Part shown: one piece after another, positions 1 to 64,000 of the stretch
How the letters are laid out: every line of letters starts with the position of its first letter
Position numbering within the stretch: position 1 is the first letter of the stretch
From: a virus
Taxonomy: Duplodnaviria; Heunggongvirae; Uroviricota; Caudoviricetes
Length of the DNA: 64,000 bases
Virus record (IMG/VR): IMGVR_UViG_2721755676_000001
Strand: one strand, 5' to 3'
Notes under the pieces: generated by a model
Seen by the model: the letters and a program-made list of their open reading frames with translations, nothing else
Told to the model about the DNA's origin: nothing
The model's database searches: none
Position numbers and translations under genes: made by a program

Positions 1-155
1 GTGCCGCTCGAAAGGTTGGTGCGACGGTAATGGTGGCGACGACTCACGAAGACCTGAAGAACGCGCTGCGCCCGGATATGCAGATCACCAAGCACTACAA
101 AGAACGCGTGAAGGTGGAATATCACAATGGTAGTCATGATGAGGTCCATTCATGA
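1..155 (+). CDS. hypothetical protein, 3' fragment (5' end outside window)
   Basis: Frame open from window edge to TGA at 153-155; stop overlaps the next ATG (ATGA). Confidence 0.3.
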   Translation, partial: AARKVGATVMVATTHEDLKNALRPDMQITKHYKERVKVEYHNGSHDEVHS

Positions 156-1042
156 CGGACATCATCATTAAACGCTACCGCCCTGAAGAGTTCCCGCGTC
201 ATCTGGACTTTCTGGAGCGAATGACTGTTACAAAGGGAACTGTAGAGGACTGGCACGCTCTTAAGTCGCTTCACTACAAAACAGACGGCAAACCTTTCGC
301 GCCAACTTACTATCGCTGCGAACTTGATGACCGTCTGGTGGGCGTCGTGGTTATGGCTTACCCGAAACTACTGCTGGCACCTCGCCACCGCATGTTTCCT
401 AAGTTGAAACCAACCACTAATACCACCGTGGCTAACCAGTACTGGGGTCGGTACGTGAATAACAACTTTGCGGTGATCAGTCGCTCAGTTGTGGATACTC
501 AGTATCGTGGCGTAGGCGTCTCTTATCGAATGATTAACCTGGTTAGCAGGATGCATGACCGGCCAATCATTGAGATCCAGTCCTCGATGAGCAAATACAA
601 TCCCTTCGCCATGAAAGCAGGGTTTAAGTTCATCCGCCCTGAGCGACCGAAGAGCTATGAAAGTGCACTGCGTGTATTCCAGCGCCATTTCCGTTCCGAC
701 CCGGGTGATAACGAGGCGATCGTCAAAGAGTTGTTCGCAATGAGCGAGTCTCGTCGTCGCCGTGCACTGCGTGATCTGGTGGCGGACTACCACAAGAACA
801 GTTCCCTGGCAAAAGCTGGGCGGAATCGTGGCACGACGATTCAGGACATTGCCGACAGTCTGGTGGACGAGGCCAGCATTGTGAAGCTGCTCAAGGACAT
901 TCACAATCTGAGCTTTACGTCTCCGTTGTATGGTGTGTATCGAAACCCTGACTTTGGTCGTCGACTGCCTGACACGCTGCCACTGCTGGCATTCGACAAA
1001 CAACCTTTGGATAAACCGTTAGAAATTGCTTTGCCGGCATAA
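152..1042 (+). CDS. GNAT-fold acetyltransferase-like protein (putative)
   Basis: ORF with upstream GAGG; motif QYRGVGVSYRMINLV resembles GNAT motif A (Q/R-x-x-G-x-G/A); function otherwise unknown. Confidence 0.5.
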   Translation: MTDIIIKRYRPEEFPRHLDFLERMTVTKGTVEDWHALKSLHYKTDGKPFAPTYYRCELDDRLVGVVVMAYPKLLLAPRHRMFPKLKPTTNTTVANQYWGRYVNNNFAVISRSVVDTQYRGVGVSYRMINLVSRMHDRPIIEIQSSMSKYNPFAMKAGFKFIRPERPKSYESALRVFQRHFRSDPGDNEAIVKELFAMSESRRRRALRDLVADYHKNSSLAKAGRNRGTTIQDIADSLVDEASIVKLLKDIHNLSFTSPLYGVYRNPDFGRRLPDTLPLLAFDKQPLDKPLEIALPA

Positions 1043-1051
1043 GGATTTGCC

Positions 1052-1318
1052 ATGACGTTAACCGATAAACAAAAGGACATCATCAAAACGCTCAATCTCG
1101 GTTATGAGCGAGGTCATCTACTTGACCTGGACGAATTGCTTGAAGTTTTGCCGTACAAGACAACCAAGCAAAGTATCCAGTTCTCAATTCGCGCTCTGAT
1201 AAAAAAGGGGCTGGTGGAGAAAGGGCATACGCGCCAACGCAGTGACAATCGCTATCACCGCCGAACTCTTGGGTTAACCACTTTAGGTCGAGCCAAAGCG
1301 AAGTTACTGGTGATGTAA
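1052..1318 (+). CDS. hypothetical small basic protein
   Basis: ORF with AAGGA RBS 8 nt upstream; same strand as neighbours. Confidence 0.55.
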   Translation: MTLTDKQKDIIKTLNLGYERGHLLDLDELLEVLPYKTTKQSIQFSIRALIKKGLVEKGHTRQRSDNRYHRRTLGLTTLGRAKAKLLVM

Positions 1319-1342
1319 TCGGTCTGGGAGCTTATTTAAAGA

Positions 1343-1397
1343 CCTGCTTCTGTATATATAAATAATAAGTAACTTATTAAATATATACGGAAGCAGG
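1343..1397. repeat. 55-bp near-palindromic element, copy 1 (17-bp inverted arms CCTGCTTCTGTATATAT / ATATATACGGAAGCAGG around AT-rich core AATAAGTAACTTATT)
   Basis: Read directly; near-identical second copy at 34357-34409. Confidence 0.8.
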
Positions 1398-1513
1398 CTT
1401 CGTAAGACATGCCAGACCTAATTAAACACCCCAGAAAACAAGTTGGTTAGCAGATGCAGTAAACAAGTTGTTTTAGAGCGCATGGACGCGCTCTGTGTGT
1501 TTTAGAGGGATCT

Positions 1514-2146
1514 ATGACGGTCGAAAAAGACGAGGTAAAAACTCGCCTGACACCAGCGGAGTGGGCCGAAGCTGAAGCCAAATGGACGTCAGGCGAATAT
1601 ACACTCTCAAAGCTGGAGGAAGAGTACGGCATTCGTCGTGAAACACTCTCCAGACATTTCAAAAAGCGAGGATTAGAGAAAGGCGCGGACTCTGTTGGGA
1701 AGATGGTTCGTGAGTCTCTTAAATCTGACGCAGAGCTTCGCGCTAAAGCCCGTGCGGAAAAGATAGAAGAACGTCGTACACGTTATGACGGCTGGGCGTA
1801 TGCGTTGGGGCAGATGGTGATGGTCGAAGTCACTACGGCCAAACGTGAGGGTAAGCCTTTAGGGGCGATTGAGGATTCTCTCAAGAGCTTACAGAGAGCC
1901 AGTAATACCCTTGCAAAATGCTTTGAAGTTTCGTCCAAAGCATTGGGCATGGATCATGCGGAAAATGACGAGGAAGAAATTCCGAACCTGGTATTTGGTG
2001 AGCTTACGCCTTCCCAGGTGGCGAAATTACGTCAGGAAGACGACGAGCCTGAAATCATCGATGACGAATTGCTTGAGACGTTGGAAGAAGAAGCTCTAAG
2101 CGAATTTGATGCGACAGATGATGGAAGTGAAGGGGAGGACGAATAA
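1514..2146 (+). CDS. putative terminase small subunit
   Basis: Immediately upstream of and stop-start overlapping the large terminase; acidic C-terminus; GAGGGA RBS; assignment by synteny only. Confidence 0.45.
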   Translation: MTVEKDEVKTRLTPAEWAEAEAKWTSGEYTLSKLEEEYGIRRETLSRHFKKRGLEKGADSVGKMVRESLKSDAELRAKARAEKIEERRTRYDGWAYALGQMVMVEVTTAKREGKPLGAIEDSLKSLQRASNTLAKCFEVSSKALGMDHAENDEEEIPNLVFGELTPSQVAKLRQEDDEPEIIDDELLETLEEEALSEFDATDDGSEGEDE

Positions 2147-3402
2147 TGGCAATCCCGTCCTCGCTCAGTCTTGTGCAACTGCATTCTGGACAGATGAAAG
2201 TCTTCCAGTCTCCGCATCGATTTAAAGTTGTTTGTGCTGGTCGACGCTGGGGAAAATCCCGGTTGTCGATCTCCACTATTATTCGTGCGGCGGCAAAGGA
2301 AAAAAAGCAAAGGGTCTGGTATGTCGCTCCTACTTACCAGATGGCTCGCCAGATTTTGTGGGACGATCTACAGGAAGTTCTGCCTCGTAAGTGGGTTAGG
2401 AAAAAGAACGACACCACGATGACAATCGTGTTGAAGAACGGTTCGGAGATCGCCCTCAAAGGTGCTGATAAGCCTGACACTCTGCGCGGCGTAGCGTTGC
2501 ATTTTGTAGTGCTTGATGAATTTCAGGATATGAAGGCTGACACCTGGTACAAGGTGTTACGACCTACTCTTTCATCGACACGCGGCGGTGCACTGATCAT
2601 TGGTACGCCAAAAGGCTTCTCGGAATTTCACAAACTGTGGACTATAGGCCAGAACGTAGAGCTGCAAAGAAAGGGACAGTGGAAGAGCTGGCAGTTTGTA
2701 ACTGCCGATTCTCCGTTTGTGCCTACGGCGGAAATTGAAGCTGCTAAGAACGATATGGACCCGAAATCGTTCGCTCAGGAGTACCTGGCGAGCTTTGAGA
2801 ACATGTCCGGGCGCGTTTACTACCCGTTCGATCGTAACGTGCATGTAAAACTGCTTCAGTTCAACCCTCGGTTGCCTATATGGGTAGGGCAGGACTTCAA
2901 CATTGACCCGATGTCTTCCGTAATTTTGCAACCTCAGCCAAATGGTGAGCTATGGGCAATTGATGAATTGGTGCTCTTTTCCTCTAACACGGCAGAAGTT
3001 TGTGATGAGCTTGAGAGACGCTTCTGGCGCTGGAAATCACAGGTAACGGTATTTCCAGATCCGGCAGGTGCTTATCGCCAACATGCTCGTGGGGAGTCTG
3101 ACGTAGACATATTCAAAGAGAAGGGATTCTTACGTGTCGATTATTCGAAAAAGCACCCGCCAATTGCGGATCGTGTTAATGCTGTTAACCGAATGCTGAT
3201 GTCCGCATCTGGAGATATCCGGCTGTATATCGATCCGAAGTGCAAGCATTTGATTGATTCACTGGAAAAAGTCATCTACAAGCCTGGAACACGAGATATG
3301 GATAAGACAGGTGGCATTGAGCATAGTGCAGACGCATTGGGCTATCCAGTACATCGTAGGTATCCAGTCAAAAACCGTGTTATTCTTGGTGGTTCTCGAT
3401 AG
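2146..3402 (+). CDS. terminase large subunit
   Basis: Walker A-like VVCAGRRWGKS and Walker B-like VVLDEF near N-terminus, nuclease-like C-terminal half; position before portal. Confidence 0.85.
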   Translation: MAIPSSLSLVQLHSGQMKVFQSPHRFKVVCAGRRWGKSRLSISTIIRAAAKEKKQRVWYVAPTYQMARQILWDDLQEVLPRKWVRKKNDTTMTIVLKNGSEIALKGADKPDTLRGVALHFVVLDEFQDMKADTWYKVLRPTLSSTRGGALIIGTPKGFSEFHKLWTIGQNVELQRKGQWKSWQFVTADSPFVPTAEIEAAKNDMDPKSFAQEYLASFENMSGRVYYPFDRNVHVKLLQFNPRLPIWVGQDFNIDPMSSVILQPQPNGELWAIDELVLFSSNTAEVCDELERRFWRWKSQVTVFPDPAGAYRQHARGESDVDIFKEKGFLRVDYSKKHPPIADRVNAVNRMLMSASGDIRLYIDPKCKHLIDSLEKVIYKPGTRDMDKTGGIEHSADALGYPVHRRYPVKNRVILGGSR

Positions 3403-3417
3403 GTAAGTAATTATCTA
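3398..3417 (+). promoter_or_regulatory. junction motif GATAGGTAAGTAATTATCTA (TAAGTA family; stop codons in all three frames)
   Basis: Read directly; 14 of 20 bp identical to site at 6821-6840. Confidence 0.4.
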
Positions 3418-3428
3418 AGGTTATTCAA

Positions 3429-5003
3429 ATGGAATTGAACGACAAACAAATTAAGGATCTGGTGGCGCGACGCCACCCGGAATACGAAAAGAAAAAAGAA
3501 CATTGGGACTTCCTCGCCAGCACTTACGCTGGCGGGCGTGGTTGGTTTACAGACAATATCTTTCGTTACTTTAAAGAGGGAGATCAGGAGTTTAAGGAGC
3601 GTGTTGAGCGTGCCTATCGCTTCAACCACACTCGTGAGGTGGTAAACCTCATCAACAAATATCTCTTTAAAGAAGACATTCATAGAAATATCGAAGAGGC
3701 ACCAGAGCAGATCCGCAATTTCTGGAAACGTGCGACTCGCCAGAATGCCTCTATTGACTCATTTATGGCCGCCATTGATTTGCAGTCGTCTATTTACGGT
3801 CGCATATGGGTTGTTGTCGATAGCACGATGAGTGGTGATGTTGAGTCAGTAGCTGACGAGAAAAAGAAAGATGCTCGCGCCTACGCCTACTGGATTTCAC
3901 CTCAGCAAATGCTGGATGTGGCATGGGACGACGACGGGAATATGTTATGGGCGTTAATTGTGGAAGTCGCTCGCGATGACGCAGACCCTTTTACTTCTAC
4001 AGGTCAGGAATACCAACGTTATCGTCTGTGGACACAAAACGAGTGGTATCTGTTCCGTGAGGAAGTGAAGAAGGGGGCTGGTGGAGCAGGTCGTCGTCAG
4101 GCAAAAGTTATTTTAGAGGACAGCGGTGAGCATAATCTCGGCGTAGTTCCTGTGTTTCCTGTTGATTGTATTGGAGAAAGTGAATCACCGTATTTCAGCC
4201 CATCGTTGATCGATGATATCGCTTATCTTGATCGTGCGGTTGCAAACTATCTGTCAAACCTTGATGCCATTATTCAGGATCAGACATTTAGCCAGTTGGC
4301 TATACCGGTACAGTCGCTTTTACCTGGTGATGAAAACCACACTAAAGTGCTTGAAATGGGCACAAAGCGAGTCTTCACCTACGATTCTGAAGGTGGAAAC
4401 CAGCCGTTTTATCTGTCACCAGACCCGAAACAAGCTCAGATGATCATCACTACGATTAAGACGGTGATTAACGAAATCTACCATTCAGTTGGTGTAGCTG
4501 GTGAGCGAACGAAGCAGGACAACGCACAGGGAATCGATAATTCATCTGGTGCCGCAAAAATGTATGACTTCCAGCGTGTAAATAGCTTGCTTGTCACAAA
4601 AGCAGAGCGTCTGGAAAGGGCTGAACGCCAAATCATGCTACTGGTTGCGAAATGGATGGGGGTAGATCTGGACGAAGACCACTCTTTAATTGCGTATCCA
4701 GAAAGTTTCGATATTCGTGGCCTTACTGATGAATTTTCTGTTGCCGAGAAACTGTCATTACTTCAGGCACCGGACTCTGTACGTCGTCACCAGATGGAAA
4801 TGCTTATTGAGAAGATTTTCCCGAACATTACTGAGGCGATGAAAAAGGAATTTGATAAAGATCTCTTGAATTTTCCTCCAAAAAATGATCTAAATACCCT
4901 TGAAAATAAGTCAGTACTTACTTATGATCGTGGTGCAGCCCAAGAAAGCGGGCAAGATCAACCCCGAGGGAATGGGGACTCATCTACTCAAGAGAACGAG
5001 TGA
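3429..5003 (+). CDS. portal protein (putative)
   Basis: 524-aa ORF directly after large terminase, followed by scaffold and capsid; AAGG RBS. Confidence 0.7.
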   Translation: MELNDKQIKDLVARRHPEYEKKKEHWDFLASTYAGGRGWFTDNIFRYFKEGDQEFKERVERAYRFNHTREVVNLINKYLFKEDIHRNIEEAPEQIRNFWKRATRQNASIDSFMAAIDLQSSIYGRIWVVVDSTMSGDVESVADEKKKDARAYAYWISPQQMLDVAWDDDGNMLWALIVEVARDDADPFTSTGQEYQRYRLWTQNEWYLFREEVKKGAGGAGRRQAKVILEDSGEHNLGVVPVFPVDCIGESESPYFSPSLIDDIAYLDRAVANYLSNLDAIIQDQTFSQLAIPVQSLLPGDENHTKVLEMGTKRVFTYDSEGGNQPFYLSPDPKQAQMIITTIKTVINEIYHSVGVAGERTKQDNAQGIDNSSGAAKMYDFQRVNSLLVTKAERLERAERQIMLLVAKWMGVDLDEDHSLIAYPESFDIRGLTDEFSVAEKLSLLQAPDSVRRHQMEMLIEKIFPNITEAMKKEFDKDLLNFPPKNDLNTLENKSVLTYDRGAAQESGQDQPRGNGDSSTQENE

Positions 5004-5024
5004 TAAGTAACAAAAGGAATTTTT

Positions 5025-5912
5025 ATGAATCTGTGGCAAATGCTTTTGGCCCGTCGTGGTCTGATGGATGTCGCTGAAGCGCATGAGCGTGGAGGCGCTG
5101 GCGGTGTAGCTGCTGATAATGAGCAGAGCACACAAGATCCTGACAAACAGGGTGAACAAAAAGAGCAGCCGAAGGGCGATGACGAATACGCTGGGATGAC
5201 TCAGGAAGAGTTACTGGCCGAACTTCGTAAAACCAAGAAAGCTGGTGCTGAACTGCTGAAGGAGAACATGAAGCGCAAAGAGAAAGAGCGCACATTGGCC
5301 GATCAGCTTGCTCAGTACGGTGATATCGACCCGGCGCGTGCTCGCCAGCTTTTAGAAGCTGAACAGGCCGCAGAAAATGCACGTCGTGAGGCGGAGCAAG
5401 CTGAACTGGAGCGTCGTGGTGAGTTCGATGCTGTTAAAAAACAGATGATCGAAGCACACCAGGCAGAGCTGGCACAGCGTGACGAACGTTATACAGCACT
5501 GGAAAGTGAAAACGCATCACTGAAATCTCAATTAGTCGAGATGACCGTGGGCGCTTCCTTCAGTAACTCTCTCTTCCTACGTGACAAAGTTCTGATGACC
5601 CCGGCAAAAGCCCGCGTGATCTACGGTTCTCATTTTGAAGTGGGTGAAGACGGTAGCGTAGTGGGTTATGACAAACCGGCAGGTCATAAAGAACGAGCTG
5701 TTCTGGTTGACGGTGAAGGTAAGCCGTTGCCGTTTGAATCCGCGATTGAACGCATTGTGCGGGCAGATCCGGAAGCTGACGCATTGATGCGTAGCGAAGC
5801 CAAGCAGGGTGTAGGCTCACATTCCAAATCGACCTACACAATATCCCAACCGAAGAACAAGTCGACTATGGATAAGTTGGCCTCCGGTCTGGGGAAAATT
5901 GGACTTAAGTAA
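5025..5912 (+). CDS. scaffolding protein (putative)
   Basis: Highly charged Ala/Glu/Gln-rich coiled-coil-like sequence between portal and capsid genes. Confidence 0.55.
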   Translation: MNLWQMLLARRGLMDVAEAHERGGAGGVAADNEQSTQDPDKQGEQKEQPKGDDEYAGMTQEELLAELRKTKKAGAELLKENMKRKEKERTLADQLAQYGDIDPARARQLLEAEQAAENARREAEQAELERRGEFDAVKKQMIEAHQAELAQRDERYTALESENASLKSQLVEMTVGASFSNSLFLRDKVLMTPAKARVIYGSHFEVGEDGSVVGYDKPAGHKERAVLVDGEGKPLPFESAIERIVRADPEADALMRSEAKQGVGSHSKSTYTISQPKNKSTMDKLASGLGKIGLK

Positions 5913-5937
5913 CATCTAAATCAAAGGGAATTGATAG

Positions 5938-6813
5938 ATGCCATTACTGCGTGAAGAAGCTGAAAAGCTGTCTAACAACGAACTTGAACAGGGTGTGATC
6001 GAAACTATCATCGATCGCGATGACCTGTTTGCCATCCTGCCTTTTATGAAAATTAATTCAAAGGCATATCTGTACAACCGTGAAAAAACGCTGAGCGAAG
6101 CTACTTTCATTGATGTGAACGACACCATCACCGAAGGTGCAGCAACCTTCGAAGAGAAAGTTGCGAAGCTGCGCATTCTGGCTGGCGACGTTGACGTCGA
6201 CAAATTCCTGGCTACCACTATGGCTGATACCAACAACCAGCTGGCTATCCAGGTTCGTCAGAAAGTCAAAGGTCTGGCTCGTGCCTTCCGTCGCAATCTG
6301 ATTGTTGGCGACTCCACCACTAACAACAAAGCCTTCGACGGTATTCCGAAGCTGATGCATGACGATCAGAAGATCGACATCTCCGGCGCATCCATGACTT
6401 TCTCTATGTTCGACGAACTGGTCGACGCAGTTAAAGATCTGGGCGCAGACTGCATCATGATGCGTTCTGAGCATCTTCGCGCATATCGTGCGCTGCTGCG
6501 AACTGTAAACGTAGGCCCGTCCGAAATCATGATGGAAAACTTCGGTCGACCAATGCTGTGCCATAACGGCGTTCCGTTTATCGTAAACGACTTCATCCCG
6601 ACCGATGCTGGCAAAGCAAGCATCTACTGCCTGCATCTGTCAGAAGAGAACGGCGTTACTGGTCTGTATGGCGGCGACAACGCAGGTATCGTTGTTGAAA
6701 ACATTGGTACTGTACAGAACAAAGACGCAGTACGTACCCGTGTGAAGTGGTACTGCTCTCTGGCGAATAAGCACGATAAGGCTATCGCTGCACTGACCAA
6801 TGTAAAAATTTAA
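5938..6813 (+). CDS. major capsid protein (putative)
   Basis: 291-aa ORF after scaffold, followed by strong intrinsic terminator; synteny. Confidence 0.65.
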   Translation: MPLLREEAEKLSNNELEQGVIETIIDRDDLFAILPFMKINSKAYLYNREKTLSEATFIDVNDTITEGAATFEEKVAKLRILAGDVDVDKFLATTMADTNNQLAIQVRQKVKGLARAFRRNLIVGDSTTNNKAFDGIPKLMHDDQKIDISGASMTFSMFDELVDAVKDLGADCIMMRSEHLRAYRALLRTVNVGPSEIMMENFGRPMLCHNGVPFIVNDFIPTDAGKASIYCLHLSEENGVTGLYGGDNAGIVVENIGTVQNKDAVRTRVKWYCSLANKHDKAIAALTNVKI

Positions 6814-6820
6814 TCAGTGT

Positions 6821-6840
6821 GGTAGATAAGTAATTATCTA
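6821..6840 (+). promoter_or_regulatory. junction motif GGTAGATAAGTAATTATCTA (perfect dyad TAGATAA-GTAA-TTATCTA)
   Basis: Read directly; TAG/TAA/TAA in three frames. Confidence 0.4.
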
Positions 6841-6847
6841 TGTTTAA

Positions 6848-6873
6848 GGGTGGGCTATACGCCCACCCTTTTT
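6848..6873 (+). terminator. intrinsic terminator (GGGTGGGC-TATAC-GCCCACCC + TTTTT)
   Basis: 8-bp GC-rich stem, 5-nt loop, T-run; directly after capsid gene. Confidence 0.75.
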
Positions 6874-6886
6874 GTAGGAGCAAGAA

Positions 6887-7807
6887 ATGCCAGAACAAAA
6901 GATGAAGATTACGGAAGAGGCATTTTCGGATTTTACGGGGCATATGTGCCGCGCCGGATTTACCAATTCTATCTCCGATGAACCTTTAACCGAGCGGCAA
7001 CAAAGTCAGCTATCTGCTTGTTTGCAGGCGGTTCCCTTCTCCCAATCCGTAAACATAACTCCGGCTTCACCATCAGTTTTGGTTGGGAAAACTGTTCAAC
7101 TTAGTGCAGGTATTAGTATGGGTAAGAGTGCCAGTTCATTCACCTGGAAGTCAGCCAATGATCAAATTGCAACCGTTAACGGCACTGGATTAGTAACTGG
7201 CGTAGCCCCAGGCAAAGTAAAAATTACTGCAACTGATCAGGAAACCCAGCTTTCCGCTTCAGTGGAAGTCACCGTAAATCCGGTAGCCGTTCAATCCGTA
7301 ACGGTAACGCCAGAATCAACGTCTGTTGAGAAAGGGAAATCAGTCAGTCTGAAAGCGAATGTTCAGCCGTCAAATGCGACGAATAAGGCTGTTACCTGGT
7401 CTTCCAAAAATGAAGATAAGGCAACGGTAGACCAGAGCGGGAACGTAACTGGTGTAGAAGTTGGCACTGCGACGATTGAGATCGTTTCCCAAGATGGTAG
7501 CAAAAAGGCAACTGCAACGGTGGAAGTAACTGCGCCTGTTGTGGCTGTTACAGGCGTCGAAATCGACCCAAATAGCACAACCGTTGAGGCAAACAAAACT
7601 GTTCAGCTGACCGCAAATGTCGAGCCGGCAGGAGCCACAAATAAAACCGTTACTTGGGAATCCAAAAATACCGAGTTTGCAACGGTGGACAGCGAAACCG
7701 GTGTTGTAACTGGTGTTGCGGCTGGCACTGCCACAATCGAGGTTACTACCCAAGATGGTAGCCACAAAGCGACAGCGACCGTAGAGGTCACTGCCGCACA
7801 GGAATAA
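6887..7807 (+). CDS. Ig-like (Big_2-type) repeat protein, probable head decoration/fibre
   Basis: Three tandem ~90-aa repeats ending in TVTGV..GTATIEV, characteristic of bacterial Ig-like group 2 domains. Confidence 0.7.
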   Translation: MPEQKMKITEEAFSDFTGHMCRAGFTNSISDEPLTERQQSQLSACLQAVPFSQSVNITPASPSVLVGKTVQLSAGISMGKSASSFTWKSANDQIATVNGTGLVTGVAPGKVKITATDQETQLSASVEVTVNPVAVQSVTVTPESTSVEKGKSVSLKANVQPSNATNKAVTWSSKNEDKATVDQSGNVTGVEVGTATIEIVSQDGSKKATATVEVTAPVVAVTGVEIDPNSTTVEANKTVQLTANVEPAGATNKTVTWESKNTEFATVDSETGVVTGVAAGTATIEVTTQDGSHKATATVEVTAAQE

Positions 7808-7813
7808 CCGACA

Positions 7814-7835
7814 TTGGGCGGCGAAAGCCGCCCAA
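7814..7835 (+). other. stem-loop with GAAA tetraloop (TTGGGCGGC-GAAA-GCCGCCCAA), no T-run
   Basis: Read directly; between Ig-like gene and next RBS. Confidence 0.35.
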
Positions 7836-7851
7836 GAGGAGAGAAAGCGTT

Positions 7852-8286
7852 ATGAAACCAGCAAAAATTGTTTTATTAGAACCGCAATTTTCCGGTTATT
7901 CGGGAATGCTGTGCGGCGTTCAGTTCGAGAACGGGGTATCCGTAGCGGAGTTGCCTTTTATCGATCAGCAGAGGATTTGTGCTTCAATGCGAGCGTCAAC
8001 AGTAGAGGGCAAAAATGTCTCTCCGTCTGCCGCATACAGTGATCGTGGTGAATTGACAGCAGACCTGATTACCGAGCCAGCAGCGCCTGACATTGTGCCA
8101 ATGAAACGTGGAACACCAGATGAACCGGCCAAACAGATCCAGGCTTTCACACGAGAAGAGCTGGAGTCAATTGCAGACAACGAAGGTATTGCCGGTCTAC
8201 GAATTATTGGTAATCAGGTTGGTGTCAAAGCGAAAGGAATTGTCGAAATGATTGACGGCATCCTGAAAGCACAAGGCGGTGAGTAA
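7852..8286 (+). CDS. hypothetical head-associated protein
   Basis: ORF with GAGGAGAG RBS; stop-start overlap with next gene. Confidence 0.5.
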   Translation: MKPAKIVLLEPQFSGYSGMLCGVQFENGVSVAELPFIDQQRICASMRASTVEGKNVSPSAAYSDRGELTADLITEPAAPDIVPMKRGTPDEPAKQIQAFTREELESIADNEGIAGLRIIGNQVGVKAKGIVEMIDGILKAQGGE

Positions 8287-9119
8287 TGGCGCAGATCGAC
8301 TCGTATCGTAGCGGTGAAGCTGTTTCCCTTTCATTTGCCTTCAACGTGCTGGATATCGAATCTGCTACCTACACAGTAAAGGACAGCACCGGGGCTATTC
8401 TCGTTGATGGCGAGCCGCTAGAAATTACCAGCGGTCAAATGTCGATCCCGGTTGTCGTGTCGGCTGAATATAACCAGCTCTCTGAGAAAGAGCGAGATCT
8501 GCGGTACGTCATTGTGAAGGCTGTTGCATCGGGTCTGACGCATGAAGAGCGGCAAATGTATGTTCTGCTGAATAGTTTTGAACTGTCGATACCAGAACAG
8601 TCGTTTGCAACTGTCGCTGATGCTCAAATGCAGGCGATCGATATGCTGAATGGGGACACTTTGCTGTCGGATGGTGAAGGCTTAATGCGCAAGCGTCTCA
8701 TTGAGGCTACCAGACGAATTAAAACTTTACCGTTCTCAATCCGCAAAATTCTACGTATCGACTTTGACCGATACGATCGCTCTCAAAATATGCTGAATGT
8801 GTATGACATTCCGTGGGGAGCAGATGGAGCGTACCGGCATGATTTAGTCGATTGGGAAAAGATGACGCAGGAGAAGTTTGAAGAGTTCCCTGACTACTTC
8901 AAAGAAGCGTTGATGCTTGCCGTTGTCAACGAAGCGTGTGAGATCGCAAATGGCAATGATGTAGCCGCAGCACGAGAGGATGGCATTTTGTCAGAGTCCA
9001 TCGGTGAAACAACCAACATGTACCGTACCGGTAAAGCTGCAAACGTGCATGTGGCTCGTAGTACCTGGCGCTTGCTGGTCAGTTACATCAACAACCGTAT
9101 GATTGTTCGCCGTGCGTAA
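8286..9119 (+). CDS. hypothetical protein (head-tail connector region)
   Basis: ORF translationally coupled to upstream gene; synteny. Confidence 0.5.
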   Translation: MAQIDSYRSGEAVSLSFAFNVLDIESATYTVKDSTGAILVDGEPLEITSGQMSIPVVVSAEYNQLSEKERDLRYVIVKAVASGLTHEERQMYVLLNSFELSIPEQSFATVADAQMQAIDMLNGDTLLSDGEGLMRKRLIEATRRIKTLPFSIRKILRIDFDRYDRSQNMLNVYDIPWGADGAYRHDLVDWEKMTQEKFEEFPDYFKEALMLAVVNEACEIANGNDVAAAREDGILSESIGETTNMYRTGKAANVHVARSTWRLLVSYINNRMIVRRA

Positions 9120-9198
9120 CGCCAGTCGCATTATTTACTTTTGGTCGAAAGGTTTTTTGGCCAGTAATGAGAGCGACCGACAACAACAGGGAGAGAGC

Positions 9199-9543
9199 AT
9201 GAATATTTCATGGCAAACAGAAATTGCGATATACCGATTTGGCGCAAAGAATGTTTACGGCGAGGCGCAATTGCAATTCGTCAGGAAGACGAATGTCGGC
9301 GTGGTTAAGTTCGAACAGAGTAATGAGAAATCGTCAGTTCGTGCTGATAGCTCTGGTAGTCGTGGTAAGGCGAGCCTGGAACTGTTTGATGCTGTGTTAG
9401 TTGTCCCTTTGGAAGCGGCTGTACAACTTGATGATGTACTGATCCTTGAAGGTCAAAAATTAAAGGTGTCCAGTGTTCATCGCCGCTGGGGGCTACGAGG
9501 AAGACCAGGGCATCTTGAAGTGGGGGCGAATATATGGGTCTGA
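9199..9543 (+). CDS. hypothetical protein (start trimmed to ATG with GGGAGAG RBS)
   Basis: Track ORF 9103-9543 overlaps previous gene; internal ATG at 9199 has a strong SD. Confidence 0.45.
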   Translation: MNISWQTEIAIYRFGAKNVYGEAQLQFVRKTNVGVVKFEQSNEKSSVRADSSGSRGKASLELFDAVLVVPLEAAVQLDDVLILEGQKLKVSSVHRRWGLRGRPGHLEVGANIWV

Positions 9544-10007
9544 AATACGATGCGCATCAGTTCAAACGTGCGGGGAATAGACTCAATAACAGCCAGAAAG
9601 CATTTAAGCGATATCTTATTCGGGACATGGAAAAGCTGGCGCGTTTGGTTGAGCGTCTCAGCCGTGCAATGGCCCCGCTGGAAACCGGATCTCTGGAGAC
9701 AGCCATCTTTGCCAGGGTGATTAAAGAAGGTTATTCAGGGCTGCGCATTGAGCTTTCTGTGTCTGGAGCAAAACCACGTCAGGGGCATCCGGGCGTAGAA
9801 GTCGGTGACTATGCTAAGTACATGGAGCTGGGTAAATACCGACTCGGTTATCTTTCTCGAATGAAGAACGTGACAAACCCACCAATTGCCGGTGTTAAAC
9901 CTCGTGTTGGGCCACACTTTCTGGAAAGAGCGGTGGAAATTAGCGAGAAGCAGTTCTCAGAAGCGATTCTTGAGGCTGCCAGAAAAGCCGGTTTTACGAG
10001 AGGTTAA
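9534..10007 (+). CDS. hypothetical protein (possible tail completion protein)
   Basis: ORF in head-tail joining region; synteny only. Confidence 0.45.
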   Translation: MGLKYDAHQFKRAGNRLNNSQKAFKRYLIRDMEKLARLVERLSRAMAPLETGSLETAIFARVIKEGYSGLRIELSVSGAKPRQGHPGVEVGDYAKYMELGKYRLGYLSRMKNVTNPPIAGVKPRVGPHFLERAVEISEKQFSEAILEAARKAGFTRG

Positions 10008-10008
10008 T

Positions 10009-10392
10009 GTGTTTATTGAAGCGTTTGCAAGTTTGATGCAGAAGGCAAAGATTGGCACGGTCGGGACTGACATTTTCTGTCACTACTTGCCTGCCAATGT
10101 GAAATCTGGCGTCCTGCTTATTAACCCAAATACCGGTATCAGCATCGATCATGAGCTACAGGGCTTTTACCACGAATCATTCACAATAATTGTGCGTGGT
10201 TCGTCAATTACTACGACGGTTGAGAAAGCCAATAAAATCATTGAGATGTTTCCAGTAGAGGAAACGGAATCTGGTGGTGTTTATTTTCGACTGGTACGAC
10301 CGATGGCGATGCCAATCATTTATCCCAAAAATGATGGAGCATTAATAGAAGCAGGCATTCCTGTTGAATTTGCTGGCTATTTATTGAATTAG
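10009..10392 (+). CDS. hypothetical protein (possible tail terminator), GTG start
   Basis: In-frame GTG at 10009 preceded by GAGAGG; longer track ORF from 9886 would overlap previous gene by 120 nt. Confidence 0.4.
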   Translation: MFIEAFASLMQKAKIGTVGTDIFCHYLPANVKSGVLLINPNTGISIDHELQGFYHESFTIIVRGSSITTTVEKANKIIEMFPVEETESGGVYFRLVRPMAMPIIYPKNDGALIEAGIPVEFAGYLLN

Positions 10393-10466
10393 GTTAATCG
10401 GTAGGTATATACTTACTGTTAGCGCAATGAATGCGTAGAATTAACGGAAAAAGGAGTTTTCCATCA

Positions 10467-11213
10467 ATGTCTAATACCCATGTAAAAAACATCAAACTTG
10501 GTGCCTGTAAGGTGTCGTTTGGTGGTGTGGATTTGGGTTACACCAAAGGTGGTGTTCAGGTTGAAATCGCAACCGAAACGCTGAAAGTGACCGTAGACCA
10601 GCTGGGCCAGACCACGATCTCCGAGCTGATCCAGGGCCGTAACATCACCATTACTGCGCCGCTGGCTGAATCCGTGTTGAAAAACATGGTCGATCTGATG
10701 CCAGGTTCCACGCTGAGTTCTGGCGAAGATATCGTAACCATCACGTCTGCGCAGGGAGTGAACCTGATCGACGTTGCGAAAGAGTTGGTGCTGACCCCGC
10801 AGGATGCGACGGATTATGTTCTGACCATCCCTAAAGCAGCAACCGCGGGTAACTTCACCATGACCTACCAGTCTGACGACGTTCGCGTGTTCTCAGTTGA
10901 GTTTTCCGCTTACCCGGACGACGCTGGCGTGTTGGGGAAAATGAGCCTCCCAAAGCCGGTTGAGAGCGTCACGCTGACCCCGTCTTCACCGACCGTAAAA
11001 GTGGGCACTAAAGTTCAATTGAGCGCAACCTTCACCCCGGCCGATGCAACCAATAAGACTGGCGTGTGGAGCTCTGATGCGACTGATAAAGCGACCGTAG
11101 ATCAGAACGGACTGGTAACTGGTAAAGCTGTCGGTTCAGCCAATATCACCTTCACAACTAATGACGGTGCCAAGAAGGCGACCAAAGCCGTCTCTGTAAC
11201 TGCCGCAAGCTAA
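10467..11213 (+). CDS. major tail protein with C-terminal Ig-like domain (lambda gpV-like architecture)
   Basis: ATG at 10467 with AAGGAG 10 nt upstream; C-terminal Big_2-like segment; position before G/GT chaperones and tape measure. Confidence 0.7.
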   Translation: MSNTHVKNIKLGACKVSFGGVDLGYTKGGVQVEIATETLKVTVDQLGQTTISELIQGRNITITAPLAESVLKNMVDLMPGSTLSSGEDIVTITSAQGVNLIDVAKELVLTPQDATDYVLTIPKAATAGNFTMTYQSDDVRVFSVEFSAYPDDAGVLGKMSLPKPVESVTLTPSSPTVKVGTKVQLSATFTPADATNKTGVWSSDATDKATVDQNGLVTGKAVGSANITFTTNDGAKKATKAVSVTAAS

Positions 11214-11228
11214 ATTGTGATAACCCAA

Positions 11229-11248
11229 GAGGCCCATGGATGGGCCTC
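11229..11248 (+). other. stem-loop GAGGCCC-ATGGAT-GGGCCTC after major tail gene (no T-run)
   Basis: Read directly. Confidence 0.3.
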
Positions 11249-11274
11249 TGTATGAGTTTAAAAGGATTTAAACC

Positions 11275-11592
11275 ATGACCAAATTACTCGATCTCGACTC
11301 CATTCTGCCGCCGAAAAAAAGCATCAAATTTGGTGGCAAAGAATATCCCATCGTTGAAATGACCGTCGGCCTCTTTGTTTCCATCAAGCAGATGGAAGGC
11401 AAAGATCTCATGAACATGACTCCTGTTGAGCAAGTGACAGCTTATGCAGATCTGGTTCGTAAGGTTATCCCTTCAGTACCTGACGAAGTTCTTGAAAAAC
11501 TGACTGTTCCGCAACTCCAGCAGATCTTCACCTTCGCTATGGAAGTGATTGATGAAGAAAACGAAAAAGCGGCTGGCGAAGGGGCAAAGTAA
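11275..11592 (+). CDS. tail assembly chaperone (lambda gpG-like)
   Basis: 105-aa acidic ORF between major tail and tape measure genes; AAGGA RBS. Confidence 0.6.
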   Translation: MTKLLDLDSILPPKKSIKFGGKEYPIVEMTVGLFVSIKQMEGKDLMNMTPVEQVTAYADLVRKVIPSVPDEVLEKLTVPQLQQIFTFAMEVIDEENEKAAGEGAK

Positions 11593-11672
11593 TTTCCCGC
11601 GATGAATCCGGGACAAGGACCGTCTCAATAGATCTCGGATTCTATTTCAGTCGTGTAGTTGCTCACTACGCC

Positions 11673-11942
11673 GTGTCGCCATTAGAGCTACTGAACGTTC
11701 CTCTCACGATGTTCTGGATGCTCAGTCGCAATATAGACCGTCTGCGTGCGGAAGAGGATGTCCGCAACTTACAAGTCGCTCGTGCGTCCCAGGCGGATGG
11801 CGAGGCTGTGAAGGCGTTCATGGAGGGTTTGCAACTCAGGATTGGAAGACCAGTCGTAACAGATAAAGTCTACGATCCAAGCCAGGATAAGGCAGACCCT
11901 GACGCCAAAGAGCAACTGATGCAAATATTTGGCAGAGGATGA
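11673..11942 (+). CDS. tail assembly chaperone frameshift extension (gpT-like; frame open from 11556)
   Basis: ORF in the -1 frame relative to the G-like gene; -1 frame is open from 11556 and overlaps the G gene's last 36 nt; ends just inside tape measure start. Confidence 0.5.
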   Translation: MSPLELLNVPLTMFWMLSRNIDRLRAEEDVRNLQVARASQADGEAVKAFMEGLQLRIGRPVVTDKVYDPSQDKADPDAKEQLMQIFGRG

Positions 11943-11949
11943 CAAGGGA

Positions 11950-14900
11950 ATGTCACAAAACGTAGAGTTTATCCTGTCGCTGGAAGACAAACAGTTTACA
12001 GCGTCAATCGATCGTGCGGGGAAACTGCTTACTCGATTTGGTGAGCAGGTAACAAAGCCTGCTCAAAAAATCCAAACCTTTGAACGCTCTTTGGGTTCGG
12101 TCGCCCGTATCATTGGCGTTCTGGAAAGCAAGCTCGATTCTACGGCAGATAAACTACAGGATGTAGCTGCCGGTTTTGAGCTTGCTTCAGATGCTACGCG
12201 TAAAATGCGTGGCAACATCACCAGCCTCAATTCTGGTCTTAAAGCCCTGATTGAGCGCGTCGATACGACAACTTCTTCAGTAGATAAACTCACCGCGTCA
12301 TTACGTAAAGTGCAATCAGAGCTAAATGATTTCTCTGATTGGGCGACCTATGCAAGCAAAAGCGCAAGCCGCTTTGGTACGGAGGTCAAAGAAGCCTCTG
12401 CGTCCGTGAGTGGCATGAATACGCGCCTTAATACCACGACGAAGCGACTCAGTAATTGGGGTGTCACAACGAGTCAGGCTGCCGAGGGACTGAAAAAGGT
12501 TCGTGAGCAGATGGACGAAGTTATCGGACGTCAGCAACTGATTAGCAAGCCGGTACGCGTTCGTACATCTGGAAGTGGCGATGGTGGCAGCGGGCGGCGT
12601 AGCGGCTCTGGCCATAGCGATAAAAGTAACGAAGGAGGTATGTTCTCTGGCCTTCGTGGCAACATTTTCCTGCTTGGCGAGATCGGAGATGCAGCCAGAA
12701 CGGTTACTGACATCATGTTTGGGTGGCAGAAGCCTATTGTTGAAGCTGCGGCCGAAATGGAACGTATGCGGGTGATGCTTCGAGGGTTGAATAAGGAGAA
12801 GTCCAACCCGGGCCAGGCTGCCGCTGATGATATGAAGTACATCGTAGACATGGCTCAAAATGCGCCGTTCGCGATGCAGGCGTTAACAGATTCCTTCGTG
12901 AAGTTTCGTTCTGCTGGCTTAGATCCAACCGATGGCTCTCTGAAGGCGCTGGTGGACTCCGTTGCTCGTTTTGGTGGTGATAGTGAGCTGTTGAAACGTG
13001 CGGCTGTGGCCGTTCAGCAGATGTCCGGTAAGGGCGTCGTGTCAATGGAAGAGCTACGTCAGCAATTAGGTGAAGCCGTTCCTAACGCGATGCAGGCAAT
13101 GGCAGACGCCGCAGGCATCACTATGGGGGAACTGACTAAAGCCGTTGCCAGCGGTACGGTTGAGGCAAAACAGGCGTTGTCTCTGATGTTTGTTGGTCTG
13201 CGTGCGGAGAATGAGAACGCAGCGAAAGACATGATGCAAACCTACACAGGTGCGCTGGCGCAACTTCAGACGTCATTCACGTTATTTGCTGATCGGGTTG
13301 GTCAGGCCGGATATCTGGATTCTCTATCGAAGGGGATGAAAGAACTGGCTTCAATCATGAATAGCGCCGAAGGGATTTCGTTTGCCAATTCTTTAGGTTC
13401 GGGGTTAACAACGGCAATCGATGGGTTGCGTCAGCTTGCTCAATGGTTAGCAAAGAACCAAGAGCTGGTAATTAATCTCGGTAAGGTCGTGGCCGCGATG
13501 GTTGCGTTCAAACTGATGCGAGCATGGATCATGGGGGTAGTTGGCGCTGGGAGCCAGATGGTTAGCACCTTTGCCACGATGGCGACCGCCATACAGACTC
13601 CATTTAACCTCGGCGCTACAGCAGTAACTCGATTCAATCGTGCGGCACGTATGGGGCTGGCTCCGATCCCCTCTCTTATTTTCGCCATCCGTGGGGCGAT
13701 TACGGGGCTTAAAGGCGCTTTTGCTGGCCTGACTGCGTTTATTGCGGCGAATCCGATAGGTTTTGTTTTCACTGCTGCAATGACCGCTGTTGCTGGCTTA
13801 ATCACGTATATGACCATGCTTCGTAGCGAAACTTCAAAGGTCGTTGACGAGATTAGGAAAATACCAGAAGCGATGACGGCGGCTAAACGTGCACAGATGG
13901 CCGAGTATAAAGCGCGTCTTGAGCAACAAATCACGCAAAAGGAACAAGAGTTAAAATCTGGCGAAAAGGTGGTTTATGGGCCGGGTATGGCCGGAACTAC
14001 AGTAAAGATTAATCATGATGAACGTAAGCGAATAGAAAATGAGCTAAATGAACTTCGTAAGAAACGCGATAAAACCAATGAAACTATTGCCAGAGGGGAT
14101 TTGGCTGTAGCCAAACGTCTGGCAAAAGAGACGGCAGAATCCCAGATAGAGAAAATACTCGAAGAGAATAGAGACTTTGCGGCAACGTTCGTGAAAGCTC
14201 GTCAGGAGGCTCTGGAGAAAATCCAGAAAATCAAGGATGACGGTTCACTTTCGGATGACGAAAAGAACAAGCTATTGGCACCGTTACGTGAAACGGTAAA
14301 CAAAAGCTATCTGGAGCCTGCGCAAAAACTGGTTGATTCACTTTCTTCTCGTAAGAATGCGACCGAGAAGCAAATCGCGACTCTTAATGATCAGCTTGAA
14401 AAAGCGAAAAAGGAAGGAAATACCGAGCAGATTCAGAAACTGCAAGGAAGTATTCGTGGCTATCAGGAGCATTTGGAAGTCGTTGCTCAGGAACTGACTC
14501 AGGCAGAGTTTAAGAGGGATAACGCGGCCAAAAGTGGTAATGGCTTAGTGTCAATCAATGGAGATGTTCTGGGGTTAGGTACAACTGATAAAGCTGCTCA
14601 GAAGGCGCTGGCGCAATATATGCGAAACCAGATGGATTCTGCGACTTATCAGCGTACTTTGCCTGACGGCACTCCGATGATGGACTTCGAAGGTAAGCCG
14701 ATTATTGGGCCTAAACAACTCAAGACGCAGCTTAATTTGCAGAAAGCATCCAGCGCCAGCTCTCTGGAGAAAATGAGCGATGAAGAGCGTGCCGCAGCCA
14801 TTGCTGCACTAACTAAAGCTCGTGAACAGGATGCAGCAGCTGCCGAGAAAGCAGCCCAACGATCAGCTAACGCCTCGCAGCGTGCGGCCAAGAAGGAACA

Positions 14901-16506
14901 GGCAGCGCAACAGAAACTGGCAGCCGGATACCAGAAGGCTCTGGACAAAGCCGATCAGCTTATGGGGCAAATGGGTGAAAGCTCTAAGGCTACGGTATCG
15001 TTTGATCAGTCTCTTCGCGATACAACGAAATCGCTGACAGATTTGGCTAATGCGGTTCCTAACGAGTTCATCACTCAAGAGATGATCGACAAGGCGAAAA
15101 AACGTCTTGAAGACCTCAAAAATGCGACACCTGAATATCGCGAGATGTTTAATCGCCGCAATGTTGAGCAGATGATCTCCACTTGGGCACCGGAGGCGGA
15201 TTCCATTATTAGTGCTGGCTATACGCCGTCTCGCGAAGAGAAAGTTGCTGATTTCGAAGACACCTACAACCGCAATCTCAAAGCGTTGATAGAACTTCGT
15301 GATAAGGCGTCTGATCCTAAAGTTGTGGCGCTTTATACAAAGAAAATCAATCAACTGATTGCTGCTGGCAATACCGCGCTTATTAAAGAGACGGGGACTG
15401 CGACGCAGAAGTTGGCACTGGAATACGAAAACCTGGCAGAGCAGATCGAAAGCACCTGGACTGATTTGTTTAGTGGCTTAACTGATGTCCTGACTGATTT
15501 CGTTATTAACGGGAAGATGAGCTTCTCCAGCCTATCTCAGTCCATTTTGAAAGATATCACCAATATGGTCGTGAAGTCGCAGATCACGCTGCCTCTAATG
15601 AACATGTTGGGGATGGGAACCACCGCAGCTGGTAGTTCACAGAGTGGTAATTTGCTGACCGGGGTTGCTTCCGCCGTTGCCAATCAAGGGGTACGAATGG
15701 GCAACACTGTTAACGGCGACAAGTCGGTAGGAGAAGCCACGAAGGAGACGTCCAGTTCGGTAACTGGATTGGGGCAAACAACACAGCAGACCACCAGCGC
15801 AATTGGCACTGCAACAAATGCGATTGGTAGCTGGGTATCAGGGCTATTTGATAGCACTGAAGCCAAAGATGCCGAGACAAAAGCCGTGAAGGACTCCATC
15901 TTCTCGATGCAGAACCTCAGCTCTGTTACCGGCGCGCTGTCTGCCGCGTTTGCAATGCTTGGAGCTAATGCTTCCGGCTCTGGTAATAAGTGGTTGAGTT
16001 TTGGAGCAACGGTTGCATCTGGTCTTGTTTCAGCTTGGGCTGGCGGTGGTTTCGACAGCGTGACATCAAGCTCTGCTAAAACCGCAACCAGCAGTGTGGC
16101 TGACGGAACTAAAGGCATTCCTGCAATCCCGAAGTTTGCAAATGGAGGAATATTCGGAAAAGACGGCGTGATCCCGCTCCGTGCATACCAGAAAGGCGGT
16201 ATTGCTAACTCGCCTCAATTAGCGTTGTTTGGGGAAGGTTCTATGAATGAGGCGTATGTTCCATTGCCTGATGGCCGAACAATCCCTGTAACGCTCAGTA
16301 CCGATGGTATGAGTGGAGGCGGAAATGTTCTTTCTCCTGTATCAATTGAGATCAACGTCCATAGTGACGGTAGCACGACAGAATCCGGCGATACAGAAAG
16401 CATATGGAACAATGCCGCTCAACGGATGAAAGCAATCGCGCTTGAGACTATCGCTCAAGAGAAACGCCCTGGCGGATCACTCAACCCAAACACTCAACGT
16501 AACTAA
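11950..16506 (+). CDS. tail tape measure protein
   Basis: ~1500-aa mostly helical/coiled-coil protein after G/GT chaperones; ATG at 11950 (track ORF starts at TTG 11929). Confidence 0.85.
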   Translation: MSQNVEFILSLEDKQFTASIDRAGKLLTRFGEQVTKPAQKIQTFERSLGSVARIIGVLESKLDSTADKLQDVAAGFELASDATRKMRGNITSLNSGLKALIERVDTTTSSVDKLTASLRKVQSELNDFSDWATYASKSASRFGTEVKEASASVSGMNTRLNTTTKRLSNWGVTTSQAAEGLKKVREQMDEVIGRQQLISKPVRVRTSGSGDGGSGRRSGSGHSDKSNEGGMFSGLRGNIFLLGEIGDAARTVTDIMFGWQKPIVEAAAEMERMRVMLRGLNKEKSNPGQAAADDMKYIVDMAQNAPFAMQALTDSFVKFRSAGLDPTDGSLKALVDSVARFGGDSELLKRAAVAVQQMSGKGVVSMEELRQQLGEAVPNAMQAMADAAGITMGELTKAVASGTVEAKQALSLMFVGLRAENENAAKDMMQTYTGALAQLQTSFTLFADRVGQAGYLDSLSKGMKELASIMNSAEGISFANSLGSGLTTAIDGLRQLAQWLAKNQELVINLGKVVAAMVAFKLMRAWIMGVVGAGSQMVSTFATMATAIQTPFNLGATAVTRFNRAARMGLAPIPSLIFAIRGAITGLKGAFAGLTAFIAANPIGFVFTAAMTAVAGLITYMTMLRSETSKVVDEIRKIPEAMTAAKRAQMAEYKARLEQQITQKEQELKSGEKVVYGPGMAGTTVKINHDERKRIENELNELRKKRDKTNETIARGDLAVAKRLAKETAESQIEKILEENRDFAATFVKARQEALEKIQKIKDDGSLSDDEKNKLLAPLRETVNKSYLEPAQKLVDSLSSRKNATEKQIATLNDQLEKAKKEGNTEQIQKLQGSIRGYQEHLEVVAQELTQAEFKRDNAAKSGNGLVSINGDVLGLGTTDKAAQKALAQYMRNQMDSATYQRTLPDGTPMMDFEGKPIIGPKQLKTQLNLQKASSASSLEKMSDEERAAAIAALTKAREQDAAAAEKAAQRSANASQRAAKKEQAAQQKLAAGYQKALDKADQLMGQMGESSKATVSFDQSLRDTTKSLTDLANAVPNEFITQEMIDKAKKRLEDLKNATPEYREMFNRRNVEQMISTWAPEADSIISAGYTPSREEKVADFEDTYNRNLKALIELRDKASDPKVVALYTKKINQLIAAGNTALIKETGTATQKLALEYENLAEQIESTWTDLFSGLTDVLTDFVINGKMSFSSLSQSILKDITNMVVKSQITLPLMNMLGMGTTAAGSSQSGNLLTGVASAVANQGVRMGNTVNGDKSVGEATKETSSSVTGLGQTTQQTTSAIGTATNAIGSWVSGLFDSTEAKDAETKAVKDSIFSMQNLSSVTGALSAAFAMLGANASGSGNKWLSFGATVASGLVSAWAGGGFDSVTSSSAKTATSSVADGTKGIPAIPKFANGGIFGKDGVIPLRAYQKGGIANSPQLALFGEGSMNEAYVPLPDGRTIPVTLSTDGMSGGGNVLSPVSIEINVHSDGSTTESGDTESIWNNAAQRMKAIALETIAQEKRPGGSLNPNTQRN

Positions 16507-16511
16507 CTATC

Positions 16512-16533
16512 GACTGCCCCGACCGGGGCAGTC
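16512..16533 (+). other. stem-loop GACTGCCCC-GACC-GGGGCAGTC after tape measure gene (no T-run)
   Basis: Read directly. Confidence 0.3.
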
Positions 16534-16548
16534 TCACAAGGATGTGAG

Positions 16549-16884
16549 ATGGAAAGACAAACGTTTAATTGGTATCCAGATTACGAATCTGAAAAGAGCG
16601 TAAAACCGAATGTAACGGTACTTAATTTTGGTGATGACTACGAGCAGCGACAGGCTCAAGGTCTTAATCGTATTAAAGAAGAATGGTCGTTAACCTTTAC
16701 CAGGTCATACAACGAAATTAATGCAATCGATGATTTCCTGACTGAGCGATCAGGTGTTGAATCGTTCTATTGGGTTAATCCAAGAGGCAAGCAGATTGTA
16801 GTTGTATGTGACAGTCATACGGTCAAGCGATATCAGGGGTACTGTGTCTTAACTGCTACATTCAGACAAGTATTTGAGGCTTAA
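16549..16884 (+). CDS. minor tail protein (lambda gpM-like)
   Basis: 111-aa ORF first after tape measure, as in lambda M-L-K-I-J order. Confidence 0.7.
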   Translation: MERQTFNWYPDYESEKSVKPNVTVLNFGDDYEQRQAQGLNRIKEEWSLTFTRSYNEINAIDDFLTERSGVESFYWVNPRGKQIVVVCDSHTVKRYQGYCVLTATFRQVFEA

Positions 16885-16890
16885 GCATCT

Positions 16891-16913
16891 GGATAAGTAA
16901 GTACTAATTTACT
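16891..16913 (+). promoter_or_regulatory. junction motif GGATAAGTAAGTACTAATTTACT
   Basis: Read directly; TAA in all three frames. Confidence 0.4.
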
Positions 16914-16966
16914 ATCATTGTGGCGCTGACAGGATGTTAGCGCCTACTTATTTCAAGGATGAAACA

Positions 16967-17665
16967 ATGGGAATTAAAGCTGATATTCAGAGCTTATCTC
17001 CCTCTGCACTCATTGAGTTGTTCGTACTGGATATGTCGAACACAACTTCAGGGGGGAAGCTATTCTTCCACGCCGGAACAAACGAACTGATGCAACCGGT
17101 CGTCTGGCAAGGAGTGACATACGAGCCGTGGCCAATCAAAGCATCAGGCTTTGACAAAACTGGCCAGGGAACGTTGCCACGTCCAAAAATTCAGGTATCG
17201 AACTTTGCCGGAACCGTCTCTGCGGAAGTTCAGGCGAACGACGATCTTGTTGGCTGCCGCATTATTCGCAAGATGACGCTGGCTCGCTTCCTCGATGCCG
17301 TTAATTTTAAAGATGGTAATCCAACAGCAGATCCAAACCAACATTTCCCGGATGAAATGTGGTTTATCGAACAGAAAACGCTCGAAACTCATCAGGTTGT
17401 CGAGTTTGAGTTGTCCAGTGTGTTCGATTTGATGGGGGTGCAACTGCCGTATCGTCAGATCATTAAAAACACCTGCCCGTGGAAATACCGAGGGCCAGAA
17501 TGCGGCTATACCGGTCCATATTTCGACAAAAATAACCAGCAGACGTCTATGTCTGGTGCTGATTACTGCACAAAACGTTATGACGCCTGTAATGCGCGTC
17601 GGAATTATTTTGCCAACGGAGTGATCCATTTTGGCGGGTTTATTGGAGCTACGCGATATGGGTAA
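16967..17665 (+). CDS. minor tail protein (lambda gpL-like)
   Basis: Cys cluster CPWKYRGPECGY in C-terminal part, as in gpL-type proteins; ATG 16967 with AAGGA RBS. Confidence 0.75.
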   Translation: MGIKADIQSLSPSALIELFVLDMSNTTSGGKLFFHAGTNELMQPVVWQGVTYEPWPIKASGFDKTGQGTLPRPKIQVSNFAGTVSAEVQANDDLVGCRIIRKMTLARFLDAVNFKDGNPTADPNQHFPDEMWFIEQKTLETHQVVEFELSSVFDLMGVQLPYRQIIKNTCPWKYRGPECGYTGPYFDKNNQQTSMSGADYCTKRYDACNARRNYFANGVIHFGGFIGATRYG

Positions 17666-18455
17666 TAAAGCAATCCCTGAGCTTGGCTCTGATGTTATGC
17701 AGCAAATCTATCTCTGCGCCATAAATCGCTACCCTAATGAAGCGTGTGGCTTTCTGGTGAGAACTAATGGCGACAAATATCGCTTTATGGAAGCGCGAAA
17801 TGTTTCGGAGAACCCGCAGAACACTTTTGTAATGCACGTTGACGACATTATGGCGGCAGAGGATGCGGGTGATGTTATCGCAATCTGGCATTCACATACT
17901 GATGAATCAGCAGAAGCATCTGATGCCGATCGTGCAGGCTGTGAAGCGACGGAAGTTCCGTGGATGATTCTGGCTATTCGCAAGAATGTTGAGGGAGATG
18001 CCCCTTTCCATTTTAGCGAGATGAATGTGATCACACCTGATGGTTTCGAAATGCCATACCTGGGTAGACCGTATGTATTTGGCGTATTCGATTGCTGGAT
18101 GTTGTGTCGGGACTATTTGAAGCGTGAGTTTAACGTCGAACTAAACCCGAACGCACACCTGCATATTCCATCGTGGTACACCGGCGATAACGACATTCTC
18201 GATCAGAACTACCGTAACGAGGGATTGGTGCGTCTTGCGCCCGGAACAGAGCCTCAACGTGGGGACGTATTCTTTATCCAATACGGAAAAATGCCTGACC
18301 ACTGTGCGGTTTATATCGGCGATGGAATGATTCTTCATCACCAGATCGACCGCCTTAGTTGTCGTGCTTATTACGGCGGGATGTATCAGAAACATACGAC
18401 GCATCACTTGCGTCACAGAGACTTGCTCAAGGGAGATGAGACGTGTCTGAGTTAG
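17658..18455 (+). CDS. tail assembly protein (lambda gpK-like; JAB/MPN plus NlpC/P60-like)
   Basis: JAMM-like H-S-H-x7-S-x2-D (IWHSHTDESAEASDAD); ATG 17658 with GGAG RBS overlapping L stop. Confidence 0.75.
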   Translation: MGNKAIPELGSDVMQQIYLCAINRYPNEACGFLVRTNGDKYRFMEARNVSENPQNTFVMHVDDIMAAEDAGDVIAIWHSHTDESAEASDADRAGCEATEVPWMILAIRKNVEGDAPFHFSEMNVITPDGFEMPYLGRPYVFGVFDCWMLCRDYLKREFNVELNPNAHLHIPSWYTGDNDILDQNYRNEGLVRLAPGTEPQRGDVFFIQYGKMPDHCAVYIGDGMILHHQIDRLSCRAYYGGMYQKHTTHHLRHRDLLKGDETCLS

Positions 18456-19036
18456 TTCATGTGCAGCTTGGCGGCCCTATGGCCAAACATTTTGGCCGCC
18501 ACTGGCATCTAAAGGTGCGCAATACAAAACAGGCTCTGGATTTAATTGAGGCCAACAAGCCTGGGTTTAAAGCATGGATGAAGCGCAACATCAAAACCTA
18601 TGACAGATACCACATCCAGATCACCAATAAACAGGGCCACAAGTGGTCTGTGGACGAGAGTGAATATCAGATGATGGGGCAGTCTGACAACATAGCCAAA
18701 ATCCGCATTACCCCTGTTCCGCGAGGAAGCGGCGGTTCTGCTTTTGGGTGGTTTCAGACGGTAGTAGGAGCCGCTTTGTTGGTTGTATCGGCGGTAATGA
18801 TGCCCGCTCTTGCGCCTCTCGGTTTGTCACTGATGATGGGCGGTATAGCGCAAATCATATCTCCGCAAGCCACTAACGAAAGTGTGAGGCAGGCGGATAA
18901 CTCGAACTCTTATTACTTTGATGGACCTCAAAACACAACAAACCAGGGGAACCCTGTACAGCTTATCTATGGCGAGGAAATTTTAGTTGGCTCACAGGTC
19001 GTGAGTTCTTCTATCACCATCGACCAGCTTATGTAA
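18443..19036 (+). CDS. tail assembly protein (lambda gpI-like)
   Basis: GTG start with GGGAGA RBS; hydrophobic/Gly-rich C-terminus; position between K and J. Confidence 0.65.
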   Translation: MSELVHVQLGGPMAKHFGRHWHLKVRNTKQALDLIEANKPGFKAWMKRNIKTYDRYHIQITNKQGHKWSVDESEYQMMGQSDNIAKIRITPVPRGSGGSAFGWFQTVVGAALLVVSAVMMPALAPLGLSLMMGGIAQIISPQATNESVRQADNSNSYYFDGPQNTTNQGNPVQLIYGEEILVGSQVVSSSITIDQLM

Positions 19037-19047
19037 TCAAGGATTTT

Positions 19048-22000
19048 TTGGACATGGAACAGTTCAAGAAGAAAAAATTACCGCTTCTTATTGCCGGTGC
19101 TGGTGGCAAGAAAAGTAAAAGCTCCAGCCGTACCCCGGTTGAAGCTGATGATACTGTCAATTCTCGTGCTATGGCAGCCATCCTCGACCTTCTTGGCGAG
19201 GGGGTTATCGGTGGCCTGGTAAATGGCGCAAAGTCGATCTTCATCGACGATTTACCGATCTTGAATGAAGATGGCTCTTCCAACTTCAGCGGTATTACAT
19301 GGGATTTTCGTGACGGCTCACAAGACCAGACGCCAATGGCTGGTTTTGATTTTGTTGAAACGCCTAAGTCCGTAAATATTCAGCTTAAAAAAACACACGA
19401 CGTTACGGTTTCAATCGATAACGATGAAGCTGATCGCGTTCGTGTCATCATGAAATTCCCCTCTTTACGTAGCGTTGATAAAAGCTCTGGCGATACAAAT
19501 GGCACTACGGTGAAGTACAAATTCCAGATCGCCAACGCAGACGCAACATTTTCTGATGTAGTGGCAGAAGGTGAGAAAAGCGTTGATATCACGCTAACGG
19601 CAAAGAAAACCGGCGTGTATTACCGTAGCTATGAGCTGAAACTGCCTAAGCCTGGTCGTGCATACAAGGTTAGGGTGATTCGTCTTACAGATGATAATAG
19701 TAGCCAGTACCTCTACAACGACACATGGGTTGATTCCATCGGTGAGATTGTCGACACGCCAATGAACTACCCTAACTCTGCTCTTGTTGGCTTGAAGGTC
19801 AATTCAGAGCAGTTTGGTAGCACAATGCCTTCCCGTTCGTATTTGGTGCGCGGTATCAAAATCCGAGTACCGTCAAACTACAACGAATACACCAATACTT
19901 ATGTCGGCGTATGGGACGGTACTTTTAAGCTGTTGTCTTCTTCAAACCCTGCGTGGATTCTCTACGATTTGCTTACCAATACTCGGTATGGTCTTGGGCA
20001 ATTTGTGTCGGAATCCATGATTGACCTCGGCCAGCTCTACCAGATTGGTCGATATTGTGACGAGGAGGTCGATGATGGCTTTGGGGGTAAAGAGAAACGT
20101 TTTGCAATCAATACGCAGATCACTAGCCGACAGGATGCATACCGATTAATTCAGGATATTGCCGGTGCATTCCGCGGCATGGTGTTTTGGGCTGGTGGCA
20201 TGGTTAACATCATGCAGGATAGCCCATCAGATCCGGTAATGATGTTTACCAACTCCAACGTCAAAGATGGACTGTTTACCTATAAAGGTTCTGCGCGTAA
20301 AGATCGCCCATCCGTTGCGCTCGTAACCTACAACAACAAGGAGGACGGTTATAAGCAAAATATCGAGTACGTTGAAGATCAGGACGCAATGCGCCGTTAT
20401 GGTGAGCGTAAAACAGAAGTCGTAGCATTTGGATGTACAAGCCGAGGCCAGGCTCACCGAGTTGGTTTGTGGCTTTTGTATACCGCCAGAATGGAGTCGG
20501 ATGTAATTACATTTACTGCCGGCTTAGACGCCTCATTTCTGATGCCTGGTGAAACCGTTCTGATTCAGAACAAATATCGTGCAGGTAAACGTAACTCCGG
20601 TCGAATTGTGGAGTTTACCAAAAACAGCATCACTCTCGATGCGCCTGTGTCGTTAGCTAAAAGCGGCAGCTTTATTCGGATATTGAATCAGGAAGGCAAA
20701 ATCGTTGAACGCGATGTTCTTGAAACTGGCGAAAACATAACAAAGGTTACGTTTTCAAAAGCCCTGTCGTCAGCGGAAACGCCTGTTTTGAACGGTGTCT
20801 GGACAATTACAGAACCAGATCTCGAACCTATGCGCGTTCGCATCGTTAACATCGCACAGGGGGAAACGCCGGGTAGCTTTGACATCACCGCTGTTGAGAA
20901 CAATCCGTCTAAATATGAGGCAATCGACAATGGTGCAACGCTGATCCCGCAGAATACGACGGTATTGGACCCAACTTACTCCAAGCCATCTAATCTGCAA
21001 ATCACTGAAGGGACTTATCTCTCAAGCCCGGGCAACCTGTCAGTAAAACTGACTGCAACATGGGAAGGGAAGTCTCCAGAGTATTGGATCAGTTGGCGAC
21101 GTTCTGATGAAAACAATGTATCGAACTGGCAATCGGCGCGTGTAACCGAAGAGCAATACGAAATCGTTAATGTCGCGGAGAATGGACGCTACGACTTCCA
21201 GCTGTATGCGGTTTCATTCAACGGTAAAAAAACAGAGATTATCAGTACCGTTTATCAGGTGTTGGGCACAATGACACCGCCTGATGCCCCAACGTCATTA
21301 ACGGCCGTTGGAGACTATCGTAATGTGATACTGAATTGGGTTAATCCAGATTCGGTAGACCTTGATCACATTAATGTTTACGCATCCCAGACCAACAATC
21401 TGGATACGGCGAAACTGATCGCAGAGTCTGCAAGCACCACCTTTACACATGCTGGTCTTGGGGATAGCGAAACGTGGTATTACTGGGTTCGAGCATCGAA
21501 CAAGCGAGGTATGTTAAGCCCTCCGAACTCAAACTTGGGTACAGAGGCGACAACTCGCGATGTACTGTCGTTCCTGGCTGGCAAAATTACATCTTCCGAG
21601 CTTGGTCAGGCTCTGCTTGAGGACATCAACAGCAAAGCCTCTCAAGAAGCAGTTGACGAGTTAAATGAGCATATCAACCAGAGCGTCGAATCTTTAGAGG
21701 GGGCGGTAAACGACGTTAAGGAAGATATAGCTGAATTAGATAAGCAGTTCAGCGATAACCTCGCGGATTTTGAAATAAAATTCAACGAGCGTAGCGATGC
21801 TTTGGAGAACGCACAAACCGAGCTTAAAGGTGAGGTTTCGGCAACGATTGACAAGGTCAATGAAGCGTTTGAAAAAATTGATGCTACTGATGCTGCAATT
21901 GTTGAAATCGAAAACACCGTATCTGAACACGATAAAGCTCTCGCTAATACAGTCGAGGCAATAAAGGCTGCAAGAGATGAAGCGGCGGCTCTTATTGCTA

Positions 22001-23778
22001 AGGAAAGCGAGGCTCGTGTTGAAGGCGATGCTGCAAACGCTAAACAACTGGAAGTGTTGCAGTCAACGGTAGAGGAAAGCTCCGCTGCCGTTGAAGAAAT
22101 GAAAAAGACGGTTGCAGAGGTCGATCGTGCCAGTGCAGAACTGACTACGAACATTGAGGCGTTAGCCAAAACAAATATTGACCTGGCTCTTCGTCAAGAT
22201 GAAGACCAGCACAAGCAGATGGTCAATAACGCGAAGATCGCAACAACACAGAAAACCTTTGCTGATGATATGTCTGCAATGGCCACGAAGGTTGAGGAAA
22301 TTCGCGTAGAAATTGGCGAAGACATTAAGGCCAGTATTCTGGAAGAGTCCACCGCTCGTGCCGATGGCGATGAAGCGTTGGCAAAGCGTGTCACTCAGCT
22401 GCAATCTAAGTTTGAAGGAGATATCAGCGCGGCGATTAGTACAGAGCAGGAGGCTCGTACATCTGCCGATGAAGCTCTGACGACACAAATCACTCAGCTT
22501 GAGTCGAAAGTAAGCAACGATATCGTCGCAGCTATTAAGGAAGAGCAAGAAGCCCGAGCAACGGAAGATTCGGCTCTGGCAAGCCAGATCACCCAACTTC
22601 AGGCAAAGGTTGATGATGATATTTCTGCTGCAATACGTAGTGAGCAGGAGGCCCGAGCAAGCGGGGACTCTGCGTTAGCCAAACAAATAAACCAGCTTCA
22701 GTCAAAGGTTGACGGTGATATATCCGCTGCCATCACTCAGGAGCAGGAGGCCAGAGCAAGTGCTGACCAGGCGCTCTCACGAGAAATTAACAGCCTGCGA
22801 GCACAAACCGGAACTGATATTGCCGCAGCGGTTGCTGTAGAGACAAAAGCAAGGACTGATGCCGATAGTGCATTGTCTACCCAGATTACGTCTCTTACAG
22901 CAAAAGCTAATGATCTCAAGGCGTCTCTTGCCAGAGAAACAACGGCTCGTGCAGATGGTGATACCGCTTTAACAAAAGAGGTTTCAAGTTTAAAAGCACA
23001 GACAGCGAAAGATATTAGTGCGGCCGTTGCAGTTGAAACGCAGGCTCGAACTGATGCTGACTCGGCGTTGTCGTCTCAGATCACCAAGCTGACCTCTCAA
23101 TACAAAGAGGATATTAAAGCGGCTGTAGCAACCGAAACGAAAACACGTACAGAGCAAGATGCTGCATTGGCGACTCAAATCACAAACTTAGAGTCTCAAA
23201 CGGCAGCCAACATTTCCGCGGCGGTCACAACTGAAACGACAGCGAGAACGCAGGCAGATAATGCTCTGAGTGGGCGAATCGATACTCTGAAAGCAGAGGT
23301 GAATGGAAATACCGCGACAATTCAACAGCAGGCAACAGCTATTGCTGATACCAACAAAAAAGTGTCAACCGCGTGGACGTTGAAAATGGAGACTTCAACG
23401 AGCGGAGGGCAGAAGTATGTTGCCGGTATTGCGCTTGGTATTGACACCACTGGGCTATCTCAGTTTTTGGTTCAGGCGGACAGGTTTGGTTTGGTCAACT
23501 CTGTTAACGGGAAGATCACAACGCCATTTGTTATCGAAAACAGTATCGCCTATATGAATGGAGCGTATATCAAGGATGGCACAATCACCAATGCAAAAGT
23601 AGGCGATCTGCAATCTACCAATTTTGTTAGCGGTAGATCTGGATGGCGATTCGGCAAAAATGGAACGCTTGAGATCAACGGTAATAGCGGCGGCAATGGG
23701 CGATTGGTTATAAATGGTCAGCGGATTGACGTTTATGACGATAACAACGTCTTACGAGTAAGAATTGGCCGTCTGTGA
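19048..23778 (+). CDS. central tail fibre / host specificity protein (lambda gpJ-like)
   Basis: Recognisable gpJ-type blocks (YPNSALVGLKVNSEQFGS, VPSNYN, GVWDGTFK, FGCTSRGQAHRVGLWL, KYVAGIALGIDT..LSQFLV) recalled from lambda J. Confidence 0.9.
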   Translation: MDMEQFKKKKLPLLIAGAGGKKSKSSSRTPVEADDTVNSRAMAAILDLLGEGVIGGLVNGAKSIFIDDLPILNEDGSSNFSGITWDFRDGSQDQTPMAGFDFVETPKSVNIQLKKTHDVTVSIDNDEADRVRVIMKFPSLRSVDKSSGDTNGTTVKYKFQIANADATFSDVVAEGEKSVDITLTAKKTGVYYRSYELKLPKPGRAYKVRVIRLTDDNSSQYLYNDTWVDSIGEIVDTPMNYPNSALVGLKVNSEQFGSTMPSRSYLVRGIKIRVPSNYNEYTNTYVGVWDGTFKLLSSSNPAWILYDLLTNTRYGLGQFVSESMIDLGQLYQIGRYCDEEVDDGFGGKEKRFAINTQITSRQDAYRLIQDIAGAFRGMVFWAGGMVNIMQDSPSDPVMMFTNSNVKDGLFTYKGSARKDRPSVALVTYNNKEDGYKQNIEYVEDQDAMRRYGERKTEVVAFGCTSRGQAHRVGLWLLYTARMESDVITFTAGLDASFLMPGETVLIQNKYRAGKRNSGRIVEFTKNSITLDAPVSLAKSGSFIRILNQEGKIVERDVLETGENITKVTFSKALSSAETPVLNGVWTITEPDLEPMRVRIVNIAQGETPGSFDITAVENNPSKYEAIDNGATLIPQNTTVLDPTYSKPSNLQITEGTYLSSPGNLSVKLTATWEGKSPEYWISWRRSDENNVSNWQSARVTEEQYEIVNVAENGRYDFQLYAVSFNGKKTEIISTVYQVLGTMTPPDAPTSLTAVGDYRNVILNWVNPDSVDLDHINVYASQTNNLDTAKLIAESASTTFTHAGLGDSETWYYWVRASNKRGMLSPPNSNLGTEATTRDVLSFLAGKITSSELGQALLEDINSKASQEAVDELNEHINQSVESLEGAVNDVKEDIAELDKQFSDNLADFEIKFNERSDALENAQTELKGEVSATIDKVNEAFEKIDATDAAIVEIENTVSEHDKALANTVEAIKAARDEAAALIAKESEARVEGDAANAKQLEVLQSTVEESSAAVEEMKKTVAEVDRASAELTTNIEALAKTNIDLALRQDEDQHKQMVNNAKIATTQKTFADDMSAMATKVEEIRVEIGEDIKASILEESTARADGDEALAKRVTQLQSKFEGDISAAISTEQEARTSADEALTTQITQLESKVSNDIVAAIKEEQEARATEDSALASQITQLQAKVDDDISAAIRSEQEARASGDSALAKQINQLQSKVDGDISAAITQEQEARASADQALSREINSLRAQTGTDIAAAVAVETKARTDADSALSTQITSLTAKANDLKASLARETTARADGDTALTKEVSSLKAQTAKDISAAVAVETQARTDADSALSSQITKLTSQYKEDIKAAVATETKTRTEQDAALATQITNLESQTAANISAAVTTETTARTQADNALSGRIDTLKAEVNGNTATIQQQATAIADTNKKVSTAWTLKMETSTSGGQKYVAGIALGIDTTGLSQFLVQADRFGLVNSVNGKITTPFVIENSIAYMNGAYIKDGTITNAKVGDLQSTNFVSGRSGWRFGKNGTLEINGNSGGNGRLVINGQRIDVYDDNNVLRVRIGRL
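22342..23305 (+). repeat. ~10 tandem 99-bp (33-aa) coding repeats inside the gpJ-like gene (unit ~ EQEARAsADsALstQItqLqsKvddDISAAI)
   Basis: Periodic protein sequence read from translation. Confidence 0.8.
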
Positions 23779-23807
23779 TGGTGGAAAAAAAATTTTATAT
23801 CGGTAAA

Positions 23808-23831
23808 AATAGGTAAGTATCTACTTAATAG
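23808..23831 (+). promoter_or_regulatory. junction motif AATAGGTAAGTATCTACTTAATAG
   Basis: Read directly; upstream of side tail fibre gene. Confidence 0.35.
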
Positions 23832-23871
23832 CGGGCAAGGATAGCCCGCCAAATCAAGGAGCATATTCAAC

Positions 23872-26800
23872 ATGTGGTACAGGGAAGGTACTATCACATT
23901 TACACAGGGCAGCAATACTCTGGTTGGGGCAGGGACAGCCTGGAACGTAACAGCTAATGGTGTGTTGCCGGGGATGATCGTCATTGGCCCCGACAATAAG
24001 CTGTATGAGATCAAGCGCGTAACCAGTGATACGAACATTGTTCTCTCAGAACCTTATACCGGCGAAACTCAGTCTGAAGTTCCGTGCCGAATCATTACGA
24101 CCTATGAAGGCGACTTAACACAGTTTAGCGCGCGCTTTACTGCGCTAATGTCGCGTATGTCGGCTGATTCCAAGTCCATACGCAGTTGGTTGACTGCGCT
24201 GGATGAGGTGACAATCGAGCGTGAAGACGGTACAGAAGTGACCGTTAAGCCGCTAATGCAGATCGCCAACGAGCACAACGAAAACGTTGAGTGGTATAAA
24301 AATAACACTGACGCGATTGATGCTGCTGGCGACAAAGCTCGTGAGGCGGCGGCCAGTGCTGCCGCAGCAGCAAAAAGCGCCAATGCCGCTGGAGAAAAAG
24401 CCTCTCAAGCGTCTCAAAGTGCATCCGCTGCGGCATCCTCACAAAGTGCCGCAAGTGCGAGTGCAACTGCTGCGAAAAAATCTGAAACGAATGCTGCAGC
24501 GTCACAAAAATCTGCAGCCACTTCTGCATCCACCGCGACCACGAAGGCGTCAGAAGCTGCCACCTCAGCCCGGGATGCGGCGGCCTCAAAAGAGGCAGCG
24601 AAATCATCAGAAACGAACGCATCCTCAAGCGCCAGTAGTGCCGCTTCCTCGGCAACGGCGGCAGGAAATTCCGCGAAGGCGGCAAAAACGTCCGAGACGA
24701 ACGCCAGGTCTTCTGAAACGGCAGCGGGACAGAGCGCCTCAGCTGCGGCAGGCTCAAAAACAGCGGCTGCGTCGTCTGCCAGTGCCGCGTCAACAAGTGC
24801 CGGGCAGGCCTCAGCCAGTGCCACCGCCGCCGGAAAATCGGCAGAAAGTGCCGCATCGTCTGCTTCAACAGCCACAACGAAGGCTGGCGAAGCCACTGAA
24901 CAGGCCAGCGCAGCAGCGAGGTCTGCTTCCGCAGCGAAGACATCCGAAACGAACGCGAAAGCGTCGGAAACCAGCGCAGAATCCTCAAAAACGGCTGCCG
25001 CATCGTCCGCCAGTTCGGCGGCGTCATCGGCATCATCGGCGTCTGCTTCAAAAGATGAGGCGACCAGACAGGCGTCAGCAGCGAAGGGCAGCGCCACGAC
25101 GGCATCCACGAAAGCAACAGAGGCGGCAGGCAGTGCGACGGCAGCATCTCAGAGCAAAACTGCTGCTGAATCCGCTGCGACTCGTGCGGAAGCTGCTGCT
25201 GATCGTGCTGAAGAGATTGCCGGTGCAGTTGCGATGGAAGACGCAAGCCTTACAACTAAAGGTGTTGTGAAACTTAGCAGTGCTGTCGACAGCACCAGTG
25301 AATCGCTGGCCGCAACGCCAAAAGCAGTTAAAGCAGCCAATGACAATGCGAATAGCAGGGTGCCATCTAACCGAAAAGTTAACGGTAAAGCACTGACTGC
25401 GGATATCAAATTAACGCCGAAAGATATTGGTACTTTAAATTCAGTAACGATGTCTTTCTCTGGCGGGGCAGGGTGGTTCAAACTGGCTACGGTTACCATG
25501 CCACAAGCGAGTTCCATCGTTTACATCGCATTGATTGGTGGCGCTGGTTACAACGTCGGCTCCCCACATCAGGCAGGCATTTCAGAACTGGTTCTACGAG
25601 CAGGCAATGGAAACCCCAAAGGGATTACAGGTGCTTTGTGGAAGCGTACAGCTGTCGGATTAACGAATTTCGCCTGGATCAACACATCCGGCGATACATA
25701 TGATATTTACGTTGAGATTGGCAATTATGCGACTCGTGTAAATATCCATTGGGATTGTACTGCAAATGCGACAGTTTCTATTTATACCTCGCCAACATAT
25801 TCAGCGAGTAAGCCTTCCAGCGTTACCGATGGTGTTGTTTATACGATGTATAGCACACATCAGAAACCGACGCCGTTAGATATTGGAGCACTGCCAACAA
25901 CCGGAGGAACAGTTTCAGGTCCGTTGTCTGTTACAGGTGGATTAACTGGTTCATTGAATGGTAATGCAAGTACAGCCACGAAATTGCAGACGGCAAGATC
26001 TATCGGTGGAGTTGTTTTCGACGGTTCTGCAAATATTAACCTTCCAGGTGTAAACACTACGGGTAATCAGAACACCACTGGTAATGCTGCAACTGCTACA
26101 AAACTTCAGACTGCAAGAAAAATATCCGGTGTTCCATTTGATGGTTCTACTGATATCACTTTAACCGCTGCGCATGTTGCCGCTTTCGCAAGAAGGGCAA
26201 CAGGGTCATATGCGGATGCTGATGGTGGCGTGCCGTGGAATGCTGAATCTGGTGCTTACAATGTAACTAGAACAGGCGACAGTTATATTCTTGCCAACTT
26301 TTATACCGGTGTAGGTAGTTGCCGGACCCTGCAGATGAAGGCGCATTACAGAAATGGAGGTCTGTTCTACCGTTCCTCAAGAGATGGCTATGGTTTTGAA
26401 AGTGGTTGGGAGCAGGTTTACACGACTGGATTTATGCCTCAGCCGGCTGATATAAACGCGCCAACCGCTGCCGCTGGATGGTTAAATAGTGGTAACGGAA
26501 CGGCATTTACGACTGCTCAATTTATAACTTGGCTAAATAATCAGGGGGCATTTACAAACAAACATTGGATCGCACGGTGCTCATGGGCTTACGCCAACAA
26601 TAATTATATAGACGACACTGGTTGCGGTAGGATCGATCTATCTGGTTCCGTGATTGAGGTGTTTAGTAATAAGGCAACAAGCCACTACACTATTCGTGTT
26701 ACAACGACAACAACATCGGGTCATGGTGGTGTTAACAATGCGGAATTTATTTATGTGTACAATGGAAGTGATTATGCACCAGGCTGGCGTCGTTCTTATA

Positions 26801-28170
26801 ACACTAGAAACAAACCAACAGCTTCTGATGTAGGAGCATTATCGCTTTCTGGAGGAGCGTTAACTGGCGGATTAACTGCTGCTGGCGAGATTATTTCAAA
26901 ATCGGCGAATGGTCTGCGCATTGCCTACGGAAACTACGGATTCTTTATCCGAAACGATGGTTCAAGCACATACTTCATGTTGACCGATTCGGGTAACAGC
27001 CTGGGAACCTATAATAGTTTAAGGCCGCTTATCATTAACAATGCCAATGGTGCTGTTAGGATCGGTAATGGACTCAATGTTACTGGCGGCATCAATGGTA
27101 GTTTGAACGGTAATGCTTCAACAGCTACGAAGTTGCAAACAGCGAGAAACATCAATGGTGTTAAGTTTGATGGTTCAGGCGATATCAACATTAATACATT
27201 GGTATCTCGTGGCCGAGTTACGGCGTTAAGCGGCTCTACTCAAGGCACTGCTGGCATTCAAATGTATGAGGCGTACAACAATAGCTACCCGACCACGTAT
27301 GGCAACGTATTGCACATGAAAGGTGCGAGTGCTGCTGGTGAGGGCGAGTTGCTTATTGGCTGGAGTGGTACGAGCGGTGCACATGCGCCAGTTTTCATTC
27401 GCTCACGAAGAGATAACACAGGTGCAGCATGGTCAGCGTGGGCGCAGGTATATACCGCTAAGGATTCAATCCCTGGTGTGAATACAACTGGTAATCAGAA
27501 CACTACTGGTAATGCCGCAACCGCCACAAAATTGCAGACAGCAAGGAAAATTGCTGGTGTGGCGTTTGATGGCTCTGCCGATATAACTTTGACTGCGGCT
27601 AACCTTAATGCTTACACGAAAACAGAGGTAGCAAACCTTCTAAGCTCCTATGCAAGCAGATCATCACTGACAGGCTATAGTGGCAACCTGGATATTGTTG
27701 CTGAAACACTGGTTGTCAAATCAGGCGGTAGTGGAGGGTTTGCTATATGGGATATTGGCACAACTACTAGCGGTGCCAATATGTACATTGATCCAAACCC
27801 AGGTATCAATACAGTTTGGCGTTCAACGTCTTCAAGGCGCTATAAAAAGGATATTGAAACATTACAAGATCGATATGCTGATGAACTTTTGTCATTAAGA
27901 CCTGTTTGGTATCGTTCAATTTGTCGAGGTGACCGAAAGGATTGGGGGTATTACGGCCTTATTGCTGAAGAGGTTGGTGAGATTGCCCCGCAATATGTCC
28001 ATTGGCGTGAACCAACAAATAATGATTCTCCAGAAGATATTTCCTCAAATGGTATGGTCGCTGAAGGAGTGATGTATGAGCGTTTGGTTGTACCACTCAT
28101 TCATCATATTCAGCAATTGACCAAAAGGGTTGAGGAGCTTGAAACGAAGTTAAATTCACCTAAAGAATAA
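23872..28170 (+). CDS. side tail fibre protein (Stf-like) with C-terminal intramolecular chaperone (peptidase S74-like) domain
   Basis: Long Ala/Ser/Thr-rich segment (ASEAATSARDAAASKEAAKSSETNASSSA...) as in lambdoid Stf; repeated NTTGNQNTTGNAATATKLQTARKI modules; C-terminal SSRRYKKDIETL..GYYGLIAEEV; AAGGAG RBS. Confidence 0.85.
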   Translation: MWYREGTITFTQGSNTLVGAGTAWNVTANGVLPGMIVIGPDNKLYEIKRVTSDTNIVLSEPYTGETQSEVPCRIITTYEGDLTQFSARFTALMSRMSADSKSIRSWLTALDEVTIEREDGTEVTVKPLMQIANEHNENVEWYKNNTDAIDAAGDKAREAAASAAAAAKSANAAGEKASQASQSASAAASSQSAASASATAAKKSETNAAASQKSAATSASTATTKASEAATSARDAAASKEAAKSSETNASSSASSAASSATAAGNSAKAAKTSETNARSSETAAGQSASAAAGSKTAAASSASAASTSAGQASASATAAGKSAESAASSASTATTKAGEATEQASAAARSASAAKTSETNAKASETSAESSKTAAASSASSAASSASSASASKDEATRQASAAKGSATTASTKATEAAGSATAASQSKTAAESAATRAEAAADRAEEIAGAVAMEDASLTTKGVVKLSSAVDSTSESLAATPKAVKAANDNANSRVPSNRKVNGKALTADIKLTPKDIGTLNSVTMSFSGGAGWFKLATVTMPQASSIVYIALIGGAGYNVGSPHQAGISELVLRAGNGNPKGITGALWKRTAVGLTNFAWINTSGDTYDIYVEIGNYATRVNIHWDCTANATVSIYTSPTYSASKPSSVTDGVVYTMYSTHQKPTPLDIGALPTTGGTVSGPLSVTGGLTGSLNGNASTATKLQTARSIGGVVFDGSANINLPGVNTTGNQNTTGNAATATKLQTARKISGVPFDGSTDITLTAAHVAAFARRATGSYADADGGVPWNAESGAYNVTRTGDSYILANFYTGVGSCRTLQMKAHYRNGGLFYRSSRDGYGFESGWEQVYTTGFMPQPADINAPTAAAGWLNSGNGTAFTTAQFITWLNNQGAFTNKHWIARCSWAYANNNYIDDTGCGRIDLSGSVIEVFSNKATSHYTIRVTTTTTSGHGGVNNAEFIYVYNGSDYAPGWRRSYNTRNKPTASDVGALSLSGGALTGGLTAAGEIISKSANGLRIAYGNYGFFIRNDGSSTYFMLTDSGNSLGTYNSLRPLIINNANGAVRIGNGLNVTGGINGSLNGNASTATKLQTARNINGVKFDGSGDININTLVSRGRVTALSGSTQGTAGIQMYEAYNNSYPTTYGNVLHMKGASAAGEGELLIGWSGTSGAHAPVFIRSRRDNTGAAWSAWAQVYTAKDSIPGVNTTGNQNTTGNAATATKLQTARKIAGVAFDGSADITLTAANLNAYTKTEVANLLSSYASRSSLTGYSGNLDIVAETLVVKSGGSGGFAIWDIGTTTSGANMYIDPNPGINTVWRSTSSRRYKKDIETLQDRYADELLSLRPVWYRSICRGDRKDWGYYGLIAEEVGEIAPQYVHWREPTNNDSPEDISSNGMVAEGVMYERLVVPLIHHIQQLTKRVEELETKLNSPKE

Positions 28171-28182
28171 ACAACTTCAATC

Positions 28183-28205
28183 GGGGCTGGAGCTAAACCA
28201 GCCCC
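28183..28205 (+). other. stem-loop GGGGCTGG-AGCTAAA-CCAGCCCC after tail fibre gene (no T-run)
   Basis: Read directly. Confidence 0.3.
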
Positions 28206-28230
28206 TGCTTAAAAGTATAAGGATATATTT

Positions 28231-28485
28231 ATGAGCTATGGTGCACAGGTTTGGTCGCCATCAAGACAGGAGATGGTCAATGCGTTGGCCCCTGTTTATT
28301 ACCTCGATTATTTTACTCCCTCTGGTTCAGGAAGTAGAACATATGAGGTTGAGGCGGGATTGGGAATCGACTATTACATAATGGACGTAACCAATGGAAA
28401 GTACACAAGTCTTACGGTTTCTGGAAATACCATTTCGTGGTCTGGAGCTAGTGGTAATTTAAACATATTGGTTTTTCAAAAATAA
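28231..28485 (+). CDS. hypothetical protein (AT-rich cargo gene)
   Basis: ORF with AAGGA RBS; visibly lower GC than flanking structural genes. Confidence 0.5.
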   Translation: MSYGAQVWSPSRQEMVNALAPVYYLDYFTPSGSGSRTYEVEAGLGIDYYIMDVTNGKYTSLTVSGNTISWSGASGNLNILVFQK

Positions 28486-29093
28486 TGTACGGAAGCAAGA
28501 TATATCGATCTGACGGGAAGGTCTGGATGTCTCCTTCTTTGTCTCCTATCGTTTTTCAGAGAAAGCAGGTTGTTTCTTTGTCCGGCGGGACAGAGTTTAA
28601 CACCAAAATATCTCCAGATCGTTCACCGATTATTTTTGTTGCCTATTCGAAAGCTGTTTCATTAATAGCCAACAGAATAGTGCGTAACAACCAGGTGATT
28701 TACAGTTTCGGAGGTCGGGGTAGCGACTCTAGTGCCACGATATACGTATTTTCGAAAGGTATAGCCAAAAAAGAAACTTGGGGCATGAGTTTTTTCAATG
28801 CACAAGGGGGGGAAATCTATAATACGGCAAATATCCCACTTTCATTTACCTTTCTTAATAATACGGAGTGGAACAGCTCTGGAGGGCATGTTTTTGATTA
28901 CCCTCCAGCGATAATCCCAACATATGCGAATGTGTTCGCTGTTCCAGTACCGGGCGGAGCCATGACAATGGTTTATGGATATGCGGCGTATGGAAATACT
29001 GTTAGCTCGATATTCGTAAACCAACTTAATGGCGGCCATAGTTTTAGCGTAAATGGCAGAGTACCGGTAATAAATAGAAATCTGTATAACTGA
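28485..29093 (+). CDS. hypothetical protein (AT-rich cargo gene)
   Basis: ORF start overlaps upstream stop (TAATG). Confidence 0.5.
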   Translation: MYGSKIYRSDGKVWMSPSLSPIVFQRKQVVSLSGGTEFNTKISPDRSPIIFVAYSKAVSLIANRIVRNNQVIYSFGGRGSDSSATIYVFSKGIAKKETWGMSFFNAQGGEIYNTANIPLSFTFLNNTEWNSSGGHVFDYPPAIIPTYANVFAVPVPGGAMTMVYGYAAYGNTVSSIFVNQLNGGHSFSVNGRVPVINRNLYN

Positions 29094-29100
29094 TGAGTAA

Positions 29101-29334
29101 ATGATGAAAAGATTATTTCTAACAATAGCTGTTGTTCTCTCTCTTACTGGCTGCCAGAAATTGCCGACACCTATATGTTATGGTGAAGCTATCATTGGTG
29201 GACAGGAGACAGTCATACCCATATATGCTGTTAAAAAAGTGAACGACTATACCTTATACAAAGCGGGTAGCATCTATAACTGGCGATGGGTTGGAGTAGG
29301 TGCTTTCTCATCAATCGGTTGCAATGCTGAATGA
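29101..29334 (+). CDS. small lipoprotein (candidate Cor/Llp-like superinfection-exclusion protein)
   Basis: Signal peptide with lipobox LSLTGC; 77 aa; located directly after tail fibre genes. Confidence 0.5.
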   Translation: MMKRLFLTIAVVLSLTGCQKLPTPICYGEAIIGGQETVIPIYAVKKVNDYTLYKAGSIYNWRWVGVGAFSSIGCNAE

Positions 29335-29354
29335 TAGGTAAGTACACACCTACA
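29334..29354 (+). promoter_or_regulatory. junction motif GATAGGTAAGTACACACCTAC
   Basis: Read directly; ~50 nt upstream of lysis cassette. Confidence 0.35.
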
Positions 29355-29403
29355 ACAAAAGGGTGAAATGTGATATAAATCCGCCATCCCGATTTGACTT
29401 TTC

Positions 29404-29739
29404 ATGGAGGAAAACATGTCGAACGAGATGGCGGGCGTTACAACAGAGCAAGTTGAGCGTATTGCCGCGATCGTTGCTCGGGAGGTTGTTGGCAAATTAG
29501 GTAAAGAGCTACGTGAAGAAATTGGCCAGGAGGTCAATGATCAGCTGAAAACCTACTTTGGTGATATGACCCCGGCGCAACATAGTATTCAACACTCCAA
29601 TCTGGACAAACTCCTTAACCGGTTAGATTCCATCTCAAGTGGGTTCTTTGGCGGCATTGTTTCTAAAATAACGTCGTTCATTATTACCGCACTGCTTTTG
29701 GGGTTAGCCGCGTATGGCGTAAAAAGTGGACTGCAATAA
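29404..29739 (+). CDS. membrane protein, putative holin (single C-terminal TM helix)
   Basis: GGAGG RBS; hydrophobic ITSFIITALLLGLAAYGV; first gene of lysis-like cassette; assignment by position. Confidence 0.4.
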   Translation: MEENMSNEMAGVTTEQVERIAAIVAREVVGKLGKELREEIGQEVNDQLKTYFGDMTPAQHSIQHSNLDKLLNRLDSISSGFFGGIVSKITSFIITALLLGLAAYGVKSGLQ

Positions 29740-29752
29740 CAGGAGATCAAGG

Positions 29753-30445
29753 ATGAAGACTCCGAGAGGCATTCGTAATAATAACCCCGGTAATCTTGAT
29801 AAAGGATCACCGTGGCAAGGTCTGGTTGCGAATCCAGACGAACCGCGCTTTTGCACGTTTAAAGACCCTGTTTGGGGGATTCGTGCGCTGGCGGTGACTC
29901 TAATTACCTACCACGATAAACGTCGCGCAAAAGACGGCTCAAGTATCGATACCATTCGTGAAGTTATTGAACGCTGGGCACCGCCGAATGAAAACAATAC
30001 TGACGCCTACATTAATGAGGTGTCTAAAGCCGTTGGTGTAACCGCAGACATGATCATCGATCTGCATGATTACGACATCCTTCGACCTTTGGTTGAGGCA
30101 ATCATTCGCCACGAGAATGGCCGAGGCCCGCTAAAAACGCTGAACACCTGGTATGCGGCAGAAGTTATTGAGGAAGGTCTGCGTCGAGCTGGCGTTGTTA
30201 AGCCGGTGAAAACCGTGAAGGCTGTTCCTGTAACTAAAGAAACCGCAGGCGCAACTGTTACAGCAGGTATTGGTCTGGCGCAGCTGGCCGATGTTATGCC
30301 GCAGGTTTCCGCTGCTATGGATAAAGCACAAGGTCATATCTCTAGCGGGGATACAGTACGCATCATCTTCGGTATTGCCACTATTGTTGTGGCAGGATTC
30401 ATTGCCTGGTCGCAGGTAAGAAAACACCAGAAAGGGATGGTCTAA
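29753..30445 (+). CDS. putative endolysin / cell-wall-active protein with C-terminal membrane anchor (family not recognised)
   Basis: ATG 29753 with CAGGAG RBS; conserved-looking N-terminal GIRNNNPGNL block; C-terminal TM IIFGIATIVVAGFIAW; sits between holin-like and spanin genes. Confidence 0.4.
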   Translation: MKTPRGIRNNNPGNLDKGSPWQGLVANPDEPRFCTFKDPVWGIRALAVTLITYHDKRRAKDGSSIDTIREVIERWAPPNENNTDAYINEVSKAVGVTADMIIDLHDYDILRPLVEAIIRHENGRGPLKTLNTWYAAEVIEEGLRRAGVVKPVKTVKAVPVTKETAGATVTAGIGLAQLADVMPQVSAAMDKAQGHISSGDTVRIIFGIATIVVAGFIAWSQVRKHQKGMV

Positions 30446-30446
30446 T

Positions 30447-30698
30447 ATGCTAGGCAGCCTGATGACAAAGCTAAAAGTTGCTTTGATTACGCTGGCTGCC
30501 GTTCTTTTCGTTCTGGTCGGCGCTTACACGATGGGCGGAAATGCGGCGCGACGAGCAATGGAAGAGAAGGCAAAACAGGAAGACAGGAAACGACTTCAAA
30601 GCACAGTGGATGTCAAAAATGAAACGGTTAATGAAGTGCGGCAAAAAGATGCCTCTGGTGTTCATCGCGAGCTGTTTGATAAATGGGTGCGTGATTAA
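30447..30698 (+). CDS. i-spanin (Rz-like), N-terminal TM plus charged helical periplasmic part
   Basis: N-terminal TM VALITLAAVLFVLVGAY followed by charged region; o-spanin-like lipoprotein ORF overlaps in another frame. Confidence 0.6.
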   Translation: MLGSLMTKLKVALITLAAVLFVLVGAYTMGGNAARRAMEEKAKQEDRKRLQSTVDVKNETVNEVRQKDASGVHRELFDKWVRD

Positions 30699-30846
30699 GA
30701 CGCAGGCTCCAGGCGTGCTATTCTGCGATGCTGCAAATCCTATCTATGTGAGTAGAGAGGATTTTATGACTGAGGAAACGGAGCGACAGTTGCTTATCCA
30801 CAATACGATAGGTGAAAGGCTGTGTGAGTGGGGGCACCTGAACTGA
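30619..30846 (+). CDS. o-spanin (Rz1-like lipoprotein), overlapped architecture
   Basis: Starts inside i-spanin in the +1 frame and extends beyond it; MKRLMKCGKKMPLVFIASCLINGC has signal peptide and lipobox-like NGC; start codon uncertain (30610/30619/30631). Confidence 0.45.
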   Translation: MKRLMKCGKKMPLVFIASCLINGCVIKTQAPGVLFCDAANPIYVSREDFMTEETERQLLIHNTIGERLCEWGHLN

Positions 30847-31070
30847 GTCGATGATTGATGAGTGGTCTCAGTTTACCTTTTATCCTAAAGATGGCATCTT
30901 CACTCATATACACGCCTGTTCACTCAAGCTCATGTTGAATCATTTAGTAATTTGATGTAGATTTATTAGGCATCCACGTAAGTGGGCACATACAGGCTAC
31001 GCATCCTCGTAGCCTTCAACCCCGAGAGGGGTGCCGCAATGACACTTGTGTTAACGGCTAAGGTGGATAT

Positions 31071-31490
31071 ATGCTAAATTATCATGACAATACGCGTTCT
31101 ATGCAGACGATCCGCACCAATACTGCGGTCATCGACAGCTTTCCTATGCGTATTCACAACAGTGAAGACGCAGTAGAAGTGCGACGTATGTTGTGCCGTG
31201 AATCAGCTAACCGCCAGCACTTCATCGTCACTTTTAAGAGCGATGTGGCGCGTGCCGAAAAGATCTCTAATTCTACGTCACTGGTTAAACCGTTGGCCGA
31301 GGTTGTCGCTAACGGTAAACGAACCTCTTTTGTTTTAGATGTTGCTGAACAATATCCTGACTTGAAGTGTTTAGATCGTGATATTTCTTCACGAATCAAA
31401 CAAGTTGTAGAGTCTTTTATGAAGAAATTCTGTAAAATCGATGATATGGAACCATCAACGGCACAGAATACTTCATGGCACCATCTCTAA
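31071..31490 (+). CDS. hypothetical protein (first gene of two-gene cargo operon)
   Basis: AAGGTGGA RBS; preceded by 220-bp AT-rich non-coding region. Confidence 0.5.
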   Translation: MLNYHDNTRSMQTIRTNTAVIDSFPMRIHNSEDAVEVRRMLCRESANRQHFIVTFKSDVARAEKISNSTSLVKPLAEVVANGKRTSFVLDVAEQYPDLKCLDRDISSRIKQVVESFMKKFCKIDDMEPSTAQNTSWHHL

Positions 31491-32248
31491 TTGGTCAGGC
31501 GAACAGATTAATCCCTGAAATAGAAGACTACAGCAAGGTCTTGTCTGAAATGCCGAGAGCGACGAGAATTATCGCTCTCGGTGAGTTCTATTTTATCTCC
31601 CGAGGTTTCGATCTAATTCGATTTACCGAATACGAGCTTGTTGATTCGGCCTATGAACGCTGTATTGTTGGCGAGTGTCTTGAGTCATGTGATCCTGATT
31701 ACCAAGAGCAGGAAGTTAAGCGACTCAAACGTGCTGGTTACACACCTCTTGAGATAGGAGCAGAAATTGAATCCTACAAGTTGCATGTGGGGCAGCCAGT
31801 CCAAACAGTCTTCCGCGTGGCCTACTGCGAGTTTCCAATCAAGGATAAATCTGGAGTAAAAGTCAGCGCCAAGCAGATTAGAGGGGTTTTTACTCATGCT
31901 GATTATATGGGATTAGGCATCGCAAGTTTTGCTTACCTTTATCTCGTAGATAAGTATCAGTACTTGGTTTGCGATACGTTACAGACGGTAAAAGGCGCAA
32001 CTCTTTGGGCTGTGAGTATGCGCAAACATGGACTGGTCGAAATTTACGATACGAAGAACGAAAATTTTATAGAGGAATTGGGTGAGGATGCCTGTGGCGT
32101 AAGTGGTTTTATTCCGTGGGATATCGGTAAGTCTGACGGAGGCCAGATGCGAAGACGTGAAGAGTGGGGGACTAATAAAATCAATCTCACCCCAGGTGCT
32201 TGTACTCATATAGTGAACATTCTGACTAAACGATCTATGAATCAATAA
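31475..32248 (+). CDS. hypothetical protein, possible GNAT-like fold
   Basis: Overlaps upstream gene by 16 nt; segment IRGVFTHADYMGLGIASFAYLYLV weakly GNAT-like; followed by intrinsic terminator. Confidence 0.45.
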   Translation: MAPSLIGQANRLIPEIEDYSKVLSEMPRATRIIALGEFYFISRGFDLIRFTEYELVDSAYERCIVGECLESCDPDYQEQEVKRLKRAGYTPLEIGAEIESYKLHVGQPVQTVFRVAYCEFPIKDKSGVKVSAKQIRGVFTHADYMGLGIASFAYLYLVDKYQYLVCDTLQTVKGATLWAVSMRKHGLVEIYDTKNENFIEELGEDACGVSGFIPWDIGKSDGGQMRRREEWGTNKINLTPGACTHIVNILTKRSMNQ

Positions 32249-32249
32249 A

Positions 32250-32269
32250 CCCGCTACGGCGGGTTTTTT
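32250..32269 (+). terminator. intrinsic terminator (CCCGC-TACG-GCGGG + TTTTTT)
   Basis: GC stem plus 6-T run immediately after stop at 32248. Confidence 0.7.
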
Positions 32270-32397
32270 GTTATTAAGCCCCCCCTATGTACCTATCATT
32301 AAACCTTTACACCGCAGCCGTAGGCATTTAGGCTATATCACATATAAGAAAACAAGTTGTTTCAGACGATAATTATATACGCAAAGGGAACTCTCCA

Positions 32398-33066
32398 ATG
32401 ACCAAGATCTTTGTGGTTGGCGGCACAAAGGGCGGGCCTGGCAAATCCACCGTTGCCCAGCAAATTGCCGTTTGCCTGAAAGTCAAAAAGAAGAAGAAGG
32501 TTTATATTACCGATATAGATATTCAGCGCACGACAACGAGCTGGTGTGAAGACCGTCGACAGAACGAAGACCTTGAGCTGATTCCTTTTGCATACGTTCA
32601 GGATGACATCATTAAGCACCTAAAATCGCTTCAGGGTAGAGCTGAGTTTGTAGTGGTAGATGCTGGTGGCTTCGACTCCGAAATTCAGCGACAAGCGATG
32701 CTGATGGCTGACGTTATCATTATCCCGCTGCGTCCTAAGCGTCGTGATTTGAAATCTTTACGTGACATCGATCCTATTATCGACAATGTTCGCAATGTAA
32801 ACGATAAAGTGAAGGTCCGCGCGGTCATGAACCAGTGCCCGGCTTTGCCATCACAAGTGTCTCGCATTCTGGCGGCTAAAGAGATTGTTGAGACGTTTGG
32901 AATCGAGTCTGCGCCAGTCAATCTATATAACCGCAACGTCTATGATGATGCGGAAGAGTCTGGTCGTTCTATCTTTGAAATGACCGGTAGCGAGCGCGAC
33001 AAAAAGGCGGAAGCCGAGTTTGAAGAATTTGTAGATTATCTGTTGAGTCTGGAGGAAGAAGAATAA
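32398..33066 (+). CDS. ParA/MinD-family partition ATPase (small type Ib-like)
   Basis: Deviant Walker A GGTKGGPGKST at N-terminus; 222 aa without N-terminal HTH; AAAGGGA RBS. Confidence 0.8.
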   Translation: MTKIFVVGGTKGGPGKSTVAQQIAVCLKVKKKKKVYITDIDIQRTTTSWCEDRRQNEDLELIPFAYVQDDIIKHLKSLQGRAEFVVVDAGGFDSEIQRQAMLMADVIIIPLRPKRRDLKSLRDIDPIIDNVRNVNDKVKVRAVMNQCPALPSQVSRILAAKEIVETFGIESAPVNLYNRNVYDDAEESGRSIFEMTGSERDKKAEAEFEEFVDYLLSLEEEE

Positions 33067-33425
33067 TGTCCATGAAAATGGGTGACCTAGCAAAGCGCAA
33101 AGAGCCTGATGCACCGGCTAAGAACACAACTCCTTTGCGCCAACCAGTCAGACCACAGGGACGCCCGACTCGTGGCAAAGAGAAAATTAAAAGCCGCACA
33201 ATGTCACTGGAGGACGAATACTTCGAACTGCTGGAGATGATGAAGTTCATCCCTCGCTTCGAGAAGTTCACTCGTTCTGACGTGATTCGAGCAGCCATTT
33301 TCCATCTGGCAGAGAAGTCACCGCAGGAAATCGAGGACATCGTGAAATTGAATGAGGCGATCACCGCTGCCGATGTCACGATGCGTACCGATGAAATCAA
33401 ACGAGAGTTGATGAAGAAAGGTTAA
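33066..33425 (+). CDS. small ParA partner protein (putative ParG/ParB-like centromere-binding protein)
   Basis: 119-aa basic protein translationally coupled (TAATG) to the ParA-like gene; role inferred from synteny. Confidence 0.45.
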   Translation: MSMKMGDLAKRKEPDAPAKNTTPLRQPVRPQGRPTRGKEKIKSRTMSLEDEYFELLEMMKFIPRFEKFTRSDVIRAAIFHLAEKSPQEIEDIVKLNEAITAADVTMRTDEIKRELMKKG

Positions 33426-33430
33426 AAATC

Positions 33431-33461
33431 ATGCATTGGCGCGTACATTGCGCCAATGCAT
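33431..33461. terminator. 12-bp perfect stem-loop (ATGCATTGGCGC-GTACATT-GCGCCAATGCAT) between convergent genes; possible bidirectional terminator
   Basis: Read directly; no strong T-run. Confidence 0.45.
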
Positions 33462-33477
33462 AACTACAGTGTCAGCT

Positions 33478-34245
33478 TTATGCCGCGCTAACACTATGTT
33501 CAGTCCTAACCACCCCAACCTTCACAAAAGGGCTACCGTAGCTTGGTGGCTTCTTGATTAATTTGCCTACATACAGTTTTCTAATATGCTCATCGGCTAT
33601 TCTGCCAACAAATTCATAACGTTTTGTGTCGGGGCCAAGAGCTATATCCCTTGTAAAGTACTGCTGAGAACCGGCTTTGACCCAGCATTCAATCTGATAA
33701 ACTTCCATTATCAGCCCACCATATGTAGCGTAGGCATATTTGAGATTCTCGTCTCTTGGAACCTTTGCCCATACGCCACGCGTAGCTTCATATAATGCCA
33801 GAGCGGACATTCCTGACTTGTAGGTGCTGTTTAGCAGGAAGGCAAGACCGGCGTGCTCAGGAGCAATTTCAGTTTCCTCTTGCAGCACTAAGTGATGGTA
33901 GGCGTCCAGTGATATTCTGCCCATCATGGAACCACTTCCTCGTACCTTATTCGTAAGCTCTCCGACCCCCATAAGGTCGATGCATGTCGCCTCAACAAGT
34001 TTGGCTGTGGTTTCATCCATACCATGACGAAGTATATCTATGCCTAATTTTTTATTAGCCAAAAGTTCTTTGATCCGCATGGATTTGGGAGAGTCATCGG
34101 GATACTTGATGTGATCGAGACAACGAGTCGATTTGCCTTTTCCTATGTAAAACGGTCTTTTCATCTTGTCTTCTGTATCATAGAGACAGTAAACATAGTA
34201 TTTAGCCTTATCCAATGATCTCGCGTATACCGATAAATCGTCCAT
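33478..34245 (-). CDS. GIY-YIG domain endonuclease (homing-endonuclease-like)
   Basis: N-terminal YYVYCLYD...PFYIGKGK matches GIY-x10-YIG; lone minus-strand gene among plus-strand genes. Confidence 0.75.
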   Translation of the reverse strand: MDDLSVYARSLDKAKYYVYCLYDTEDKMKRPFYIGKGKSTRCLDHIKYPDDSPKSMRIKELLANKKLGIDILRHGMDETTAKLVEATCIDLMGVGELTNKVRGSGSMMGRISLDAYHHLVLQEETEIAPEHAGLAFLLNSTYKSGMSALALYEATRGVWAKVPRDENLKYAYATYGGLIMEVYQIECWVKAGSQQYFTRDIALGPDTKRYEFVGRIADEHIRKLYVGKLIKKPPSYGSPFVKVGVVRTEHSVSAA

Positions 34246-34356
34246 TATTGCATCTCTTTGCTACTGACTAATGCGTTCTATTTTACACATAAGTTTTTAA
34301 TCAATTTAACAGGCTCAAAGTGTAGAGCTTCTGGGCGTCTAAGACGACAAGTTATG

Positions 34357-34409
34357 CCTGCTTCTGTATATAAATAATAAGTAACTTATTAAATATATAC
34401 GGAAGCAGG
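34357..34409. repeat. 53-bp near-palindromic element, copy 2 (identical to 1343-1397 except one TA unit)
   Basis: Read directly; lies in divergent intergenic region before replication module. Confidence 0.8.
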
Positions 34410-34492
34410 TCTTTTAAAAGACACCACCAGAACAACTCCCTTCCGTTTCCACTTCCAAAAACTGCCACCAGTCGCTATCATCCGCTCATTGT

Positions 34493-34510
34493 GATAAGTA
34501 AGTAACTACC
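34493..34510 (+). promoter_or_regulatory. junction motif GATAAGTAAGTAACTACC
   Basis: Read directly; TAA in three frames; 16 nt upstream of ATG 34526. Confidence 0.4.
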
Positions 34511-34525
34511 AACTAGGTGAGCCAC

Positions 34526-35266
34526 ATGAGCCAAATCTTTTTCGATACCATCGACAACGACCAGTACGACTTCATGACAGAGTGGAATACCGCTGTTATG
34601 GACAAGTGGGTCGCTGAAAACATTGGTTTGTCGCGCTGTAAAGACGAGGCTGAACTCTTCGAGACGAAGTGGTTTGATTACCGCGACATGCATCCTCTCA
34701 TGGCCACCTGTCTTTTTACGGAGGCATACAAACGTCAGTACTCAAATATCATGCTGACGCACGGTCGCGAACACTTTGAAACAGCTCCGTTCACCACCGG
34801 GTTAAAACGCCTGCCTTATCAGGAGTTGTCGACTGCCAATAAAACGTCGCTATGGAAAGCACGCCAGTTTGCGGATCGCTATTGCTGCTCATACGACTAC
34901 TTTATCTCCACCGTTCTTTCCGCAGCTGCACGACGGCTGTGGGACAAGCTGCCGCGCCCACAGCATTTATGGCAGCCAGAACTGATTGAGATATTTGAAG
35001 AGAAATTAGCCAGACGCGCAACAACCCGTCTGGATGACTCTCTGGTTAGCTTTAAGCATATGGGAGACATGCAGTTCAACCCGATTCAGGAAAGCTATTT
35101 TGAGTGGATTCTGGAGCGTTTGCGCACCATCCCTCGCAGCAAGCGCATACGCGCAATTTTCTCCGCTATCTGGCTAATGGAAATCGTTCCAGAGCGCCTT
35201 ATTTCCGCCCACTTTCCAGAAGAACTGGAAGAAGCACGGCGGTTTATTGATCCCCTATCTAATTAA
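34526..35266 (+). CDS. hypothetical protein (first gene of replication module)
   Basis: ATG 34526 with AGGTGA 5 nt upstream (track ORF begins at GTG 34517). Confidence 0.55.
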   Translation: MSQIFFDTIDNDQYDFMTEWNTAVMDKWVAENIGLSRCKDEAELFETKWFDYRDMHPLMATCLFTEAYKRQYSNIMLTHGREHFETAPFTTGLKRLPYQELSTANKTSLWKARQFADRYCCSYDYFISTVLSAAARRLWDKLPRPQHLWQPELIEIFEEKLARRATTRLDDSLVSFKHMGDMQFNPIQESYFEWILERLRTIPRSKRIRAIFSAIWLMEIVPERLISAHFPEELEEARRFIDPLSN

Positions 35267-35309
35267 CTAATACTAGAAAACAATTTGTTTAAAAAACAAA
35301 GGAAAGCAC

Positions 35310-36650
35310 ATGACCGAACTTTGCCATACAGGACGCGGGCTGTCCGAAGAGTTTGATGAAGATTTCCAGAACAGACTGACGGCATATTTTTGTCGTGATC
35401 ACGAGTTTCTTACTCGTGCGGGAGATCTGGTTGTGCCTAGCCAATTTGCCAATGCGGCCAATGCCATATTGGTTAATATGGTTTCGGGCTATTACCGTAT
35501 GTACAAGAGCGCGCCCTCTTCATCTGCAATTCTGGATATGCTTAAGCGTGCGAAACGCGATAAGACTATCCGTGAGGAACTATTCGCCGATGTTGTTGCT
35601 GCGTTTAAGCGCATTCTTGCAGAAAAATTGTCCGATACCTCGTACATGGTTGACCAGGTATCAACCTTCGCAAAAAGTGTAGCGTTTGATGATGCTCTGA
35701 TTAAGGCTGCTGAACTGAAAGAGAAAGGCGACTTTCACGGGGCGATGGCAATCATGGCCAAGGTTCAGCAGATTGGATCGAACGAAGCGACCGGAATCTA
35801 TGACTACTACACCTCCGCAAGTGAGCGATTGAAAGCGCGTGAATATGAGGCTTCAGAGGAGTATGTACCAAACAGTATTACAACTGGACTCCCTCTTCTC
35901 GATAGGTTGCTGTACCAAAAAGGCTGGGCAAAGCGCGAAATGGTGCTCTTCATGGGGTTCGCTAAATCCGGTAAATCGACCGCAATGGGTGAGTTTTCCA
36001 TAAACGCAACACTTGCTGGCTACAATGTTCTGTATCTCTCGCTGGAGGTTCACACCACCATTTTATCCGACCGTTTTGATGCAAGATTGTCGGAGACGGA
36101 AATGTCCAAGCTGGTGGAACGGCGCGATGAGGTTCATCGTAAGTTGGCAGAGTTGGGAGCCACGAAGGGGATTGGTAGTTTGTGGGTGGTTGAGCGTCCG
36201 TCAGGAAGTATGTCACCGGCAGATCTGGACCGTATGCTTAACAGCATGAAAGCCAATGGCATGGTGCCTGACATGGTTGTTGTCGACTACGCAGATTTGA
36301 TGCGTGCCAGTTATGATCTTCGTGATGATCGCGCCAACATTCGTAGTATCTACACCGATTTACGTGCTCTTTATGACAAGCATAACGTTGCTGGGATCAC
36401 GGCATCGCAGACAAACCGTGAAGGTGGCGCGTCAGAAGTTGCCACAATGATGCACGCTGCCGACAACATCGAAAAAGTACGTATTGCTGACCTGGTAATA
36501 ACGATCAACAAAACCGAAGAAGAAGAAGCGAAAGGAGAGGCTCGTCTCTACTTTGCTGGTTCACGTAACCAGCAGGGAGGGATCAGCATTCGCGTTAAAC
36601 AAAACCTCGAACAAATGCGCTTCATTGAGCGAATCTTAGACGTTACCTAA
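35310..36650 (+). CDS. replicative DNA helicase (DnaB-like)
   Basis: Walker A MGFAKSGKST and Walker B VVVDYADLM in C-terminal RecA-like domain; AAAGGAAAG RBS. Confidence 0.8.
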   Translation: MTELCHTGRGLSEEFDEDFQNRLTAYFCRDHEFLTRAGDLVVPSQFANAANAILVNMVSGYYRMYKSAPSSSAILDMLKRAKRDKTIREELFADVVAAFKRILAEKLSDTSYMVDQVSTFAKSVAFDDALIKAAELKEKGDFHGAMAIMAKVQQIGSNEATGIYDYYTSASERLKAREYEASEEYVPNSITTGLPLLDRLLYQKGWAKREMVLFMGFAKSGKSTAMGEFSINATLAGYNVLYLSLEVHTTILSDRFDARLSETEMSKLVERRDEVHRKLAELGATKGIGSLWVVERPSGSMSPADLDRMLNSMKANGMVPDMVVVDYADLMRASYDLRDDRANIRSIYTDLRALYDKHNVAGITASQTNREGGASEVATMMHAADNIEKVRIADLVITINKTEEEEAKGEARLYFAGSRNQQGGISIRVKQNLEQMRFIERILDVT

Positions 36651-36655
36651 AAAAT

Positions 36656-36680
36656 AAGCGTGGAGAACACCTCCACGCTT
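36656..36680 (+). other. 10-bp stem-loop (AAGCGTGGAG-AACAC-CTCCACGCTT) right after helicase stop
   Basis: Read directly; contains the GTG that the ORF track uses as primase start. Confidence 0.4.
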
Positions 36681-36731
36681 GATTCATTGGTGAAACAACT
36701 TTTCTTTTGCCAAACCACAAAAGAAAAACAC

Positions 36732-37913
36732 ATGAGCCTTTATGTTATATCAACATTTAGGTTGGTCACAATATTGCCTGTTAAAAGTGGAATTATCGTG
36801 AGCGAGCTGAAAGAGCTAATTACCGAATTAGATTTTGAACAATGGTTGGATACTGAAGGTATCGTTTATCGACGTGGAGGCGTGAGTACTCGCGGTCGTG
36901 AAGTGAATATCAAGGAGTGTCCGGTATGTGGCAGCTCCAACTGGAAGGTATATTTCAATCTGACCAGTGGCGTCGGTAAATGCTTCGCTGGTGATCATCC
37001 CGAAGAGATTCAGTTCAATAAGCTGGTCTTCCTCAAGCACTACAGCGGCAAATCACGACGACAGTTCGAGGAATATGTGCAGAACGCCCTTCTTTCCCAG
37101 GGGTGGGCACCAAAGAAAGAAGAGCTAGTGCTTGCAAGCACAGTCGAGTTAGAGGGGCCAGTTGCACTCCCTCGTCATTACGAGCTTCCTATAGATGGCC
37201 GTCTTCCAGACTATCTGGTTGAACGAAACATATCGCCTGAAATGGCAAAGTATTTTGACCTACGATACTGCGTCGAAGGCAAGTACGCCTATGTAGATCC
37301 GTATACAGATCAGGTTAAAGGACAGATATTCGATATGCGAATACTGATACCGGTTTACGATCTGGATGGGGTAATGAAGACATTTCAGGGACGAGACATT
37401 ACCGGTACAGCAGAACGCCGCTACCTCTTTCCTATGCAACTTCCAGCTTCAGGTAAGTTTCTCTACAACGGCCATAATGCAGTCGGCAAACAGACTGTAG
37501 TTGTCTGTGAGGGGGCGTTCGATGTTATGGGGGTTAAACGAGCTATTTTTGACGAAGAAACATTACGTGATTACGTGGAACCAATAGGAACGTTCGGGAT
37601 GCATCTATCTGGTAACACCACTCAGGATGCAGAAGATCAGTTAGGCGCGTTCCTGACGCTCAAGGCGCGTGGGTTACGTAATGTGATCATGATGTGGGAT
37701 AGTGAAAAGCAAGCTATACGCAACACTATGGCCGCAGCCAGGCGACTGACCAGTATCGGTCTTAATGTCAAAGTTGCGTGTTTGGGTGAGGAAGGACTCG
37801 ACCCGGGCGGTGCAACGCCAGAACAAATTATCAAAGCCTATTATCGGGCAAAACCGTATACCAAACAGTTGGAGTTGCAAAGCAAGGTTTTGGGCATTAA
37901 GGCTCTATCATAA
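36732..37913 (+). CDS. DNA primase (zinc-finger plus TOPRIM)
   Basis: Zn-ribbon CPVCGSSNWKV...GKCFAGDH; TOPRIM-like VVVCEGAFDVMG and MMWDSEKQA; start uncertain (36732 ATG or 36798 GTG). Confidence 0.7.
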   Translation: MSLYVISTFRLVTILPVKSGIIVSELKELITELDFEQWLDTEGIVYRRGGVSTRGREVNIKECPVCGSSNWKVYFNLTSGVGKCFAGDHPEEIQFNKLVFLKHYSGKSRRQFEEYVQNALLSQGWAPKKEELVLASTVELEGPVALPRHYELPIDGRLPDYLVERNISPEMAKYFDLRYCVEGKYAYVDPYTDQVKGQIFDMRILIPVYDLDGVMKTFQGRDITGTAERRYLFPMQLPASGKFLYNGHNAVGKQTVVVCEGAFDVMGVKRAIFDEETLRDYVEPIGTFGMHLSGNTTQDAEDQLGAFLTLKARGLRNVIMMWDSEKQAIRNTMAAARRLTSIGLNVKVACLGEEGLDPGGATPEQIIKAYYRAKPYTKQLELQSKVLGIKALS

Positions 37914-37927
37914 CAATCACCTTTAAA

Positions 37928-37949
37928 ATAAGTAGATGATTACTTATCT
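37928..37949 (+). promoter_or_regulatory. dyad motif AATAAGTAGATGATTACTTATC (ATAAGTA / TACTTAT arms)
   Basis: Read directly; upstream of 37989 gene. Confidence 0.35.
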
Positions 37950-37988
37950 TTCTGTGAGAATACTTTCATCTGTTAGCTAGGAGTTGGT

Positions 37989-38771
37989 ATGAAAGACGAA
38001 ATTCAGAAATTAGCCTGCGACATCATTGATAAAACTGGTTTAGAAATCAGCGAGAGCAATCGGCTAGACATCATTGAAAAAGCCGTAAAAACAGCAATGG
38101 ATCATATCGCCACTCGTTTGGTCGAGATCCCGCTACCGGGGCTACCTTATCTGAAGGTTAAGTTACACGTATGGGGTGAACCTTCTTGTGCACGGCGTTC
38201 TGCATTAGTTGTTTTTATTAGCAAAGAAAACCCGATCAGTCTTAAAGTGCAGGTTGGGGCATGGATGGATGGCAAAGTGATCTACACAAATACCGTTTTT
38301 TGTGCGTCAAATGACAGTATTATTGAAGAGGCTATTCAAGAATCACTTCTAACTATGCATAGCTTATTTTTGCTGGAAGACAAGCAAAACTACGAAGAGT
38401 ACTTGCGGTCGATAAAAGGTGAGAGAACATTGTCACTTAAAGCCGATTTCGTTACCCCGACAAACCTGTTGGAAGTCTTGCTTAATAAAGGGGCTAATGA
38501 TGCCGTAAATGTAATCAGAGAGAGTGAGTATGCGTCTCTTTGCGACATGTGCAAAAGCCAGTTGGATCTGGTGCATATCGTTATTGATGCTGGGAAGGCA
38601 TGTGATGGCGTAATGGCGGAGTTTGCTGGGAAGATGGTCAGGATTGCTAACGAATTACCGATGATAGAGCAAGAGGCTAAATCATACGCCACCAATCATG
38701 TCACAGAGCTTCTTGTCCCCTATCGCTTAGAAAGCGATCAGCGCAAGATGATTAGCTGGGGAAGTTGGTAA
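37989..38771 (+). CDS. hypothetical protein
   Basis: ORF with AGGAG RBS. Confidence 0.55.
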   Translation: MKDEIQKLACDIIDKTGLEISESNRLDIIEKAVKTAMDHIATRLVEIPLPGLPYLKVKLHVWGEPSCARRSALVVFISKENPISLKVQVGAWMDGKVIYTNTVFCASNDSIIEEAIQESLLTMHSLFLLEDKQNYEEYLRSIKGERTLSLKADFVTPTNLLEVLLNKGANDAVNVIRESEYASLCDMCKSQLDLVHIVIDAGKACDGVMAEFAGKMVRIANELPMIEQEAKSYATNHVTELLVPYRLESDQRKMISWGSW

Positions 38772-38826
38772 GCTCTCAGTGTGTCGTTTTTTACGCAAAT
38801 AATGATAGGTAAGCACAAGATTATTT

Positions 38827-39309
38827 TTGGCGGTAATTGTGAAAGCTGATTTGTCAAAAATCCCCTCTATTTCAGGAAATAATGGTTATTCACTTCGTTG
38901 TGAGGAAGTAAAGATAAACGGTGAGTCGGCATATTGCAGCTACTCCGTTTGCCAGCACACCATTCTTGCCTTCAAAGAAAACCGTCTTCCTCGAACTTCA
39001 TTCCAGTCGTGCGCAACCGCTATCAAAGCAGGCAAATGCAAGGCGTTAAAAATGATGGTTGAAGAGATTCGTAAAGGAGAATCTCTGTATTTCGAAGATA
39101 TGACCGCGCTCATTAAGGAGGTTGAAGAACGGAATAAACAAGCCAGAACTTTAAAACGAAAACGTGACAGTGTAACGATTAATAGCATGGTTAAGAAGAG
39201 CACCACATCACAAACAGCGATCACTGACGTGTATGCGGCGTTGCTTGAAGAAACAACAAAAGAAACACATGAGCAAATCGATCAACATATGGAGGTAAAA
39301 CAACAATGA
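38827..39309 (+). CDS. hypothetical Cys-containing protein (start uncertain, TTG/GTG)
   Basis: ORF with no in-frame ATG near 5' end; stop overlaps ligase start. Confidence 0.4.
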   Translation: MAVIVKADLSKIPSISGNNGYSLRCEEVKINGESAYCSYSVCQHTILAFKENRLPRTSFQSCATAIKAGKCKALKMMVEEIRKGESLYFEDMTALIKEVEERNKQARTLKRKRDSVTINSMVKKSTTSQTAITDVYAALLEETTKETHEQIDQHMEVKQQ

Positions 39310-40628
39310 AAAAGTTGATCGCACTTAAGCATAAGCTGGACGAAATGAAAGCTATGGGAACCAATGCAAAAAAAGAGGCATTGGCCAACATGGATGACTT
39401 TGAACAAAGCATGGTTTCATTGATGCTCAACCCTTTCATCCGTTTTGGGGTAAAGAAATACAAAGTGGCAGAGCCGCTTAGTGAGTCCATCCCAAGTGAC
39501 GAAAAAGCCATTGATGTACTGAATAAGCTGGCCTCTCGCGAGCTAACGGGGAACGCAGCAATAGCAGCTGTTGAGTCTATCGTGGCGTCAATGTGCGCCG
39601 ATGGGCAGGACGTGTTCCGTCGTTTCCTCTTAAAAGACCCGAAAGCAGGTGTTGGGATTAGCCTATGCAACAAGGTTTTTGAAAATCCCATTCCGAAATT
39701 CGAGGTGCAGCTGGCGTCAACGTATAAAGAAAAAGGCGACAAATACCCCTTCAAGCCAAATCCTAAAGCAAAATGGCCGATGATTGGCAGTCTTAAGCTC
39801 GATGGTTTGCGAGTAATTTGCGAGGTTATTGTTGACGAGGAAGAGGTTAACTTCCTTTCTCGTACTGGTAATCCAATCACGTCTCTCGATCACCTAAAGC
39901 CAGCCATGCTCGAATTAGGCAAACTTTCAGGCCACAAACACATCTTCTTCGATGGCGAAGGAACTGCCGGTTCATTTAACCAGTCCGTATCTGCATTGCG
40001 CAAAAAGAACGTGCAGGCAATTGGCGCTATTTATCATATTTTCGACTTCTTCCTACCGGAATGGCGAGCACAGGCTAAATCCAAAGAGTATGCAAAGACA
40101 GGTATGAAGCTGAAAGAGCGCCTGGCTATGCTGGTGGCGTTGTTCAAAAACGATCGCAGTGAAGGCTACACACAAGACATTCACCTGCATCCGTTCTATA
40201 TCATCCATAGCCACGAAGACTTCATCGAACGCTTCATGAAACGCCTGGACGATAACGAAGAAGGGGAGATGGGCAAAGATCCGAACTCTGTTTACGAGTT
40301 TAAACGTACCCGCAGCTGGTGGAAGTTAAAAGACGAAGATTCAGAAGATGGTGAAATTATCGACTTTGAGCCGGGCGATCCGGACTCTGGTTTTGCCAAC
40401 ACGCTTGGAAAAATTGTTATTCGCCTTGAAAACGGTGTGATTGTTCGTGCGAGCGGCATTAAGCATAAATATCTGGACGAGATCTGGAACAACAAAGAGA
40501 AGTACCGTGGTCGTATTGTCGAGGTTCATTGTCACGAGAAAACACCTGATGGCAGCTTACGCCACCCACGACTGAAATGGCCGCGTTGCTTACGCGATAC
40601 CGAAGATCGAATCGGAGATAAAGAATGA
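39306..40628 (+). CDS. ATP-dependent DNA ligase
   Basis: Adenylation motif KLDGLR (KxDGxR); size ~440 aa; GGAGG RBS. Confidence 0.7.
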   Translation: MKKLIALKHKLDEMKAMGTNAKKEALANMDDFEQSMVSLMLNPFIRFGVKKYKVAEPLSESIPSDEKAIDVLNKLASRELTGNAAIAAVESIVASMCADGQDVFRRFLLKDPKAGVGISLCNKVFENPIPKFEVQLASTYKEKGDKYPFKPNPKAKWPMIGSLKLDGLRVICEVIVDEEEVNFLSRTGNPITSLDHLKPAMLELGKLSGHKHIFFDGEGTAGSFNQSVSALRKKNVQAIGAIYHIFDFFLPEWRAQAKSKEYAKTGMKLKERLAMLVALFKNDRSEGYTQDIHLHPFYIIHSHEDFIERFMKRLDDNEEGEMGKDPNSVYEFKRTRSWWKLKDEDSEDGEIIDFEPGDPDSGFANTLGKIVIRLENGVIVRASGIKHKYLDEIWNNKEKYRGRIVEVHCHEKTPDGSLRHPRLKWPRCLRDTEDRIGDKE

Positions 40629-40840
40629 TCGTATTAAGTAAAAGGGAGAAAGAAACGCTTCATGAAATCAGTAAGTGGCCGGAGTTCCCTGAGTACTGGA
40701 AGCCTAAAACGCGAGCTAAGTTAGAGCGTTTAGGGTTGGTTGCAAACGTTTCTGAAACGTGGTGCTCGGCCAACTACCAGTTAACTGATAAAGGGAAAGT
40801 ATTGCTACAGCAATTAGTAGAATCAGGAGTGTTAAAATGA
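40625..40840 (+). CDS. hypothetical small protein
   Basis: Translationally coupled (ATGA overlaps) with ligase and next gene. Confidence 0.5.
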   Translation: MIVLSKREKETLHEISKWPEFPEYWKPKTRAKLERLGLVANVSETWCSANYQLTDKGKVLLQQLVESGVLK

Positions 40841-40989
40841 TTCCATACATCTCATTAGCTTTTATGGGTGGCTTCCTTATCGGCTTCGGCATCTGTCGTG
40901 ATTTAATTAAGCAGGAACTTAAAACCAAAACACTGTGCATCGGAAAGCGTGTGTATCGGGTAGTTCATGAAACAAAGGTTAGAAAATGA
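40837..40989 (+). CDS. small membrane protein (50 aa; not in ORF track)
   Basis: ATG 40837 overlaps upstream stop, stop overlaps next ATG at 40986; hydrophobic LAFMGGFLIGFGI. Confidence 0.4.
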   Translation: MIPYISLAFMGGFLIGFGICRDLIKQELKTKTLCIGKRVYRVVHETKVRK

Positions 40990-41276
40990 GCAATTTAACT
41001 TCTTGGGACTGGTGGTTGGCCACCTATTTCTTAGCGGCCGGAGTCGCATTCGCCTTTTACGTAGGTCAGTTAGTCGTAAAACTGCTGCTGATTAAATTTG
41101 CCAGTCATAAACGTATCGATGATGGTCTGTGGCGTCTTGGCACCCTGGTGGAAACTCGCTACGGGCAACTTAAGGAGAACGAAACCATTACTATCCAAGC
41201 GAAACGGTTCACTGCCACCATCACAAGAACACCTAGTCGTAGAGTGGCATTGATCAAAAAAGTCACAACCGAATAA
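40986..41276 (+). CDS. small membrane protein
   Basis: N-terminal TM WWLATYFLAAGVAFAFYVGQLVV; coupled to upstream ORF. Confidence 0.5.
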   Translation: MSNLTSWDWWLATYFLAAGVAFAFYVGQLVVKLLLIKFASHKRIDDGLWRLGTLVETRYGQLKENETITIQAKRFTATITRTPSRRVALIKKVTTE

Positions 41277-41285
41277 AAACATATT

Positions 41286-41313
41286 GATAAGTATTTACTT
41301 ACTTATCTTTTAT
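41286..41313 (+). terminator. stem-loop GATAAGTA-TTTACT-TACTTATC followed by TTTTAT (weak terminator; also a TAAGTA-family site)
   Basis: Read directly. Confidence 0.4.
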
Positions 41314-42054
41314 GTATAAGATGACTTTGTTTTCGTTGAGACGCGACTGTTTGAACTTAAATACAAGTGCAAACGAAGAAGTCTATCTGGCAGTAGCCTA
41401 ATAAGCCAAACACCAGCGAGGTCAGTTTCCAGCCTCGTTACCGAAATGGGACACACTGAGCGAGTGTGATTGCAGAACGCAGGAGGGAACATGAATGTTC
41501 CCTCCGATGAAGTAACAGAATGGGCGGTTGGTATATTTTCAACTCCATATGACTCCCGGATTCTTAGCCACTGACCGCCCATCCTGTTACGTCATTTTGT
41601 TCAATTATGTCGTTTATACTGGGTTAAAAAGCGGCGACGTAGCCCGGCTGGTATGGTTAGCCAGCACACAACGTTGAGGCCATTACATTTTTATCAATTC
41701 TAAGGTTCTATTCACAGAGATACCGGCGAGCGTTGATATGTAACATGTTGGGCAAACATTCAATCGGAGTAGTGGCCTCAACGTTGTGAAGACAGGATTG
41801 TTGTGTAGGTTTAACCACTGTTGCCATTGGTGCCTGTTTTCACAACAAATGATTCCATACATCACATTGTATAAATTACAAAGTAGGTGCTGTCCTCAGA
41901 AACATCATCTACTTAAAGATTTTGCCTTCTACTATTGAGCGAAGTCGAAAGCGTCTGGCACTAACGAAAAGTGCAAGTAGCGGTGCGTTTCCTGGCAGAA
42001 ACTAAACCGTTGCGATTGGCACTGTTGAGTAATAAATACTGGCAGTGCTGAATT

Positions 42055-42126
42055 GATGGTGTAGCTCAGCGGTAGAGCAGTTGGCTGTTAACCAACTGGT
42101 CGGTGGTTCGAATCCACCCACCATCG
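42055..42126 (+). tRNA. tRNA-Asn (anticodon GTT)
   Basis: Cloverleaf folded by hand: acceptor GATGGTG/CACCATC, anticodon loop CTGTTAA, T-arm GGTGG-TTCGAAT-CCACC, discriminator G then CCA. Confidence 0.85.
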
Positions 42127-42134
42127 CCAATTTA

Positions 42135-42218
42135 GGGGAGTTAGTCCGTAGGGGCAGCGGAGTAGACTGTAAATCTACTGTCATGGCGACTCGGGTGGTT
42201 CGACTCCATCACTCCCCA
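42135..42218 (+). tRNA. tRNA-Tyr (anticodon GTA), long variable arm
   Basis: Acceptor GGGGAGT/ACTCCCC, anticodon stem GTAGA/TCTAC with loop CTGTAAA, long variable arm, TTCGACT T-loop, CCA encoded. Confidence 0.8.
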
Positions 42219-42225
42219 CCAAATT

Positions 42226-42298
42226 GCCGGTTTAGCTCAGTTGGTAGAGCGCCTGCCTTGTAAGCAGGATGTCAGCGGTTCGAGTCCGCTAACCGGCA
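42226..42298 (+). tRNA. tRNA-Thr (anticodon TGT)
   Basis: Acceptor GCCGGTT/AACCGGC, D-arm GCTC-AGTTGGTA-GAGC, anticodon loop CTTGTAA, T-arm AGCGG-TTCGAGT-CCGCT, CCA encoded. Confidence 0.85.
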
Positions 42299-42525
42299 CC
42301 AATACAACGATAAGATCATTACGGTTAATCGTCGTTCATGTGCACAATGACTGGTCGAAAGGTAGTGATCTTACCGTTGTGGTGGATTCGCAGACTGATG
42401 CGATAGCTTTCTTGGATGTTAGGGAAATGCGGCCGCAAATCTTCCCTTTCGCGAGCGGTGATCGTCCGTAGTCCTAATTGGCTGCACCGTATGCCGGAGA
42501 TTCAGTACCGGCCACCACAACGGCC

Positions 42526-42609
42526 GGAGAGTAGGGAGCATGGTGCTCAAGCGGTCTTGAAAACCGTCCCATTGCGCAAGCGATGATGGTTCGATTCCAT
42601 TACTCTCCG
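42526..42609 (+). tRNA. tRNA-Ser (anticodon TGA), long variable arm
   Basis: Acceptor GGAGAGT/ACTCTCC, anticodon loop CTTGAAA, long variable arm, T-loop TTCGATT, discriminator G, CCA encoded. Confidence 0.7.
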
Positions 42610-42789
42610 CCAGACACAGCGTTGAGCGGTTTGGCCTTTTAATCACCCAGATTAAGACTCCGCTAACATAAACCAGACCGCTCAACGCTGTGATAGACAA
42701 TTACGGCAGACGTTCTTAACCATAGCTTGCTAACATCCTAGCAACACTTTTTTCAGCGCAAAATTCAAAGGGGCTTCGGCCCCTTTTTG

Positions 42790-43686
42790 TTAATGATTAT
42801 CTAGGTATGCTATTAACTCATTTTTAATGATAAGTGAATATTCTAAAATCTCACCTAGTAAATATTCTGCTTTTTTAAAATGCCAACCCATATAGCCTAA
42901 TTTTTCTGAAGGTCCTTCTAACAACATTATAATATCGCTGTCTTTCTCTTTGGCAATGTATTGTCTTATTTCTATCTCAAAATTATTTCTTGTCTTCCCA
43001 CTTATTGATGATTCATCCAAAACTTTAGTTATAAACTTTTCCGTGTCGATGAACTTTCCTGCATTATGCACAATTGTATGTCTTAGCAGCTCAATTAAAG
43101 TGATCTCGAAACGATAGTTTTTACCTATCTTGTTATTTATTTCTACGTCTCTAAAATTGGGTAACTTTCTTCTAAATACTTTCAGGATTTTTTTTGGTGC
43201 TTTATTATTTCTTTTTATCGCATTGTAGTAGGTTTCCATGTCTCCATTTTGTTCGATCTGAACATTTTTAAATTCACTAGGTTGCCAAAAATGGTCATGA
43301 ATACTCACTGTATGGGCATATATTTTCTTAATATAGTCTTCAAACAATTCATATGCTTCGGTTATAACCCATTGATACTGTTTATTTTTTAACACTTCAC
43401 ATAACTTTATCTTCTCTGAAAGATCTGTTCTAGTATGCCCAATTCCAAATGTTGAACCTGTATATGGATTTGAGCATGTATGGTTTGCTAACGTTGTCCC
43501 GCATGTTAATGGGAAAGTATTATTAGCATCTAGATTTTGTACGTTTTCAAGTGTATGCTTAAATCGCTTTATGTTGTCTTTCGTTGTAACATTTATATGA
43601 CCTAACAAGTCACAACGTAAAATTATTTCATTTCTTAAATCAGTGAATATTTTTTCGACAAAAGAACCTGATGGGTTTTCAATCAT
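42790..43686 (-). CDS. hypothetical AT-rich protein with HEPN-like R-x4-H motif (candidate abortive-infection/defence protein)
   Basis: 298-aa minus-strand ORF, Lys/Asn/Ile-rich, AGAGG RBS; motif RHTIVH; directly flanks tRNA cluster. Confidence 0.5.
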   Translation of the reverse strand: MIENPSGSFVEKIFTDLRNEIILRCDLLGHINVTTKDNIKRFKHTLENVQNLDANNTFPLTCGTTLANHTCSNPYTGSTFGIGHTRTDLSEKIKLCEVLKNKQYQWVITEAYELFEDYIKKIYAHTVSIHDHFWQPSEFKNVQIEQNGDMETYYNAIKRNNKAPKKILKVFRRKLPNFRDVEINNKIGKNYRFEITLIELLRHTIVHNAGKFIDTEKFITKVLDESSISGKTRNNFEIEIRQYIAKEKDSDIIMLLEGPSEKLGYMGWHFKKAEYLLGEILEYSLIIKNELIAYLDNH

Positions 43687-43861
43687 CTAAACCTCTACGA
43701 AAATCTTACCTATAAGACAGTCCTTAATGTAATCTGTTTTCTCCACTACTTCAAATTACCTCACAATCTATTGATAGGTGACTACCTACTTACATACAAA
43801 GTTGATTTATAGTATAGTCCCTCTGTTGCGTATTAGTATTTTAAAAGGCATCTGTTAAGTT

Positions 43862-44107
43862 ATGACGATCACTATCTACGGACGAGATAACTGCTCATAC
43901 TGCAAACGTGCGGTCGAGCTGGCGAAGCAACTAAAGGGACATGGCTACGGTGATTATAAGTACATCGACATCACCACTGCCGGTATCGATAAGGAAAAAC
44001 TTAGCGAAATTGTTGGAAAACCGGTAGAGACTATCCCCCAGGTGCTGATCGATGGCCAGCCGATTGGCGGATACACAGAGATGGCATCTTTCGTAAGTTT
44101 CTTATAA
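43862..44107 (+). CDS. glutaredoxin (NrdH/Grx-like)
   Basis: 81 aa with CSYC active site near N-terminus and glutaredoxin-like C-terminal GG motif. Confidence 0.8.
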   Translation: MTITIYGRDNCSYCKRAVELAKQLKGHGYGDYKYIDITTAGIDKEKLSEIVGKPVETIPQVLIDGQPIGGYTEMASFVSFL

Positions 44108-44144
44108 GTAAAGGCCACATCTTTGTATATATAGTACATATAAC

Positions 44145-44170
44145 AAAAAAGGCCCATGTGGGCCTTTTTC
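44145..44170. terminator. bidirectional intrinsic terminator (AAAAAA-GGCCC-ATGT-GGGCC-TTTTT)
   Basis: GC stem flanked by A-run and T-run between convergent genes. Confidence 0.65.
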
Positions 44171-44198
44171 ATAACTTCTAGCTAATCACTACAGAGGC

Positions 44199-44335
44199 TT
44201 AAAGACCACTTCACCCTTGCGTTCAGCTTCAGCTTTAGCAGTCATGAATCGTTTGATCATTTCGACTTTGCTAGCATGGATAGTTTTAAAATCAATCTTC
44301 CCTTTGTTTTGGGTAGTGTTGTGTTCGTATCGCAT
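44199..44335 (-). CDS. hypothetical small protein (45 aa; not in ORF track)
   Basis: Minus-strand ORF ATG 44335 to TAA 44199, overlapping the 3' end of the upstream minus-strand gene by 44 nt. Confidence 0.25.
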
Positions 44336-44846
44336 AGGAAGCTCCGTCATTTAAATAAGTTAGGCCACGCTCTTGTGTAAATCTCTTCACATATCTCTTG
44401 TATGTGGCCATCAGTTCTTCGCGTTCTGCCGCAAAGAATAAAATCTGTATGCCTTCATTGTCGGCAACTTTGAGCATTAAGTCAACTAAAGTACCGTAAA
44501 GGTATTGAAGTTCACCTAAAGTAAGATTAAAAGACCCTTCGGGTTTGGCAAATACGTTAATTGGCTCTTCCGCTCCAAGAGCAGCATTCTGGAGCTGTTC
44601 TTGCTGCCTGTCAAGTTGAATCATGTCCACAAAACTAACGACAGATACACACAACCCATAAACATCAGCACCTAACATATTATGCATAGTTTCTGCGGCA
44701 ACAGGATCTAAAGAAGGAGGGCAAAAGACTAAACGGTATCTAGCCTTACGAGCTTCATTGCCAGAGAAAACAAAGTCTATATCTAAATATGACAGATCAC
44801 CCGGCAATGAAGCCAAACCAGGTGTAACCAACTTATGCAAGTGCAT
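44292..44846 (-). CDS. hypothetical protein
   Basis: 184-aa minus-strand ORF divergent from the recombinase gene. Confidence 0.5.
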   Translation of the reverse strand: MHLHKLVTPGLASLPGDLSYLDIDFVFSGNEARKARYRLVFCPPSLDPVAAETMHNMLGADVYGLCVSVVSFVDMIQLDRQQEQLQNAALGAEEPINVFAKPEGSFNLTLGELQYLYGTLVDLMLKVADNEGIQILFFAAEREELMATYKRYVKRFTQERGLTYLNDGASYAIRTQHYPKQRED

Positions 44847-44985
44847 CTGTCTCGAATCCCTCTTTATTAGTATAAGTTGTCTTATTGTACCCTACCAAAC
44901 GTTTATATGCATTGTTATGTATTATTTTGATTTTCAATATTACCTCCTAGAACGAAGGGTAGATTTCAAAAAACGCATCCTTAAT

Positions 44986-45012
44986 GATTCCATACCTACT
45001 ATGTATGGAATC
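44986..45012. repeat. perfect 10-bp inverted repeat GATTCCATAC-N7-GTATGGAATC in recombinase upstream region
   Basis: Read directly. Confidence 0.7.
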
Positions 45013-45113
45013 ATTAGTGAAAATGAGTTACTTTTACTCTTGATCCTATAAGAATCTATGCCTAATATACTGTTTACTTATACAGTGAATCGGCGTAACT
45101 CGGTGATTGTCAT

Positions 45114-46217
45114 ATGAAAAATAGCTTTGACAGAGCACGCGCTGCGGAGAACACCTCAAAAGAGGCGATAGAGTATCTCGAAAGAGCATCTCAAATGCAG
45201 GCCGTTATGATCTCCCAGGTCAGCAATGACATGAGATTCTCGGACGCATTCATGTTATTCACTCGCTTATCTCTGCTGATAACCAGACGTCGGCCAGAGA
45301 TCGCTGTTCATTGTATTTTGATACATGTTTTGCCGCACATTGCCGATGTAAAAGTAAGTGACATTAATAGGTTCATGGTGAACCAACTGGTCAACCCACT
45401 AATACTGGATGGCAAAATTGTTATGGGCCGCCGCGTTTTCTCTCTGATGAAGCAGTTCCTTAGCTGGTGCGCCTTCCAGGGGATGATAGACGTGTCACCG
45501 TTAAACGATATGTCACTAAACAAAGTTGCCGGTGGCGCAAAGCCCACACCTCGCGAGCGGAAGCTGACCGACGCAGAGGTATGGGTGTTCTGGAATATAT
45601 GGGACTACTTCAATGTGTGCGCTGGTACAAAATGGGCGGCCAGGCTGTGTCTTGTATCCGCAAGACGACCTGACGAAGTACTGCGGGCTAAAAAAAGTGA
45701 GTTCAATCTTAAGCGTGGGGTTTGGAATCAAGGCAAGAGGAACAAATCTGCCCGTGAGCATTCTCTGCCTTTAAGCTCATTAATGCGCACTTGTATTGAA
45801 GAGTTGTTCGAATATGGTAAAGACAGCCAGTGGCTCGTGCCTTCGAATAAAAAAATCGGGAAAGACCTTCCTATGTCTAAAGTGGCAATAGCCCAGGCAT
45901 TACGTCGTATTCTGGAACGACCAGAACTGATGGAGCTTGAGCCATTTACACCCCGAGACTTGCGCCGTACTGCGCGTAGTTACTTCCCAGCATTAGGCAT
46001 AAGCCAGGAGGTATCACGCAAAATCATGAACCACAGTCTTGAGGGGATAGATCGAGTCTACGACCGGCACGATTATATGGACGAGATGCGAGACGCCTTA
46101 GAAAGTTTCTCGACGTACATCGCATCAATCGTAGAGCAACCGGATTTAGACGAAATTGACCACAAATTCAAGGGAGATCGTCTATCAACAGAGCTTATTC
46201 GTGTAAATTTTTCATAG
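45114..46217 (+). CDS. tyrosine recombinase / integrase family protein
   Basis: C-terminal catalytic-region pattern TPRDLRRTARS...IMNHSLEGIDRVYDRHDY (R, H, Y positions); upstream Arg ARRPDEV; GGTGA RBS. Confidence 0.65.
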   Translation: MKNSFDRARAAENTSKEAIEYLERASQMQAVMISQVSNDMRFSDAFMLFTRLSLLITRRRPEIAVHCILIHVLPHIADVKVSDINRFMVNQLVNPLILDGKIVMGRRVFSLMKQFLSWCAFQGMIDVSPLNDMSLNKVAGGAKPTPRERKLTDAEVWVFWNIWDYFNVCAGTKWAARLCLVSARRPDEVLRAKKSEFNLKRGVWNQGKRNKSAREHSLPLSSLMRTCIEELFEYGKDSQWLVPSNKKIGKDLPMSKVAIAQALRRILERPELMELEPFTPRDLRRTARSYFPALGISQEVSRKIMNHSLEGIDRVYDRHDYMDEMRDALESFSTYIASIVEQPDLDEIDHKFKGDRLSTELIRVNFS

Positions 46218-46598
46218 AGACTTTATGGCCTCAACAACCTTTTGTGATGCGCCTTTCTCTTTACCGAATCGCTCGTTATATGCAGCAAGAACCTGTTTTT
46301 CGTCCTCGTTAAGAGGAGCGGTGCCTTCTTTGTATAAAAATGCTGCGAGTTCAGGTTGGCGTTCTTCCAGCACCATCATCATAAGACGACTTGGCTCAAT
46401 ACCCAGCGCCAGCGCCAACGGACGAACCTTATCGATAGGCAAAGGAATTTTGCCACTTTTAATTAAAGAAAGGTTGTTGGCATTTTTATAACCAATAAGT
46501 CTGGCTATTTGGGCCTGACTCATAGGTGAGGATTCAATCAGCCCTGCGATAAAAGCAGCATAGCGACTTTCTATAAATTCAATCTTGTTGTCAGACAT
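46212..46598 (-). CDS. XRE-family helix-turn-helix transcriptional regulator (putative repressor)
   Basis: HTH-like MSQAQIARLIGYKNANNLSLIKSGK; convergent with recombinase gene; AAAGG RBS. Confidence 0.7.
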   Translation of the reverse strand: MSDNKIEFIESRYAAFIAGLIESSPMSQAQIARLIGYKNANNLSLIKSGKIPLPIDKVRPLALALGIEPSRLMMMVLEERQPELAAFLYKEGTAPLNEDEKQVLAAYNERFGKEKGASQKVVEAIKSL

Positions 46599-46626
46599 TG
46601 TTACAACCTTTGCGCGTTCAATTCTC

Positions 46627-46640
46627 TCTGGTAAGTGCTT
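46627..46640. promoter_or_regulatory. perfect 14-bp palindrome GGTAAGTGCTTACC (candidate operator) upstream of the XRE regulator gene
   Basis: Read directly; 29 nt upstream of the regulator start codon; shares GTAAGT half-site with the genome-wide motif. Confidence 0.5.
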
Positions 46641-46848
46641 ACCGATATTACATCAAAGGTTAGGGTTGTAAAGCTATTATCATTTTTTCGATAGGCACTT
46701 AAAAGACCGGTTAAAGGCCATTGCACGGAGAAAAATTAGCCCAAAACAGGTAAGAAAATTAACTTGCATATGATATGAATGTATTCAGTATTGATATAAA
46801 TTTTAGTAGTATTCCTTACCATAGTATAAGTTAGAATGGATTGATTGA

Positions 46849-47061
46849 ATGAACACCACTATTTCCAGCCTAATCGCTCTTGAGATCGGACACGTACAGA
46901 AATTAGCTGATGAGTGTGTAGCTGACATCCTCACCGATCTACCGAATGAGCAGATTCAGGTTGGTGTGAATGACACAACTGGCTTTATATTCGAACTTAA
47001 CAACAAACGCTTCACGCTTCTCAATATCGGCTCCGGGTCTTTAGCCGTCAGAATCTGTTAA
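46849..47061 (+). CDS. hypothetical small protein divergent from the repressor (Cro-like position)
   Basis: 70-aa ORF preceded by TATAAGTTAG; followed by stem-loop at 47074-47106. Confidence 0.35.
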   Translation: MNTTISSLIALEIGHVQKLADECVADILTDLPNEQIQVGVNDTTGFIFELNNKRFTLLNIGSGSLAVRIC

Positions 47062-47159
47062 CCCCTCTTCTCCCTGCGCGAATGGCTTAGTTCCCTGTTC
47101 GCGCAGTGCTACATTAAACACACTAGTAAATAATTTGTTTTCATAACAAAGGATTAGCC

Positions 47160-49268
47160 ATGTCTAAAAAACGTTCCATCAAAGAGGTTCAGGACTTCCG
47201 TGACAGTGTAAAACGAGTAGTCGCTCTCCTTTCAGGTAAAAACATCCCTGTTGCAGAACGAGGGGACGACGCTTATGTACGCTATAACGATGATGGAGAG
47301 CCAATTCTCGTAAACATCCCATCAATCCCGGATAACGCAACACCGGCATTGATGAATGCTGTGCGCGGATTTCTCGATCATGAGGTTGCTCACATTTTGT
47401 TTACCGATATTCGTGTGTCCAACAAAATGAGAGAAAAAGGACGCGTTCCTTCCTGGTCGCTATGGAATGCCTTAGAAGACGTGTTCATCGAGCGAAAAAT
47501 GGGTCAGGTCTTTAACGGAACAAGACGTAATCTGATGGCAACTCAGCGCCTTATAATCGAAAAAGTCTTTAAACCAAAGGCTTCAGAGGCTATTGCTTAT
47601 TGTGGCAAAGATCAGCGCGCGCTTTTTCTAAACTTCTTTCTCTGTCCGGTTGTAAGAGCCTGGGATGGCCAAGCACCGTTCGTAGATTTCATGGATGAAC
47701 ATTGGCCTGTCATTGAGAAACCAATTTCATTATTAAAAGAACATGGTATCGATGTGGCCGTGCGTAACATGTCTTGCACCGAGGATTGTGTAAAGGTGGC
47801 TGCGACCATAGCTAAGATCCTCAAAGACACTGAAAGTGAAAGCAAAGGTAAGGAGTCAGCTCCGGGAAAAACTTCCGATCCTTCAGACGCTGACCAGACG
47901 GATGCCTCTGGAGAAAACAATGAAGACAACGAAGATCATGAGACTCCCTCAGTGTTAGATAATCACAAATCTATCAAATCAGAATCACATAGTAAGTACA
48001 AACATGATAATAACGACAGTGATGATTCAGATAATTCTGAATCATCAGAAACAATATTCGATGATACAGAAAATGATAAAGAGGTATCAGATTCTGATGC
48101 TTCTGATAACGCGGCGTCAGAATCATTAACCGCTGACCACGAAAAAAGAAAAACGACAGAAGACGGCTCTTCAGATATCCCAACTCCGTCAAAAATGAGT
48201 CTGGAAGAGGCTTTAGAGGAGCTGGATAGCATAGAAGATGAAGTCGGAGGCATGACAGAAGATGCTCTATCCGAAACGATTAAAAGCGAGTTAACAGAAA
48301 GCTCGAAAAGCGAATACAGGCCATACAATCGCTCATACGACTTCATCGGCTCGATTGATCAGGCAGAAGCCCATATCAAACGGCTTATTAAAACATTCTC
48401 CGATATTGATTTGGGAGGATATCCAATCAGCCGCTATCGCATCGTTCCTGAAGGCAACCAGCTCTTCGACAAATATATTGAAAAGCATCTTTCGTCAGGT
48501 GTTTCGTCGACGCTGGCAAAAGACCTGGAGCGAGCAATAGCAAGCAGAAACAGAGTTCAGTTTATACCGGGCCAGCGTCGGGGGCGCATTCATGGTTCTA
48601 GTATCTACAGATTAGCAATGAATGATGCTCGCGTGTTTCGTAAAAAAGAAGAATCTAAAGCCGTTAACGCCTGTGTTCAACAAGTGATTGATTTATCAGG
48701 TTCAATGAGTGGTATAACGATTAAACTGGCTCTTGCAAGTGCATATACCATCGCCGATGCCCTTGATCGAATAAATGTTCCCAACATTATCACCGGCTTC
48801 ACTACATTTGGTAGTCATATGGCGGCAGGAGAACTTAAGGCTGTCAAGTATGAGTTCTCTCGCTTTGAATCTTTAATGCTACCTATCATCAAAAATTGGA
48901 ATGAAAAGGTAAATTCTCGCGAAGTTCGCTCACGTATGGGGTGCGTAGGCTACACATTCCCACTTCTTAATAACGTGGATGGTGAAAGCATAGCCAGCCT
49001 TGCATCGTTATTTTCCGGTCGCATGGAGGACAGGAAGATCATGCTTGTTCTGAGTGATGGCGCGCCGTGGGCTGTTGGGAGAGGTTTTGACGCTCATTTG
49101 CGTTCAGTTGCGAAGCAAATTGAAACGCAGACTGATATTGATTTGATGGCAATTGGCATCATGACTGACGCACCGGAGAAATTTTACTCAAATCATGCCC
49201 TGGTAACGAGCGTTGATAGTCTTGGTTCATCTGTAGTTACTGAACTATCTCGTATCATTTTAAAGTGA
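47160..49268 (+). CDS. CobT-like protein with C-terminal von Willebrand A domain
   Basis: MIDAS motif VIDLSGSMSG in C-terminal domain; long acidic Asp/Ser/Glu-rich linker; paired with downstream AAA+ ATPase. Confidence 0.7.
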   Translation: MSKKRSIKEVQDFRDSVKRVVALLSGKNIPVAERGDDAYVRYNDDGEPILVNIPSIPDNATPALMNAVRGFLDHEVAHILFTDIRVSNKMREKGRVPSWSLWNALEDVFIERKMGQVFNGTRRNLMATQRLIIEKVFKPKASEAIAYCGKDQRALFLNFFLCPVVRAWDGQAPFVDFMDEHWPVIEKPISLLKEHGIDVAVRNMSCTEDCVKVAATIAKILKDTESESKGKESAPGKTSDPSDADQTDASGENNEDNEDHETPSVLDNHKSIKSESHSKYKHDNNDSDDSDNSESSETIFDDTENDKEVSDSDASDNAASESLTADHEKRKTTEDGSSDIPTPSKMSLEEALEELDSIEDEVGGMTEDALSETIKSELTESSKSEYRPYNRSYDFIGSIDQAEAHIKRLIKTFSDIDLGGYPISRYRIVPEGNQLFDKYIEKHLSSGVSSTLAKDLERAIASRNRVQFIPGQRRGRIHGSSIYRLAMNDARVFRKKEESKAVNACVQQVIDLSGSMSGITIKLALASAYTIADALDRINVPNIITGFTTFGSHMAAGELKAVKYEFSRFESLMLPIIKNWNEKVNSREVRSRMGCVGYTFPLLNNVDGESIASLASLFSGRMEDRKIMLVLSDGAPWAVGRGFDAHLRSVAKQIETQTDIDLMAIGIMTDAPEKFYSNHALVTSVDSLGSSVVTELSRIILK

Positions 49269-49363
49269 ACAAAACAGCCTTTACGATAAGTAACCACTTA
49301 CGATATATAATGATATATTTATATAAGAAGTTGAACGCTCATTAGAGAACAAAGGAAAAACGC

Positions 49364-50599
49364 ATGACGACTACTGCACTGCAAAATGAAAAAAATCCTT
49401 CTGATTACCTTGTTTGCAAGTGGTGCGGCAAATCATTTCACTATTTTAAGTCCCATGTAGCCAATGGTAATTGCGAGGGCATTCCTGAGTCAGTAAAAGA
49501 TGCCGATCCTGACACCGTACTGAAAATGTACACAACGCAGTTTCCAGATGAACCAACGCTATCGAAAAAGGCACTTGATGCAATTCAAGCTAAACGTGCC
49601 GAGCAAAAAAGCGAAATGGCCAAATCTTCTGGCTTGACCAGTAGCCCTGGCTACACAGGCACAGTTGAGTACAAGACAGATCTGGTCGCAGCTCACGAAC
49701 TGCTAAACGTAACAGTGGAAGAACTCGGAACAAAACGTGGGACGCCGCTCATGGTTAGCGTCAACGTCAATACGCCGTATCCAGAGTTCGTTCCCGAAGT
49801 GAAGAAAGGCTACGTATATGGCGACTTCGAACTGATCAAAGATATTTTCATGATGCTTGAACTTGGCATACCTGGCTATTTGTGGGGTCATGCAGGAACA
49901 GGCAAATCGTCATTGCCTACACAGCTATGTGCTTTGCTCAATCGTCCGTTGATCCGTGCCCAACATACAGCATCAATGGAAGAGGCACATGTTACGGGGC
50001 AAATTCTGGCGCGTGATGGCTCTACGTATTTCGAACCTGGCTTGCTTGCGCTCGCAATGAAGCATGGCTGGGTTTACCTCGCGGATGAATACGACTTTGC
50101 GTTTCCACAAATTCTTGGCGTGTATCAGCCAGTGCTGGAAGGTGAAGCGTTGGTCATCAAAGAGGCAACTCCAGAATGGCGTCGCATTACTCCGCATGAA
50201 CGGTTTGCTTTCATTGGCACTGGCAACACGAACGGATCTGGTGATGAAACCGGCTTGTACCAGGGTACAAACATCCAGAACGCCGCGAACTTTTCGCGTT
50301 TTGGCATCGTTTCGAATGTGAAATACATGAGCAAAGACGCAGAGATCAACATGTTGACAAATGCAGGCATCGTGGATGAATACGCTGAAAAGATGGTTAA
50401 GTTTGCCGGTATCGTTCGCGATGGATACGAAGAACACCTCATTAGTCAGCCAATTGGCCCTCGTGAACTTTTGTTGTCGGCCAAGATTGGAATGATGCGA
50501 GGCGACTTTGTGACAGGTATTGAGCGTTCTTTCATTAACAAACTCCCTTCAGCTTCTGCACAAGCGGCTCGTGAAGTTGTTCAAAAAATATTTGGTTAA
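49364..50599 (+). CDS. CobS/MoxR-like AAA+ ATPase
   Basis: Walker A GHAGTGKSS, Walker B VYLADEYD; AAAGGAAA RBS. Confidence 0.75.
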   Translation: MTTTALQNEKNPSDYLVCKWCGKSFHYFKSHVANGNCEGIPESVKDADPDTVLKMYTTQFPDEPTLSKKALDAIQAKRAEQKSEMAKSSGLTSSPGYTGTVEYKTDLVAAHELLNVTVEELGTKRGTPLMVSVNVNTPYPEFVPEVKKGYVYGDFELIKDIFMMLELGIPGYLWGHAGTGKSSLPTQLCALLNRPLIRAQHTASMEEAHVTGQILARDGSTYFEPGLLALAMKHGWVYLADEYDFAFPQILGVYQPVLEGEALVIKEATPEWRRITPHERFAFIGTGNTNGSGDETGLYQGTNIQNAANFSRFGIVSNVKYMSKDAEINMLTNAGIVDEYAEKMVKFAGIVRDGYEEHLISQPIGPRELLLSAKIGMMRGDFVTGIERSFINKLPSASAQAAREVVQKIFG

Positions 50600-50601
50600 T
50601 C

Positions 50602-50805
50602 GTGCGTAAAGGATGTTTCGGCTCTCTTATCGCTGCTTCTGAAACTGGTAAGGCTTGTCTGGTGTGTCCAGACAAGCCCGATTGTCACCAATCAGCAAAA
50701 GAAGTTGCGATTTCGATGCATGGGAAGTTCGTAGGCTTCCCCAATGACAAAATCAAAAAAACCAGAAAGGTAAAAACACATGAAGGCACTGATGGTTCGA
50801 ACTGA
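50602..50805 (+). CDS. hypothetical small Cys-rich protein
   Basis: 67-aa ORF with C-x13-C-x2-C-x5-C pattern; overlaps polymerase start. Confidence 0.35.
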   Translation: MRKGCFGSLIAASETGKACLVCPDKPDCHQSAKEVAISMHGKFVGFPNDKIKKTRKVKTHEGTDGSN

Positions 50806-53800
50806 CTTCTCACTTGGGGAGTCGGCTCTAAAAGCAGAAAACGCGGTGAAGATTGCCAGAGAAGCTGGCTACACCGCTGTAATTTCAGCAGATAGCATGA
50901 ATATTGCGAGCGTTATTCCACTACAACGTGCCGCTGGTGACGACATGGCGGTTATTTGTGGTGTGAAACTAAACATTGTTGATGATCCCACATACGAGCA
51001 CCGGGCTAAACTTGCTAAAGAATCTATGAGATGTATGGAATCATTAGAGCGAGGACGTAACTACTCGTTTACCGCTCTAATTAAAAATGAGAAAGGATAT
51101 CGCGACATCTGCGAACTAATGACGGCGGCCAACACACGAGAACAGTTCTACTTTGTACCGCGTCTCTCGCTCGAACAGTTGGTTTCTACATATGCCAAAG
51201 GCAACATCATCCTGCTTACTTCCGACATCGGTAGCGTGTTCCAACGCAACGATTTTGCAAAAATCATAAGCACACTGATTACAGCGGGTGGAAAAGACAA
51301 CTTCTATAGTGTGGTTTATCCGCACCCTACCCCATTCTACGACCAGATTAACGTCCGGGCGATGAAAGTCGCCAGCGCATTGAAAATAGAGCCAGTGGCG
51401 TTCTATCCCGCTTATTACGAATCGATCGACGATGCAGACATTAAAGACATTGCGCACATGGTTACGAACAACATCAAAATCGACCAGCCGCATCGTCTGC
51501 GTATCCCCCACCAGCGAGATAACGCCGTCAATGGTCGCCGCCATCTCCTTGAGGCGCTTAAAGCCTTCTCCGTTCGCATGGATGTGCCGGTAACAGCTGC
51601 AATGGCCTCAACAACGCAGGATACCATTATCGATGCCTGCACATGGCGCTGGCATGAATTGCCGCCAGCACTGCCAAAGATGGCAGACGACGAGCCTGCA
51701 ACGCTGATGAAACTGGCTGTTGCAGGGCTGCGTAAACGTCTTACCACAAAAGAGTTTGGCTACACACCACCTGCTTCTGAGAACAGGGTTTATGTTGAGC
51801 GGCTAAAGTACGAAATGGACACGCTGACTCGCCTGGGATTCTGTGGTTACTTCCTGATGGTGCGCGATCTGATGAATCATAGTTGTGAAACTGGCATTCC
51901 CGTTGGGCCTGGTCGTGGTTCCTCTGCCGGTTCTCTGGTGGCGTGGTGCATAGGCATAACCAACGTCGACCCAATCCGTCACGGTCTTCTGTTTGAGCGT
52001 TTCATCAACCCTGAGCGTCTCGACTTGCCGGATGCGGACTTGGACTTCAGCCAGGCACGTCGCCATGAGGTGATCGAGTATCTGAATGAACGCTACGGCG
52101 AAGATTACGTTGCAGGCATTCCGAACTTCACCTACCTGGGCGCAGCCTCTGCACTACGTGACACCGCTCGTATTTATGGTGTGGAGTCCGCAGATATGGC
52201 GGTATCAAAAGAGCTGAAGAACGTCGAGGATGATAGCCTTCCATTGGAAGAGCTGCGCGAACAACTGGCAAGTCTCGACAAATACGCAACAAAATATCCT
52301 GATGCATTCAATGCAGCCTGCAAGTTACAAAGTCTTATGCGTGGCTTTGGTAGACATGCGGCAGGGATGATCGTAGCAGGTGTTCCTCTGACAGAACGTA
52401 CACCGGTTGAACGCCGTGGTGACGCGCGTTGTATCGCATTTGACAAGCGTTACTGCGAGGCTATGGGCCTAATTAAACTGGACGTACTTGGTCTGGCAAC
52501 TCTCGATTTGCTCGATAGTGCAAAACGCTACATAAAAGAGAACACAGGTGAAGATATCAATCTTGATGCCATTTCTCTTGAAGATCGCAAGGTGCTGGAT
52601 GGTTTTGCTGCTGGGTACACTCAAGGTGTTTTCCAGCTTGAATCAGGCCCAATGCGCAAGCTGCTTAAAGATTTAGGTGGTGGAATTGAGCCAATGAGCT
52701 TTAAAACGGTTGTTGCTACGACTGCGCTCTTCCGGCCGGGGCCAATTCAGTCAGGCATGTTGGATGACTATGTTTCTGTAGCCAAAGGCTTTATGACGCC
52801 GGAATCATTACACCCCGTTCTTGATGAACTTACCGCAGAAACAAATGGCGTGATTCTCTATCAGGAACAGACGATGAACGCGACTCGATTGCTTGCTGGC
52901 TTCACAATGGCTGAAGCTGACGGCGTTCGTAAAGCGATCGGCAAAAAAGACATGGAAAAAATGAAGAGCATGGGCGAGAAGTTCATCGTTCAGGCTCAAG
53001 CTGGCTGGATAGACGTTGAGCTGGAAGATGGCACTACACAGCGCATTCACCGTGCGGAACATTTTAAATGCGAAGACGGAACTCTGAAAACTGTCGAAGA
53101 GGCACTTGAGTACGGCGCAAAACTACCTATAAACGCAGTACGCGTTACAGCGTCACATCCAGGGCTATCAGAGATGAAAGCGAAGGAGATCTGGACCGCA
53201 TTCGAAAAGAATGGTGCCTACCAGTTCAACAAATCACACTCTGTTGCTTACTCCTTAATCAGTTATCAATCTATGTGGTTGAAAACTCATTATCCCGCGG
53301 AGTTCTTCGCTGCTGCTCTCACTATTCTTGGCGAAGATAAACACCAGGGGCTGGTTAAAGATGCGCTGACCTATGGTATTCGCGTATTGCCACCAGACGT
53401 TAACGTGTCATCTAACCGAATCGAGATCCGCACGCTTGAAGATGGCAGCCAGGTGCTGTATGCGCCCTTCTCTGCTGTGAAAGGGTGTTCTGAGAATGGC
53501 TGCCAAGCCATCATGAGAGCGCGAGAAAAAGTTGGCGGCAAATTCGAGTCACTGGCGCAATTCGAAGAAGCTGTCGAGAAACGTGCCTGTAATAGTCGAG
53601 TGCGCGAATCGCTGCAAAAAGTAGGGGCGTTTGCATCCATCGAGCCAGGCAGTCTGCCAGCAACTGATCCAGAGCGCCTACGCGACCAGGCTGAATTGAT
53701 GGGAAACCTTGTCATAGATGCAGTTAAAGCCTCACGTCCGTTTGAGATGAACCCCAAACGTTCGGCTGAAATTAACGTACTCATGACGCGGATGGCGGCT

Positions 53801-54298
53801 GAAATGGGCTTAGGTGATGAACTAATCCGCCCCAGCATTGGTATTAAGCCGAAAATCATGATCATTCTGGACAATGCGAACGGCAATGATGCTCGAACCG
53901 GTTACTTTATGGAGAACGGATACGACGACTTTAAGGCCAAGCTATTGACGGCTGGAGATTTACGCATGGGCGATCTCTATGTCACAGGTGTTTGCAAGAA
54001 GGTTAAAGACAAAGAAAAAGACTACACCAAAGACGAGATCGGCCAGTTCACCGACTTTATGCGTGAAGAGATCAATCTGGTGCGTCCGACCTATGTGCTG
54101 ACGTGTGGCAGCCGGGCAACTTCATTGTTTAACAACAAAAACAAGCCATCCGATTTGGTCGGCAGGAAGGAGTATCTTCCAGACCTTGACGTTACTGTCT
54201 TTTACGGGTTTAACCCCAACATTCTTTACTTCAGACCTGAAGAGGGAGAACGACTAGAAGCGATATTAGCCGACGTAGCAGAAACCATTAAGACGTGA
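50780..54298 (+). CDS. DNA polymerase III alpha subunit-like (DnaE-type) replicative polymerase
   Basis: N-terminal PHP-like domain; block GYFLMVRDLMNHSCETGIPVGPGRGSSAGSLVAWCIGITNVDP...LLFERFINPER closely matches the conserved DnaE polymerase core. Confidence 0.9.
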   Translation: MKALMVRTDFSLGESALKAENAVKIAREAGYTAVISADSMNIASVIPLQRAAGDDMAVICGVKLNIVDDPTYEHRAKLAKESMRCMESLERGRNYSFTALIKNEKGYRDICELMTAANTREQFYFVPRLSLEQLVSTYAKGNIILLTSDIGSVFQRNDFAKIISTLITAGGKDNFYSVVYPHPTPFYDQINVRAMKVASALKIEPVAFYPAYYESIDDADIKDIAHMVTNNIKIDQPHRLRIPHQRDNAVNGRRHLLEALKAFSVRMDVPVTAAMASTTQDTIIDACTWRWHELPPALPKMADDEPATLMKLAVAGLRKRLTTKEFGYTPPASENRVYVERLKYEMDTLTRLGFCGYFLMVRDLMNHSCETGIPVGPGRGSSAGSLVAWCIGITNVDPIRHGLLFERFINPERLDLPDADLDFSQARRHEVIEYLNERYGEDYVAGIPNFTYLGAASALRDTARIYGVESADMAVSKELKNVEDDSLPLEELREQLASLDKYATKYPDAFNAACKLQSLMRGFGRHAAGMIVAGVPLTERTPVERRGDARCIAFDKRYCEAMGLIKLDVLGLATLDLLDSAKRYIKENTGEDINLDAISLEDRKVLDGFAAGYTQGVFQLESGPMRKLLKDLGGGIEPMSFKTVVATTALFRPGPIQSGMLDDYVSVAKGFMTPESLHPVLDELTAETNGVILYQEQTMNATRLLAGFTMAEADGVRKAIGKKDMEKMKSMGEKFIVQAQAGWIDVELEDGTTQRIHRAEHFKCEDGTLKTVEEALEYGAKLPINAVRVTASHPGLSEMKAKEIWTAFEKNGAYQFNKSHSVAYSLISYQSMWLKTHYPAEFFAAALTILGEDKHQGLVKDALTYGIRVLPPDVNVSSNRIEIRTLEDGSQVLYAPFSAVKGCSENGCQAIMRAREKVGGKFESLAQFEEAVEKRACNSRVRESLQKVGAFASIEPGSLPATDPERLRDQAELMGNLVIDAVKASRPFEMNPKRSAEINVLMTRMAAEMGLGDELIRPSIGIKPKIMIILDNANGNDARTGYFMENGYDDFKAKLLTAGDLRMGDLYVTGVCKKVKDKEKDYTKDEIGQFTDFMREEINLVRPTYVLTCGSRATSLFNNKNKPSDLVGRKEYLPDLDVTVFYGFNPNILYFRPEEGERLEAILADVAETIKT

Positions 54299-54423
54299 TC
54301 CCATAAACATGGCCTCTATGGCCATGTTTTCTCTTATCCCCTCATATCCCCTATCCTCGAACTCCTTGCCTTATCATCACAATGATATAATCAATATAAG
54401 ATGATAAGTAAAAAGGAAAGCAC

Positions 54424-54855
54424 ATGATCACCGATATTTACGAGAAAATAATGTCTGATCTCGAGTTTGACCGAGACAATCTGGAGGAAGTCTGGCGTAG
54501 ACAACCCCGCCTTTTAATGGAGTATGGCTCAAAACTCGCTCATGCAGAAAGAAGTGTCGCAGAGGCAAAACTTAACCTTGAAGCTGTTGAAGCAAAGCTA
54601 TACGACACAGAGCGTAAGAACTTGAGTATGAACGGCATTAAGTTCAACGAATCTGTACTGGACGCTAAGGTTAAAACAAACCCACAGTATCTGTCTAAAA
54701 GGCAGAAGTTGGATGAAGCACGGCACATCGCAGACATATACAAACATGCTGTCGCCGCCTTTTCGCATCGCCGAGACATGATCGTTCAGGCGTCAAAGAT
54801 GGCCATCGTTGAATTAGAGCGATTAGGCTCTGAACGCTTTATTACTCCCCGTTGA
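54424..54855 (+). CDS. hypothetical helical protein (speculatively a recombination mediator)
   Basis: 143-aa ORF with AAAGGAAAG RBS; no secure motif. Confidence 0.45.
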   Translation: MITDIYEKIMSDLEFDRDNLEEVWRRQPRLLMEYGSKLAHAERSVAEAKLNLEAVEAKLYDTERKNLSMNGIKFNESVLDAKVKTNPQYLSKRQKLDEARHIADIYKHAVAAFSHRRDMIVQASKMAIVELERLGSERFITPR

Positions 54856-54860
54856 TTTTT

Positions 54861-54889
54861 GATAGATAATAAGTAAGTACTGATCTATC
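54861..54889 (+). promoter_or_regulatory. dyad motif GATAGATAATAAGTAAGTACTGATCTATC
   Basis: Read directly; 7-bp inverted arms GATAGAT/ATCTATC around TAAGTAAGTA core. Confidence 0.4.
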
Positions 54890-54972
54890 ATTTAACAGCT
54901 CGAAAGAGCCACGAATGAACGAAAGCCCAACGCGCATAGCGCCATCGGCCAAATCACAACAAGGAGAAACAC

Positions 54973-56001
54973 ATGTCTAAGACATTACTTGATTTGCTTA
55001 ACAAAACTCGTGAAGACATTGCCGCCAAACGTGGTAACAACGTTGATCTGACTCGCTTAAAAGACGGCGTCAACTATATCCGCATCTTCCCGAATAAAGA
55101 CGACCCAAACGGTAAGTTCTTCCAGACTTTCGGTATGCACTACGTTAAGTATCAGAACGAGGAAGGTAAAGAAGCAACCAACGCTTATATTTGTGAGCAA
55201 CATACTCACGGTCGCGCTTGTCAGCTATGCGAAATGGTGATGGAAGGTCGCGCTCGTCACAAGGGTAACAAAGCAATGGAAGAACGCATCGGTCAAATGC
55301 GTGCCACTCCTCGCTACCTGGTCAACGGCATTCTTTCTGCTCGTGAGGATTTCGCAGATGCTGAGAAATGCCAGTTAATCGAGCTGCCGTCTACTGTATT
55401 CGATGATATCTGCAAAGCAATCACCGAAGACATCGCTGATGATATCGGCAATCCACTGAGCAAAGAGGAAGGCTACGCATTCCTGATTAAACGTACTGGC
55501 TCTGGTCGCGATACCAAATATGACGTCTCGCCTAAGCGTAAAGTCTACAAAGGCGATATCGAAGATAAATTCTGGAATACCCAGCATGATCTGATCGCAT
55601 ACGCAAATCAGGCTGATGAAACTCGTCTTCTGTCGACAGTTCGCACTATGGGTCGTCTGATTGGCATCGCTGCACCAACTGCCGCAGCATCTGCACCAGC
55701 AATTTCCTCAACCGCGAAAACATCGGCTGCGGCACTACCTGGATTTGGCTCTGTCACTGGTCATACGGAGGGTGCGACGGCTGTAGCTACCGCTCATACC
55801 CCAGCTTCTGAACCAACCAGTCTGGTTGATGAAGAAATCCTCCGTGCCGTTGAAACTGAATTTAAACCAGAAGCAAGTTCCGCTGCCGTTGCAGTATCAG
55901 TCAAAGAGTCTGAAGCAGTCGCAGCGACATCTGTAGCAGCCGCATCTGCGACGGAAGATGAAGGTCTGGATGACCTACTGAGAGAGCTGGACTCTCTGTA
56001 A
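54973..56001 (+). CDS. putative single-stranded DNA-binding protein (gp32-like zinc-binding type)
   Basis: Cys/His cluster CEQHTHGRACQLCEM; acidic C-terminal tail EDEGLDDLLRELDSL; position in replication module. Confidence 0.5.
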   Translation: MSKTLLDLLNKTREDIAAKRGNNVDLTRLKDGVNYIRIFPNKDDPNGKFFQTFGMHYVKYQNEEGKEATNAYICEQHTHGRACQLCEMVMEGRARHKGNKAMEERIGQMRATPRYLVNGILSAREDFADAEKCQLIELPSTVFDDICKAITEDIADDIGNPLSKEEGYAFLIKRTGSGRDTKYDVSPKRKVYKGDIEDKFWNTQHDLIAYANQADETRLLSTVRTMGRLIGIAAPTAAASAPAISSTAKTSAAALPGFGSVTGHTEGATAVATAHTPASEPTSLVDEEILRAVETEFKPEASSAAVAVSVKESEAVAATSVAAASATEDEGLDDLLRELDSL

Positions 56002-56017
56002 TCCCATTACGTGACCA

Positions 56018-56046
56018 GTAAGGCGTCTACGGACGCCTTACTTTTT
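56018..56046 (+). terminator. intrinsic terminator (GTAAGGCGTC-TACG-GACGCCTTAC + TTTTT)
   Basis: 10-bp stem plus T-run directly after SSB-like gene. Confidence 0.75.
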
Positions 56047-56061
56047 GGAAGGAATGTACCG

Positions 56062-57006
56062 GTGAATTATCTCTTCGTAGATGGCAATAGCCTGGGTTAT
56101 TACCACCAACAATCTGACAAATTGCACAACGGCGAAATGGAAGTACAGGCTGCTTTCGGCTTTGTTAAGAACGTCCGTCGTTATGCCTCCATCCTCCATG
56201 CCCGACCTATGATTCTTTGGGATGGATTTAGTGACAAGCGTCGCGACTTTTACCCGGACTACAAAGCAAATCGCGACGACGATCCTGATATGAAAAAGAT
56301 GAAGGAAGGCTTTGCTATCCAGAAGCCATACATCCTCAAAATGATGACCGCGCTTGGAGTTACCCAACTCATTGCAAAAGATGCAGAAGCGGATGATCTG
56401 GCCGGGCTGCTGGTATCCCGCATGGCAGCGCAGCCAACCGTTGAACACATCTATCTGTTAACAGGCGATAGCGACTGGCTTCAGTTAGTTCGCGAAAACG
56501 TAAGCTGGGTAAGCCTGCGTGAAGACGCCAAAAACAAGCAGGTTAATTTTGAGCAATTTGCGGAGCTGACAGGATTCGCTACTCCTCGCGCATTTTTGGA
56601 AGCAAAAGCATTACAAGGCGATAAATCGGACAACATTAGCGGTGTTGGTGGCATTGGTGCTGGCGGTGCGAAAGAGCTGCTGCATGAATGGGGAAGTGTC
56701 GCAACGATGGTACGCGGCATCAACGACGGCTCAATCGTGGTTGACAAAGGACGCCATAAGACCGCCTTCAACAAACTAGCGAAGAATGCCTTCAACGAGA
56801 AAACAGGCTGTCGAATGCTCGAAGCGTTCAAGAGAAACATCACGCTAATGAACCTGATTGAGACGAAGTTTCCGCCTACCGAAATCGAAACAATCAAAGG
56901 CAATCGTGACGTGAAAGCATTCGAGCAACTGTGCTACGAGCTGAATTTCCGTTCGTTCCTTGAAGACCTTGAAGTGTTTGTTCTTCCATTCGAAAGGTAT
57001 TGCTAA
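56062..57006 (+). CDS. 5'-3' exonuclease / flap endonuclease (Pol I N-terminal domain-like)
   Basis: N-terminal LFVDGNSLGYY and H3TH-like GDKSDNISGVGGIGAGGAKELL; GTG 56062 with GGAAGGA RBS (track ORF start at 56011 lies inside the terminator). Confidence 0.75.
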   Translation: MNYLFVDGNSLGYYHQQSDKLHNGEMEVQAAFGFVKNVRRYASILHARPMILWDGFSDKRRDFYPDYKANRDDDPDMKKMKEGFAIQKPYILKMMTALGVTQLIAKDAEADDLAGLLVSRMAAQPTVEHIYLLTGDSDWLQLVRENVSWVSLREDAKNKQVNFEQFAELTGFATPRAFLEAKALQGDKSDNISGVGGIGAGGAKELLHEWGSVATMVRGINDGSIVVDKGRHKTAFNKLAKNAFNEKTGCRMLEAFKRNITLMNLIETKFPPTEIETIKGNRDVKAFEQLCYELNFRSFLEDLEVFVLPFERYC

Positions 57007-57272
57007 TGCTTAAATCGATTATCAATGGCGCTACAACCACCCCTGCCCAACTGGCAAAAGAGATTGTCTTTTATCACGGTGAGTACGCTGTCATCGCACT
57101 GCCGTCAATTCTAGGCGCTGCCGGAATGAAAGCGACAGATCGCGAGTTTGGATTAGTCAGCGAGCAGGTCGTAAAAATCCTCGCTCGTGTATCCAGACTC
57201 CTTAACCACGATGCGATTGTATTCGACGAATCCGCCGCTTTAAAACGAATCAACGAAACAAAAGGAGCCTGA
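57006..57272 (+). CDS. hypothetical small protein
   Basis: ATG overlapping upstream stop (TAATG); AAGG RBS. Confidence 0.45.
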   Translation: MLKSIINGATTTPAQLAKEIVFYHGEYAVIALPSILGAAGMKATDREFGLVSEQVVKILARVSRLLNHDAIVFDESAALKRINETKGA

Positions 57273-57274
57273 TC

Positions 57275-58348
57275 ATGGCAAAAGGAAAATCCGCACTGGC
57301 ACTTGCTCTGAAAAAGAAAATCGGTAGCAACGACGAAATTCAGAAAGTAACTCATTGGATTGATACAGGCTTTCCACCGTTAAACAAAGCTATTTCTGGT
57401 CGTTACGATGGCGGCTTCCCATGTGGTCGTATCGTCGAAGTATTCGGTCCTCCAAGTGCAGGGAAAACGTTCCTTGCAACAGCAGCGATGATCTCCGCTC
57501 AAAAACAAGATGGTCTGGCGGTATTCCTCGATCATGAAAACAGTTTTGACGTTGGCCTGGCTGTAGCCAATGGCCTGAACGCAGATGAGGATGACGGTCA
57601 GTGGGTCTACAAACAGCCGGATACCTTCGAAGACTCCGTAGAGCTGATCGGCACAATCCTCAAGCTGGTGCGCGACGAAGAGCTTATTCCGGAAACAGCC
57701 CCTATCTGCATCGTAGCCGACTCTCTGGCGTCGATGGTTCCGAACTCGAAGGCTGAGAAGTTCGACAAGATGGCAGAAGGCACTGCGAAGGACAAAGATC
57801 AGCTGAACATGAACGACAACACGGCGCTGGCGCGCGCGACAAGTGCGAACTTCCCTACTCTGGCGCTTTGGGCGCGTAAGTACAACGCGTGCATCATCTT
57901 CTTGAACCAGGTGCGTACCAAAATTGGTGTGATGTTTGGCGATCCGACTACGTCTCCGGGTGGCGACTCTCCGAAGTTCTACGCGTCGGTGCGCATCCGT
58001 CTGGGTGCATCCGTCATGAAGGATGGCAAAGAGAAGATCGGACAGGACGTTGGCGCCGAGTGCATTAAAAACAAAGTCGCGCCTCCGTTTGGCAAATGCT
58101 CATGGAAATTCTACTTCGACCCGACTCGCGGGCTGGACGTCGTCGAGTCTCTGGTTGAATACATGCTGGAGGAAGGATACCTGCCCAAGAGCGCCAGCGG
58201 GCGTGTGGAAATTGGCGAGAAGAAATACACCAAATCACAGATCGTCGAGATGTACCGGGAGAAGCCATTAGCTGAAATCATTGCTGCGTTACAGGCAATA
58301 GATGACAGGCGCGAGAAGACATCACCGACAGATGAATTAGAAGATTAA
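57275..58348 (+). CDS. RecA-family recombinase (RecA/UvsX-like)
   Basis: Walker A GPPSAGKT, Walker B ICIVADSLAS, RecA-like FLNQVR block; AAAAGGAG RBS. Confidence 0.85.
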   Translation: MAKGKSALALALKKKIGSNDEIQKVTHWIDTGFPPLNKAISGRYDGGFPCGRIVEVFGPPSAGKTFLATAAMISAQKQDGLAVFLDHENSFDVGLAVANGLNADEDDGQWVYKQPDTFEDSVELIGTILKLVRDEELIPETAPICIVADSLASMVPNSKAEKFDKMAEGTAKDKDQLNMNDNTALARATSANFPTLALWARKYNACIIFLNQVRTKIGVMFGDPTTSPGGDSPKFYASVRIRLGASVMKDGKEKIGQDVGAECIKNKVAPPFGKCSWKFYFDPTRGLDVVESLVEYMLEEGYLPKSASGRVEIGEKKYTKSQIVEMYREKPLAEIIAALQAIDDRREKTSPTDELED

Positions 58349-58353
58349 TTTTC

Positions 58354-58378
58354 AGGCGTCCGAATGGACGCCTTTATA
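58354..58378 (+). terminator. putative terminator (AGGCGTCC-GAAT-GGACGCCT + TTATATCTT)
   Basis: 8-bp stem, weak U-tract. Confidence 0.5.
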
Positions 58379-58438
58379 TCTTGAAAATATATAAGCACTT
58401 ACTTTTCATCTACATACAATAGCCACATAGGAAAACAC

Positions 58439-58639
58439 ATGATCAAACTCTATCTGATGGCAGTGGCTACAGGTATATCTGTAGTTTTCATCTACTGTTT
58501 GCTGGTTCCGTCGCTGATCTCGGCTAAAAGCGATATTGCCGTAATGCTTGGAATCATTGTTGCTTTTGGCGCTCCTGTTATCGGCTTTAATGTTGGTCGT
58601 AACTTTCTGAAGTCACTAATTAATTCGAAGGGGAAGTAA
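58439..58639 (+). CDS. small two-TM membrane protein
   Basis: 66 aa with two hydrophobic segments; AGGAAAA RBS. Confidence 0.45.
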   Translation: MIKLYLMAVATGISVVFIYCLLVPSLISAKSDIAVMLGIIVAFGAPVIGFNVGRNFLKSLINSKGK

Positions 58640-58642
58640 GTA

Positions 58643-58834
58643 ATGAAGAAAGGTTTACTGGCAGTGATCGTGGCTGCTGTTTGCACAATGGGTCTTACAG
58701 GCTGCGATCGTGTTGAGCCTGGGTACGTTGGCATCAAAGTAAACAAATTGGGTGAAGACAAAGGTATCGGTGAAGTTGTCGGCGTTGGCCGTCAGTGGAC
58801 TGGTCTGAATACCGAGCTGTACACCTCTCTTTAA
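58643..58834 (+). CDS. small lipoprotein (short or truncated)
   Basis: Signal peptide with lipobox LTGC; only 63 aa; GGGGAAG RBS. Confidence 0.45.
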   Translation: MKKGLLAVIVAAVCTMGLTGCDRVEPGYVGIKVNKLGEDKGIGEVVGVGRQWTGLNTELYTSL

Positions 58835-58847
58835 GTCATCTTAAATG

Positions 58848-58895
58848 ACTCTGAGGTGTCTGTTAAACCTGTGGCGATTCAGTCTATTAAACCTG
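58848..58895. repeat. tandem direct repeat, 2 x 24 bp (GTCTGTTAAACCTGTGGCGATTCA / GTCTATTAAACCTGTGGCGATTCA)
   Basis: Read directly; one mismatch between units. Confidence 0.85.
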
Positions 58896-59066
58896 TGGCG
58901 ATTCACTTTATGGTGTCATAAACTTAAATCTAGCGCCGGGTAGAACAAGTTAATCGAACGATGTAGCGGCCATTTAGGCGTTACAGAAAGAACAGAATTT
59001 TAAATTTATAGTGAAGCCGTTGCAGCAACTTTGTGGGGTGCAACCAACACTGAACAGGAAAAGAAA

Positions 59067-61496
59067 ATGGATCATAGTGTACATAACAAGCTCATCTCAT
59101 TTATATGGAACATTGCCGACGACTGTTTACGTGATGTGTACGTTCGCGGTAAGTACCGCGATGTGATTTTACCTATGGTGGTATTACGACGTTTAGATAC
59201 GTTACTTGAACCCACCAAAGAAGCCGTGCTTGAAGAGGTCAAGTTCCAAAAAGAAGAGATGCAAGCCACGGAGCTTGATGATGAACCATTGAAGGCGGCT
59301 AGTGGTTATGTTTTTTACAATACATCTAAATGGACCCTGAAATCCCTGTTCAACACCGCAACGAATAACCAACAGATATTACTCGCCAACTTTGAAGAGT
59401 ACCTGCTTGGCTTTAGCGATAATGTTAAAGAAATCATTGAATGCTTTAACCTCAAGTCGCAAATTCGTCACATGGCCTCAAAGCAAGTCCTTCTTGATGT
59501 CGTCGAAAAGTTTGTTTCCCCTTACATCAACTTAACTCATGAAACGATCGAAGACCCAGATGGCAACAAGATGCCAGCCCTTACTAACCTGGGTATGGGG
59601 TACGTGTTCGAAGAGTTGATCCGTAAGTTCAACGAGGAGAATAACGAAGAAGCCGGTGAGCACTTTACACCTAGGGAAGTGATTGAGCTGATGACACACT
59701 TGGTTTTTGACCCAGTGAAAGAGCAGCTACCATTGACCATGACCGTTTACGACCCTGCGTGTGGTAGCGGTGGTATGCTCACTGAATCTCAAAACTTCAT
59801 TGAAGAGAAATACCCGAACGACAGCCGAGATATTTACCTTTACGGCAAAGAGATCAATGACGAGACCTACGCGATTTGTAAATCGGACATGATGATCAAA
59901 GGTAACAACCCTGAGAACATCAAGGTAGGCTCAACCTTGTCTACCGACGAGTTTGCGGCTTCTCGCTTTGACTTTATGTTGTCTAACCCGCCATACGGTA
60001 AGAGTTGGGCGTCTGAACAGAAGTACATTAAAGACGGCAGCGATGTGATTGACCCGCGTTTTAAGGTTAGCCTGAAAGACTATTGGGGAAATCTCGAAGT
60101 GGTGGATGCCACGCCACGTTCGAGTGATGGCCAGCTGCTTTTCTTAATGGAGATGGTCAACAAGATGAAAGATCCGAGCGTAAGTCCATTAGGCAGCCGG
60201 ATTGCCTCTGTTCATAACGGCTCATCGCTCTTTACCGGTGATGCGGGCGGTGGCGAAAGTAATATTCGTCGCTTCATCATTGAAAACGACATGCTAGATG
60301 CCATCGTTCAGTTACCTAATAACCTGTTCTATAACACTGGCATTACCACTTACATTTGGGTGTTGAACAACAATAAACCTGAGGCGCGTAAAGGTAAGGT
60401 GCAATTAATTGATGCCAGCTTGCTCTACCGTAAGTTGCGCAAGAACTTAGGTAACAAAAACTGCGAATTTGCGCCTGAGCACATCACGGAAATTACCGAT
60501 ACTTACCTCGCGTGTAAGGATGTTGAAAGAGCACTGGATGCAAACAATGATCCTGTTGGCATCGCCAGTAAGGTATTCAGCAATGACGATTTTGGCTACT
60601 ACAAAGTCACTATCGAGCGCCCAGATCGCCGCAAAGCCAAGTTTACTCAAGATGCCATAGCCCCACTGCGTTTTGATAAGCAACTTAGTGAAGTGATGGA
60701 GTACGTGTACGCAGAGCACGGCGAACGTGTTTACGAAAAAACTGGCTACGGGTCAGATCAGAAAAAGAGCTTCTTAAAATCCATCGAGAAAGACATTCTT
60801 TCTTGGTGTGAAGATAACGACATCAGTCTCAATGCTAAGGCTAAGGCCAAACTGCTTGATGTGAAACACTGGCTGGCGCTAAAAGCATTGCTTGAAACTG
60901 CACAAACGCTGATGGCTGACATCGGTAGCATTGAATTTGATGACTTCAATAGCTTTAAAACCCAAGTTGATAAATCGCTAAAAGCCCATGCTATTAAGCT
61001 TTCAGCACCTGAGAAAAATGCCATTCTTCACGCGGTGAGCTGGTATGACGAAACCGCCAAGAAAGTGGTTAAAAAGGTAGTTAAATTAACGGGTGATAAA
61101 TTAAACGACCTGCTGGAGCGCTATGAGTGTGAAGTCGCTGACTTGCCAGATTTTGGTTATTACCCCGTTCCTTCAGCAGAAGGCGGTAAAAAAGGCGAGT
61201 ATATCACTTACGAGACCAATTCAGACCTGCGAGATACAGAATCTGTTCCATTAAAGCAAAGCATTTACCAGTACTTCCTAGATGAAGTGAAGCCTCATGT
61301 CGATGAAGCATGGATAAACCTAGATACGGTAAAAATTGGCTATGAAATCAGCTTCAATAAGTATTTCTACCGTCATAAACCGCTGCGTAGTTTAGAAGAG
61401 GTTGCAACCGACATCATCAACCTAGAACAAAAAGCCGAAGGTCTCATTGCGCAGATATTGGGTGTTAAAGTGGCGGAAGCTCAGGGAGAAGCGTAA
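59067..61496 (+). CDS. hsdM: Type I restriction-modification system methyltransferase subunit (HsdM), long form
   Basis: N6-adenine methyltransferase motif IV NPPYG (MLSNPPYGKSW) and SAM-binding region DPACGSGGML; followed by HsdS; ATG 59067 with AGGAAAAG RBS. Confidence 0.85.
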   Translation: MDHSVHNKLISFIWNIADDCLRDVYVRGKYRDVILPMVVLRRLDTLLEPTKEAVLEEVKFQKEEMQATELDDEPLKAASGYVFYNTSKWTLKSLFNTATNNQQILLANFEEYLLGFSDNVKEIIECFNLKSQIRHMASKQVLLDVVEKFVSPYINLTHETIEDPDGNKMPALTNLGMGYVFEELIRKFNEENNEEAGEHFTPREVIELMTHLVFDPVKEQLPLTMTVYDPACGSGGMLTESQNFIEEKYPNDSRDIYLYGKEINDETYAICKSDMMIKGNNPENIKVGSTLSTDEFAASRFDFMLSNPPYGKSWASEQKYIKDGSDVIDPRFKVSLKDYWGNLEVVDATPRSSDGQLLFLMEMVNKMKDPSVSPLGSRIASVHNGSSLFTGDAGGGESNIRRFIIENDMLDAIVQLPNNLFYNTGITTYIWVLNNNKPEARKGKVQLIDASLLYRKLRKNLGNKNCEFAPEHITEITDTYLACKDVERALDANNDPVGIASKVFSNDDFGYYKVTIERPDRRKAKFTQDAIAPLRFDKQLSEVMEYVYAEHGERVYEKTGYGSDQKKSFLKSIEKDILSWCEDNDISLNAKAKAKLLDVKHWLALKALLETAQTLMADIGSIEFDDFNSFKTQVDKSLKAHAIKLSAPEKNAILHAVSWYDETAKKVVKKVVKLTGDKLNDLLERYECEVADLPDFGYYPVPSAEGGKKGEYITYETNSDLRDTESVPLKQSIYQYFLDEVKPHVDEAWINLDTVKIGYEISFNKYFYRHKPLRSLEEVATDIINLEQKAEGLIAQILGVKVAEAQGEA

Positions 61497-62818
61497 TGGA
61501 GCGTTTAGCATTGATGCCGAAATATGAGGATTATGTAGATTCTGGAGTTGAATGGTTAGGGGATTTACCGAGCCATTGGGACGCAGTAAAAATGAAGTTT
61601 CTTTTCAAAGATACGTCGATGAAAAACAAGCCTAACGAAACTTTATTATCTGTTACACAAAGTCAAGGTGTTGTTCCCAGAGAGTGGGTAGAAAACAGAA
61701 TGGTTATGCCATCTGGCAATCTAGAAAGCTTCAAGTTCATTGCAAAAGGTGACTTTGCTATAAGCCTTCGTTCCTTTGAAGGTGGTTTGGAGTATTGTCA
61801 TCATGATGGAATCATAAGCCCTGCTTATACGGTGTTAAAAACTAAGAAAGATTATCTACTTGCAGGATATTACAAATATTTGTTTAAAAGTCAGACTTTT
61901 ATTTCAGAGTTACAAACATCGATTGTAGGGATTCGTGAAGGAAAAAACATCAGTTATGAGGAGTTGCAATATTCACTTCTTCCTATTCCGGCTGAAGAAG
62001 AACAAACCCGTATCGCCAACTTCCTCGACAAGAAAACCGCTCTAATCGACGAAGCGATTTCGATCAAAGAGCAGCAAATTAGCCTGCTGAAAGAGCGTAA
62101 GCAGATCATCATCCAACAGGCGGTGACCCAAGGGCTTGATCCCAATGTGCCAATGAAAGACTCCGGTGTGGATTGGATTGGTAAGATTCCAGCGCATTGG
62201 GACGTTAAGAGGTTAAAATATCTTGGTAAATCGATCATTGGGTTAACTTATTCGCCAAATGATTTAAGTGATGAAAAAGGCGGAACTCTAGTTGCGCGAT
62301 CATCAAACTTATACGAAGGGAAGTTTAAGTATGGTGAAAAGGAAAATGTTTATATCAATTGCTTTATTCCTGAGCACTTAAAGCTTAAAAAAGGTGATAT
62401 TTTGATATGCTCCAGGAATGGAAGTCGAGACCTAATTGGCAAGTGTGCATTTGTATCTGACGCTGATGAGGGAAACAGCTTCGGGGCCTTTACTACGGTA
62501 TTCAGATCTAAACACAATGAGTATTTATTTTGCATTCTAAATAGTGATGTTTTCAAAATGTTATCAGGGACATTTCTTACATCAACAATTAATCAGCTTA
62601 CAGTGGGGAATCTTAATAGCATTTTTGTGCCTTTCCCCCCTTCTAAAAATGAACGAGATGGAATTATTACGTACATTAACAGATTAAATGGTGATGTTGA
62701 GCGAGCTATAGAGTATCAAAAAATAAAAATCGAAAAGCTTAAAGAATATAAAACCACCCTGATCAACAGCGCCGTGACAGGAAAAATCAAGATCACCCCA
62801 GAAATGGTTGAGCAATAG
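61496..62818 (+). CDS. hsdS: Type I restriction-modification system specificity subunit (HsdS)
   Basis: Two target-recognition-domain halves separated by conserved helical spacers (EEQTRIANFLDKKTALID and NERDGIITYINRLNGDVE); coupled to hsdM (TAATG). Confidence 0.85.
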   Translation: MERLALMPKYEDYVDSGVEWLGDLPSHWDAVKMKFLFKDTSMKNKPNETLLSVTQSQGVVPREWVENRMVMPSGNLESFKFIAKGDFAISLRSFEGGLEYCHHDGIISPAYTVLKTKKDYLLAGYYKYLFKSQTFISELQTSIVGIREGKNISYEELQYSLLPIPAEEEQTRIANFLDKKTALIDEAISIKEQQISLLKERKQIIIQQAVTQGLDPNVPMKDSGVDWIGKIPAHWDVKRLKYLGKSIIGLTYSPNDLSDEKGGTLVARSSNLYEGKFKYGEKENVYINCFIPEHLKLKKGDILICSRNGSRDLIGKCAFVSDADEGNSFGAFTTVFRSKHNEYLFCILNSDVFKMLSGTFLTSTINQLTVGNLNSIFVPFPPSKNERDGIITYINRLNGDVERAIEYQKIKIEKLKEYKTTLINSAVTGKIKITPEMVEQ

Positions 62819-62827
62819 GAAGCGAAT

Positions 62828-63991
62828 ATGTTCACGGTAAATCATCAGACCAACAGGATTAGTCCGGTTAAGACGAAGAGATTCAGTGAGTTGGGCTTTA
62901 CTGAGCGCAAAAATCTTCAGGAATGGTTGGCACACGAGCCTTCCGCACTGGGTGAAGAGCTGCTGATTATTCAAAAAGAGTTCGATGGCTTTGATGACAC
63001 CCGTGAACGCTTAGATTTACTGGCACTGGATAAAGATGGCAACTTGGTCATTATTGAAAACAAGCTGGACGACAGTGGCCGCGATGTGGTGTGGCAGGCG
63101 CTTAAATATGCCTCCTACTGCGCAAGTTTAACCAAAGCGCAAATCGTTGAAATTTACCAGCAGTACTTAGACCGCTATGAGCCTGTAACAGGAGAGGTTG
63201 ACTTGTTTAATACCCCTGCAAGTGCCTCTGCTAGAATATGTGAGTTTTTGGATGCGCCCGATCTCGATGAGTTAAAGCTCAACCTGGGTAACAGCCAGCG
63301 CATTATGTTAGTTGCGGCAAACTTTCGCAAAGAAGTGACCAGCACCGCGCTGTGGTTATTGGGTCAAGGCATTAGCATTGCCTGCTTCAAAATCACGCCT
63401 TATTCACTGGGTGAACAGCTACTGATTAATATTGACCAGATCATTCCAACGCCAGAAGCGAAAGAGTTGATGATCGGCATTAATGCCAAGGAAGCGGAAG
63501 AAAAAACCACCGAAGTGGTACTAAAAAACCGCCATACCGTGCGTCGCGAGTACTGGGAGCGTGCCTTAGAGGCGTTTCAGAAAAGCTCTTGCCAACTCTA
63601 TAACAACATTAGCCCAAGCAAAGATCATTGGTTATCAGCAGGCTCAGGGCTAAGTGGATGTCCGTATAACCTGATATTTCTGCAAAAAGAGCTTCGAGTA
63701 GAGCTTTGGATCAGCCGTGGGGTTACCGAAGAGAATAAATACCTTTTTGATTTGTTGAGTCAGTCCAAACAAGACATTGAGCATACTTTTGGTGCAGAAC
63801 TTGAGTGGATGAGGCTGGATGAGAAGAAATCTTGCCGTATCCAGTTTTCGACCAAAGCTGACGGGTTTAACAAAGAGACTTGGCCCCAAGCGGTTGCGTG
63901 GCACTTAGAGCAGATGACAAAGTTAGAAAAAGCCTTAAAAGGACCGCTGCAAAAAGCGGCTGAGGCAATGAAACAGAAGAATTTTGATTAA
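62828..63991 (+). CDS. hypothetical protein with PD-(D/E)xK nuclease-like N-terminal motif, embedded in R-M locus
   Basis: Motif LDLLALDKDGNLVIIENK resembles D...E-x-K restriction-endonuclease-fold signature; AGGAAG RBS; sits where accessory genes often lie between hsdS and hsdR. Confidence 0.45.
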   Translation: MFTVNHQTNRISPVKTKRFSELGFTERKNLQEWLAHEPSALGEELLIIQKEFDGFDDTRERLDLLALDKDGNLVIIENKLDDSGRDVVWQALKYASYCASLTKAQIVEIYQQYLDRYEPVTGEVDLFNTPASASARICEFLDAPDLDELKLNLGNSQRIMLVAANFRKEVTSTALWLLGQGISIACFKITPYSLGEQLLINIDQIIPTPEAKELMIGINAKEAEEKTTEVVLKNRHTVRREYWERALEAFQKSSCQLYNNISPSKDHWLSAGSGLSGCPYNLIFLQKELRVELWISRGVTEENKYLFDLLSQSKQDIEHTFGAELEWMRLDEKKSCRIQFSTKADGFNKETWPQAVAWHLEQMTKLEKALKGPLQKAAEAMKQKNFD

Positions 63992-64000
63992 GGGAACTTA

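Follow-up and report, generated by a model that had tools for sequence, protein, structure and literature searches.

The distal tail fibres of the T-even phages, on which Tetart, Desplats and Krisch wrote in 1998 (J Mol Biol 282:543), reportedly swap adhesin modules by recombining between conserved motifs. In lambda, the side tail fibre Stf (orf-401/orf-314) is encoded downstream of J, with lom in between, and its His-rich C-terminus is accompanied by a separate chaperone, Tfa. The K1F endosialidase instead terminates in a chaperone domain, and the catalytic pairs of two S74 proteins are S911/K916 in endoNF and S587/K592 in MyRF (PMC8326128). As engineered lambda Stf-K1F chimeras are functional (PMC11338833) and the K1F protein is chaperone-ended, a fusion of the Stf and S74 types can work.

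The window analysed here, a stretch of 64,000 nucleotides from a virus of the Caudoviricetes (IMG/VR record IMGVR_UViG_2721755676_000001), holds such a combination: positions 23872-28170 very probably encode a homotrimeric, modular side tail fibre with a self-cleaving S74 chaperone, carried by an SSU5-like E. coli phage-plasmid. As in lambda, the gene lies downstream of a J-like gene (tail-tip ORF 19048-23778), here directly after it, an order also found in pECOH89, Cyrano and SSU5. Lysis genes of the SSU5-like element flank it as well, and phrog_557, phrog_425 and Cor are encoded downstream; no Tfa-like gene was found downstream of the fibre gene. The gene is carried by a temperate phage-plasmid of siphovirus type, and some E. 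coli phage-plasmids of this group carry resistance genes. The features of the gene are as follows.

23872..28170, + strand: whole side tail fibre gene, an uninterrupted ORF of 1432 aa (147.4 kDa)
23872..24321, + strand: N-terminal domain of SSU5 type, aa 1-150, from identity to the SSU5 fibre gene and related loci
24322..25233, + strand: Ala/Ser/Thr-rich shaft, aa 151-454, a heptad repeat without interruption, with identity to lambdoid stf
24245-25246 (- strand), 24287-25270 (+ strand) and 24414-25109 (- strand), together spanning 24245..25270: three artefactual overlapping ORFs, judged from codon-position and substitution pattern
25246..25368, + strand: Phage_fiber_2 motif, aa 459-499 (Pfam PF03406, E = 2e-19)
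25369..25923, + strand: central module common to lambdoid side tail fibres, aa 500-684, within a block of 85-95% identity to lambdoid stf
25921..26043, + strand: repeat R1, aa 684-724, which includes GSLNGNASTATKLQTARSIGGVVFDGSANINL
26038..26193, + strand: repeat R2, aa 723-774, the long form with PGVNTTGNQNTTGNAATATKLQTARKISGVPFDGSTDITLTAA
26212..26451, + strand: gp37_C-like / Mu S'-like module, aa 781-860 (Pfam PF12604, E = 3.7e-6)
26452..26826, + strand: Mu S'-like module, aa 861-985 (PDB 8ju3)
26737..27069, + strand: T4 gp34-type trimerisation domain, aa 956-1066 (Pfam PF21446, Gp34_trimer, E = 2.7e-30)
27070..27192, + strand: repeat R3, aa 1067-1107
27193..27465, + strand: module aa 1108-1198, its C-terminal end like the gp37_C-like module
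27466..27621, + strand: repeat R4, aa 1199-1250, long form
27622..27828, + strand: distal tip, aa 1251-1319, preceding the predicted cleavage site
27829..28167, + strand: Peptidase_S74 intramolecular chaperone, aa 1320-1432, 13.3 kDa (Pfam PF13884)

That this is one real and intact gene is borne out by 1432 codons without a stop and by an AAGGAG Shine-Dalgarno sequence at 23856-23861, 10 nt 5' of the ATG at 23872. Its product matches 46 PHROG families, the majority of them tail fibre, and over its full length is 96-98% identical to genes that carry the annotation 'tail fiber protein' in 18 or more SSU5-like E. coli plasmids, including pECOH89. The first 513 nt of the gene have 77% nucleotide identity to the SSU5 fibre gene, and a search of aa 1-200 for a lambda match returned none. 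The N-terminal domain is 97-99% identical in amino acids in all 17 of the 17 related loci that hold that end, whatever their 3' end; this stretch of some 150 residues is peculiar to the SSU5 group and presumably attaches the fibre to the tail tip. For the shaft, the assignment to the Stf type made from the sequence is supported. Residues 151-455 are 40% Ala, 24% Ser and 10% Thr. Ala recurs in the shaft with periods of 3.5 and 7.0 residues (power 7.9; the 95th percentile of shuffled sequences is 2.1), and the autocorrelation is 0.34-0.46 at lags 7, 14, 21 and 28. Gene nt 522-900 match lambda orf-401 at 82.9% identity (blastn, 379 nt; 73% over 148 aa by tblastn), and nt 522-2552 are 85-95% identical to the stf genes of many lambdoid phages. 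The shaft is presumably a trimeric coiled-coil rod.

The Ala-rich region also contains the three overlapping ORFs, which had been taken for artefacts. In this region the second codon position of the real frame is C in 67% of codons and T in 1%, so that stops are nearly absent from the other frames; against relatives of 88% identity, 151 of 219 substitutions hit position 3 of the real frame, and the alternative ORFs gain 1-8 stops in relatives. This third-position bias and the stops rule the three out as genes and confirm the earlier view of them. A different division of the locus is suggested by the RefSeq CDS in pECOH89, which begins at the codon for M455, and by phrog_6722, phrog_21552 and phrog_36614, which begin at aa 453-455: the frame could be split between a short N-terminal protein and a separate fibre that starts at M455. 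We regard this as very improbable, given that the frame runs without any stop in pECOH89 as it does here, that substitutions 5' of M455 keep the third-position pattern of the long frame, that M455 is without a clear Shine-Dalgarno sequence whereas the ATG at 23872 has one, and that a fibre begun at M455 would lose the group-specific N-terminal domain. The simplest account of the calls from M455 is that the competing artefactual ORFs misled the gene finders. With a single full-length product, RefSeq shortens the fibre gene in at least one record, that of pECOH89.

Beyond the shaft, the protein is a series of modules. The Phage_fiber_2 motif region aligns with residues 105-156 of Mu S, and is followed by the central module, for which a Pfam search of aa 500-684 gave no match to any curated domain, and in whose place two of the related loci (L008 and L019) have unrelated sequence. 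Query residues 771-868 align with residues 324-421 of PDB 8ju3, and residues 860-986 with its residues 201-326 (125 bits). The T4 gp34-type domain matches PDB 4uxe, 5nxf and 5nxh (E ~1e-19) and 5yvq in addition to its Pfam family. The likeness of the gp37_C-like module to the end of module aa 1108-1198 is seen in aa 831-851 against aa 1174-1195 (55% identity, E = 1e-4, blastp). No enzymatic depolymerase domain was detected in the fibre protein.

The distal modules are set among repeats of about 40 residues with the consensus GNAxTATKLQTARxIxGVxFDGSxxI. The earlier note counted three copies; direct repeats are indeed present in all three of the DNA regions it named, but the first of these (25950-26180) holds two tandem copies, R1 and R2, making four. 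Similarly, the 22-residue string that it quoted for three copies, NTTGNQNTTGNAATATKLQTAR, occurs in R2 and R4 and is absent from the other two. Across R1-R4, 22 of 41 aligned columns are invariant, the segments match pairwise at E values of 1e-14 to 3e-30 (blastp), and R4 has 79% amino-acid identity to R2. At the DNA level the proposed identity of about 80% was an overstatement: the 87-nt core is 63-79% identical among copies, the upper value being reached only by R2/R4, and the long module (156 nt) is 73% identical. The unit had no match to a Pfam family or solved structure, and is present in 14,415 representative proteins, some of which contain as many as 21 copies. The repeat units probably serve as conserved structural joints between the distal modules.

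Four direct copies within one gene, together with a copy number of 1-5 among relatives and one hybrid copy, could mean that the repeats are recent internal duplications and live substrates for recombination within the gene, giving rise to deletions, duplications and domain shuffling. We consider this unlikely. The copies have diverged to the extent given above, and the longest exact run shared by any two is 8-14 nt. RecA and Red work efficiently only on perfectly matched stretches of some 20-30 bp, longer than any that two copies have in common, so the repeats would recombine poorly with one another inside the gene. Third codon positions account for 14 of the 18 differences in the R2/R4 core and for 28 of 42 in the long module, an excess that indicates old copies kept by selection at the protein level, rather than fresh duplications. 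Among 80 related loci there is none that would derive from this allele by a simple deletion from one repeat to another.

It is between alleles that the idea of the repeats as recombination substrates holds up. Similarity to 14 relatives stops at gene nt 2291, within R2; R3 has junctions at gene nt 3250 and 3272 (threshold of at least 85%), and weaker matches of 74-77% stop at nt 3323; junction clusters lie around R4 at gene nt 3586, 3713 and 3781; and further junctions with relatives fall at gene nt 1387-1485, in the Phage_fiber_2 motif. Overall, 11 of 26 junction clusters lie inside motif intervals that make up 16.6% of the gene, for which p = 0.0017 is indicative only, as BLAST alignments tend to break off where a conserved segment does, and the loci are not independent of one another. 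One relative (L015) carries the hybrid repeat, followed by the same module as aa 1108-1198 here. Among relatives there are four alternative 3' ends at the locus, each with its own folding solution, and one allele (L011) has a lambda-type end and Tfa. Comparison of these sequences supports the swapping of modules between alleles at the repeat motifs, and as thousands of other fibres have these joints too, such exchange has probably taken place between alleles and phages alike. For engineering, the natural junction map marks sites where fibre modules can probably be swapped. A further, doubtful suggestion is that the unit is an uncurated, dedicated tail-fibre joint in which codon drift within the gene has been selected to suppress self-deletion, with near-identity between alleles permitting exchange; if so, the synonymous divergence of the copies would be selected, beyond mere age.

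The C-terminal assignment proposed from the sequence, an S74-type intramolecular chaperone, proved well founded, and the outcome that would have refuted the earlier note, a lack of similarity to S74 or Stf, did not arise. PF13884 scores 27.0 bits with the whole protein and 30.8 bits with the segment, against Pfam's curated cut-off of 22. S1320, S1321, K1325, E1329, PVWYR and IAEEV do not vary among 28 homologues, the most distant at 26% identity, and S1320/K1325 have the S-x4-K spacing of the endoNF and MyRF pairs. The domain is modelled well (pLDDT 81-95), and Foldseek matched the model with 7dc3 (MyRF) at E = 8e-6 and probability 1.0, and with the phage chaperones 3gw6 (probability 0.97) and 3gud (0.98) at E about 0.02-0.04. 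From the sequence and a monomer model, cleavage is predicted before S1320, with S1320/K1325 as the putative catalytic pair. The modest Pfam scores, and the weaker match to the phage chaperones than to MyRF, would also fit a domain that no longer cleaves and has become a permanent trimerisation or cap domain on the fibre. That is improbable given the invariance of the catalytic Ser/Lys and the other signature motifs, the same pair spacing as in endoNF and MyRF, whose pairs are proven, and a score above the curated cut-off. With a cleaving chaperone, the distal tip would be the C-terminus of the mature fibre; the tip is poorly modelled (pLDDT 44-62) and is co-conserved with the chaperone domain in homologues, including stand-alone proteins of about 230 aa in coliphages of about 50 kb.

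These features suggest a layout in which the N-terminal ~150 residues of the SSU5 group would anchor the fibre at the tail tip. The coiled-coil rod would be made of about 300 residues of heptad repeat with an Ala core, derived from a lambda-type Stf, and the distal two thirds would consist of successive small modules of the Mu S/S', T4 gp37 and T4 gp34 types, set apart by the four repeat units. The last 113 residues would trimerise first, template the folding of the fibre from its C-terminus, and then cut themselves off via S1320/K1325, leaving a mature fibre of 1319 residues, probably trimeric, with its new tip facing the host surface. A separate tail fibre assembly gene would not be required, and none is present.

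The gene is thus real but ordinary, built from well-known tail-fibre modules, and its practical value is limited. The analysis gives the fibre of this widespread E. coli phage-plasmid group a clean domain map and a predicted cleavage site. With lambda and lambdoid Stf it has in common the Ala/Ser/Thr heptad shaft and the Phage_fiber_2 motif; it differs from lambda Stf at the N-terminus, where about 175 residues are of SSU5 type and have no lambda match, and in having an S74 chaperone end. With the S74 proteins (K1F endoNF, the T5 L-shaped tail fibre, GA-1 gp12 and MyRF) it shares the Ser-x4-Lys pair, the signature motifs, the fold, and the C-terminal position of the domain after a trimeric fibre, although here only about 65 residues separate the last repeat from the predicted cleavage site. 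Homology to Mu S/S' and T4 gp34 (8ju3, E = 7e-65; 5yvq, E = 2e-38; gp34, E = 8e-20) is in modules that are internal in this fibre, rather than distal; the order of the two Mu S' modules is reversed, and there is no counterpart of Mu's U/U'-type chaperone gene. As in the T-even distal tail fibres, short conserved motifs flank variable modules, and the similarity between alleles starts and stops inside the motifs, although the motif is a different one and exchange here is inferred by comparison, not from crosses. Nothing in this locus alters the knowledge of tail fibres.

The ORF at 23872-28170 on the + strand runs for 1432 codons without interruption in the ORF list of the window, has AAGGAG 10 nt upstream of its ATG, and begins 93 nt after a J-like tail-tip gene (19048-23778, 1576 residues), with three small genes, then a holin and an endolysin, on its 3' side. 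At full length it shares 96-98% DNA identity with "tail fiber protein" genes in at least 18 listed plasmids, pECOH89 included, all of about 110 kb, non-mobilizable and from E. coli and Shigella, and in 50 plasmid records a single match covered at least 80% of it. The gene is thus already known, and many public records carry it under a tail-fibre annotation. The plasmid matches, together with matches of its 5' part to phages CMS-2020a, Cyrano and SSU5 in a search of phage records, show that the window belongs to an SSU5-like phage-plasmid, of which this ORF is the side tail fibre gene. The earlier note's identification of a Stf-like fibre was essentially correct and the feature is real; what had to be corrected were the repeat count, the DNA identity of the repeats and the level at which recombination acts. 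No NCBIfam model matched the fibre, and literature searches on the fibre of the SSU5 group turned up nothing on this protein in particular. A GC-rich inverted repeat (GCGGGC-N7-GCCCGC, 23831-23849) was seen between the J-like and fibre genes, just upstream of the fibre's ribosome-binding site; no T run follows it, and it was not called in a terminator scan.

The fibre is a standard mosaic tail fibre of curated modules.

Modules of the side tail fibre (residues of the 1432-codon ORF, + strand), with the evidence for each
aa 1-150, SSU5-group N-terminus: 77% nucleotide identity to SSU5; no lambda match
aa 151-454, Ala/Ser/Thr shaft: composition, heptad periodicity, identity to lambda orf-401
aa 459-499, Phage_fiber_2: E = 2e-19
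aa 500-684, central module without a curated domain: common to lambdoid stf genes
aa 684-774, repeats R1 (684-724) and R2 (723-774) in tandem: repeat comparison
aa 781-860, gp37_C-like module: E = 3.7e-6
aa 861-985, Mu S'-like module: match to PDB 8ju3
aa 956-1066, T4 gp34 trimerisation domain: E = 2.7e-30
aa 1067-1107, repeat R3: repeat comparison
aa 1108-1198, further module: segment-against-segment BLAST
aa 1199-1250, repeat R4: repeat comparison
aa 1251-1319, short tip: homologue comparison, structure model
aa 1320-1432, Peptidase_S74 domain: PF13884 match

The first 150 residues were 97-99% identical in amino acids in all 17 related loci holding that end, regardless of the distal end. Ala makes up 40% of the shaft, Ser 24% and Thr 10%, and the alanines show periodicities of 3.5 and 7.0 residues (power 7.9, where the 95th percentile of shuffled sequences is 2.1; autocorrelation 0.34-0.46 at lags 7, 14, 21 and 28), a signature that points to a long coiled coil and not to formless low complexity. 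Three overlapping ORFs in the shaft region, all present in the ORF list, had been called artefactual from the start, and this held up. The second codon position of the real frame has 67% C and 1% T, which leaves the other frames nearly without stop codons; among 219 substitutions relative to 88%-identical relatives, 151 are at position 3 of the real frame; and the alternative ORFs gain 1-8 stops in relatives, all of which mark them as artefacts. We take orf206b of the lambda reference annotation, on the minus strand wholly within orf-401, to be an artefact of the same kind. An internal start at Met455 (25234), where the RefSeq model of the gene in pECOH89 (8001-12299 of that locus) begins, so that just the 3' 2937 nt are annotated, and where several PHROG families also begin, was likewise judged an annotation artefact: the ORF is intact in pECOH89 at 1432 codons, and no clear ribosome-binding site lies upstream of Met455. 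The Ala-rich shaft, with its competing ORFs, probably misled gene finders there.

The distal half had been described as holding three modules of about 80% DNA identity. There are four copies of a unit of about 40 residues (GNAxTATKLQTAR...FDGS, invariant in 22 of 41 columns), two of them within the first DNA region named, and over 87-nt cores their DNA identity is 63-79%. The tandem R1 and R2 occupy 25921-26193, R3 occupies 27070-27192 and R4 27466-27621. Two forms can be told apart, R1 and R3 with ...TGG-x-x-GSLNGNASTATKLQTAR... and R2 and R4 with PGVNTTGNQNTTGNAATATKLQTARKI...DITLTAA; the string quoted in the earlier note occurs in R2 and R4 and is absent from R1 and R3. Since the DNA differences lie mostly at third codon positions and identity is this low, R1-R4 are old copies kept by selection on the protein. 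The longest identical run between any two copies is 8-14 nt, too little exact identity, given the requirements of RecA and Red, for them to be other than poor partners for homologous recombination inside the gene. Internal repeats were compared by segment-against-segment BLAST, in place of a BLASTP self-comparison of the entire distal region, which returned only the trivial full-length match. At E <= 0.001 a profile of the four copies detected the unit in 14,415 representative proteins, which contain up to 21 copies each; when only the repeat segments were scanned against Pfam (E <= 10), no tail-fibre family appeared and no Pfam-A family matched the unit, and a PDB sequence search with R1-R2 gave chance matches only and no solved structure for it. 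One distant multi-copy relative matched PF18338 (BppL_N).

The C-terminal S74 chaperone that had been proposed was supported by PF13884 (27.0-30.8 bits, cut-off 22), by residues invariant in 28 homologues down to 26% identity (S1320, S1321, K1325, E1329, PVWYR at 1344-1348, G1362 and IAEEV at 1364-1368), and by fold. A PDB sequence search with the C-terminal 229 aa gave only a weak match (8hqz, E = 0.014), so a fold search was needed; an AlphaFold model of the last 179 residues, with pLDDT 81-95 over the S74 domain and a poorly modelled tip before the predicted cut, best matched the MyRF autocleavage domain 7dc3 (E = 8e-6), the endoNF chaperone 3gw6 and the GA-1 chaperone 3gud. The Ser-x4-Lys spacing of S1320/K1325 equals that of the proven catalytic pairs of endoNF (S911/K916) and MyRF (S587/K592) (PMC8326128), and we infer cleavage before S1320, which would give a 13.3-kDa fragment and a 134-kDa mature chain. 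No Tfa-like gene was found among the genes 3' of the fibre. The tip and S74 chaperone also occur as stand-alone proteins of about 230 residues in ~50-kb coliphages (among them orkinos, BEBK14, PeterMerian and Jahat_MG145), with annotations that read tail fibre or lateral tail fibre chaperone, so the distal end can be a separate small gene elsewhere.

Three small genes follow the fibre.

Genes 3' of the fibre
28231-28485, 84-aa protein: phrog_557
28485-29093, 202-aa protein: phrog_425
29101-29334, 77-aa Cor exclusion lipoprotein: NF047972, E = 8.7e-23

The trio, which SSU5 also carries (SSU5_023-025), is reminiscent of an arrangement described for small siphoviruses, in which a receptor-binding protein locus and its cognate exclusion protein lie downstream of gpJ (PMC8594841). 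Homologues of the 202-aa protein, 24-32% identical, are found in ~50-kb T1-like coliphages, and the NCBIfam name of the Cor match is that of lambda's exclusion lipoprotein. Cor targets FhuA, a hint that the terminal receptor might be FhuA. The cassette accompanied the window-type S74 tip in all 16 E. coli SSU5-like loci that have this tip (one contig, L023, ends before cor) and was absent from all 11 loci with another 3' end in which the holin gene was visible. A functional tie between tip and cassette, proposed from this co-occurrence, was rejected: SSU5 combines the cassette with another type of fibre end and a separate gene for a "tail fiber adhesin", and the linkage is therefore probably historical. 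Co-variation of the tip with the J-like protein was rejected on the 97-99% identity of the latter across most fibre types (94.8% in Cyrano). The J-like protein has in its C-terminal half an Ala/Glu/Gln-rich periodic region of about 400 residues, with many repeats of the form ...DISAAI..EQEAR...ALA.QITQLQSKV..., which is unusual for lambda J-type proteins.

That the repeats serve recombinational shuffling, as had been suggested, found support between alleles and not within the gene. When the fibre gene was compared with 80 related loci, the long segments with 85% identity or more had their ends at a limited set of positions; 11 of 26 junction clusters fell within Phage_fiber_2 or one of the R units, intervals that make up 16.6% of the gene (binomial p = 0.0017, indicative only, since BLAST matches tend to end at the borders of conserved segments and the loci are not independent). 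In Cyrano-type alleles identity stays at 97% as far as gene nt 2291, where the R2 core ends, and the sequences diverge beyond; the single CMS-2020a match in the phage records ends at nt 3272, inside R3, as does locus L014; in L008 and L019 the replacement is confined to the module between Phage_fiber_2 and R1/R2; and L015 has a hybrid repeat, its first half of R2/R4 type and its second half, with the following module, of R3 type. The number of units varies among relatives from 1 (SSU5) to 5 (Cyrano). Recombination at these motifs would thus act between alleles, and at least four alternative 3' ends occur at the locus, each with its own folding solution.

Alternative 3' ends of the fibre locus
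Type 1: S74 end as in the window
Type 2: second, different S74 end, then a 279-residue Gly-rich ORF
Type 3: lambda-type His-rich end and a separate Tfa-like gene
Type 4: Cyrano-type end, without S74 and without a Tfa-like gene

The shaft has 82.9% DNA identity to lambda orf-401, and many lambdoid phages have stf genes 85-95% identical to the shaft and the next ~400 residues. Two internal modules (26182-26829), homologous to the variable region of Mu S', align with the solved structure 8ju3 of that fibre in the opposite order (aa 771-868 to chain residues 324-421, aa 860-986 to 201-326), and Cyrano-type alleles have a third order, with the Mu S'-like module at the extreme C-terminus. The pattern at this locus is classical tail-fibre mosaicism at conserved motifs (Tetart et al. 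1998, cited in PMC10879196).

Follow-up and report, generated by a model that had tools for sequence, protein, structure and literature searches.

The analysed DNA, a 64,000-nucleotide stretch referred to below as the window, belongs to an SSU5-like phage-plasmid of Escherichia coli; about 60 E. coli plasmids of ~110 kb, pEcFELIX526.1 among them, match this region with 99.9% identity. Lambda-like tail genes are followed by the central tail fibre gene J, a side tail fibre gene, three small genes (g1, g2 and g3), the genes of holin, endolysin and Rz/Rz1, and then parA (Table 1). All three open reading frames that a first-pass annotation had placed between positions 28231 and 29334 are present on the plus strand, and they lie, as it had stated, between the gene of the large tail fibre and the lysis genes, whose annotation agrees with the records of the phages Cyrano and SSU5. 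The start codon of g2 overlaps the stop codon of g1 (TAATG), and a ribosome-binding site, AAGGA, stands 9 nt ahead of the ATG of g1. Between the stop codon of the tail fibre gene and g1 lies a GC-rich hairpin of the form GGGGCTGG-N7-CCAGCCCC. The 65-nt stretch containing it has a folding energy of -19.1 kcal/mol, with z = -3.2 relative to shuffled sequences; no T-run follows it on the 3' side, and the terminator scan did not call it. Promoter- and terminator-like sites were no commoner in our scan than in shuffled sequence, and the scan did not demonstrate a promoter belonging to g3 itself. A search of positions 26000-32000 against Rfam gave no match, and paralogues of the three genes were not found elsewhere in the window.

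Table 1. Features of the region from J to the lysis genes, in window coordinates
Feature	Position	Strand	Assignment or basis
J, central tail fibre / tip protein	19054..23778	+	Pfam; 1574 aa
Side tail fibre, 1432 aa	23872..28170	+	Pfam Gp34_trimer and Peptidase_S74
GC-rich 8-bp hairpin between tail fibre stop and g1	28183..28205	+	Folding
g1, 84 aa, all-beta	28231..28485	+	PHROG 557; homologue of N15/phi80 gp22 and T1 ST32
g2, 202 aa, all-beta	28485..29093	+	PHROG 425; homologue of N15/phi80 gp23 and T1 ST31 ('hand-like' protein)
g3 (cor), 77-aa lipoprotein	29101..29334	+	NCBIfam NF047972; PHROG 1119
Right-hand module boundary	29333..29335		Megablast similarity to Cyrano/SSU5 restarts
Lysis cassette: holin (from 29416), endolysin, Rz, embedded Rz1	29416..30846	+	PHROG 5093, 873, 1026, 1275

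The three genes had been described as visibly lower in GC than their surroundings. The dip is real but modest: their GC content is 41.8% against 46.5% for the window, which is the 8th percentile of windows of the same size (1104 nt, SD 3.4%) and about 1.4 SD under the mean. We therefore rejected the idea of a strongly AT-rich island. At codon third positions, GC is 0.35-0.40 in the three genes and 0.46 in J. The dip begins already within the 3'-terminal ~600 nt of the tail fibre gene, where GC is 42-44%, and the 3' end of this gene is part of the variable, lower-GC segment. A far stronger low-GC island, with 32% GC, lies elsewhere in the window at about 42.5-43.7 kb.

When positions 27800-30500 were used as a megablast query, matches restarted at query positions 1534-1536, within two bases of the g3 stop codon. 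To the right of this stop, the lysis genes are 99.6% identical to those of Escherichia phage Cyrano and 83% identical to those of Salmonella phage SSU5. On the left, the side fibre and the Cyrano tail fibre can be aligned as far as about residue 1266, beyond which they diverge. At the amino-acid level, identity to SSU5 is 59-76% for the three genes and 47% for the tail fibre, against 82-95% for the proteins of the lysis cassette and 91-95% for holin, endolysin and ParA; the three genes and the tail fibre are thus the most diverged genes in this comparison. Judged from sequence divergence, this pattern is that of an exchangeable, fast-evolving host-contact module, which would also account for the mild GC difference of the three genes.

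The last gene had been proposed to encode a Cor-like exclusion lipoprotein, and NCBIfam, PHROG, tblastn and the conserved cysteines all agree on this assignment. The g3 protein matches the NCBIfam equivalog NF047972 ('phage exclusion lipoprotein Cor') over residues 2-75 with 80.1 bits (cut-off 31, E 8.7e-23) and PHROG 1119 with an E value of 7.8e-30. It is about 41.6-43% identical to phi80 Cor (41.6% by tblastn). By the same method it is 47% identical to Cor of HK/mEp-type lambdoid phages and 58% identical to Cor of Stx phages, which are its closest relatives outside SSU5. The N-terminus, MMKRLFLTIAVVLSLTGC, has its hydrophobic maximum at residues 5-19, and the lipobox LTGC reported earlier is indeed found at residues 15-18, after the hydrophobic stretch; the Pfam model LPAM_1 recognizes the protein weakly (E 0.011, under its cut-off). 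A lipoprotein signal peptide with a lipobox, a cysteine at +1 and a small mature protein of ~60 aa are features of the Cor family that g3 shares. So are an additional pair of cysteines (intramolecular disulphide) and a core of GG / AG / WRWV type. Indeed, in an alignment with Cor of SSU5, an Stx phage, phi80 and JLBYU60, C18 (the lipidated residue), C26 and C74 are invariant, as are G33, G34, Y42, A55 and G56. By these sequence features g3 is a member of the Cor superinfection-exclusion family and a predicted outer-membrane lipoprotein. This identity is not new, as RefSeq already names the gene 'cor: phage exclusion lipoprotein Cor' in E. coli plasmids. In T1 and phi80, Cor is known to cause the exclusion of phages that depend on FhuA (PMC13164509). 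The earlier expectation of a small exclusion lipoprotein at such a position also held, since g3 adjoins host-recognition genes as Cor and Llp do in other phages. Sequence similarity does not place g3 in the T5 Llp family: a phmmer search against all PDB chains, Llp structures included (Llp-FhuA, 8A60), gave no match at E <= 1. Llp is reported to be just ~20% identical to Cor proteins (PMC9586334).

The two proteins encoded before Cor had been left unassigned, which proved incorrect: g1 belongs to PHROG 557 (E 2.4e-24) and g2 to PHROG 425 (E 6.4e-48), and they are homologues of phi80 gp22/gp23 and T1 ST32/ST31. The identity of g1 to phi80 gp22, T1 ST32, the Stx-phage protein, Cyrano_88 and tonijn gp17 is 24-35%. 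The pair also aligns with gp25/gp26 of JLBYU60 and with pairs in Stx phages, tonijn, Cyrano and PhiR41_1. Neither protein matched a Pfam or NCBIfam model, a comparison with all PDB chain sequences returned nothing meaningful, and PADLOC gave no match for g1, g2 or g3. No signal peptide, lipobox, membrane segment or hydrophobic segment was found in the sequences of g1 and g2. A single-sequence search retrieved 5 proteins homologous to g2, and an exhaustive search of representatives 27 clusters; the SSU5-type subfamily is therefore small.

Three subfamilies of the pair can be distinguished. The FhuA type, found in phi80, T1 and JLBYU60, combines proteins of 100 and 224-229 aa; the Stx/Cyrano/tonijn type combines 92-93 with 201-205 aa; and the SSU5/window type combines 84 with 202 aa. 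The SSU5/window pair is 16-19% (at most 27%) identical to the FhuA type and 21-29% identical to the Stx/Cyrano/tonijn type. By these identities, the window pair is a third, distinct subfamily of a known module.

Both proteins had been called beta-rich, and their AlphaFold2 (AF2) models are accordingly all-beta. The model of g1 (pLDDT 83.7) shows a beta sandwich of six strands that is extended at the N-terminus; no informative structural neighbour was found for it. In a profile comparison with hhalign, the g1 family aligns onto the first ~100 residues of the g2 family (probability 78%, E 1.8e-5), and the predicted strands of g1 match those of g2 residues 1-91 one for one. Because of this family alignment and these matching strands, g1 looks like a paralogue of a putative docking domain of g2. 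A resemblance of the small protein to the receptor-binding domain of lambda J has been proposed in the literature, but it found no support at the profile level (hhalign probability 0.3%).

The architecture of the tail tip bears on the function of the pair. According to Pfam, the window J contains the domains FNIII-A_GpJ, Phage-tail_3 and Phage_Tail_Tip (PF09327), the last at residues 1422-1556 of 1574. The protein stops 18 aa past PF09327, and Pfam found no PF12421 receptor-binding domain in it. In lambda J, analysed for comparison, PF12421 lies at residues 1001-1132, beyond PF09327. The J proteins of Cyrano, phi80 and JLBYU60 likewise stop right after PF09327 and lack PF12421. The window J is 98% identical to that of Cyrano, the last 150 aa being identical, and its C-terminus is 37-40% identical to the C-termini of phi80 gp21 and JLBYU60 gp24. 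The window J thus has no built-in receptor-binding domain.

The three genes correspond to the 'cor cassette' (N15 gp22-gp23-cor) of the FhuA phages T1, HK022, N15, ES18 and phi80, which has been known since 2006 (Wietzorrek et al., as cited in PMC13164509). The window carries the three protein families of this cassette with their order and orientation unchanged; the order, a protein of ~85-100 aa, one of ~200-230 aa and then Cor, recurs in phi80, T1, JLBYU60 and SSU5. The J protein without a receptor-binding domain, its homologous C-terminus and the conservation of the Cor cysteines extend the resemblance. Three differences stand against it: at 84 + 202 aa the window pair falls short of the 100 + 224-229 aa of the FhuA type, the carrier is a ~110-kb phage-plasmid whose relatives can have an alternative pair at a second locus, and the three genes follow the side tail fibre gene instead of J. 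This position of the window cassette is unusual: the 4.3-kb side tail fibre gene separates J from g1, and the same is true of SSU5. The SSU5 genes SSU5_023, SSU5_024 and SSU5_025 are orthologues of the three window genes (68%, 75% and 57% identity for g1, g2 and g3, respectively), occupy the same position ahead of the holin gene, and are labelled outer membrane protein, membrane associated protein and Cor in RefSeq. Ahead of them SSU5 encodes a tail fibre adhesin in a gene of its own, whereas the window fibre instead has a Peptidase_S74 intramolecular chaperone domain (residues 1320-1376 in Pfam).

The position directly 3' of the tail fibre gene, in the same stretch of lower GC, raises the question whether g1 and g2 help to assemble the side tail fibre as chaperones or serve as its distal adhesins. 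Tail fibre assembly genes are usual at such a place, and SSU5 has its adhesin gene there too. However, the window fibre brings its own S74 chaperone domain, SSU5 has the pair in addition to a separate adhesin gene, the pair follows J and not the side fibre in phi80, T1 and JLBYU60, and in Cyrano it lies 55 kb from the fibre gene. A role as tail fibre chaperones was rejected for these reasons, and we regard a service of g1 and g2 to the side fibre in either form as very improbable.

The distribution of the pair among related elements was then compared with that of cor. Cyrano, which is identical to the plasmid pLF82, lacks all three genes at this site. It has a paralogous pair, CYRAN_88/89, about 55 kb away among non-structural genes. 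Conversely, pEcFELIX526.1, which is 99.9% identical to the window over positions 27800-29400, has no pair at this second locus, where just 141 nt are found. Among PLSDB plasmids, which are related to one another and were searched with megablast, a method that misses diverged alleles, 72 carry the three genes, 119 the second-locus pair, 185 either set and 6 both, while the J tip is present in 179. The mutual avoidance of the two sets is significant for any total up to 250 (Fisher p <1e-16). Nearly every element thus has one pair and rarely two (6 of 185 have both). This pattern fits a required part of the virion better than optional cargo, although it could partly reflect the shared ancestry of two lineages instead of a functional need. 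Of 5426 complete E. coli genomes, 67 contain the three genes, in every case on a plasmid. The pair and cor are themselves separable units, because T1 and JLBYU60 have the pair on the strand of J but cor on the opposite one, and because Cyrano, PhiR41_1, tonijn and the Stx phage phi367 have the pair without an adjacent cor (in phi367 cor is elsewhere).

Taken together, these data lead us to propose that the three genes probably form a host-recognition and exclusion module of the 'cor cassette' type in an SSU5-like siphovirus that persists as a plasmid, with a detachable receptor-binding pair at the tail tip and a matching exclusion factor, Cor. In this module g2 would probably be a receptor-binding protein capping J, and g1 probably a small accessory subunit of the same assembly. 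A role of g1 and g2 in the virion is favoured because J lacks a receptor-binding domain, the pair and cor are separable, neither protein has an export signal, and the two alternative pairs have a complementary distribution. The proposal agrees with the view of the locus next to gpJ as a receptor-binding locus in the BASEL paper (PMC8594841), in a 2025 modelling paper (PMC12309495) and in a 2026 preprint (bioRxiv 10.64898/2026.04.02.716166); the locus 3' of gpJ is described as a bona fide receptor-binding locus in Drexlerviridae, Dhillonvirus and Queuovirinae (PMC8594841).

All three genes could instead constitute a non-structural cassette for exclusion or lysogenic conversion, in which g1 and g2 help Cor to block or modify the receptor. 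The first-pass annotation pointed this way in speaking of a cargo cluster, and the KanT1 paper of 2026 suggests an exclusion-related role for gp22/gp23 proteins (PMC13164509). Several observations speak for such a cassette, and some of them directly against a role in the virion: the window genes lie 4.3 kb from J, Cyrano has the same J and nothing at this site, its own pair is surrounded by non-structural genes, in tonijn J and the pair are on different strands, and six plasmids have both sets. In addition, the pair adjoins cor in FhuA phages, database names for the pair proteins include 'outer membrane' and 'membrane associated', and the GC content of the three genes is somewhat under that of their surroundings. 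Yet it is not evident how g1 and g2, which lack a signal peptide, a lipobox and a membrane segment, would reach the envelope, several phages have the pair and no adjacent cor or a cor on the opposite strand, a J protein without a receptor-binding domain needs a separate one, nearly all related plasmids have one pair or the other, and PADLOC recognizes none of the proteins. As for the features of a moron or cargo region, the locus has no excess of promoters or terminators over shuffles, an upstream hairpin without a T-run and a GC content at the 8th percentile, and where Cyrano lacks the three genes a paralogous pair stands in. We consider a purely non-structural exclusion cassette distinctly unlikely. 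The term cargo is probably wrong for g1 and g2, given their conserved gp22/gp23 families, the missing export signal, the J protein without a receptor-binding domain and the nearly complementary distribution. Homology to a conserved structural role, which the annotation had named as evidence that would count against it, is largely what was found for these two genes, as recent work treats the gp22/gp23 families as a receptor-binding locus in siphoviruses of small size.

The favoured arrangement, a receptor-binding pair on J together with Cor, suggests the following sequence of events. The g1 and g2 proteins would be made in the cytoplasm late in infection and would be held at the distal tip of the J trimer by non-covalent contacts, docking through the g1-like N-terminal domain of g2. 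The C-terminal half of g2 would then bind the extracellular face of an outer-membrane beta-barrel and trigger DNA injection. Cor, by analogy with the T5 Llp-FhuA complex and with T1 and phi80 Cor, would follow the lipoprotein export route to the outer membrane and lodge in its inner leaflet. There it may bind the periplasmic side of the same receptor, making it unusable for the phage itself and for phages that share the receptor. Its action would protect the lysogen or infected cell and spare progeny from loss on debris.

No sequence relationship between T5 proteins and those of the window was detected, and pb5 of T5 is a much larger, unrelated protein. The logic proposed here by analogy is nevertheless that of T5, where the detachable receptor-binding protein pb5 caps a trimeric central fibre and the adjacent lipoprotein Llp blocks FhuA from the periplasmic side (PMC9586334). 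In phage Oekolampad (Bas18), a receptor-binding protein and the exclusion lipoprotein Rtp45 both act on LptDE (bioRxiv 10.1101/2025.07.07.663478; PDB 9rpt). The window proteins differ from this system in sequence (14% identity, no sequence-level match) and in the receptor, and Foldseek did not recover a match. A receptor-prediction preprint likewise treats the Oekolampad-type and window-type families as unrelated (bioRxiv 10.64898/2026.04.02.716166).

The receptor of the window phage may be FhuA, which we put forward tentatively and as a guess by analogy. Every characterised phage with the full gp22-gp23-cor order uses FhuA (PMC13164509). Moreover, the window and phi80 Cor proteins, at about 43% identity, are about as close as those of phi80 and T1, which both act on FhuA and are 38% identical. 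However, the 2026 preprint assigns proteins to the FhuA family at >30% identity with near-full coverage to FhuA-associated members (bioRxiv 10.64898/2026.04.02.716166), and g2 is just 16-18% identical to phi80 gp23, JLBYU60 gp26 and T1 ST31. Because Cor is close to phi80 Cor and the pair falls short of the 30% threshold, FhuA is a reasonable guess and no more. The same architecture could serve another outer-membrane protein, such as a different TonB-dependent transporter, BamA or a porin. This is suggested by the position of the window pair in a subfamily of its own, distant from both the FhuA type and the Stx/Cyrano/tonijn type, and by the Stx-phage origin of the closest Cor outside SSU5. Moreover, Stx phage 24B uses members of these protein families for BamA (PMC12309495), and Cor/Llp-like lipoproteins also occur in BtuB-targeting phages (PMC13164509). 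Against it stand the Cor distances and the uniform use of FhuA by the characterised phages with all three genes, and we find a receptor other than FhuA somewhat unlikely. As cited in PMC12312913, the sole published receptor of SSU5 is the LPS core, to which its side-fibre adhesin gp22 binds; binding of LPS core by the fibre is compatible with a protein as terminal receptor. Our literature search found no paper tying SSU5 to FhuA experimentally and none on the receptors of PhiR41_1.

The paralogy of g1 and the alternative pairs can be combined into a wider reading, which we regard as rather unlikely in its entirety. The SSU5-type pair would be a third subfamily of detachable J-tip modules, with g1 paralogous to the docking domain of g2, so that, for example, two copies of g1 and one of g2 would cap the J trimer and break its three-fold symmetry. 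Such a mixed cap, suggested by the predicted structures, is a testable idea and not a result. Escherichia SSU5-like phage-plasmids would then switch their terminal receptor through two alternative cassettes 55-60 kb apart, and just the cassette described here would bring its own exclusion lipoprotein.

Systems of this kind have already been described, and the interest of the present one lies mainly in the polymorphism of alternative cassettes and in the paralogy of g1 and g2. Two alternative cassettes beside an identical J tip are a natural system for deciding whether proteins of the gp22/gp23 type bind the receptor or assist exclusion. If our proposal of a receptor-binding pair with a matching Cor is right, the cassette decides which outer-membrane protein a widespread phage-plasmid uses for entry. 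Through Cor, it may also set the resistance of its carriers to other phages, and possibly to colicins or siderophore antibiotics. Should Cor be expressed from the plasmid prophage and act on FhuA, it would shield carriers against T1-, T5- and phi80-like phages, which would be relevant to phage therapy and to contamination of fermentations. If the reading with alternative cassettes is true as well, about 1% of E. coli strains would be resistant to phages that share the receptor.

The two genes preceding cor, the gene of the Cor-family superinfection-exclusion lipoprotein, are g1 and g2, homologues of gp22 and gp23 of N15 and phi80. We compared them over window positions 28231-28485 (g1) and 28485-28790 (g2). 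The g1 family aligned to the first ~100 residues of g2-family proteins with an hhalign probability of 78% (E 1.8e-5), the predicted strands of g1 match those of the N-terminal part of g2, and the N-terminal motif M-x-YG...G-x-P is common to both proteins. The g1 protein looks like a paralogue of the g2 docking domain. RefSeq starts g2 at an internal ATG at 28527, giving 188 aa, and the Shine-Dalgarno sequence is better there than at the alternative start at 28485, which gives 202 aa. Because the 14 residues upstream of the RefSeq start are kept in SSU5, and the motif they contain opens every homologue, the longer product of 202 aa, whose start is coupled to the stop codon of g1 (TAATG), is the more likely one. 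The cor gene is missing from the PLSDB gene tables for most plasmid records.

The hairpin upstream of g1 is stable, with a folding energy of -19.1 kcal/mol in its 65-nt context (z = -3.2). It has no T-run and is therefore not a canonical terminator. Within the tail fibre gene, a GC-rich stretch (24200-25300; up to 62%) codes for Ala/Ser/Thr-rich low-complexity repeats; long spurious ORFs arise from it in other reading frames as well as on the complementary strand. The lowest-GC island of the window, at about 42500-43700 (about 32% GC vs 46.5%), is far more atypical in GC than the cluster of g1, g2 and cor (the trio).

SSU5-like phage-plasmids that have no trio carry a paralogous pair of one small and one ~200-aa gene, without cor, at a second locus ~55 kb away, with a 189-aa gene on one side and a DUF4942 gene on the other. 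Among PLSDB plasmids, 72 carry the trio and 119 the second-locus pair, while only 6 carry both. Cyrano equals the E. coli LF82 plasmid pLF82 (NC_011917.1) in length (108,379 bp), and in the 899-bp segment tested the two sequences show 100% identity. One related plasmid (PLSDB, NZ_CP145681.1 37432-39871) has an IS2 element inside g2, near trio position 488. The second-locus pair is unmatched in this plasmid, which is possibly a defective phage-plasmid.

Coordinates of features in the window and in related genomes
Feature	Genome	Position	Strand	Remark
GC-rich hairpin, GGGGCTGG-N7-CCAGCCCC	window	28183-28205		between tail fibre stop and g1
ORFs of 139 and 257 aa	window	31071-32248	+	3' of lysis genes
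298-aa ORF	window	42790-43686	-	overlaps low-GC island
Second-locus pair	Cyrano (OV696614.1)	45934-46832
Second-locus pair	PhiR41_1	4714-5615
Second-locus site	pEcFELIX526.1	30026-30166		empty
cor	phi367	5986-6213		short-tailed Stx phage
gp22/gp23-type pair	phi367	9454-10355

The closest Cor outside the SSU5 type is that of phi367 (58%, tblastn). Its gene comes after the tail fibre and the tail fibre's adhesin, and the gp22/gp23-type pair adjoins lom, 3 kb beyond cor; the two are unlinked in this phage.

Downstream of the lysis genes, SSU5 and PhiR41_1 resemble the window in having two ORFs on the plus strand. In Cyrano and pEcFELIX526.1, a minus-strand GNAT-toxin/antitoxin pair occupies this position. 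This site is a further variable slot.

Follow-up and report, generated by a model that had tools for sequence, protein, structure and literature searches.

How an enzyme that has no signal sequence and carries a membrane helix at its C-terminus reaches the cell wall is a question posed by the endolysins of the Enc34 type. In the current analysis this question has been considered for a lysis cassette at positions 29404-30846 of a stretch of 64,000 nucleotides, referred to here as the window. The cassette encodes such an endolysin (gene 2), preceded by the gene of a small membrane protein (gene 1) and followed by two spanin genes (genes 3 and 4). The point to be decided is whether gene 1 codes for the holin of this system, as its position suggests, or for a partner of a membrane element that resides in the endolysin itself.

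Phage-plasmids of the SSU5-like group are frequent in clinical Enterobacteriaceae, where they carry resistance genes. The window as a whole can be assigned to this group by sequence: over the 2.5 kb queried in nucleotide searches it is 100% identical to an E. coli plasmid (CP142588.1), 95% identical to phage Cyrano and 83% identical to phage SSU5. The region 29404-30846 is the cassette of four late genes with which an E. coli phage-plasmid of the SSU5-like group lyses its host (Table 1). All four genes are on the + strand, at the positions given in a preliminary description, and the records of SSU5 and Cyrano label the same four genes as holin, endolysin, Rz and Rz1. The cassette is far beyond chance, since all four of its proteins match phage families and it recurs in 397 plasmid records. 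In Pfam and NCBIfam none of the four proteins has a match above threshold, and a scan for promoters and terminators gave no signal within the cassette or just before its start. The order of membrane protein, endolysin, i-spanin and o-spanin given in the preliminary description is borne out by the homology of genes 2-4. Its view of the components as atypical applies in comparison with lambda, but they are not new, as the annotations of SSU5 and Cyrano and the published enzyme family make clear. The enzyme and the spanins are of kinds already described; gene 1 is the only member of the cassette that belongs to an unstudied family, phrog_5093, and the context of this gene and its family is the sole new point.

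Table 1. Positions in the window of the features of the lysis cassette
Feature	Position	Strand	Basis
Gene 1, tail-anchored membrane protein, phrog_5093	29404..29739	+	ORF, hydropathy, PHROG match (2e-68)
GGAGG Shine-Dalgarno, 5 nt upstream of ATG 29416	29406..29410	+	direct sequence reading
Gene 2, Enc34/M4Lys-type endolysin, 230 aa	29753..30445	+	phmmer, Foldseek, phrog_873 (3e-88)
GIRNNNPGNL block, gene 2 residues 6-15	29768..29797	+	conserved signature of enzymatic domain
Glu121 GAG codon (RHENG), equivalent of Enc34 catalytic Glu131	30113..30115	+	alignment
Membrane module of endolysin	30218..30442	+	hydropathy, AF2, conservation
Gene 3, i-spanin, 83 aa	30447..30698	+	phrog_1026 'Rz-like spanin' (5.7e-25), hydropathy
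Gene 4, o-spanin lipoprotein, 71 aa from ATG 30631	30631..30846	+	phrog_1275 'Rz-like spanin' (2.3e-25)
Lipobox L-I-N-G-C, predicted acylated Cys codon 30688-30690	30676..30690	+	conservation

The product of gene 2, whose ATG is preceded by AGGAG at a distance of 7 nt, has an enzymatic domain (residues 1-151 approximately) followed by a conserved C-terminal membrane module (residues 156-230 approximately). The enzymatic domain matches the crystallised domain of Enc34 ORF39 (PHA02564; PDB entry 7Q47) in phmmer over residues 3-151 (E=2.6e-54). The same entry is the sole significant match in a Foldseek search with the AF2 model (E=4.6e-16, TM 0.80, 60% identity), the pLDDT of which is about 81-96 over residues 21-150. 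Chi gp38 shares 56% identity over the full length. The GIRNNNPGNL block and the C-terminal membrane anchor that had been pointed out in the second protein are both present, the latter with a Kyte-Doolittle (KD) value of 2.07. The residues G6, R8, N11, P12, G13 and N14 of the block are invariant in 30 homologues, and the block occurs also in Enc34 and in Gp29 of PDB 9vvp. The equivalents of Trp79 and Tyr95 of Enc34 are W75 (RWAPP) and Y86 (AY), which, like E121, are invariant in the 30 homologues; the GIRNNNPGN block and the Trp/Tyr/Glu groove residues are thus common to gene 2 and the Enc34, M4Lys and Chi gp38 group.

The crystallised catalytic domain of Enc34 is muralytic, with a catalytic role for Glu131 and with Trp79 and Tyr95 as groove residues, and the full-length protein is toxic (PMC8943055). 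M4Lys is known to strip GlcNAc from muropeptides. The match to 7Q47 and the retained catalytic residues support the earlier reading of the enzyme candidate as an endolysin, and the gene 2 product can be regarded as a bona fide member of the Enc34/M4Lys family and a predicted peptidoglycan glycosidase. The lack of a recognisable lysozyme or amidase motif, remarked upon in the preliminary description, follows from the fact that neither Pfam nor NCBIfam gives a match to gene 2; the catalytic residues of the described Enc34/M4Lys family are nevertheless present. In PHROGs the match of gene 2 is to phrog_873, labelled 'endolysin', and the empty Pfam and NCBIfam result is a gap in these libraries and not evidence against an enzymatic function. 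The Enc34, M4Lys and Chi gp38 endolysins are those of Chi-like siphoviruses, whereas the element described here is an SSU5-like phage-plasmid of roughly 110 kb. The main text of the Enc34 paper limits the architecture to Chivirus and some related viruses and does not mention SSU5 (PMC8943055). In the Chi-like phages also the endolysin is placed before an overlapped spanin pair.

The membrane module comprises a PVTKET linker, a weakly hydrophobic stretch rich in Gly, Ala and Thr, an amphipathic helix (residues 175-194 approximately), an SSGD turn, a transmembrane (TM) helix (residues 200-226 approximately) and a basic tail, RKHQKGMV. The same module, with PVTKET, amphipathic helix, SSGD, TM helix and basic tail, is found in Enc34 ORF39, M4Lys and Chi gp38. 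Helices at 175-194 and 200-226 are seen in the AF2 model, in which the pLDDT is low over residues 157-201, and hydropathy gives one strong C-terminal TM segment at residues 204-222. Twelve positions of the module (P159, T161, E163, A167, G174, Q177, P183, A188, S198, G207, A218 and Q221) are invariant in the 30 homologues. Since the first 190 residues contain no hydrophobic window that exceeds 1.2, gene 2 is devoid of a signal or SAR sequence.

M4Lys on its own lyses E. coli, and this lysis is not blocked by azide and is abolished by deletion of the transmembrane domain (TMD); ORF_37 of BSPM4, the gene upstream of M4Lys, is dispensable and delays lysis slightly (PMC7143992). [quoted passage not shown] Endolysins of the Enc34 type that bear the module are also encoded without an adjacent single-TM gene, as in Aeromonas phage BUCT551 and a Pasteurella prophage. 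LysAP of Acidovorax phage AP1, a GH24 lysozyme, lyses unaided in a TMD-dependent manner (PMC8879335), and its C-terminal 75 residues are collinear with the module of gene 2 (hhalign probability 75%, E=2.5e-5). By analogy with these enzymes, the module of gene 2 may be capable of TMD-dependent, holin-independent lysis.

The spanins complete the known part of the cassette. The start codon of the i-spanin gene lies 1 nt past the endolysin stop codon, and its product has an N-terminal TM helix (residues 9-29 approximately; KD 2.38 at 11-29) followed by a charged periplasmic domain of helical type. It shares 26% identity with Chi gp39 (E=1e-4), and the o-spanin shares 47% identity with Chi gp40 (E=1e-17). 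Relative to the i-spanin, the mechanical ORF of the o-spanin is in the +1 frame, and it covers 30541-30846. Translation probably starts at the ATG at 30631, with 30619 as the alternative; the phrog_1275 match begins at the Met of 30631 and SSU5_029 is annotated from the same Met. As had been described, the gene thus has its start within the i-spanin gene, in a different frame, and extends past it, with an overlap of 68 nt (80 nt from 30619) and a further 148 nt beyond. This is the arrangement of the overlapped class of two-component spanins, in which a type-II inner-membrane protein is accompanied by an outer-membrane lipoprotein; the gene of the latter starts within that of the former in the +1 frame and ends beyond it.

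The lipoprotein signal of the o-spanin, MKCGKKMPLVFIASCLING, is followed directly by the Cys of the lipobox. All 59 related IMG/VR loci have this Cys, and in them the box reads ISGC (45 loci), INGC (10) or VSGC (4), and the INGC of the cassette aligns with the VSGC of SSU5 and Chi. The non-canonical nature of INGC noted in the preliminary description holds, as the consensus [LVI][ASTVI][GAS]C does not include Asn at position -2; a related variant, LNGC, has been recorded among deviant o-spanin lipoboxes (PMC6139136). The Cys of an upstream IASC (Cys45 of the ORF) is not the lipidated residue, since it is Phe in 11 of the 59 loci, while the Cys of INGC/ISGC is invariant. INGC is thus predicted to be the genuine o-spanin lipobox. 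Kongari et al. (2018) list the spanins of SSU5, with the i-spanin in the overlapped class as a singleton family and the o-spanin in the Chi o-spanin family, and propose periplasmic Cys for intermolecular disulfides as a potentially universal spanin feature. Besides the lipobox Cys, the mature o-spanin contains C62 and C95, numbered as in the ORF. The cassette differs from most relatives, which have ISGC, in its INGC; its i-spanin is short and devoid of periplasmic Cys. Genes 3 and 4 can be classified from these features as a two-component spanin of the overlapped class, related to the pair of phage Chi.

Gene 1 stops 13 nt ahead of the endolysin start codon and codes for 111 aa from ATG 29404 or for 107 aa from ATG 29416. 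The latter is the likelier start, because the GGAGG sits 5 nt ahead of it and because SSU5 and Cyrano are annotated from it; a dual-start arrangement of the two in-frame ATGs is possible. The protein comprises a helical, charged N-terminal part, a conserved motif YFGDMTPAQHSIQH, a C-terminal TM helix and a short tail. Only one hydrophobic segment is found (KD 19-residue maximum 2.02, residues 85-103 of the 111 aa form), in agreement with the single C-terminal helix reported before. The N-terminal flank of this helix is about neutral, and the tail, YGVKSGLQ, has 8 residues with a net charge of +1, the mean of the family being 9.5 residues. The residues G49, H56 and H60 are invariant among 27 diverse members of phrog_5093. 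The AF2 model is all-helical, with a pLDDT of 45.7, a confidence too low to support a fold search.

The family is described as of 'unknown function' in PHROGs; the 27 members searched give no consistent Pfam match and no PDB relative, and gene 1 has no match in NCBIfam. Gene 1 belongs to no holin family described in Pfam, NCBIfam or PHROGs. It has one trait of canonical holins, being a small membrane protein adjoining an endolysin gene, and lacks the highly charged hydrophilic C-terminal domain that follows the last TM helix in classes I-III. The 'holin' annotation of the gene in SSU5 and Cyrano reflects its position only. The same is true of the label in the preliminary description, which agrees with the place of the gene in the cassette. 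Judged from the genes that surround its distant relatives, gene 1 may be a regulator or partner of a holin and not a holin that suffices by itself. No second holin candidate lies nearby, the only small TM ORFs of the 64 kb window being over 10 kb away. The other reading frames of the cassette contain no hidden TM ORF.

A profile search for gene 1 has identified 54 representatives, and all 27 of those scanned match phrog_5093. In a survey of about 12 lineages, drawn mainly from contigs that encode family members, distant members open lysis cassettes with at least four unrelated types of endolysin, namely Peptidase_M15_3, Amidase_2, GH108 with PG_binding_3, and a transglycosylase-like enzyme with an N-terminal hydrophobic segment. 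Across these very divergent contigs the gene always adjoins that of a holin or an endolysin, and the stop and start codons of the two often overlap. Every distant cassette with enough flanking sequence also encodes a second small membrane protein; in several lineages this protein gives a weak phrog_6637 match or none, and some of these could be spanins or unrelated. In two cases a recognised holin stands beside phrog_5093, one of phrog_8226 (E=4e-10) and the other of Pfam Holin_2-3.

The scan of IMG/VR with an alignment of the closer relatives of gene 1 is dominated by near-identical SSU5-like contigs, and scans with an alignment of the distant members gave 2 viral loci and 1 metagenome locus. 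When two distant members were compared by tblastn with 50,697 phage records, only SSU5-like elements were found. Among cultured phages the family appears to be confined to SSU5-like elements, and apparently no characterised phage carries it.

The closest analogues of gene 1 in layout are XhlA of PBSX and gp24.1 of SPP1 (PF10779). They likewise are helical in their N-terminal part, have their only TM helix at the very C-terminal end, and are encoded by the first gene of the cassette with dual in-frame starts. The Bacillus gene orders A-B-lysin (xhlA-xhlB-xlyA of PBSX) and A-lysin-B (24.1-25-26 of SPP1) both recur among the phrog_5093 cassettes. In PBSX and SPP1 the protein with the C-terminal TM helix and the 2-TM holin are harmless singly and lethal together (PMC6316719; PMC5589764). 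Gene 1 is an analogue of XhlA and not a member of its family, since gene 1 and 26 relatives give no match to PF10779, which gp24.1 matches at 3.9e-14, and since hhalign gives a probability of 1.1% for homology to gp24.1/XhlA. XhlA has no counterpart of the FGDMTPxQHxxQH motif of gene 1, and its hosts are Bacillus, as against the Gram-negative hosts here. The second membrane component typical of XhlA systems is present in the distant phrog_5093 cassettes. It is a separate holin in the XhlA and gp24.1 systems, whereas in the cassette described here the sole other inner-membrane element besides the i-spanin is the module fused to the endolysin.

Taken as a whole, the cassette is best explained as one in which the endolysin module is the holin-like element and gene 1 its partner, a reading to which we give a probability of about 0.5. 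The module would produce a membrane lesion by which the enzyme gains access to the wall, in the manner of M4Lys, Enc34 ORF39 and LysAP. Gene 1 would be a tail-anchored partner and not a self-sufficient holin, with its helical N-terminal domain in the cytoplasm and its C-terminal TM helix in the membrane. It would act on the membrane element of the endolysin and set the time of lysis, either by triggering or by delaying it. The two would work as XhlA and gp24.1 do with the 2-TM holins XhlB and gp26. The spanin pair would span the periplasm and destroy the outer membrane after the murein is gone. Gene 1 is read as a holin partner of the XhlA/gp24.1 kind because the cassettes of its relatives carry a second membrane element, which is a recognised holin in two cases; for the SSU5-like elements we infer by analogy that phrog_5093 may be such a partner of the endolysin's own membrane module.

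It is also possible, though we hold it with some doubt, that gene 1 is a conventional, self-sufficient and timed holin or pinholin, the holes or depolarisation it causes releasing or activating the tethered endolysin in the manner of SAR endolysins. The TM helix of gene 2 would then be an anchor only. Its position directly upstream of the endolysin, its small size and its two in-frame starts agree with this, and the occurrence of phrog_5093 ahead of at least four unrelated endolysin types is a classic holin signature. In the Enc34 study the authors offer the speculation that the gene opening that cassette could code for a pinholin freeing the tethered enzyme (PMC8943055), and in phage AP1 lysis was enhanced when HolAP was co-expressed with LysAP (PMC8879335). 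The SAR endolysins that act with pinholins (R21/S21 of phage 21, Lyz of P1) are also membrane-tethered muralytic enzymes that lyse alone when overexpressed, and a weakly hydrophobic stretch rich in Gly, Ala and Thr is common to them and to the module of gene 2. Their signal-anchor-release domain is N-terminal, however, and is missing in gene 2; its hydrophobic element is C-terminal, so that Sec-dependent signal-anchor export is inapplicable, and M4Lys differed from the SAR endolysins in lysing in the presence of azide (PMC7143992). The absence of a long charged C-terminal domain and of a match to any described holin family also argues against a conventional holin. Such a holin would be redundant where phrog_5093 adjoins a recognised holin, as in two lineages, or other small TM proteins, as elsewhere, and the homologous endolysins lyse without a holin and occur without a partner gene.

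The AP1 system is among the closest in overall plan, with an endolysin of about 227 aa that needs its C-terminal TMD for autonomous lysis and a single-TM 'holin' of 111 aa encoded ahead of it. The catalytic domain of LysAP is, however, a GH24 lysozyme and not of the Enc34 type, HolAP belongs to Holin_2-3, has its TM helix in the centre of the protein and is unrelated to phrog_5093 in a blastp comparison with gene 1, and no spanins were found in AP1.

That gene 1 acts solely as an inhibitory brake, in the manner of an antiholin, and keeps an autonomous endolysin module inactive until late infection, seems unlikely to us. An endolysin family that is toxic alone has to be tightly controlled in a phage-plasmid persisting as a plasmid, and the N-terminal, putatively cytoplasmic domain of gene 1 with its two invariant His could be a sensor. 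The slightly slower lysis by M4Lys on co-expression of its upstream gene points the same way, though that gene is unrelated and its authors allow that the delay by ORF_37 is due to expression levels (PMC7143992). The results for ORF_37 are in any case not directly transferable, because the genes that open the Chi, Enc34 and BSPM4 cassettes are unrelated to gene 1 and their products have the opposite topology: Chi gp37 (blastp and hhalign both negative), Enc34 ORF38 and ORF_37 have the TM helix at the N-terminus. Genes 1 and 2 appear to be co-transcribed late, no promoter or terminator having been found between them, which leaves no obvious need for a brake in lysogeny, and the best-studied analogues, XhlA and gp24.1, are activators required for lysis. 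The idea that gene 1 is a moron or superinfection-exclusion membrane protein unrelated to lysis, with the cassette proper starting at the endolysin, is very improbable. It draws on the three preceding genes, which code for small envelope proteins of moron type (phrog_557, phrog_425 and Cor), and on the 'unknown function' label in PHROGs, but in the very divergent contigs surveyed phrog_5093 is always beside an endolysin or holin gene whatever the surrounding genes.

The reading of gene 1 as the partner of the module can be extended, tentatively, to the family. In this extension phrog_5093 would be a widespread family, new to description, whose members serve phages of Gram-negative bacteria as tail-anchored partners of holins and are functional analogues of XhlA/gp24.1, and the holin of SSU5-like elements would be split between gene 1 and a portable endolysin module. 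The two would together move the signal-less enzyme across the inner membrane, with the invariant H-x3-H of the cytoplasmic domain as trigger or sensor. The association of phrog_5093 with many endolysin types and a second membrane protein points to a two-component arrangement that can be tested; if true, it would correct the 'holin' annotation and open a way into the question of export. The Enc34-type catalytic domain of the cassette is a further natural variant for enzybiotic work.

Two further proteins with a C-terminal TM helix, of 99 and 106 aa, are encoded upstream of Enc34-type endolysins. They were rejected as members of phrog_5093, their scores being not significant; they have a motif F-x-D-x-x-P-x-x-H-x3-H in register with that of gene 1.

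Over 29000-31500 the window matches the E. coli plasmid CP142588.1 at 100% identity, and many further non-mobilizable plasmids (~105-127 kb in size) at 98-99%. In all, 397 plasmid records match it, mostly from Escherichia, Enterobacter and Salmonella. Escherichia phage Cyrano and Salmonella phage SSU5 are 95% and 83% identical over the region, and from these sequence identities the window is classified as an SSU5-like phage-plasmid. Upstream of the cassette come the tail-fibre gene and then three small genes of the envelope or moron type; parA lies downstream. All four ORFs of the preliminary description are present as described, and the Cyrano and SSU5 records annotate the same genes as Holin, Endolysin, Rz spanin and Rz1 spanin. 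The proposed order of holin, endolysin, i-spanin and o-spanin holds by homology for the endolysin and spanins, but the gene 1 protein matches only phrog_5093, of 'unknown function'. The likelier start of gene 1 is the ATG at 29416, with GGAGG 5 nt upstream, giving 107 aa.

Features of the lysis region and its surroundings in the window, and of the compared loci
Feature	Position	Strand	Remarks
Tail-fibre protein	23872-28170	+	1432 aa
phrog_557 'outer membrane protein'	within 28231-29334	+	84 aa
phrog_425 'membrane associated protein'	within 28231-29334	+	202 aa
Cor-like superinfection-exclusion lipoprotein	within 28231-29334	+	77 aa; lipobox LTGC
Gene 1	29404-29739	+	ORF; single hydrophobic segment near C-terminus
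Gene 2	29753-30445	+	ORF; AGGAG 7 nt upstream of start
Gene 3	30447-30698	+	ORF; N-terminal TM helix; begins 1 base past gene 2 stop
Gene 4	30541-30846 (mechanical ORF)	+	+1 frame; likely Met at 30631
Two overlapping ORFs	31071-32248	+	139 and 257 aa
Strong terminator-like hairpin	32247-32266
parA	32398-33066
119-aa ORF	33066-33425
LEM-3-like GIY-YIG nuclease-domain protein	33478-34245	-	255 aa; PF22945, E=5.5e-7
2-TM IGPxNxxIxxWFxER protein	L005:4791-5066, L012:3800-4057, L096:4285-4503		no Pfam family
LysAP	L105:1129-1812		GH24 endolysin
Enc34-like protein	L098:3368-4063		231 aa
C-terminal-TM proteins	L103:2205-2504, L106:1684-2004		99 and 106 aa

The GIRNNNPGNL block and C-terminal anchor ascribed to the gene 2 protein were recovered, the former at residues 6-15 and the latter as one strong TM segment followed by RKHQKGMV; an N-terminal hydrophobic segment was not found. 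Its reported lack of a recognisable lysozyme or amidase motif agrees with Pfam and NCBIfam searches, which gave no match and so explain why a familiar motif was missed, but the protein does match the catalytic domain of the phage Enc34 endolysin (PDB 7Q47, E=2.6e-54). An AlphaFold model calculated from 30 homologues (pLDDT of about 81-96 over residues 21-150) likewise has 7Q47 as its only significant PDB match (E=4.6e-16, TM 0.80). The equivalents of Enc34 residues, E121, W75 and Y86, are invariant in 30 homologues, and Chi gp38 is 56% identical over the full length. The enzyme is thus assigned by sequence to a described endolysin family. The Enc34 domain is muralytic on outer-membrane-permeabilised cells of E. 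coli, Pseudomonas aeruginosa and Hafnia alvei (PMC8943055), and that of the homologue M4Lys from phage BSPM4 takes GlcNAc off muropeptides (PMC7143992).

Taken by itself, the catalytic domain occurs in a wide range of virion-associated proteins, among them internal virion proteins of the T7-like kind and proteins of D3112-like Pseudomonas phages and NO16-like vibriophages. The solved structure of Gp29 (PDB 9vvp chain L, 1295 aa) has the same GIRNNNPGN domain at its N-terminus (E=5.6e-22), and many tblastn matches fall in internal virion, tape-measure and ejection proteins; these show that outside the Chi and SSU5 clades the domain serves mainly as a virion-associated lysin.

The C-terminal membrane module of the gene 2 protein appears not to be a generic anchor. 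Thirty homologues, at 56-90% overall identity, all share P159, T161, E163, A167, G174, Q177, P183, A188, S198, G207, A218 and Q221. Full-length M4Lys by itself lyses E. coli; this lysis is not stopped by azide and is abolished by truncation of the TMD, and the gene upstream of M4Lys is dispensable for it (PMC7143992). In Aeromonas phage BUCT551 and a Pasteurella prophage, Enc34-type endolysins that bear the module have no single-TM gene next to them. The last ~75 residues of LysAP from Acidovorax phage AP1 (OM049504), which lyses cells by itself in a TMD-dependent manner (PMC8879335), are collinear with the module (hhalign probability 75%, E=2.5e-5), a hint of a portable module that may be joined to unrelated catalytic domains.

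An Enc34-like protein encoded downstream of the distant phrog_5093 member P0033 (L098, a metagenomic cassette on a Logan SRR30563942 contig) has all three of its groove residues, W, Y and E, replaced (RWAPP to EYRNLG, AY to RQ, RHENG to VMYNG) and keeps the membrane module intact (PLTKES, SSGDW, TM helix, KKRKNG). Possibly the enzyme domain of this protein is catalytically inactive while its module stays functional.

Genes 3 and 4 match phrog_1026 and phrog_1275 respectively, both 'Rz-like spanin', with 26% identity to Chi gp39 and 47% to Chi gp40. SSU5 spanins have been described as a singleton of the overlapped class (i-spanin) and a member of the Chi family (o-spanin) (Kongari et al. 2018), and by sequence comparison both genes belong to described families. 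Gene 4 starts, as had been noted, inside gene 3 in another frame and runs past it; the Met at 30631 is where the annotated SSU5 protein and the match to the PHROG both begin, which gives an overlap of 68 nt. The lipobox L-I-N-G-C aligns with VSGC of SSU5 and Chi. Its Cys is invariant in 59 related IMG/VR loci, preceded by ISG (45), ING (10) or VSG (4), and the upstream IASC Cys, which is Phe in 11 of the 59, is ruled out; INGC is therefore taken as the predicted lipobox. It is non-canonical as claimed, with Asn at -2 outside the consensus [LVI][ASTVI][GAS]C, and LNGC is on record among o-spanin deviations.

Among 50,697 cultured-phage records phrog_5093 is confined to SSU5-like elements. A profile search over 1.84 billion representatives (E<=1e-3) identified 54 family proteins. 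In the 27 aligned members (94-143 aa) the N-terminal part is helical, charged and variable; all have the motif (Y/H)FG(D/E)M(T/S)PxxHxxQHxR(L/I)(D/E)..L...D..S.NFWG with G49, H56 and H60 invariant, one TM helix, in accordance with the single C-terminal helix first noticed, and a tail of 4-14 residues. No Pfam family matched these members consistently and no PDB relative was found; the AF2 model of the gene 1 protein is all-helical with low confidence. In an Alcaligenaceae assembly (L103) and a genome/metagenome-assembly contig (L106), small C-terminal-TM proteins directly upstream of Enc34-type endolysins carry GFPDxDPxSHRRYHES, which is in register with the phrog_5093 motif YFGDMTPxQHxxQH, but they reach no significant profile score.

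The phrog_5093 gene is the first of the lysis cluster in every contig examined and its partner endolysin varies between lineages: Peptidase_M15_3 (P0032, P0040, P0041), Amidase_2 (P0066), GH108 with PG_binding_3 (P0051), a phrog_669 endolysin (P0036) and a transglycosylase-like protein (P0059), the last two with N-terminal hydrophobic segments (signal- or SAR-like in P0059), and the Enc34-like protein (P0033). Such pairing with unrelated endolysins is as expected for a lysis-control membrane protein. However, every phrog_5093 cassette with enough flanking sequence also has a second small membrane protein. Directly 3' of P0036 lies a 3-TM phrog_8226 holin (E=4e-10) and of P0059 a Pfam Holin_2-3 protein; in three lineages the endolysin is followed by a 2-TM protein that shows IGPxNxxIxxWFxER and weak phrog_6637 matches, a candidate uncharacterised holin family, and the remainder have some other 1-2 TM protein. 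The only cassettes without a separate one are the SSU5-like and P0033 cassettes, in which the endolysin bears the membrane module. A partner protein explains these patterns better than a self-sufficient holin would. In the best reading, the module would supply the membrane lesion and the gene 1 protein would tune its timing. A conventional stand-alone holin, or a pinholin that releases the tethered enzyme, is less likely but still plausible.

The closest documented analogues of gene 1 are XhlA (PBSX) and gp24.1 (SPP1), which are small, first in the cassette, with a C-terminal TM helix and dual starts; they are harmless alone and lethal with the 2-TM holins XhlB or gp26, and their cassettes occur in both the A-B-lysin and the A-lysin-B arrangement (PMC6316719; PMC5589764). 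Homology of gene 1 to them is not detectable (hhalign probability 1.1%), and the relation is therefore one of analogy. Chi gp37, Enc34 ORF38 and BSPM4 ORF_37 are unrelated to gene 1; in them, unlike in it, the TM helix is N-terminal and a coiled-coil domain comes after it. The cassette differs from the studied Chi, Enc34 and BSPM4 cassettes in its host element, a phage-plasmid, and in a non-homologous first gene of inverted membrane orientation. The enzyme and spanins belong to described families and the cassette is annotated in public records; the proposal of a holin-partner role for phrog_5093 is new but modest.

Three small genes separate the tail-fibre gene from the cassette. The two overlapping ORFs downstream, without a Pfam match, are followed by the hairpin and look like a variable accessory slot between the cassette and parA; in SSU5 two hypothetical genes occupy this place, and in Cyrano a KacT toxin-antitoxin pair encoded on the opposite strand. 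The LEM-3-like protein is encoded on the minus strand, immediately beyond the 119-aa ORF located after parA. The tail-fibre protein contains a long low-complexity stretch rich in Ala, Ser and Thr (residues ~150-470), which falls where GC peaks at 0.534 (24-26 kb).

Follow-up and report, generated by a model that had tools for sequence, protein, structure and literature searches.

The 64-kb window analysed here (the whole stretch of DNA, 64,000 nucleotides) is that of an SSU5-type phage-plasmid of E. coli, and it carries a two-gene operon, which we call A/B, between its lysis and partition genes. The DNA around the A/B unit matches Salmonella phage SSU5, the Escherichia phages PhiR41_1, Cyrano and CMS-2020a, and ~110-kb non-mobilizable E. 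coli plasmids. Holin, endolysin and Rz/Rz1 genes lie upstream, the last of them ending at 30846, and the complete transcription unit (30935-32272; module size, 1.3 kb) consists of a sigma-70-like promoter, a leader of ~100 nt, ORF-A, ORF-B and an intrinsic terminator. The features, all on the plus strand, are as follows.

30447-30846, plus strand: left flank of the slot, spanin genes Rz and Rz1 from the lysis cassette (by gene order shared with the annotated records of SSU5, Cyrano and PhiR41_1)
30935-30963, plus strand: sigma-70-like promoter, with -35 TTGAAT at 30935-30940, a 17-nt spacer and -10 TAGATT at 30958-30963
30970-31070, plus strand: structured 5' leader, ~100 nt, four hairpins (folds and covariation)
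30974-30985, plus strand: leader hairpin H0, CCAC-GTAA-GTGG (fold)
30995-31014, plus strand: leader hairpin H1, GGCTACG-CATCCT-CGTAGCC (fold)
31020-31031, plus strand: leader hairpin H2, CCCC-GAGA-GGGG (fold)
31033-31058, plus strand: leader hairpin H3, outer stem GCCG/CGGC, inner hairpin 31040-31053 (fold)
31060-31067, plus strand: Shine-Dalgarno sequence AAGGTGGA, invariant (leader comparison)
31071-31490, plus strand: ORF-A, 139 aa, PHROG phrog_2594, partner protein, candidate neutraliser or regulator
31475-31490, plus strand: 16-nt overlap of the ORF-A stop region with the ORF-B start (ATGGCACC...), from the ORF coordinates
31475-32248, plus strand: ORF-B, 257 aa, PHROG phrog_3307, divergent GNAT-fold acyltransferase-like protein, candidate effector or toxin
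32247-32272, plus strand: intrinsic terminator starting at the B stop codon, with an 8-bp G+C-rich stem, a GCTA/CGGC loop region and a T-run
32398-33425, plus strand: right flank of the slot, comprising parA and its small neighbouring partner ORF
32398-33066, plus strand: parA (Pfam ParA/MipZ/AAA_31 matches)
33066-33425, plus strand: small partner ORF following parA, 119 aa (by position; a ParB-like partner is expected here)

An initial annotation of this DNA had proposed two overlapping genes of 139 and 257 aa followed by a strong intrinsic terminator, and both proposals agree with our results. The terminator (32247-32266 plus the T-run) folds at -15.8 kcal/mol with a z score of -3.4, none of 200 shuffled sequences folded as well, and in most other copies of the module a terminator also lies directly 3' of B. 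The 16-nt overlap of the two genes, which implies translational coupling, is found in most alleles as well, and in the PhiR41_1 type the genes abut. The promoter of the window falls below the threshold of a strict consensus scan and was seen through conservation among copies: TTGNNN-17 nt-TAGATT is kept upstream of the pair in all contexts examined, namely the SSU5-like, P2-like, Rouxiella-prophage and Pectobacterium-chromosome copies. Transcription probably starts near 30970. The terminator scan detected no terminator-like site between Rz1 and the module promoter (30847-30934), and late transcription of the lysis genes may continue into the A/B operon. The noncoding stretch upstream of A (30847-31070, 224 bp) has about the length of 220 bp first given for it, but at a GC content of 0.44, against 0.466 for the window, it is not the AT-rich region that had been described. 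It was also said to contain two hairpins, where there are in fact four (H0 to H3); H1 was found exactly as annotated, and H2 exists but lies one base away from its annotated position.

The genes beyond the right flank deserve brief mention. The 119-aa ORF at 33066-33425 is named "RelE/ParE putative toxin" in phage Cyrano (CYRAN_29), a public annotation that looks doubtful; the ORF has no Pfam match here. Just past the par genes, the minus strand at 33478-34245 encodes a protein of 255 aa that contains a GIY-YIG nuclease domain of the LEM-3-like type (PF22945, 5.5e-7), and since Cyrano and SSU5 have different genes at this position, it represents a second variable slot. Elsewhere in the window, a 1432-aa tail-fibre protein (23872-28170, plus strand) contains a long low-complexity tract rich in Ala, Ser and Thr (residues ~150-470), along with repeats of a collar-like motif, 'NASTATKLQTAR'.

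The four leader hairpins recur as the same series in single-sequence folds of ~24 distinct leaders. H0, the 5'-terminal hairpin, is variable in sequence among leaders, and the stem and loop of H1 (GCUACG-CAUNNU-CGUAGC) are nearly invariant. The H2 stem occurs as CCCC/GGGG, CCUCC/GGAGG, CUUCC/GGAAG, UCUCC/GGAGA and CCCU/AGGG. The outer stem of H3 is GCCG/CGGC, or GCUGAG/CUCAGC in Pectobacterium, around a variable inner hairpin, and H3 ends 1-2 nt upstream of an invariant GCUAAGGUGGA-N3-AUG. A covariance model trained on 18 leaders has a single match in the 64-kb window (30991-31076, 84.7 bits); it recovers the leaders of all canonical loci and, with weaker matches, divergent leaders too. Across 26 distinct leaders the hairpins show compensatory base changes: on the leader alignment, which was itself fitted to the covariance model, 87% of cells pair, compared with 27-59% when the partners are slid. 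Double changes occur in 16 of the 20 base pairs, compared with at most 6 for the slid controls, and 0 of 500 shuffles reach the observed values. The leader hairpins are thus more than chance, and the frequent G-U pairs on the plus strand favour an RNA over a DNA palindrome.

This RNA appears to be specific to the module. An A homologue follows the leader in 41 of 41 true leader matches in IMG/VR, and on these matches the idea of a leader that also serves other cargo was rejected; one more true leader (locus L059) is cut off at the contig end, and the remaining 27 matches are chance. A cmscan of 30400-32500 against Rfam at an E value of ≤1 gave no family for the leader, the sole match being a chance rsmX on the terminator, and ARAGORN found no tRNA in it. 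The leader resembles the cis-regulatory leaders and protein-binding operator hairpins of phage mRNAs in that its tandem hairpins end 1-2 nt before an invariant Shine-Dalgarno sequence and in that the H1 stem and loop are invariant, as expected of a protein-binding RNA; it differs from them in having no Rfam match.

Several further pairings were considered. In the window allele, AUCCAC (30972-77) is complementary to GUGGAU in the Shine-Dalgarno region. A closing anti-Shine-Dalgarno stem, which would give a four-way, tRNA-like junction, was rejected as a general feature, as the energies of upstream/Shine-Dalgarno duplexes in 24 leaders were no better than those of shuffles (mean z, ~0; P < 0.1 in 4 of the 24). 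RNAalifold offered an alternative in which invariant GCAU pairs with AUGC (the start codon and first base of codon 2) and GCCU pairs with AGGU in the Shine-Dalgarno sequence; because all of its bases are invariant, no covariation is available, and this pairing is only an idea. What makes it attractive is that the first base of codon 2 of A is C in 27 of 29 distinct leaders, though the codon encodes Leu, His or Arg (31071-31076 and homologous starts). AUGC at the A start is complementary to the invariant GCAU of the H1 loop, and the start region of A may be constrained at the RNA level. H0 is unlikely to act as an operator specific to each A allele, since leaders that do not differ at all stand before A alleles sharing only 39% identity (the window and locus L037). 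At locus L035 (5474-5620), an H3-like segment of the leader is duplicated (GCCGGAGAGGCCAATGTGGCCCACGGCT / GCTGGAGAGGCCAATGCGGCCCACAGCT), and the match to the covariance model lies upstream of the expected position; this leader may be rearranged.

The initial annotation could assign the unit to no named family, and our searches agree. Neither A nor B matches Pfam, NCBIfam or PADLOC, sequence searches of the two families against the PDB gave no match, and three A and three B alleles searched at an E value of ≤1 matched no component of PADLOC-DB v2.0.0. The only matches are to PHROG families of unknown function (phrog_2594 for A and phrog_3307 for B), and the database names of their homologues are all "hypothetical protein." The structural model of A (pLDDT, 78.5) predicts an alpha+beta domain followed by a long C-terminal helix. 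We found no DNA-binding motif or domain of the RHH or TacA type in A, either with Pfam (including PF08681) or in the predicted fold, which is alpha+beta and not RHH. A as a paralogue of B was also rejected (hhalign probability, 0.1%).

B was first described as weakly GNAT-like, which is borne out at the level of the fold: B has the GNAT core (mixed beta-sheet, alpha1-alpha4 and beta4/beta5 splay), and its structural neighbours include AtaT and TacT. No Pfam model, including the Acetyltransf_* GNAT models, matches B directly at an E value of ≤1. An exhaustive profile search with B returned just 75 clusters at an E value of ≤1e-3 among 1.84 billion representatives, and its weak tail consists of Pfam-positive GNAT domains aligned over beta4-alpha3-beta5-alpha4. 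These match PF00583/PF13508 at E values of 1e-7 to 1e-4, so that the link from B to Pfam is indirect. The M-G-L-G-I-A segment of B (family consensus, E-(Q/K)-K-G-L-A) aligns to the R-G-x-G-x-A acetyl-CoA loop of the Pfam-positive GNATs. Within motif A (Q/R-x-x-G-x-G/A, the pyrophosphate-binding loop at beta4/alpha3), G4 and A6 are kept and R/Q1 is lost; the usual Tyr position of alpha4 is Trp. With the motif A R/Q missing and the alpha4 Tyr replaced, catalysis by B is not assured. The family has a conserved N terminus, MAPS(L/I)I, and its invariant residues are R114, Y117, Q134, G137, Y154, D167, Q170, T171, G174, A175, W178, Y191, W215-D216 and W231, of which D167, Q170, T171, G174, A175 and W178 cluster around beta5/alpha4. 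Judged from residue conservation, this pattern would indicate a conserved active site and not a decayed domain. B shares with general GNATs (NatD/Naa40, AAC(2') and Rim enzymes) the core fold and the G-x-A remnant of the pyrophosphate loop, but it is only 6-13% identical to them in sequence, lacks the motif A R/Q, and has a signature of its own (D-x-x-Q-T-x-x-G-A-x-x-W plus a PWD motif) and an obligate partner gene.

The position of A/B in the genome proved to be a variable slot. In a survey anchored on ParA, 80 SSU5-like loci were fetched, 79 of them with both flanks. A TacA1-like antitoxin (PF08681, 3.5e-26) with a ~175-aa GNAT toxin (PF00583) occupies the slot in 42/79 loci and the A/B pair in 30/79, while a ~400-aa ORF is found in 3/79, a 183-aa ORF in 2/79, and an empty slot of ~306 nt in 2/79. 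The ~400-aa ORF (L160, L162 and L165, minus strand) has no Pfam or PADLOC match and a faint NTF-like match (E value, 0.0036); the 183-aa ORF (L182 and L186) is acidic. Both are candidate cargo. Phage Cyrano has in this slot, on the opposite strand, a GNAT toxin of the KacT type together with an antitoxin. Prototype SSU5 has a homologous pair of 140 aa and 249 aa (the latter read from an overlapping start) in the same slot, and PhiR41_1 has one of 132 and 258 aa. Thus, the location between lysis and partition genes is as initially annotated, but the insertion is not peculiar to this genome. The view of the pair as cargo was well founded, given that the slot varies in near-identical backbones and that its commonest alternative occupant is a canonical TacA/GNAT-toxin pair.

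The A/B carriers fall into at least seven deeply diverged alleles whose B proteins are 27-38% identical to that of the window. The backbones of these diverged alleles are nearly the same, with endolysin, Rz, ParA and the partner ORF 99-100% identical to those of the window, a case of cassette exchange at a hotspot and not of a one-off insertion. Between the window and L037, nucleotide identity falls from ~90-100% to ~40% at the A start codon and recovers at ~32320. In PLSDB, the window allele is present on 17 plasmids, and 51 others share only its first 229 nt, that is, the leader. Of 5,426 complete E. coli genomes, 17-19 carry the window allele, each on a plasmid of ~110 kb, and window-allele proteins are found on contigs (638 for B and at least 1,000 for A); other A/B alleles are more frequent.

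Comparison of the alleles indicates that one part of A belongs with B. Window A and SSU5-type A are 85% identical over residues 1-80 and 33% identical over the rest, with B at 37%, and a nucleotide breakpoint lies inside A at ~31240-31300. Among 378 allele pairs, there was no case of a similar A C-half (>75%) with a dissimilar B (<45% identity), nor of the reverse, compared with 12 cases of a similar A N-half (>75%) with a dissimilar B (<45%), and the identities of the A C-half and B are correlated at r = 0.95. The A C-half is never inherited apart from B, so the two form one specificity unit, a co-inheritance that is as expected if the A C-half contacts B. Both genes are under purifying selection (dN/dS, 0.04-0.21), indicating that the allelic diversity is old and maintained. 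In 43 of 44 loci, A lies directly upstream of B; the remaining locus has a decayed B fragment. At L014 (6001-6264, Winslowiella arboricola chromosome) there is an 87-aa B remnant that covers the C-terminal third only, with no A upstream, and the module appears to have decayed there.

The pair is not confined to SSU5-type elements. In P2-like elements it lies between gpA and the portal gene, directly adjoining a PARIS-like AriA/AriB (L010, a prophage), between gpA and terminase (L031), or between gpV and gpS (L029 and L030, phages). It is also found among the accessory genes of a Rouxiella myovirus prophage (L007) and in another prophage (L021). Pectobacterium chromosomes carry it as two-gene islets between core genes (rsmI|LigB and tldD|LysR), and there are such islets in the Rouxiella chromosome too; at the Rouxiella Mn2063 locus (L012) the pair adjoins an acyl-CoA dehydrogenase gene. 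The promoter, structured leader, both genes and terminator recur jointly in SSU5-like plasmids, P2-like prophages, other prophages and chromosomal islets. The unit is therefore self-contained, as had been claimed for it, and horizontally mobile, its promoter, leader, A, B and terminator moving as one. In P2, the region from gpA to cos/Q has been documented as harbouring a reservoir of anti-phage systems (PMC9122126). A/B resembles the defence cargo of P2/P4 and prophage hotspots, such as PARIS (Rousset et al. 2022, PMC9122126), in being a compact self-promoted cassette that lies between gpA and portal or terminase in P2-like elements, with one copy beside AriA/AriB, and it differs in that it has no sequence relation to any defence model of PADLOC-DB v2. 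Like hotspot cargo or morons in general, it shows variable occupancy of a fixed slot and has its own promoter and terminator.

From context and fold, we infer a toxin-antitoxin (TA) or anti-phage function for A/B. The known systems that it most invites comparison with are the GNAT/RHH type II TA systems (TacAT, AtaRT, KacAT and ItaRT). These are likewise two-gene operons on plasmids and prophages in which a small partner comes first and is coupled to a GNAT-fold gene, and A/B fills the very slot otherwise held by the TacA1/GNAT-toxin pair. In these systems the antitoxin gene comes first and is coupled to the gene for the toxin, an order that A/B shares, its genes overlapping by 16 nt or abutting. 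They differ in that A is not a TacA/DUF1778 ribbon-helix-helix protein, B has 257 aa compared with ~175 aa, extra N- and C-terminal parts and no Pfam GNAT match, and the A/B module has a conserved four-hairpin leader RNA. To our knowledge, GNAT/RHH TA systems have no such leader. Because its partner protein failed the test for an RHH antitoxin, A/B is not a member of the GNAT/RHH TA family, but it may nevertheless work like one. We found no description of the pair in the literature on SSU5, pHCM2, PhiR41_1, GNAT defence and P2 hotspots, and A/B is most likely a TA or anti-phage module of a kind not yet described.

The reading that we favour, to which we give nearly an even chance, is that A/B is a noncanonical TA-like system, consisting of a GNAT-fold acyltransferase effector and its cognate neutraliser, for plasmid addiction and/or abortive infection. 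Its grounds are that the module is interchangeable with TacAT beside partition genes, lies in P2 defence hotspots, and is a coupled and co-adapted pair with a GNAT-fold effector. The mobility of the self-contained unit, the swapping of cassettes between near-identical flanks and the purifying selection on both genes also speak for it. Several results weigh against it. A has no RHH/TacA or other DNA-binding domain; B is ~80 aa longer than TacT-type toxins, fails all Pfam GNAT models directly and has the two substitutions described above, at the motif A R/Q and the alpha4 Tyr; no PADLOC model matches; and a slot shared with TacAT speaks for interchangeability of cargo, not for identity of function. 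Its nearest rivals are a two-component defence that is not TA and a benign modifying or immunity enzyme. The former, in which A would sense a phage cue and B would be the effector, both being required and neither toxic alone (the logic of PARIS), is a weaker candidate with perhaps one chance in a few. The P2 hotspot copies, one of them adjoining PARIS, agree with it, as do the chromosomal islets with their own promoter and the deep allelic variants in identical backbones, which are expected of immunity genes. However, in SSU5-type plasmids A/B is exchanged mainly with a classical TA pair beside partition genes, the tight coupling and the co-inheritance of the A C terminus with B also fit neutralisation, and the lack of a PADLOC match counts here as well.

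We consider it rather unlikely that B is a nontoxic modifying enzyme for lysogenic conversion or self-immunity. In that case B would acetylate either a host protein or a small molecule (an antibiotic, microcin-like toxin or polyamine), and A would present the substrate or serve as a regulatory subunit. So deep an allelic radiation, with the A C-half and B strictly co-inherited, would be unusual for a metabolic or resistance enzyme, the other occupants of the slot are TA pairs, and the family is confined to mobile-element hotspots in Enterobacterales. AcrVA5 acetylates and inactivates Cas12a, and B could similarly act in counter-defence by acetylating and inactivating a host immune protein. The phage-borne location, GNAT fold and high allelic diversity would suit this role, which is nonetheless quite improbable given chromosomal islets between core genes that have their own constitutive-type promoter and no phage nearby, and given that the loci in which A/B lies are known for defence and are not early-gene regions. 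Finally, the location between lysis and par genes and the homologous pair in prototype SSU5 might suggest that the pair has an accessory housekeeping role in the lysis or partition of SSU5-type phages. The slot survey contradicts this: the pair is dispensable, being replaced by TacAT or other ORFs in 47/79 relatives and absent in 2/79, and it occurs in unrelated phages and chromosomes. With their PHROGs of unknown function, the two proteins do not map to the conserved phage housekeeping families that the initial annotation had named as the outcome that would count against cargo, and we regard this last explanation as very improbable indeed.

Under the favoured TA-like reading, the A/B operon would be transcribed from its own promoter in a lysogen, and the leader would determine how stable the mRNA is or how well A is translated, possibly because A binds it. 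A would hold B inactive through its C-terminal helix (residues ~96-120), which may contact B over the acyl-CoA or substrate cleft. When the supply of A fails, whether through plasmid loss or through shut-off by an infecting phage, B would acylate an essential target, which by analogy with TacT/AtaT would most plausibly be a translation component such as aminoacyl-tRNA. The resulting growth stop would stabilise the phage-plasmid and/or abort infection by competing phages. A more speculative proposal, which we think is probably not the case, is that A/B is a three-part RNA-protein-protein system of a new class, with the four-hairpin leader as a working component and not just a 5' UTR. For example, A could bind the leader RNA as a measure of how much A is present, or the leader could serve as a sensor or decoy RNA governing the release of a GNAT effector whose target is new.

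SSU5-type phage-plasmids occur commonly among clinical isolates of E. coli, Shigella, Salmonella and Klebsiella. The 1.3-kb, self-promoted module is directly clonable for toxicity, stability and phage-challenge tests, and its leader, supported by covariation, is a candidate for a new cis-regulatory RNA motif. If A/B is a GNAT toxin system, it would be a second, structurally distinct solution, with a new partner, a larger GNAT and a dedicated leader RNA, to the addiction/defence slot that is filled by TacAT, and it would provide a natural experiment on why GNAT effectors are favoured in this slot.
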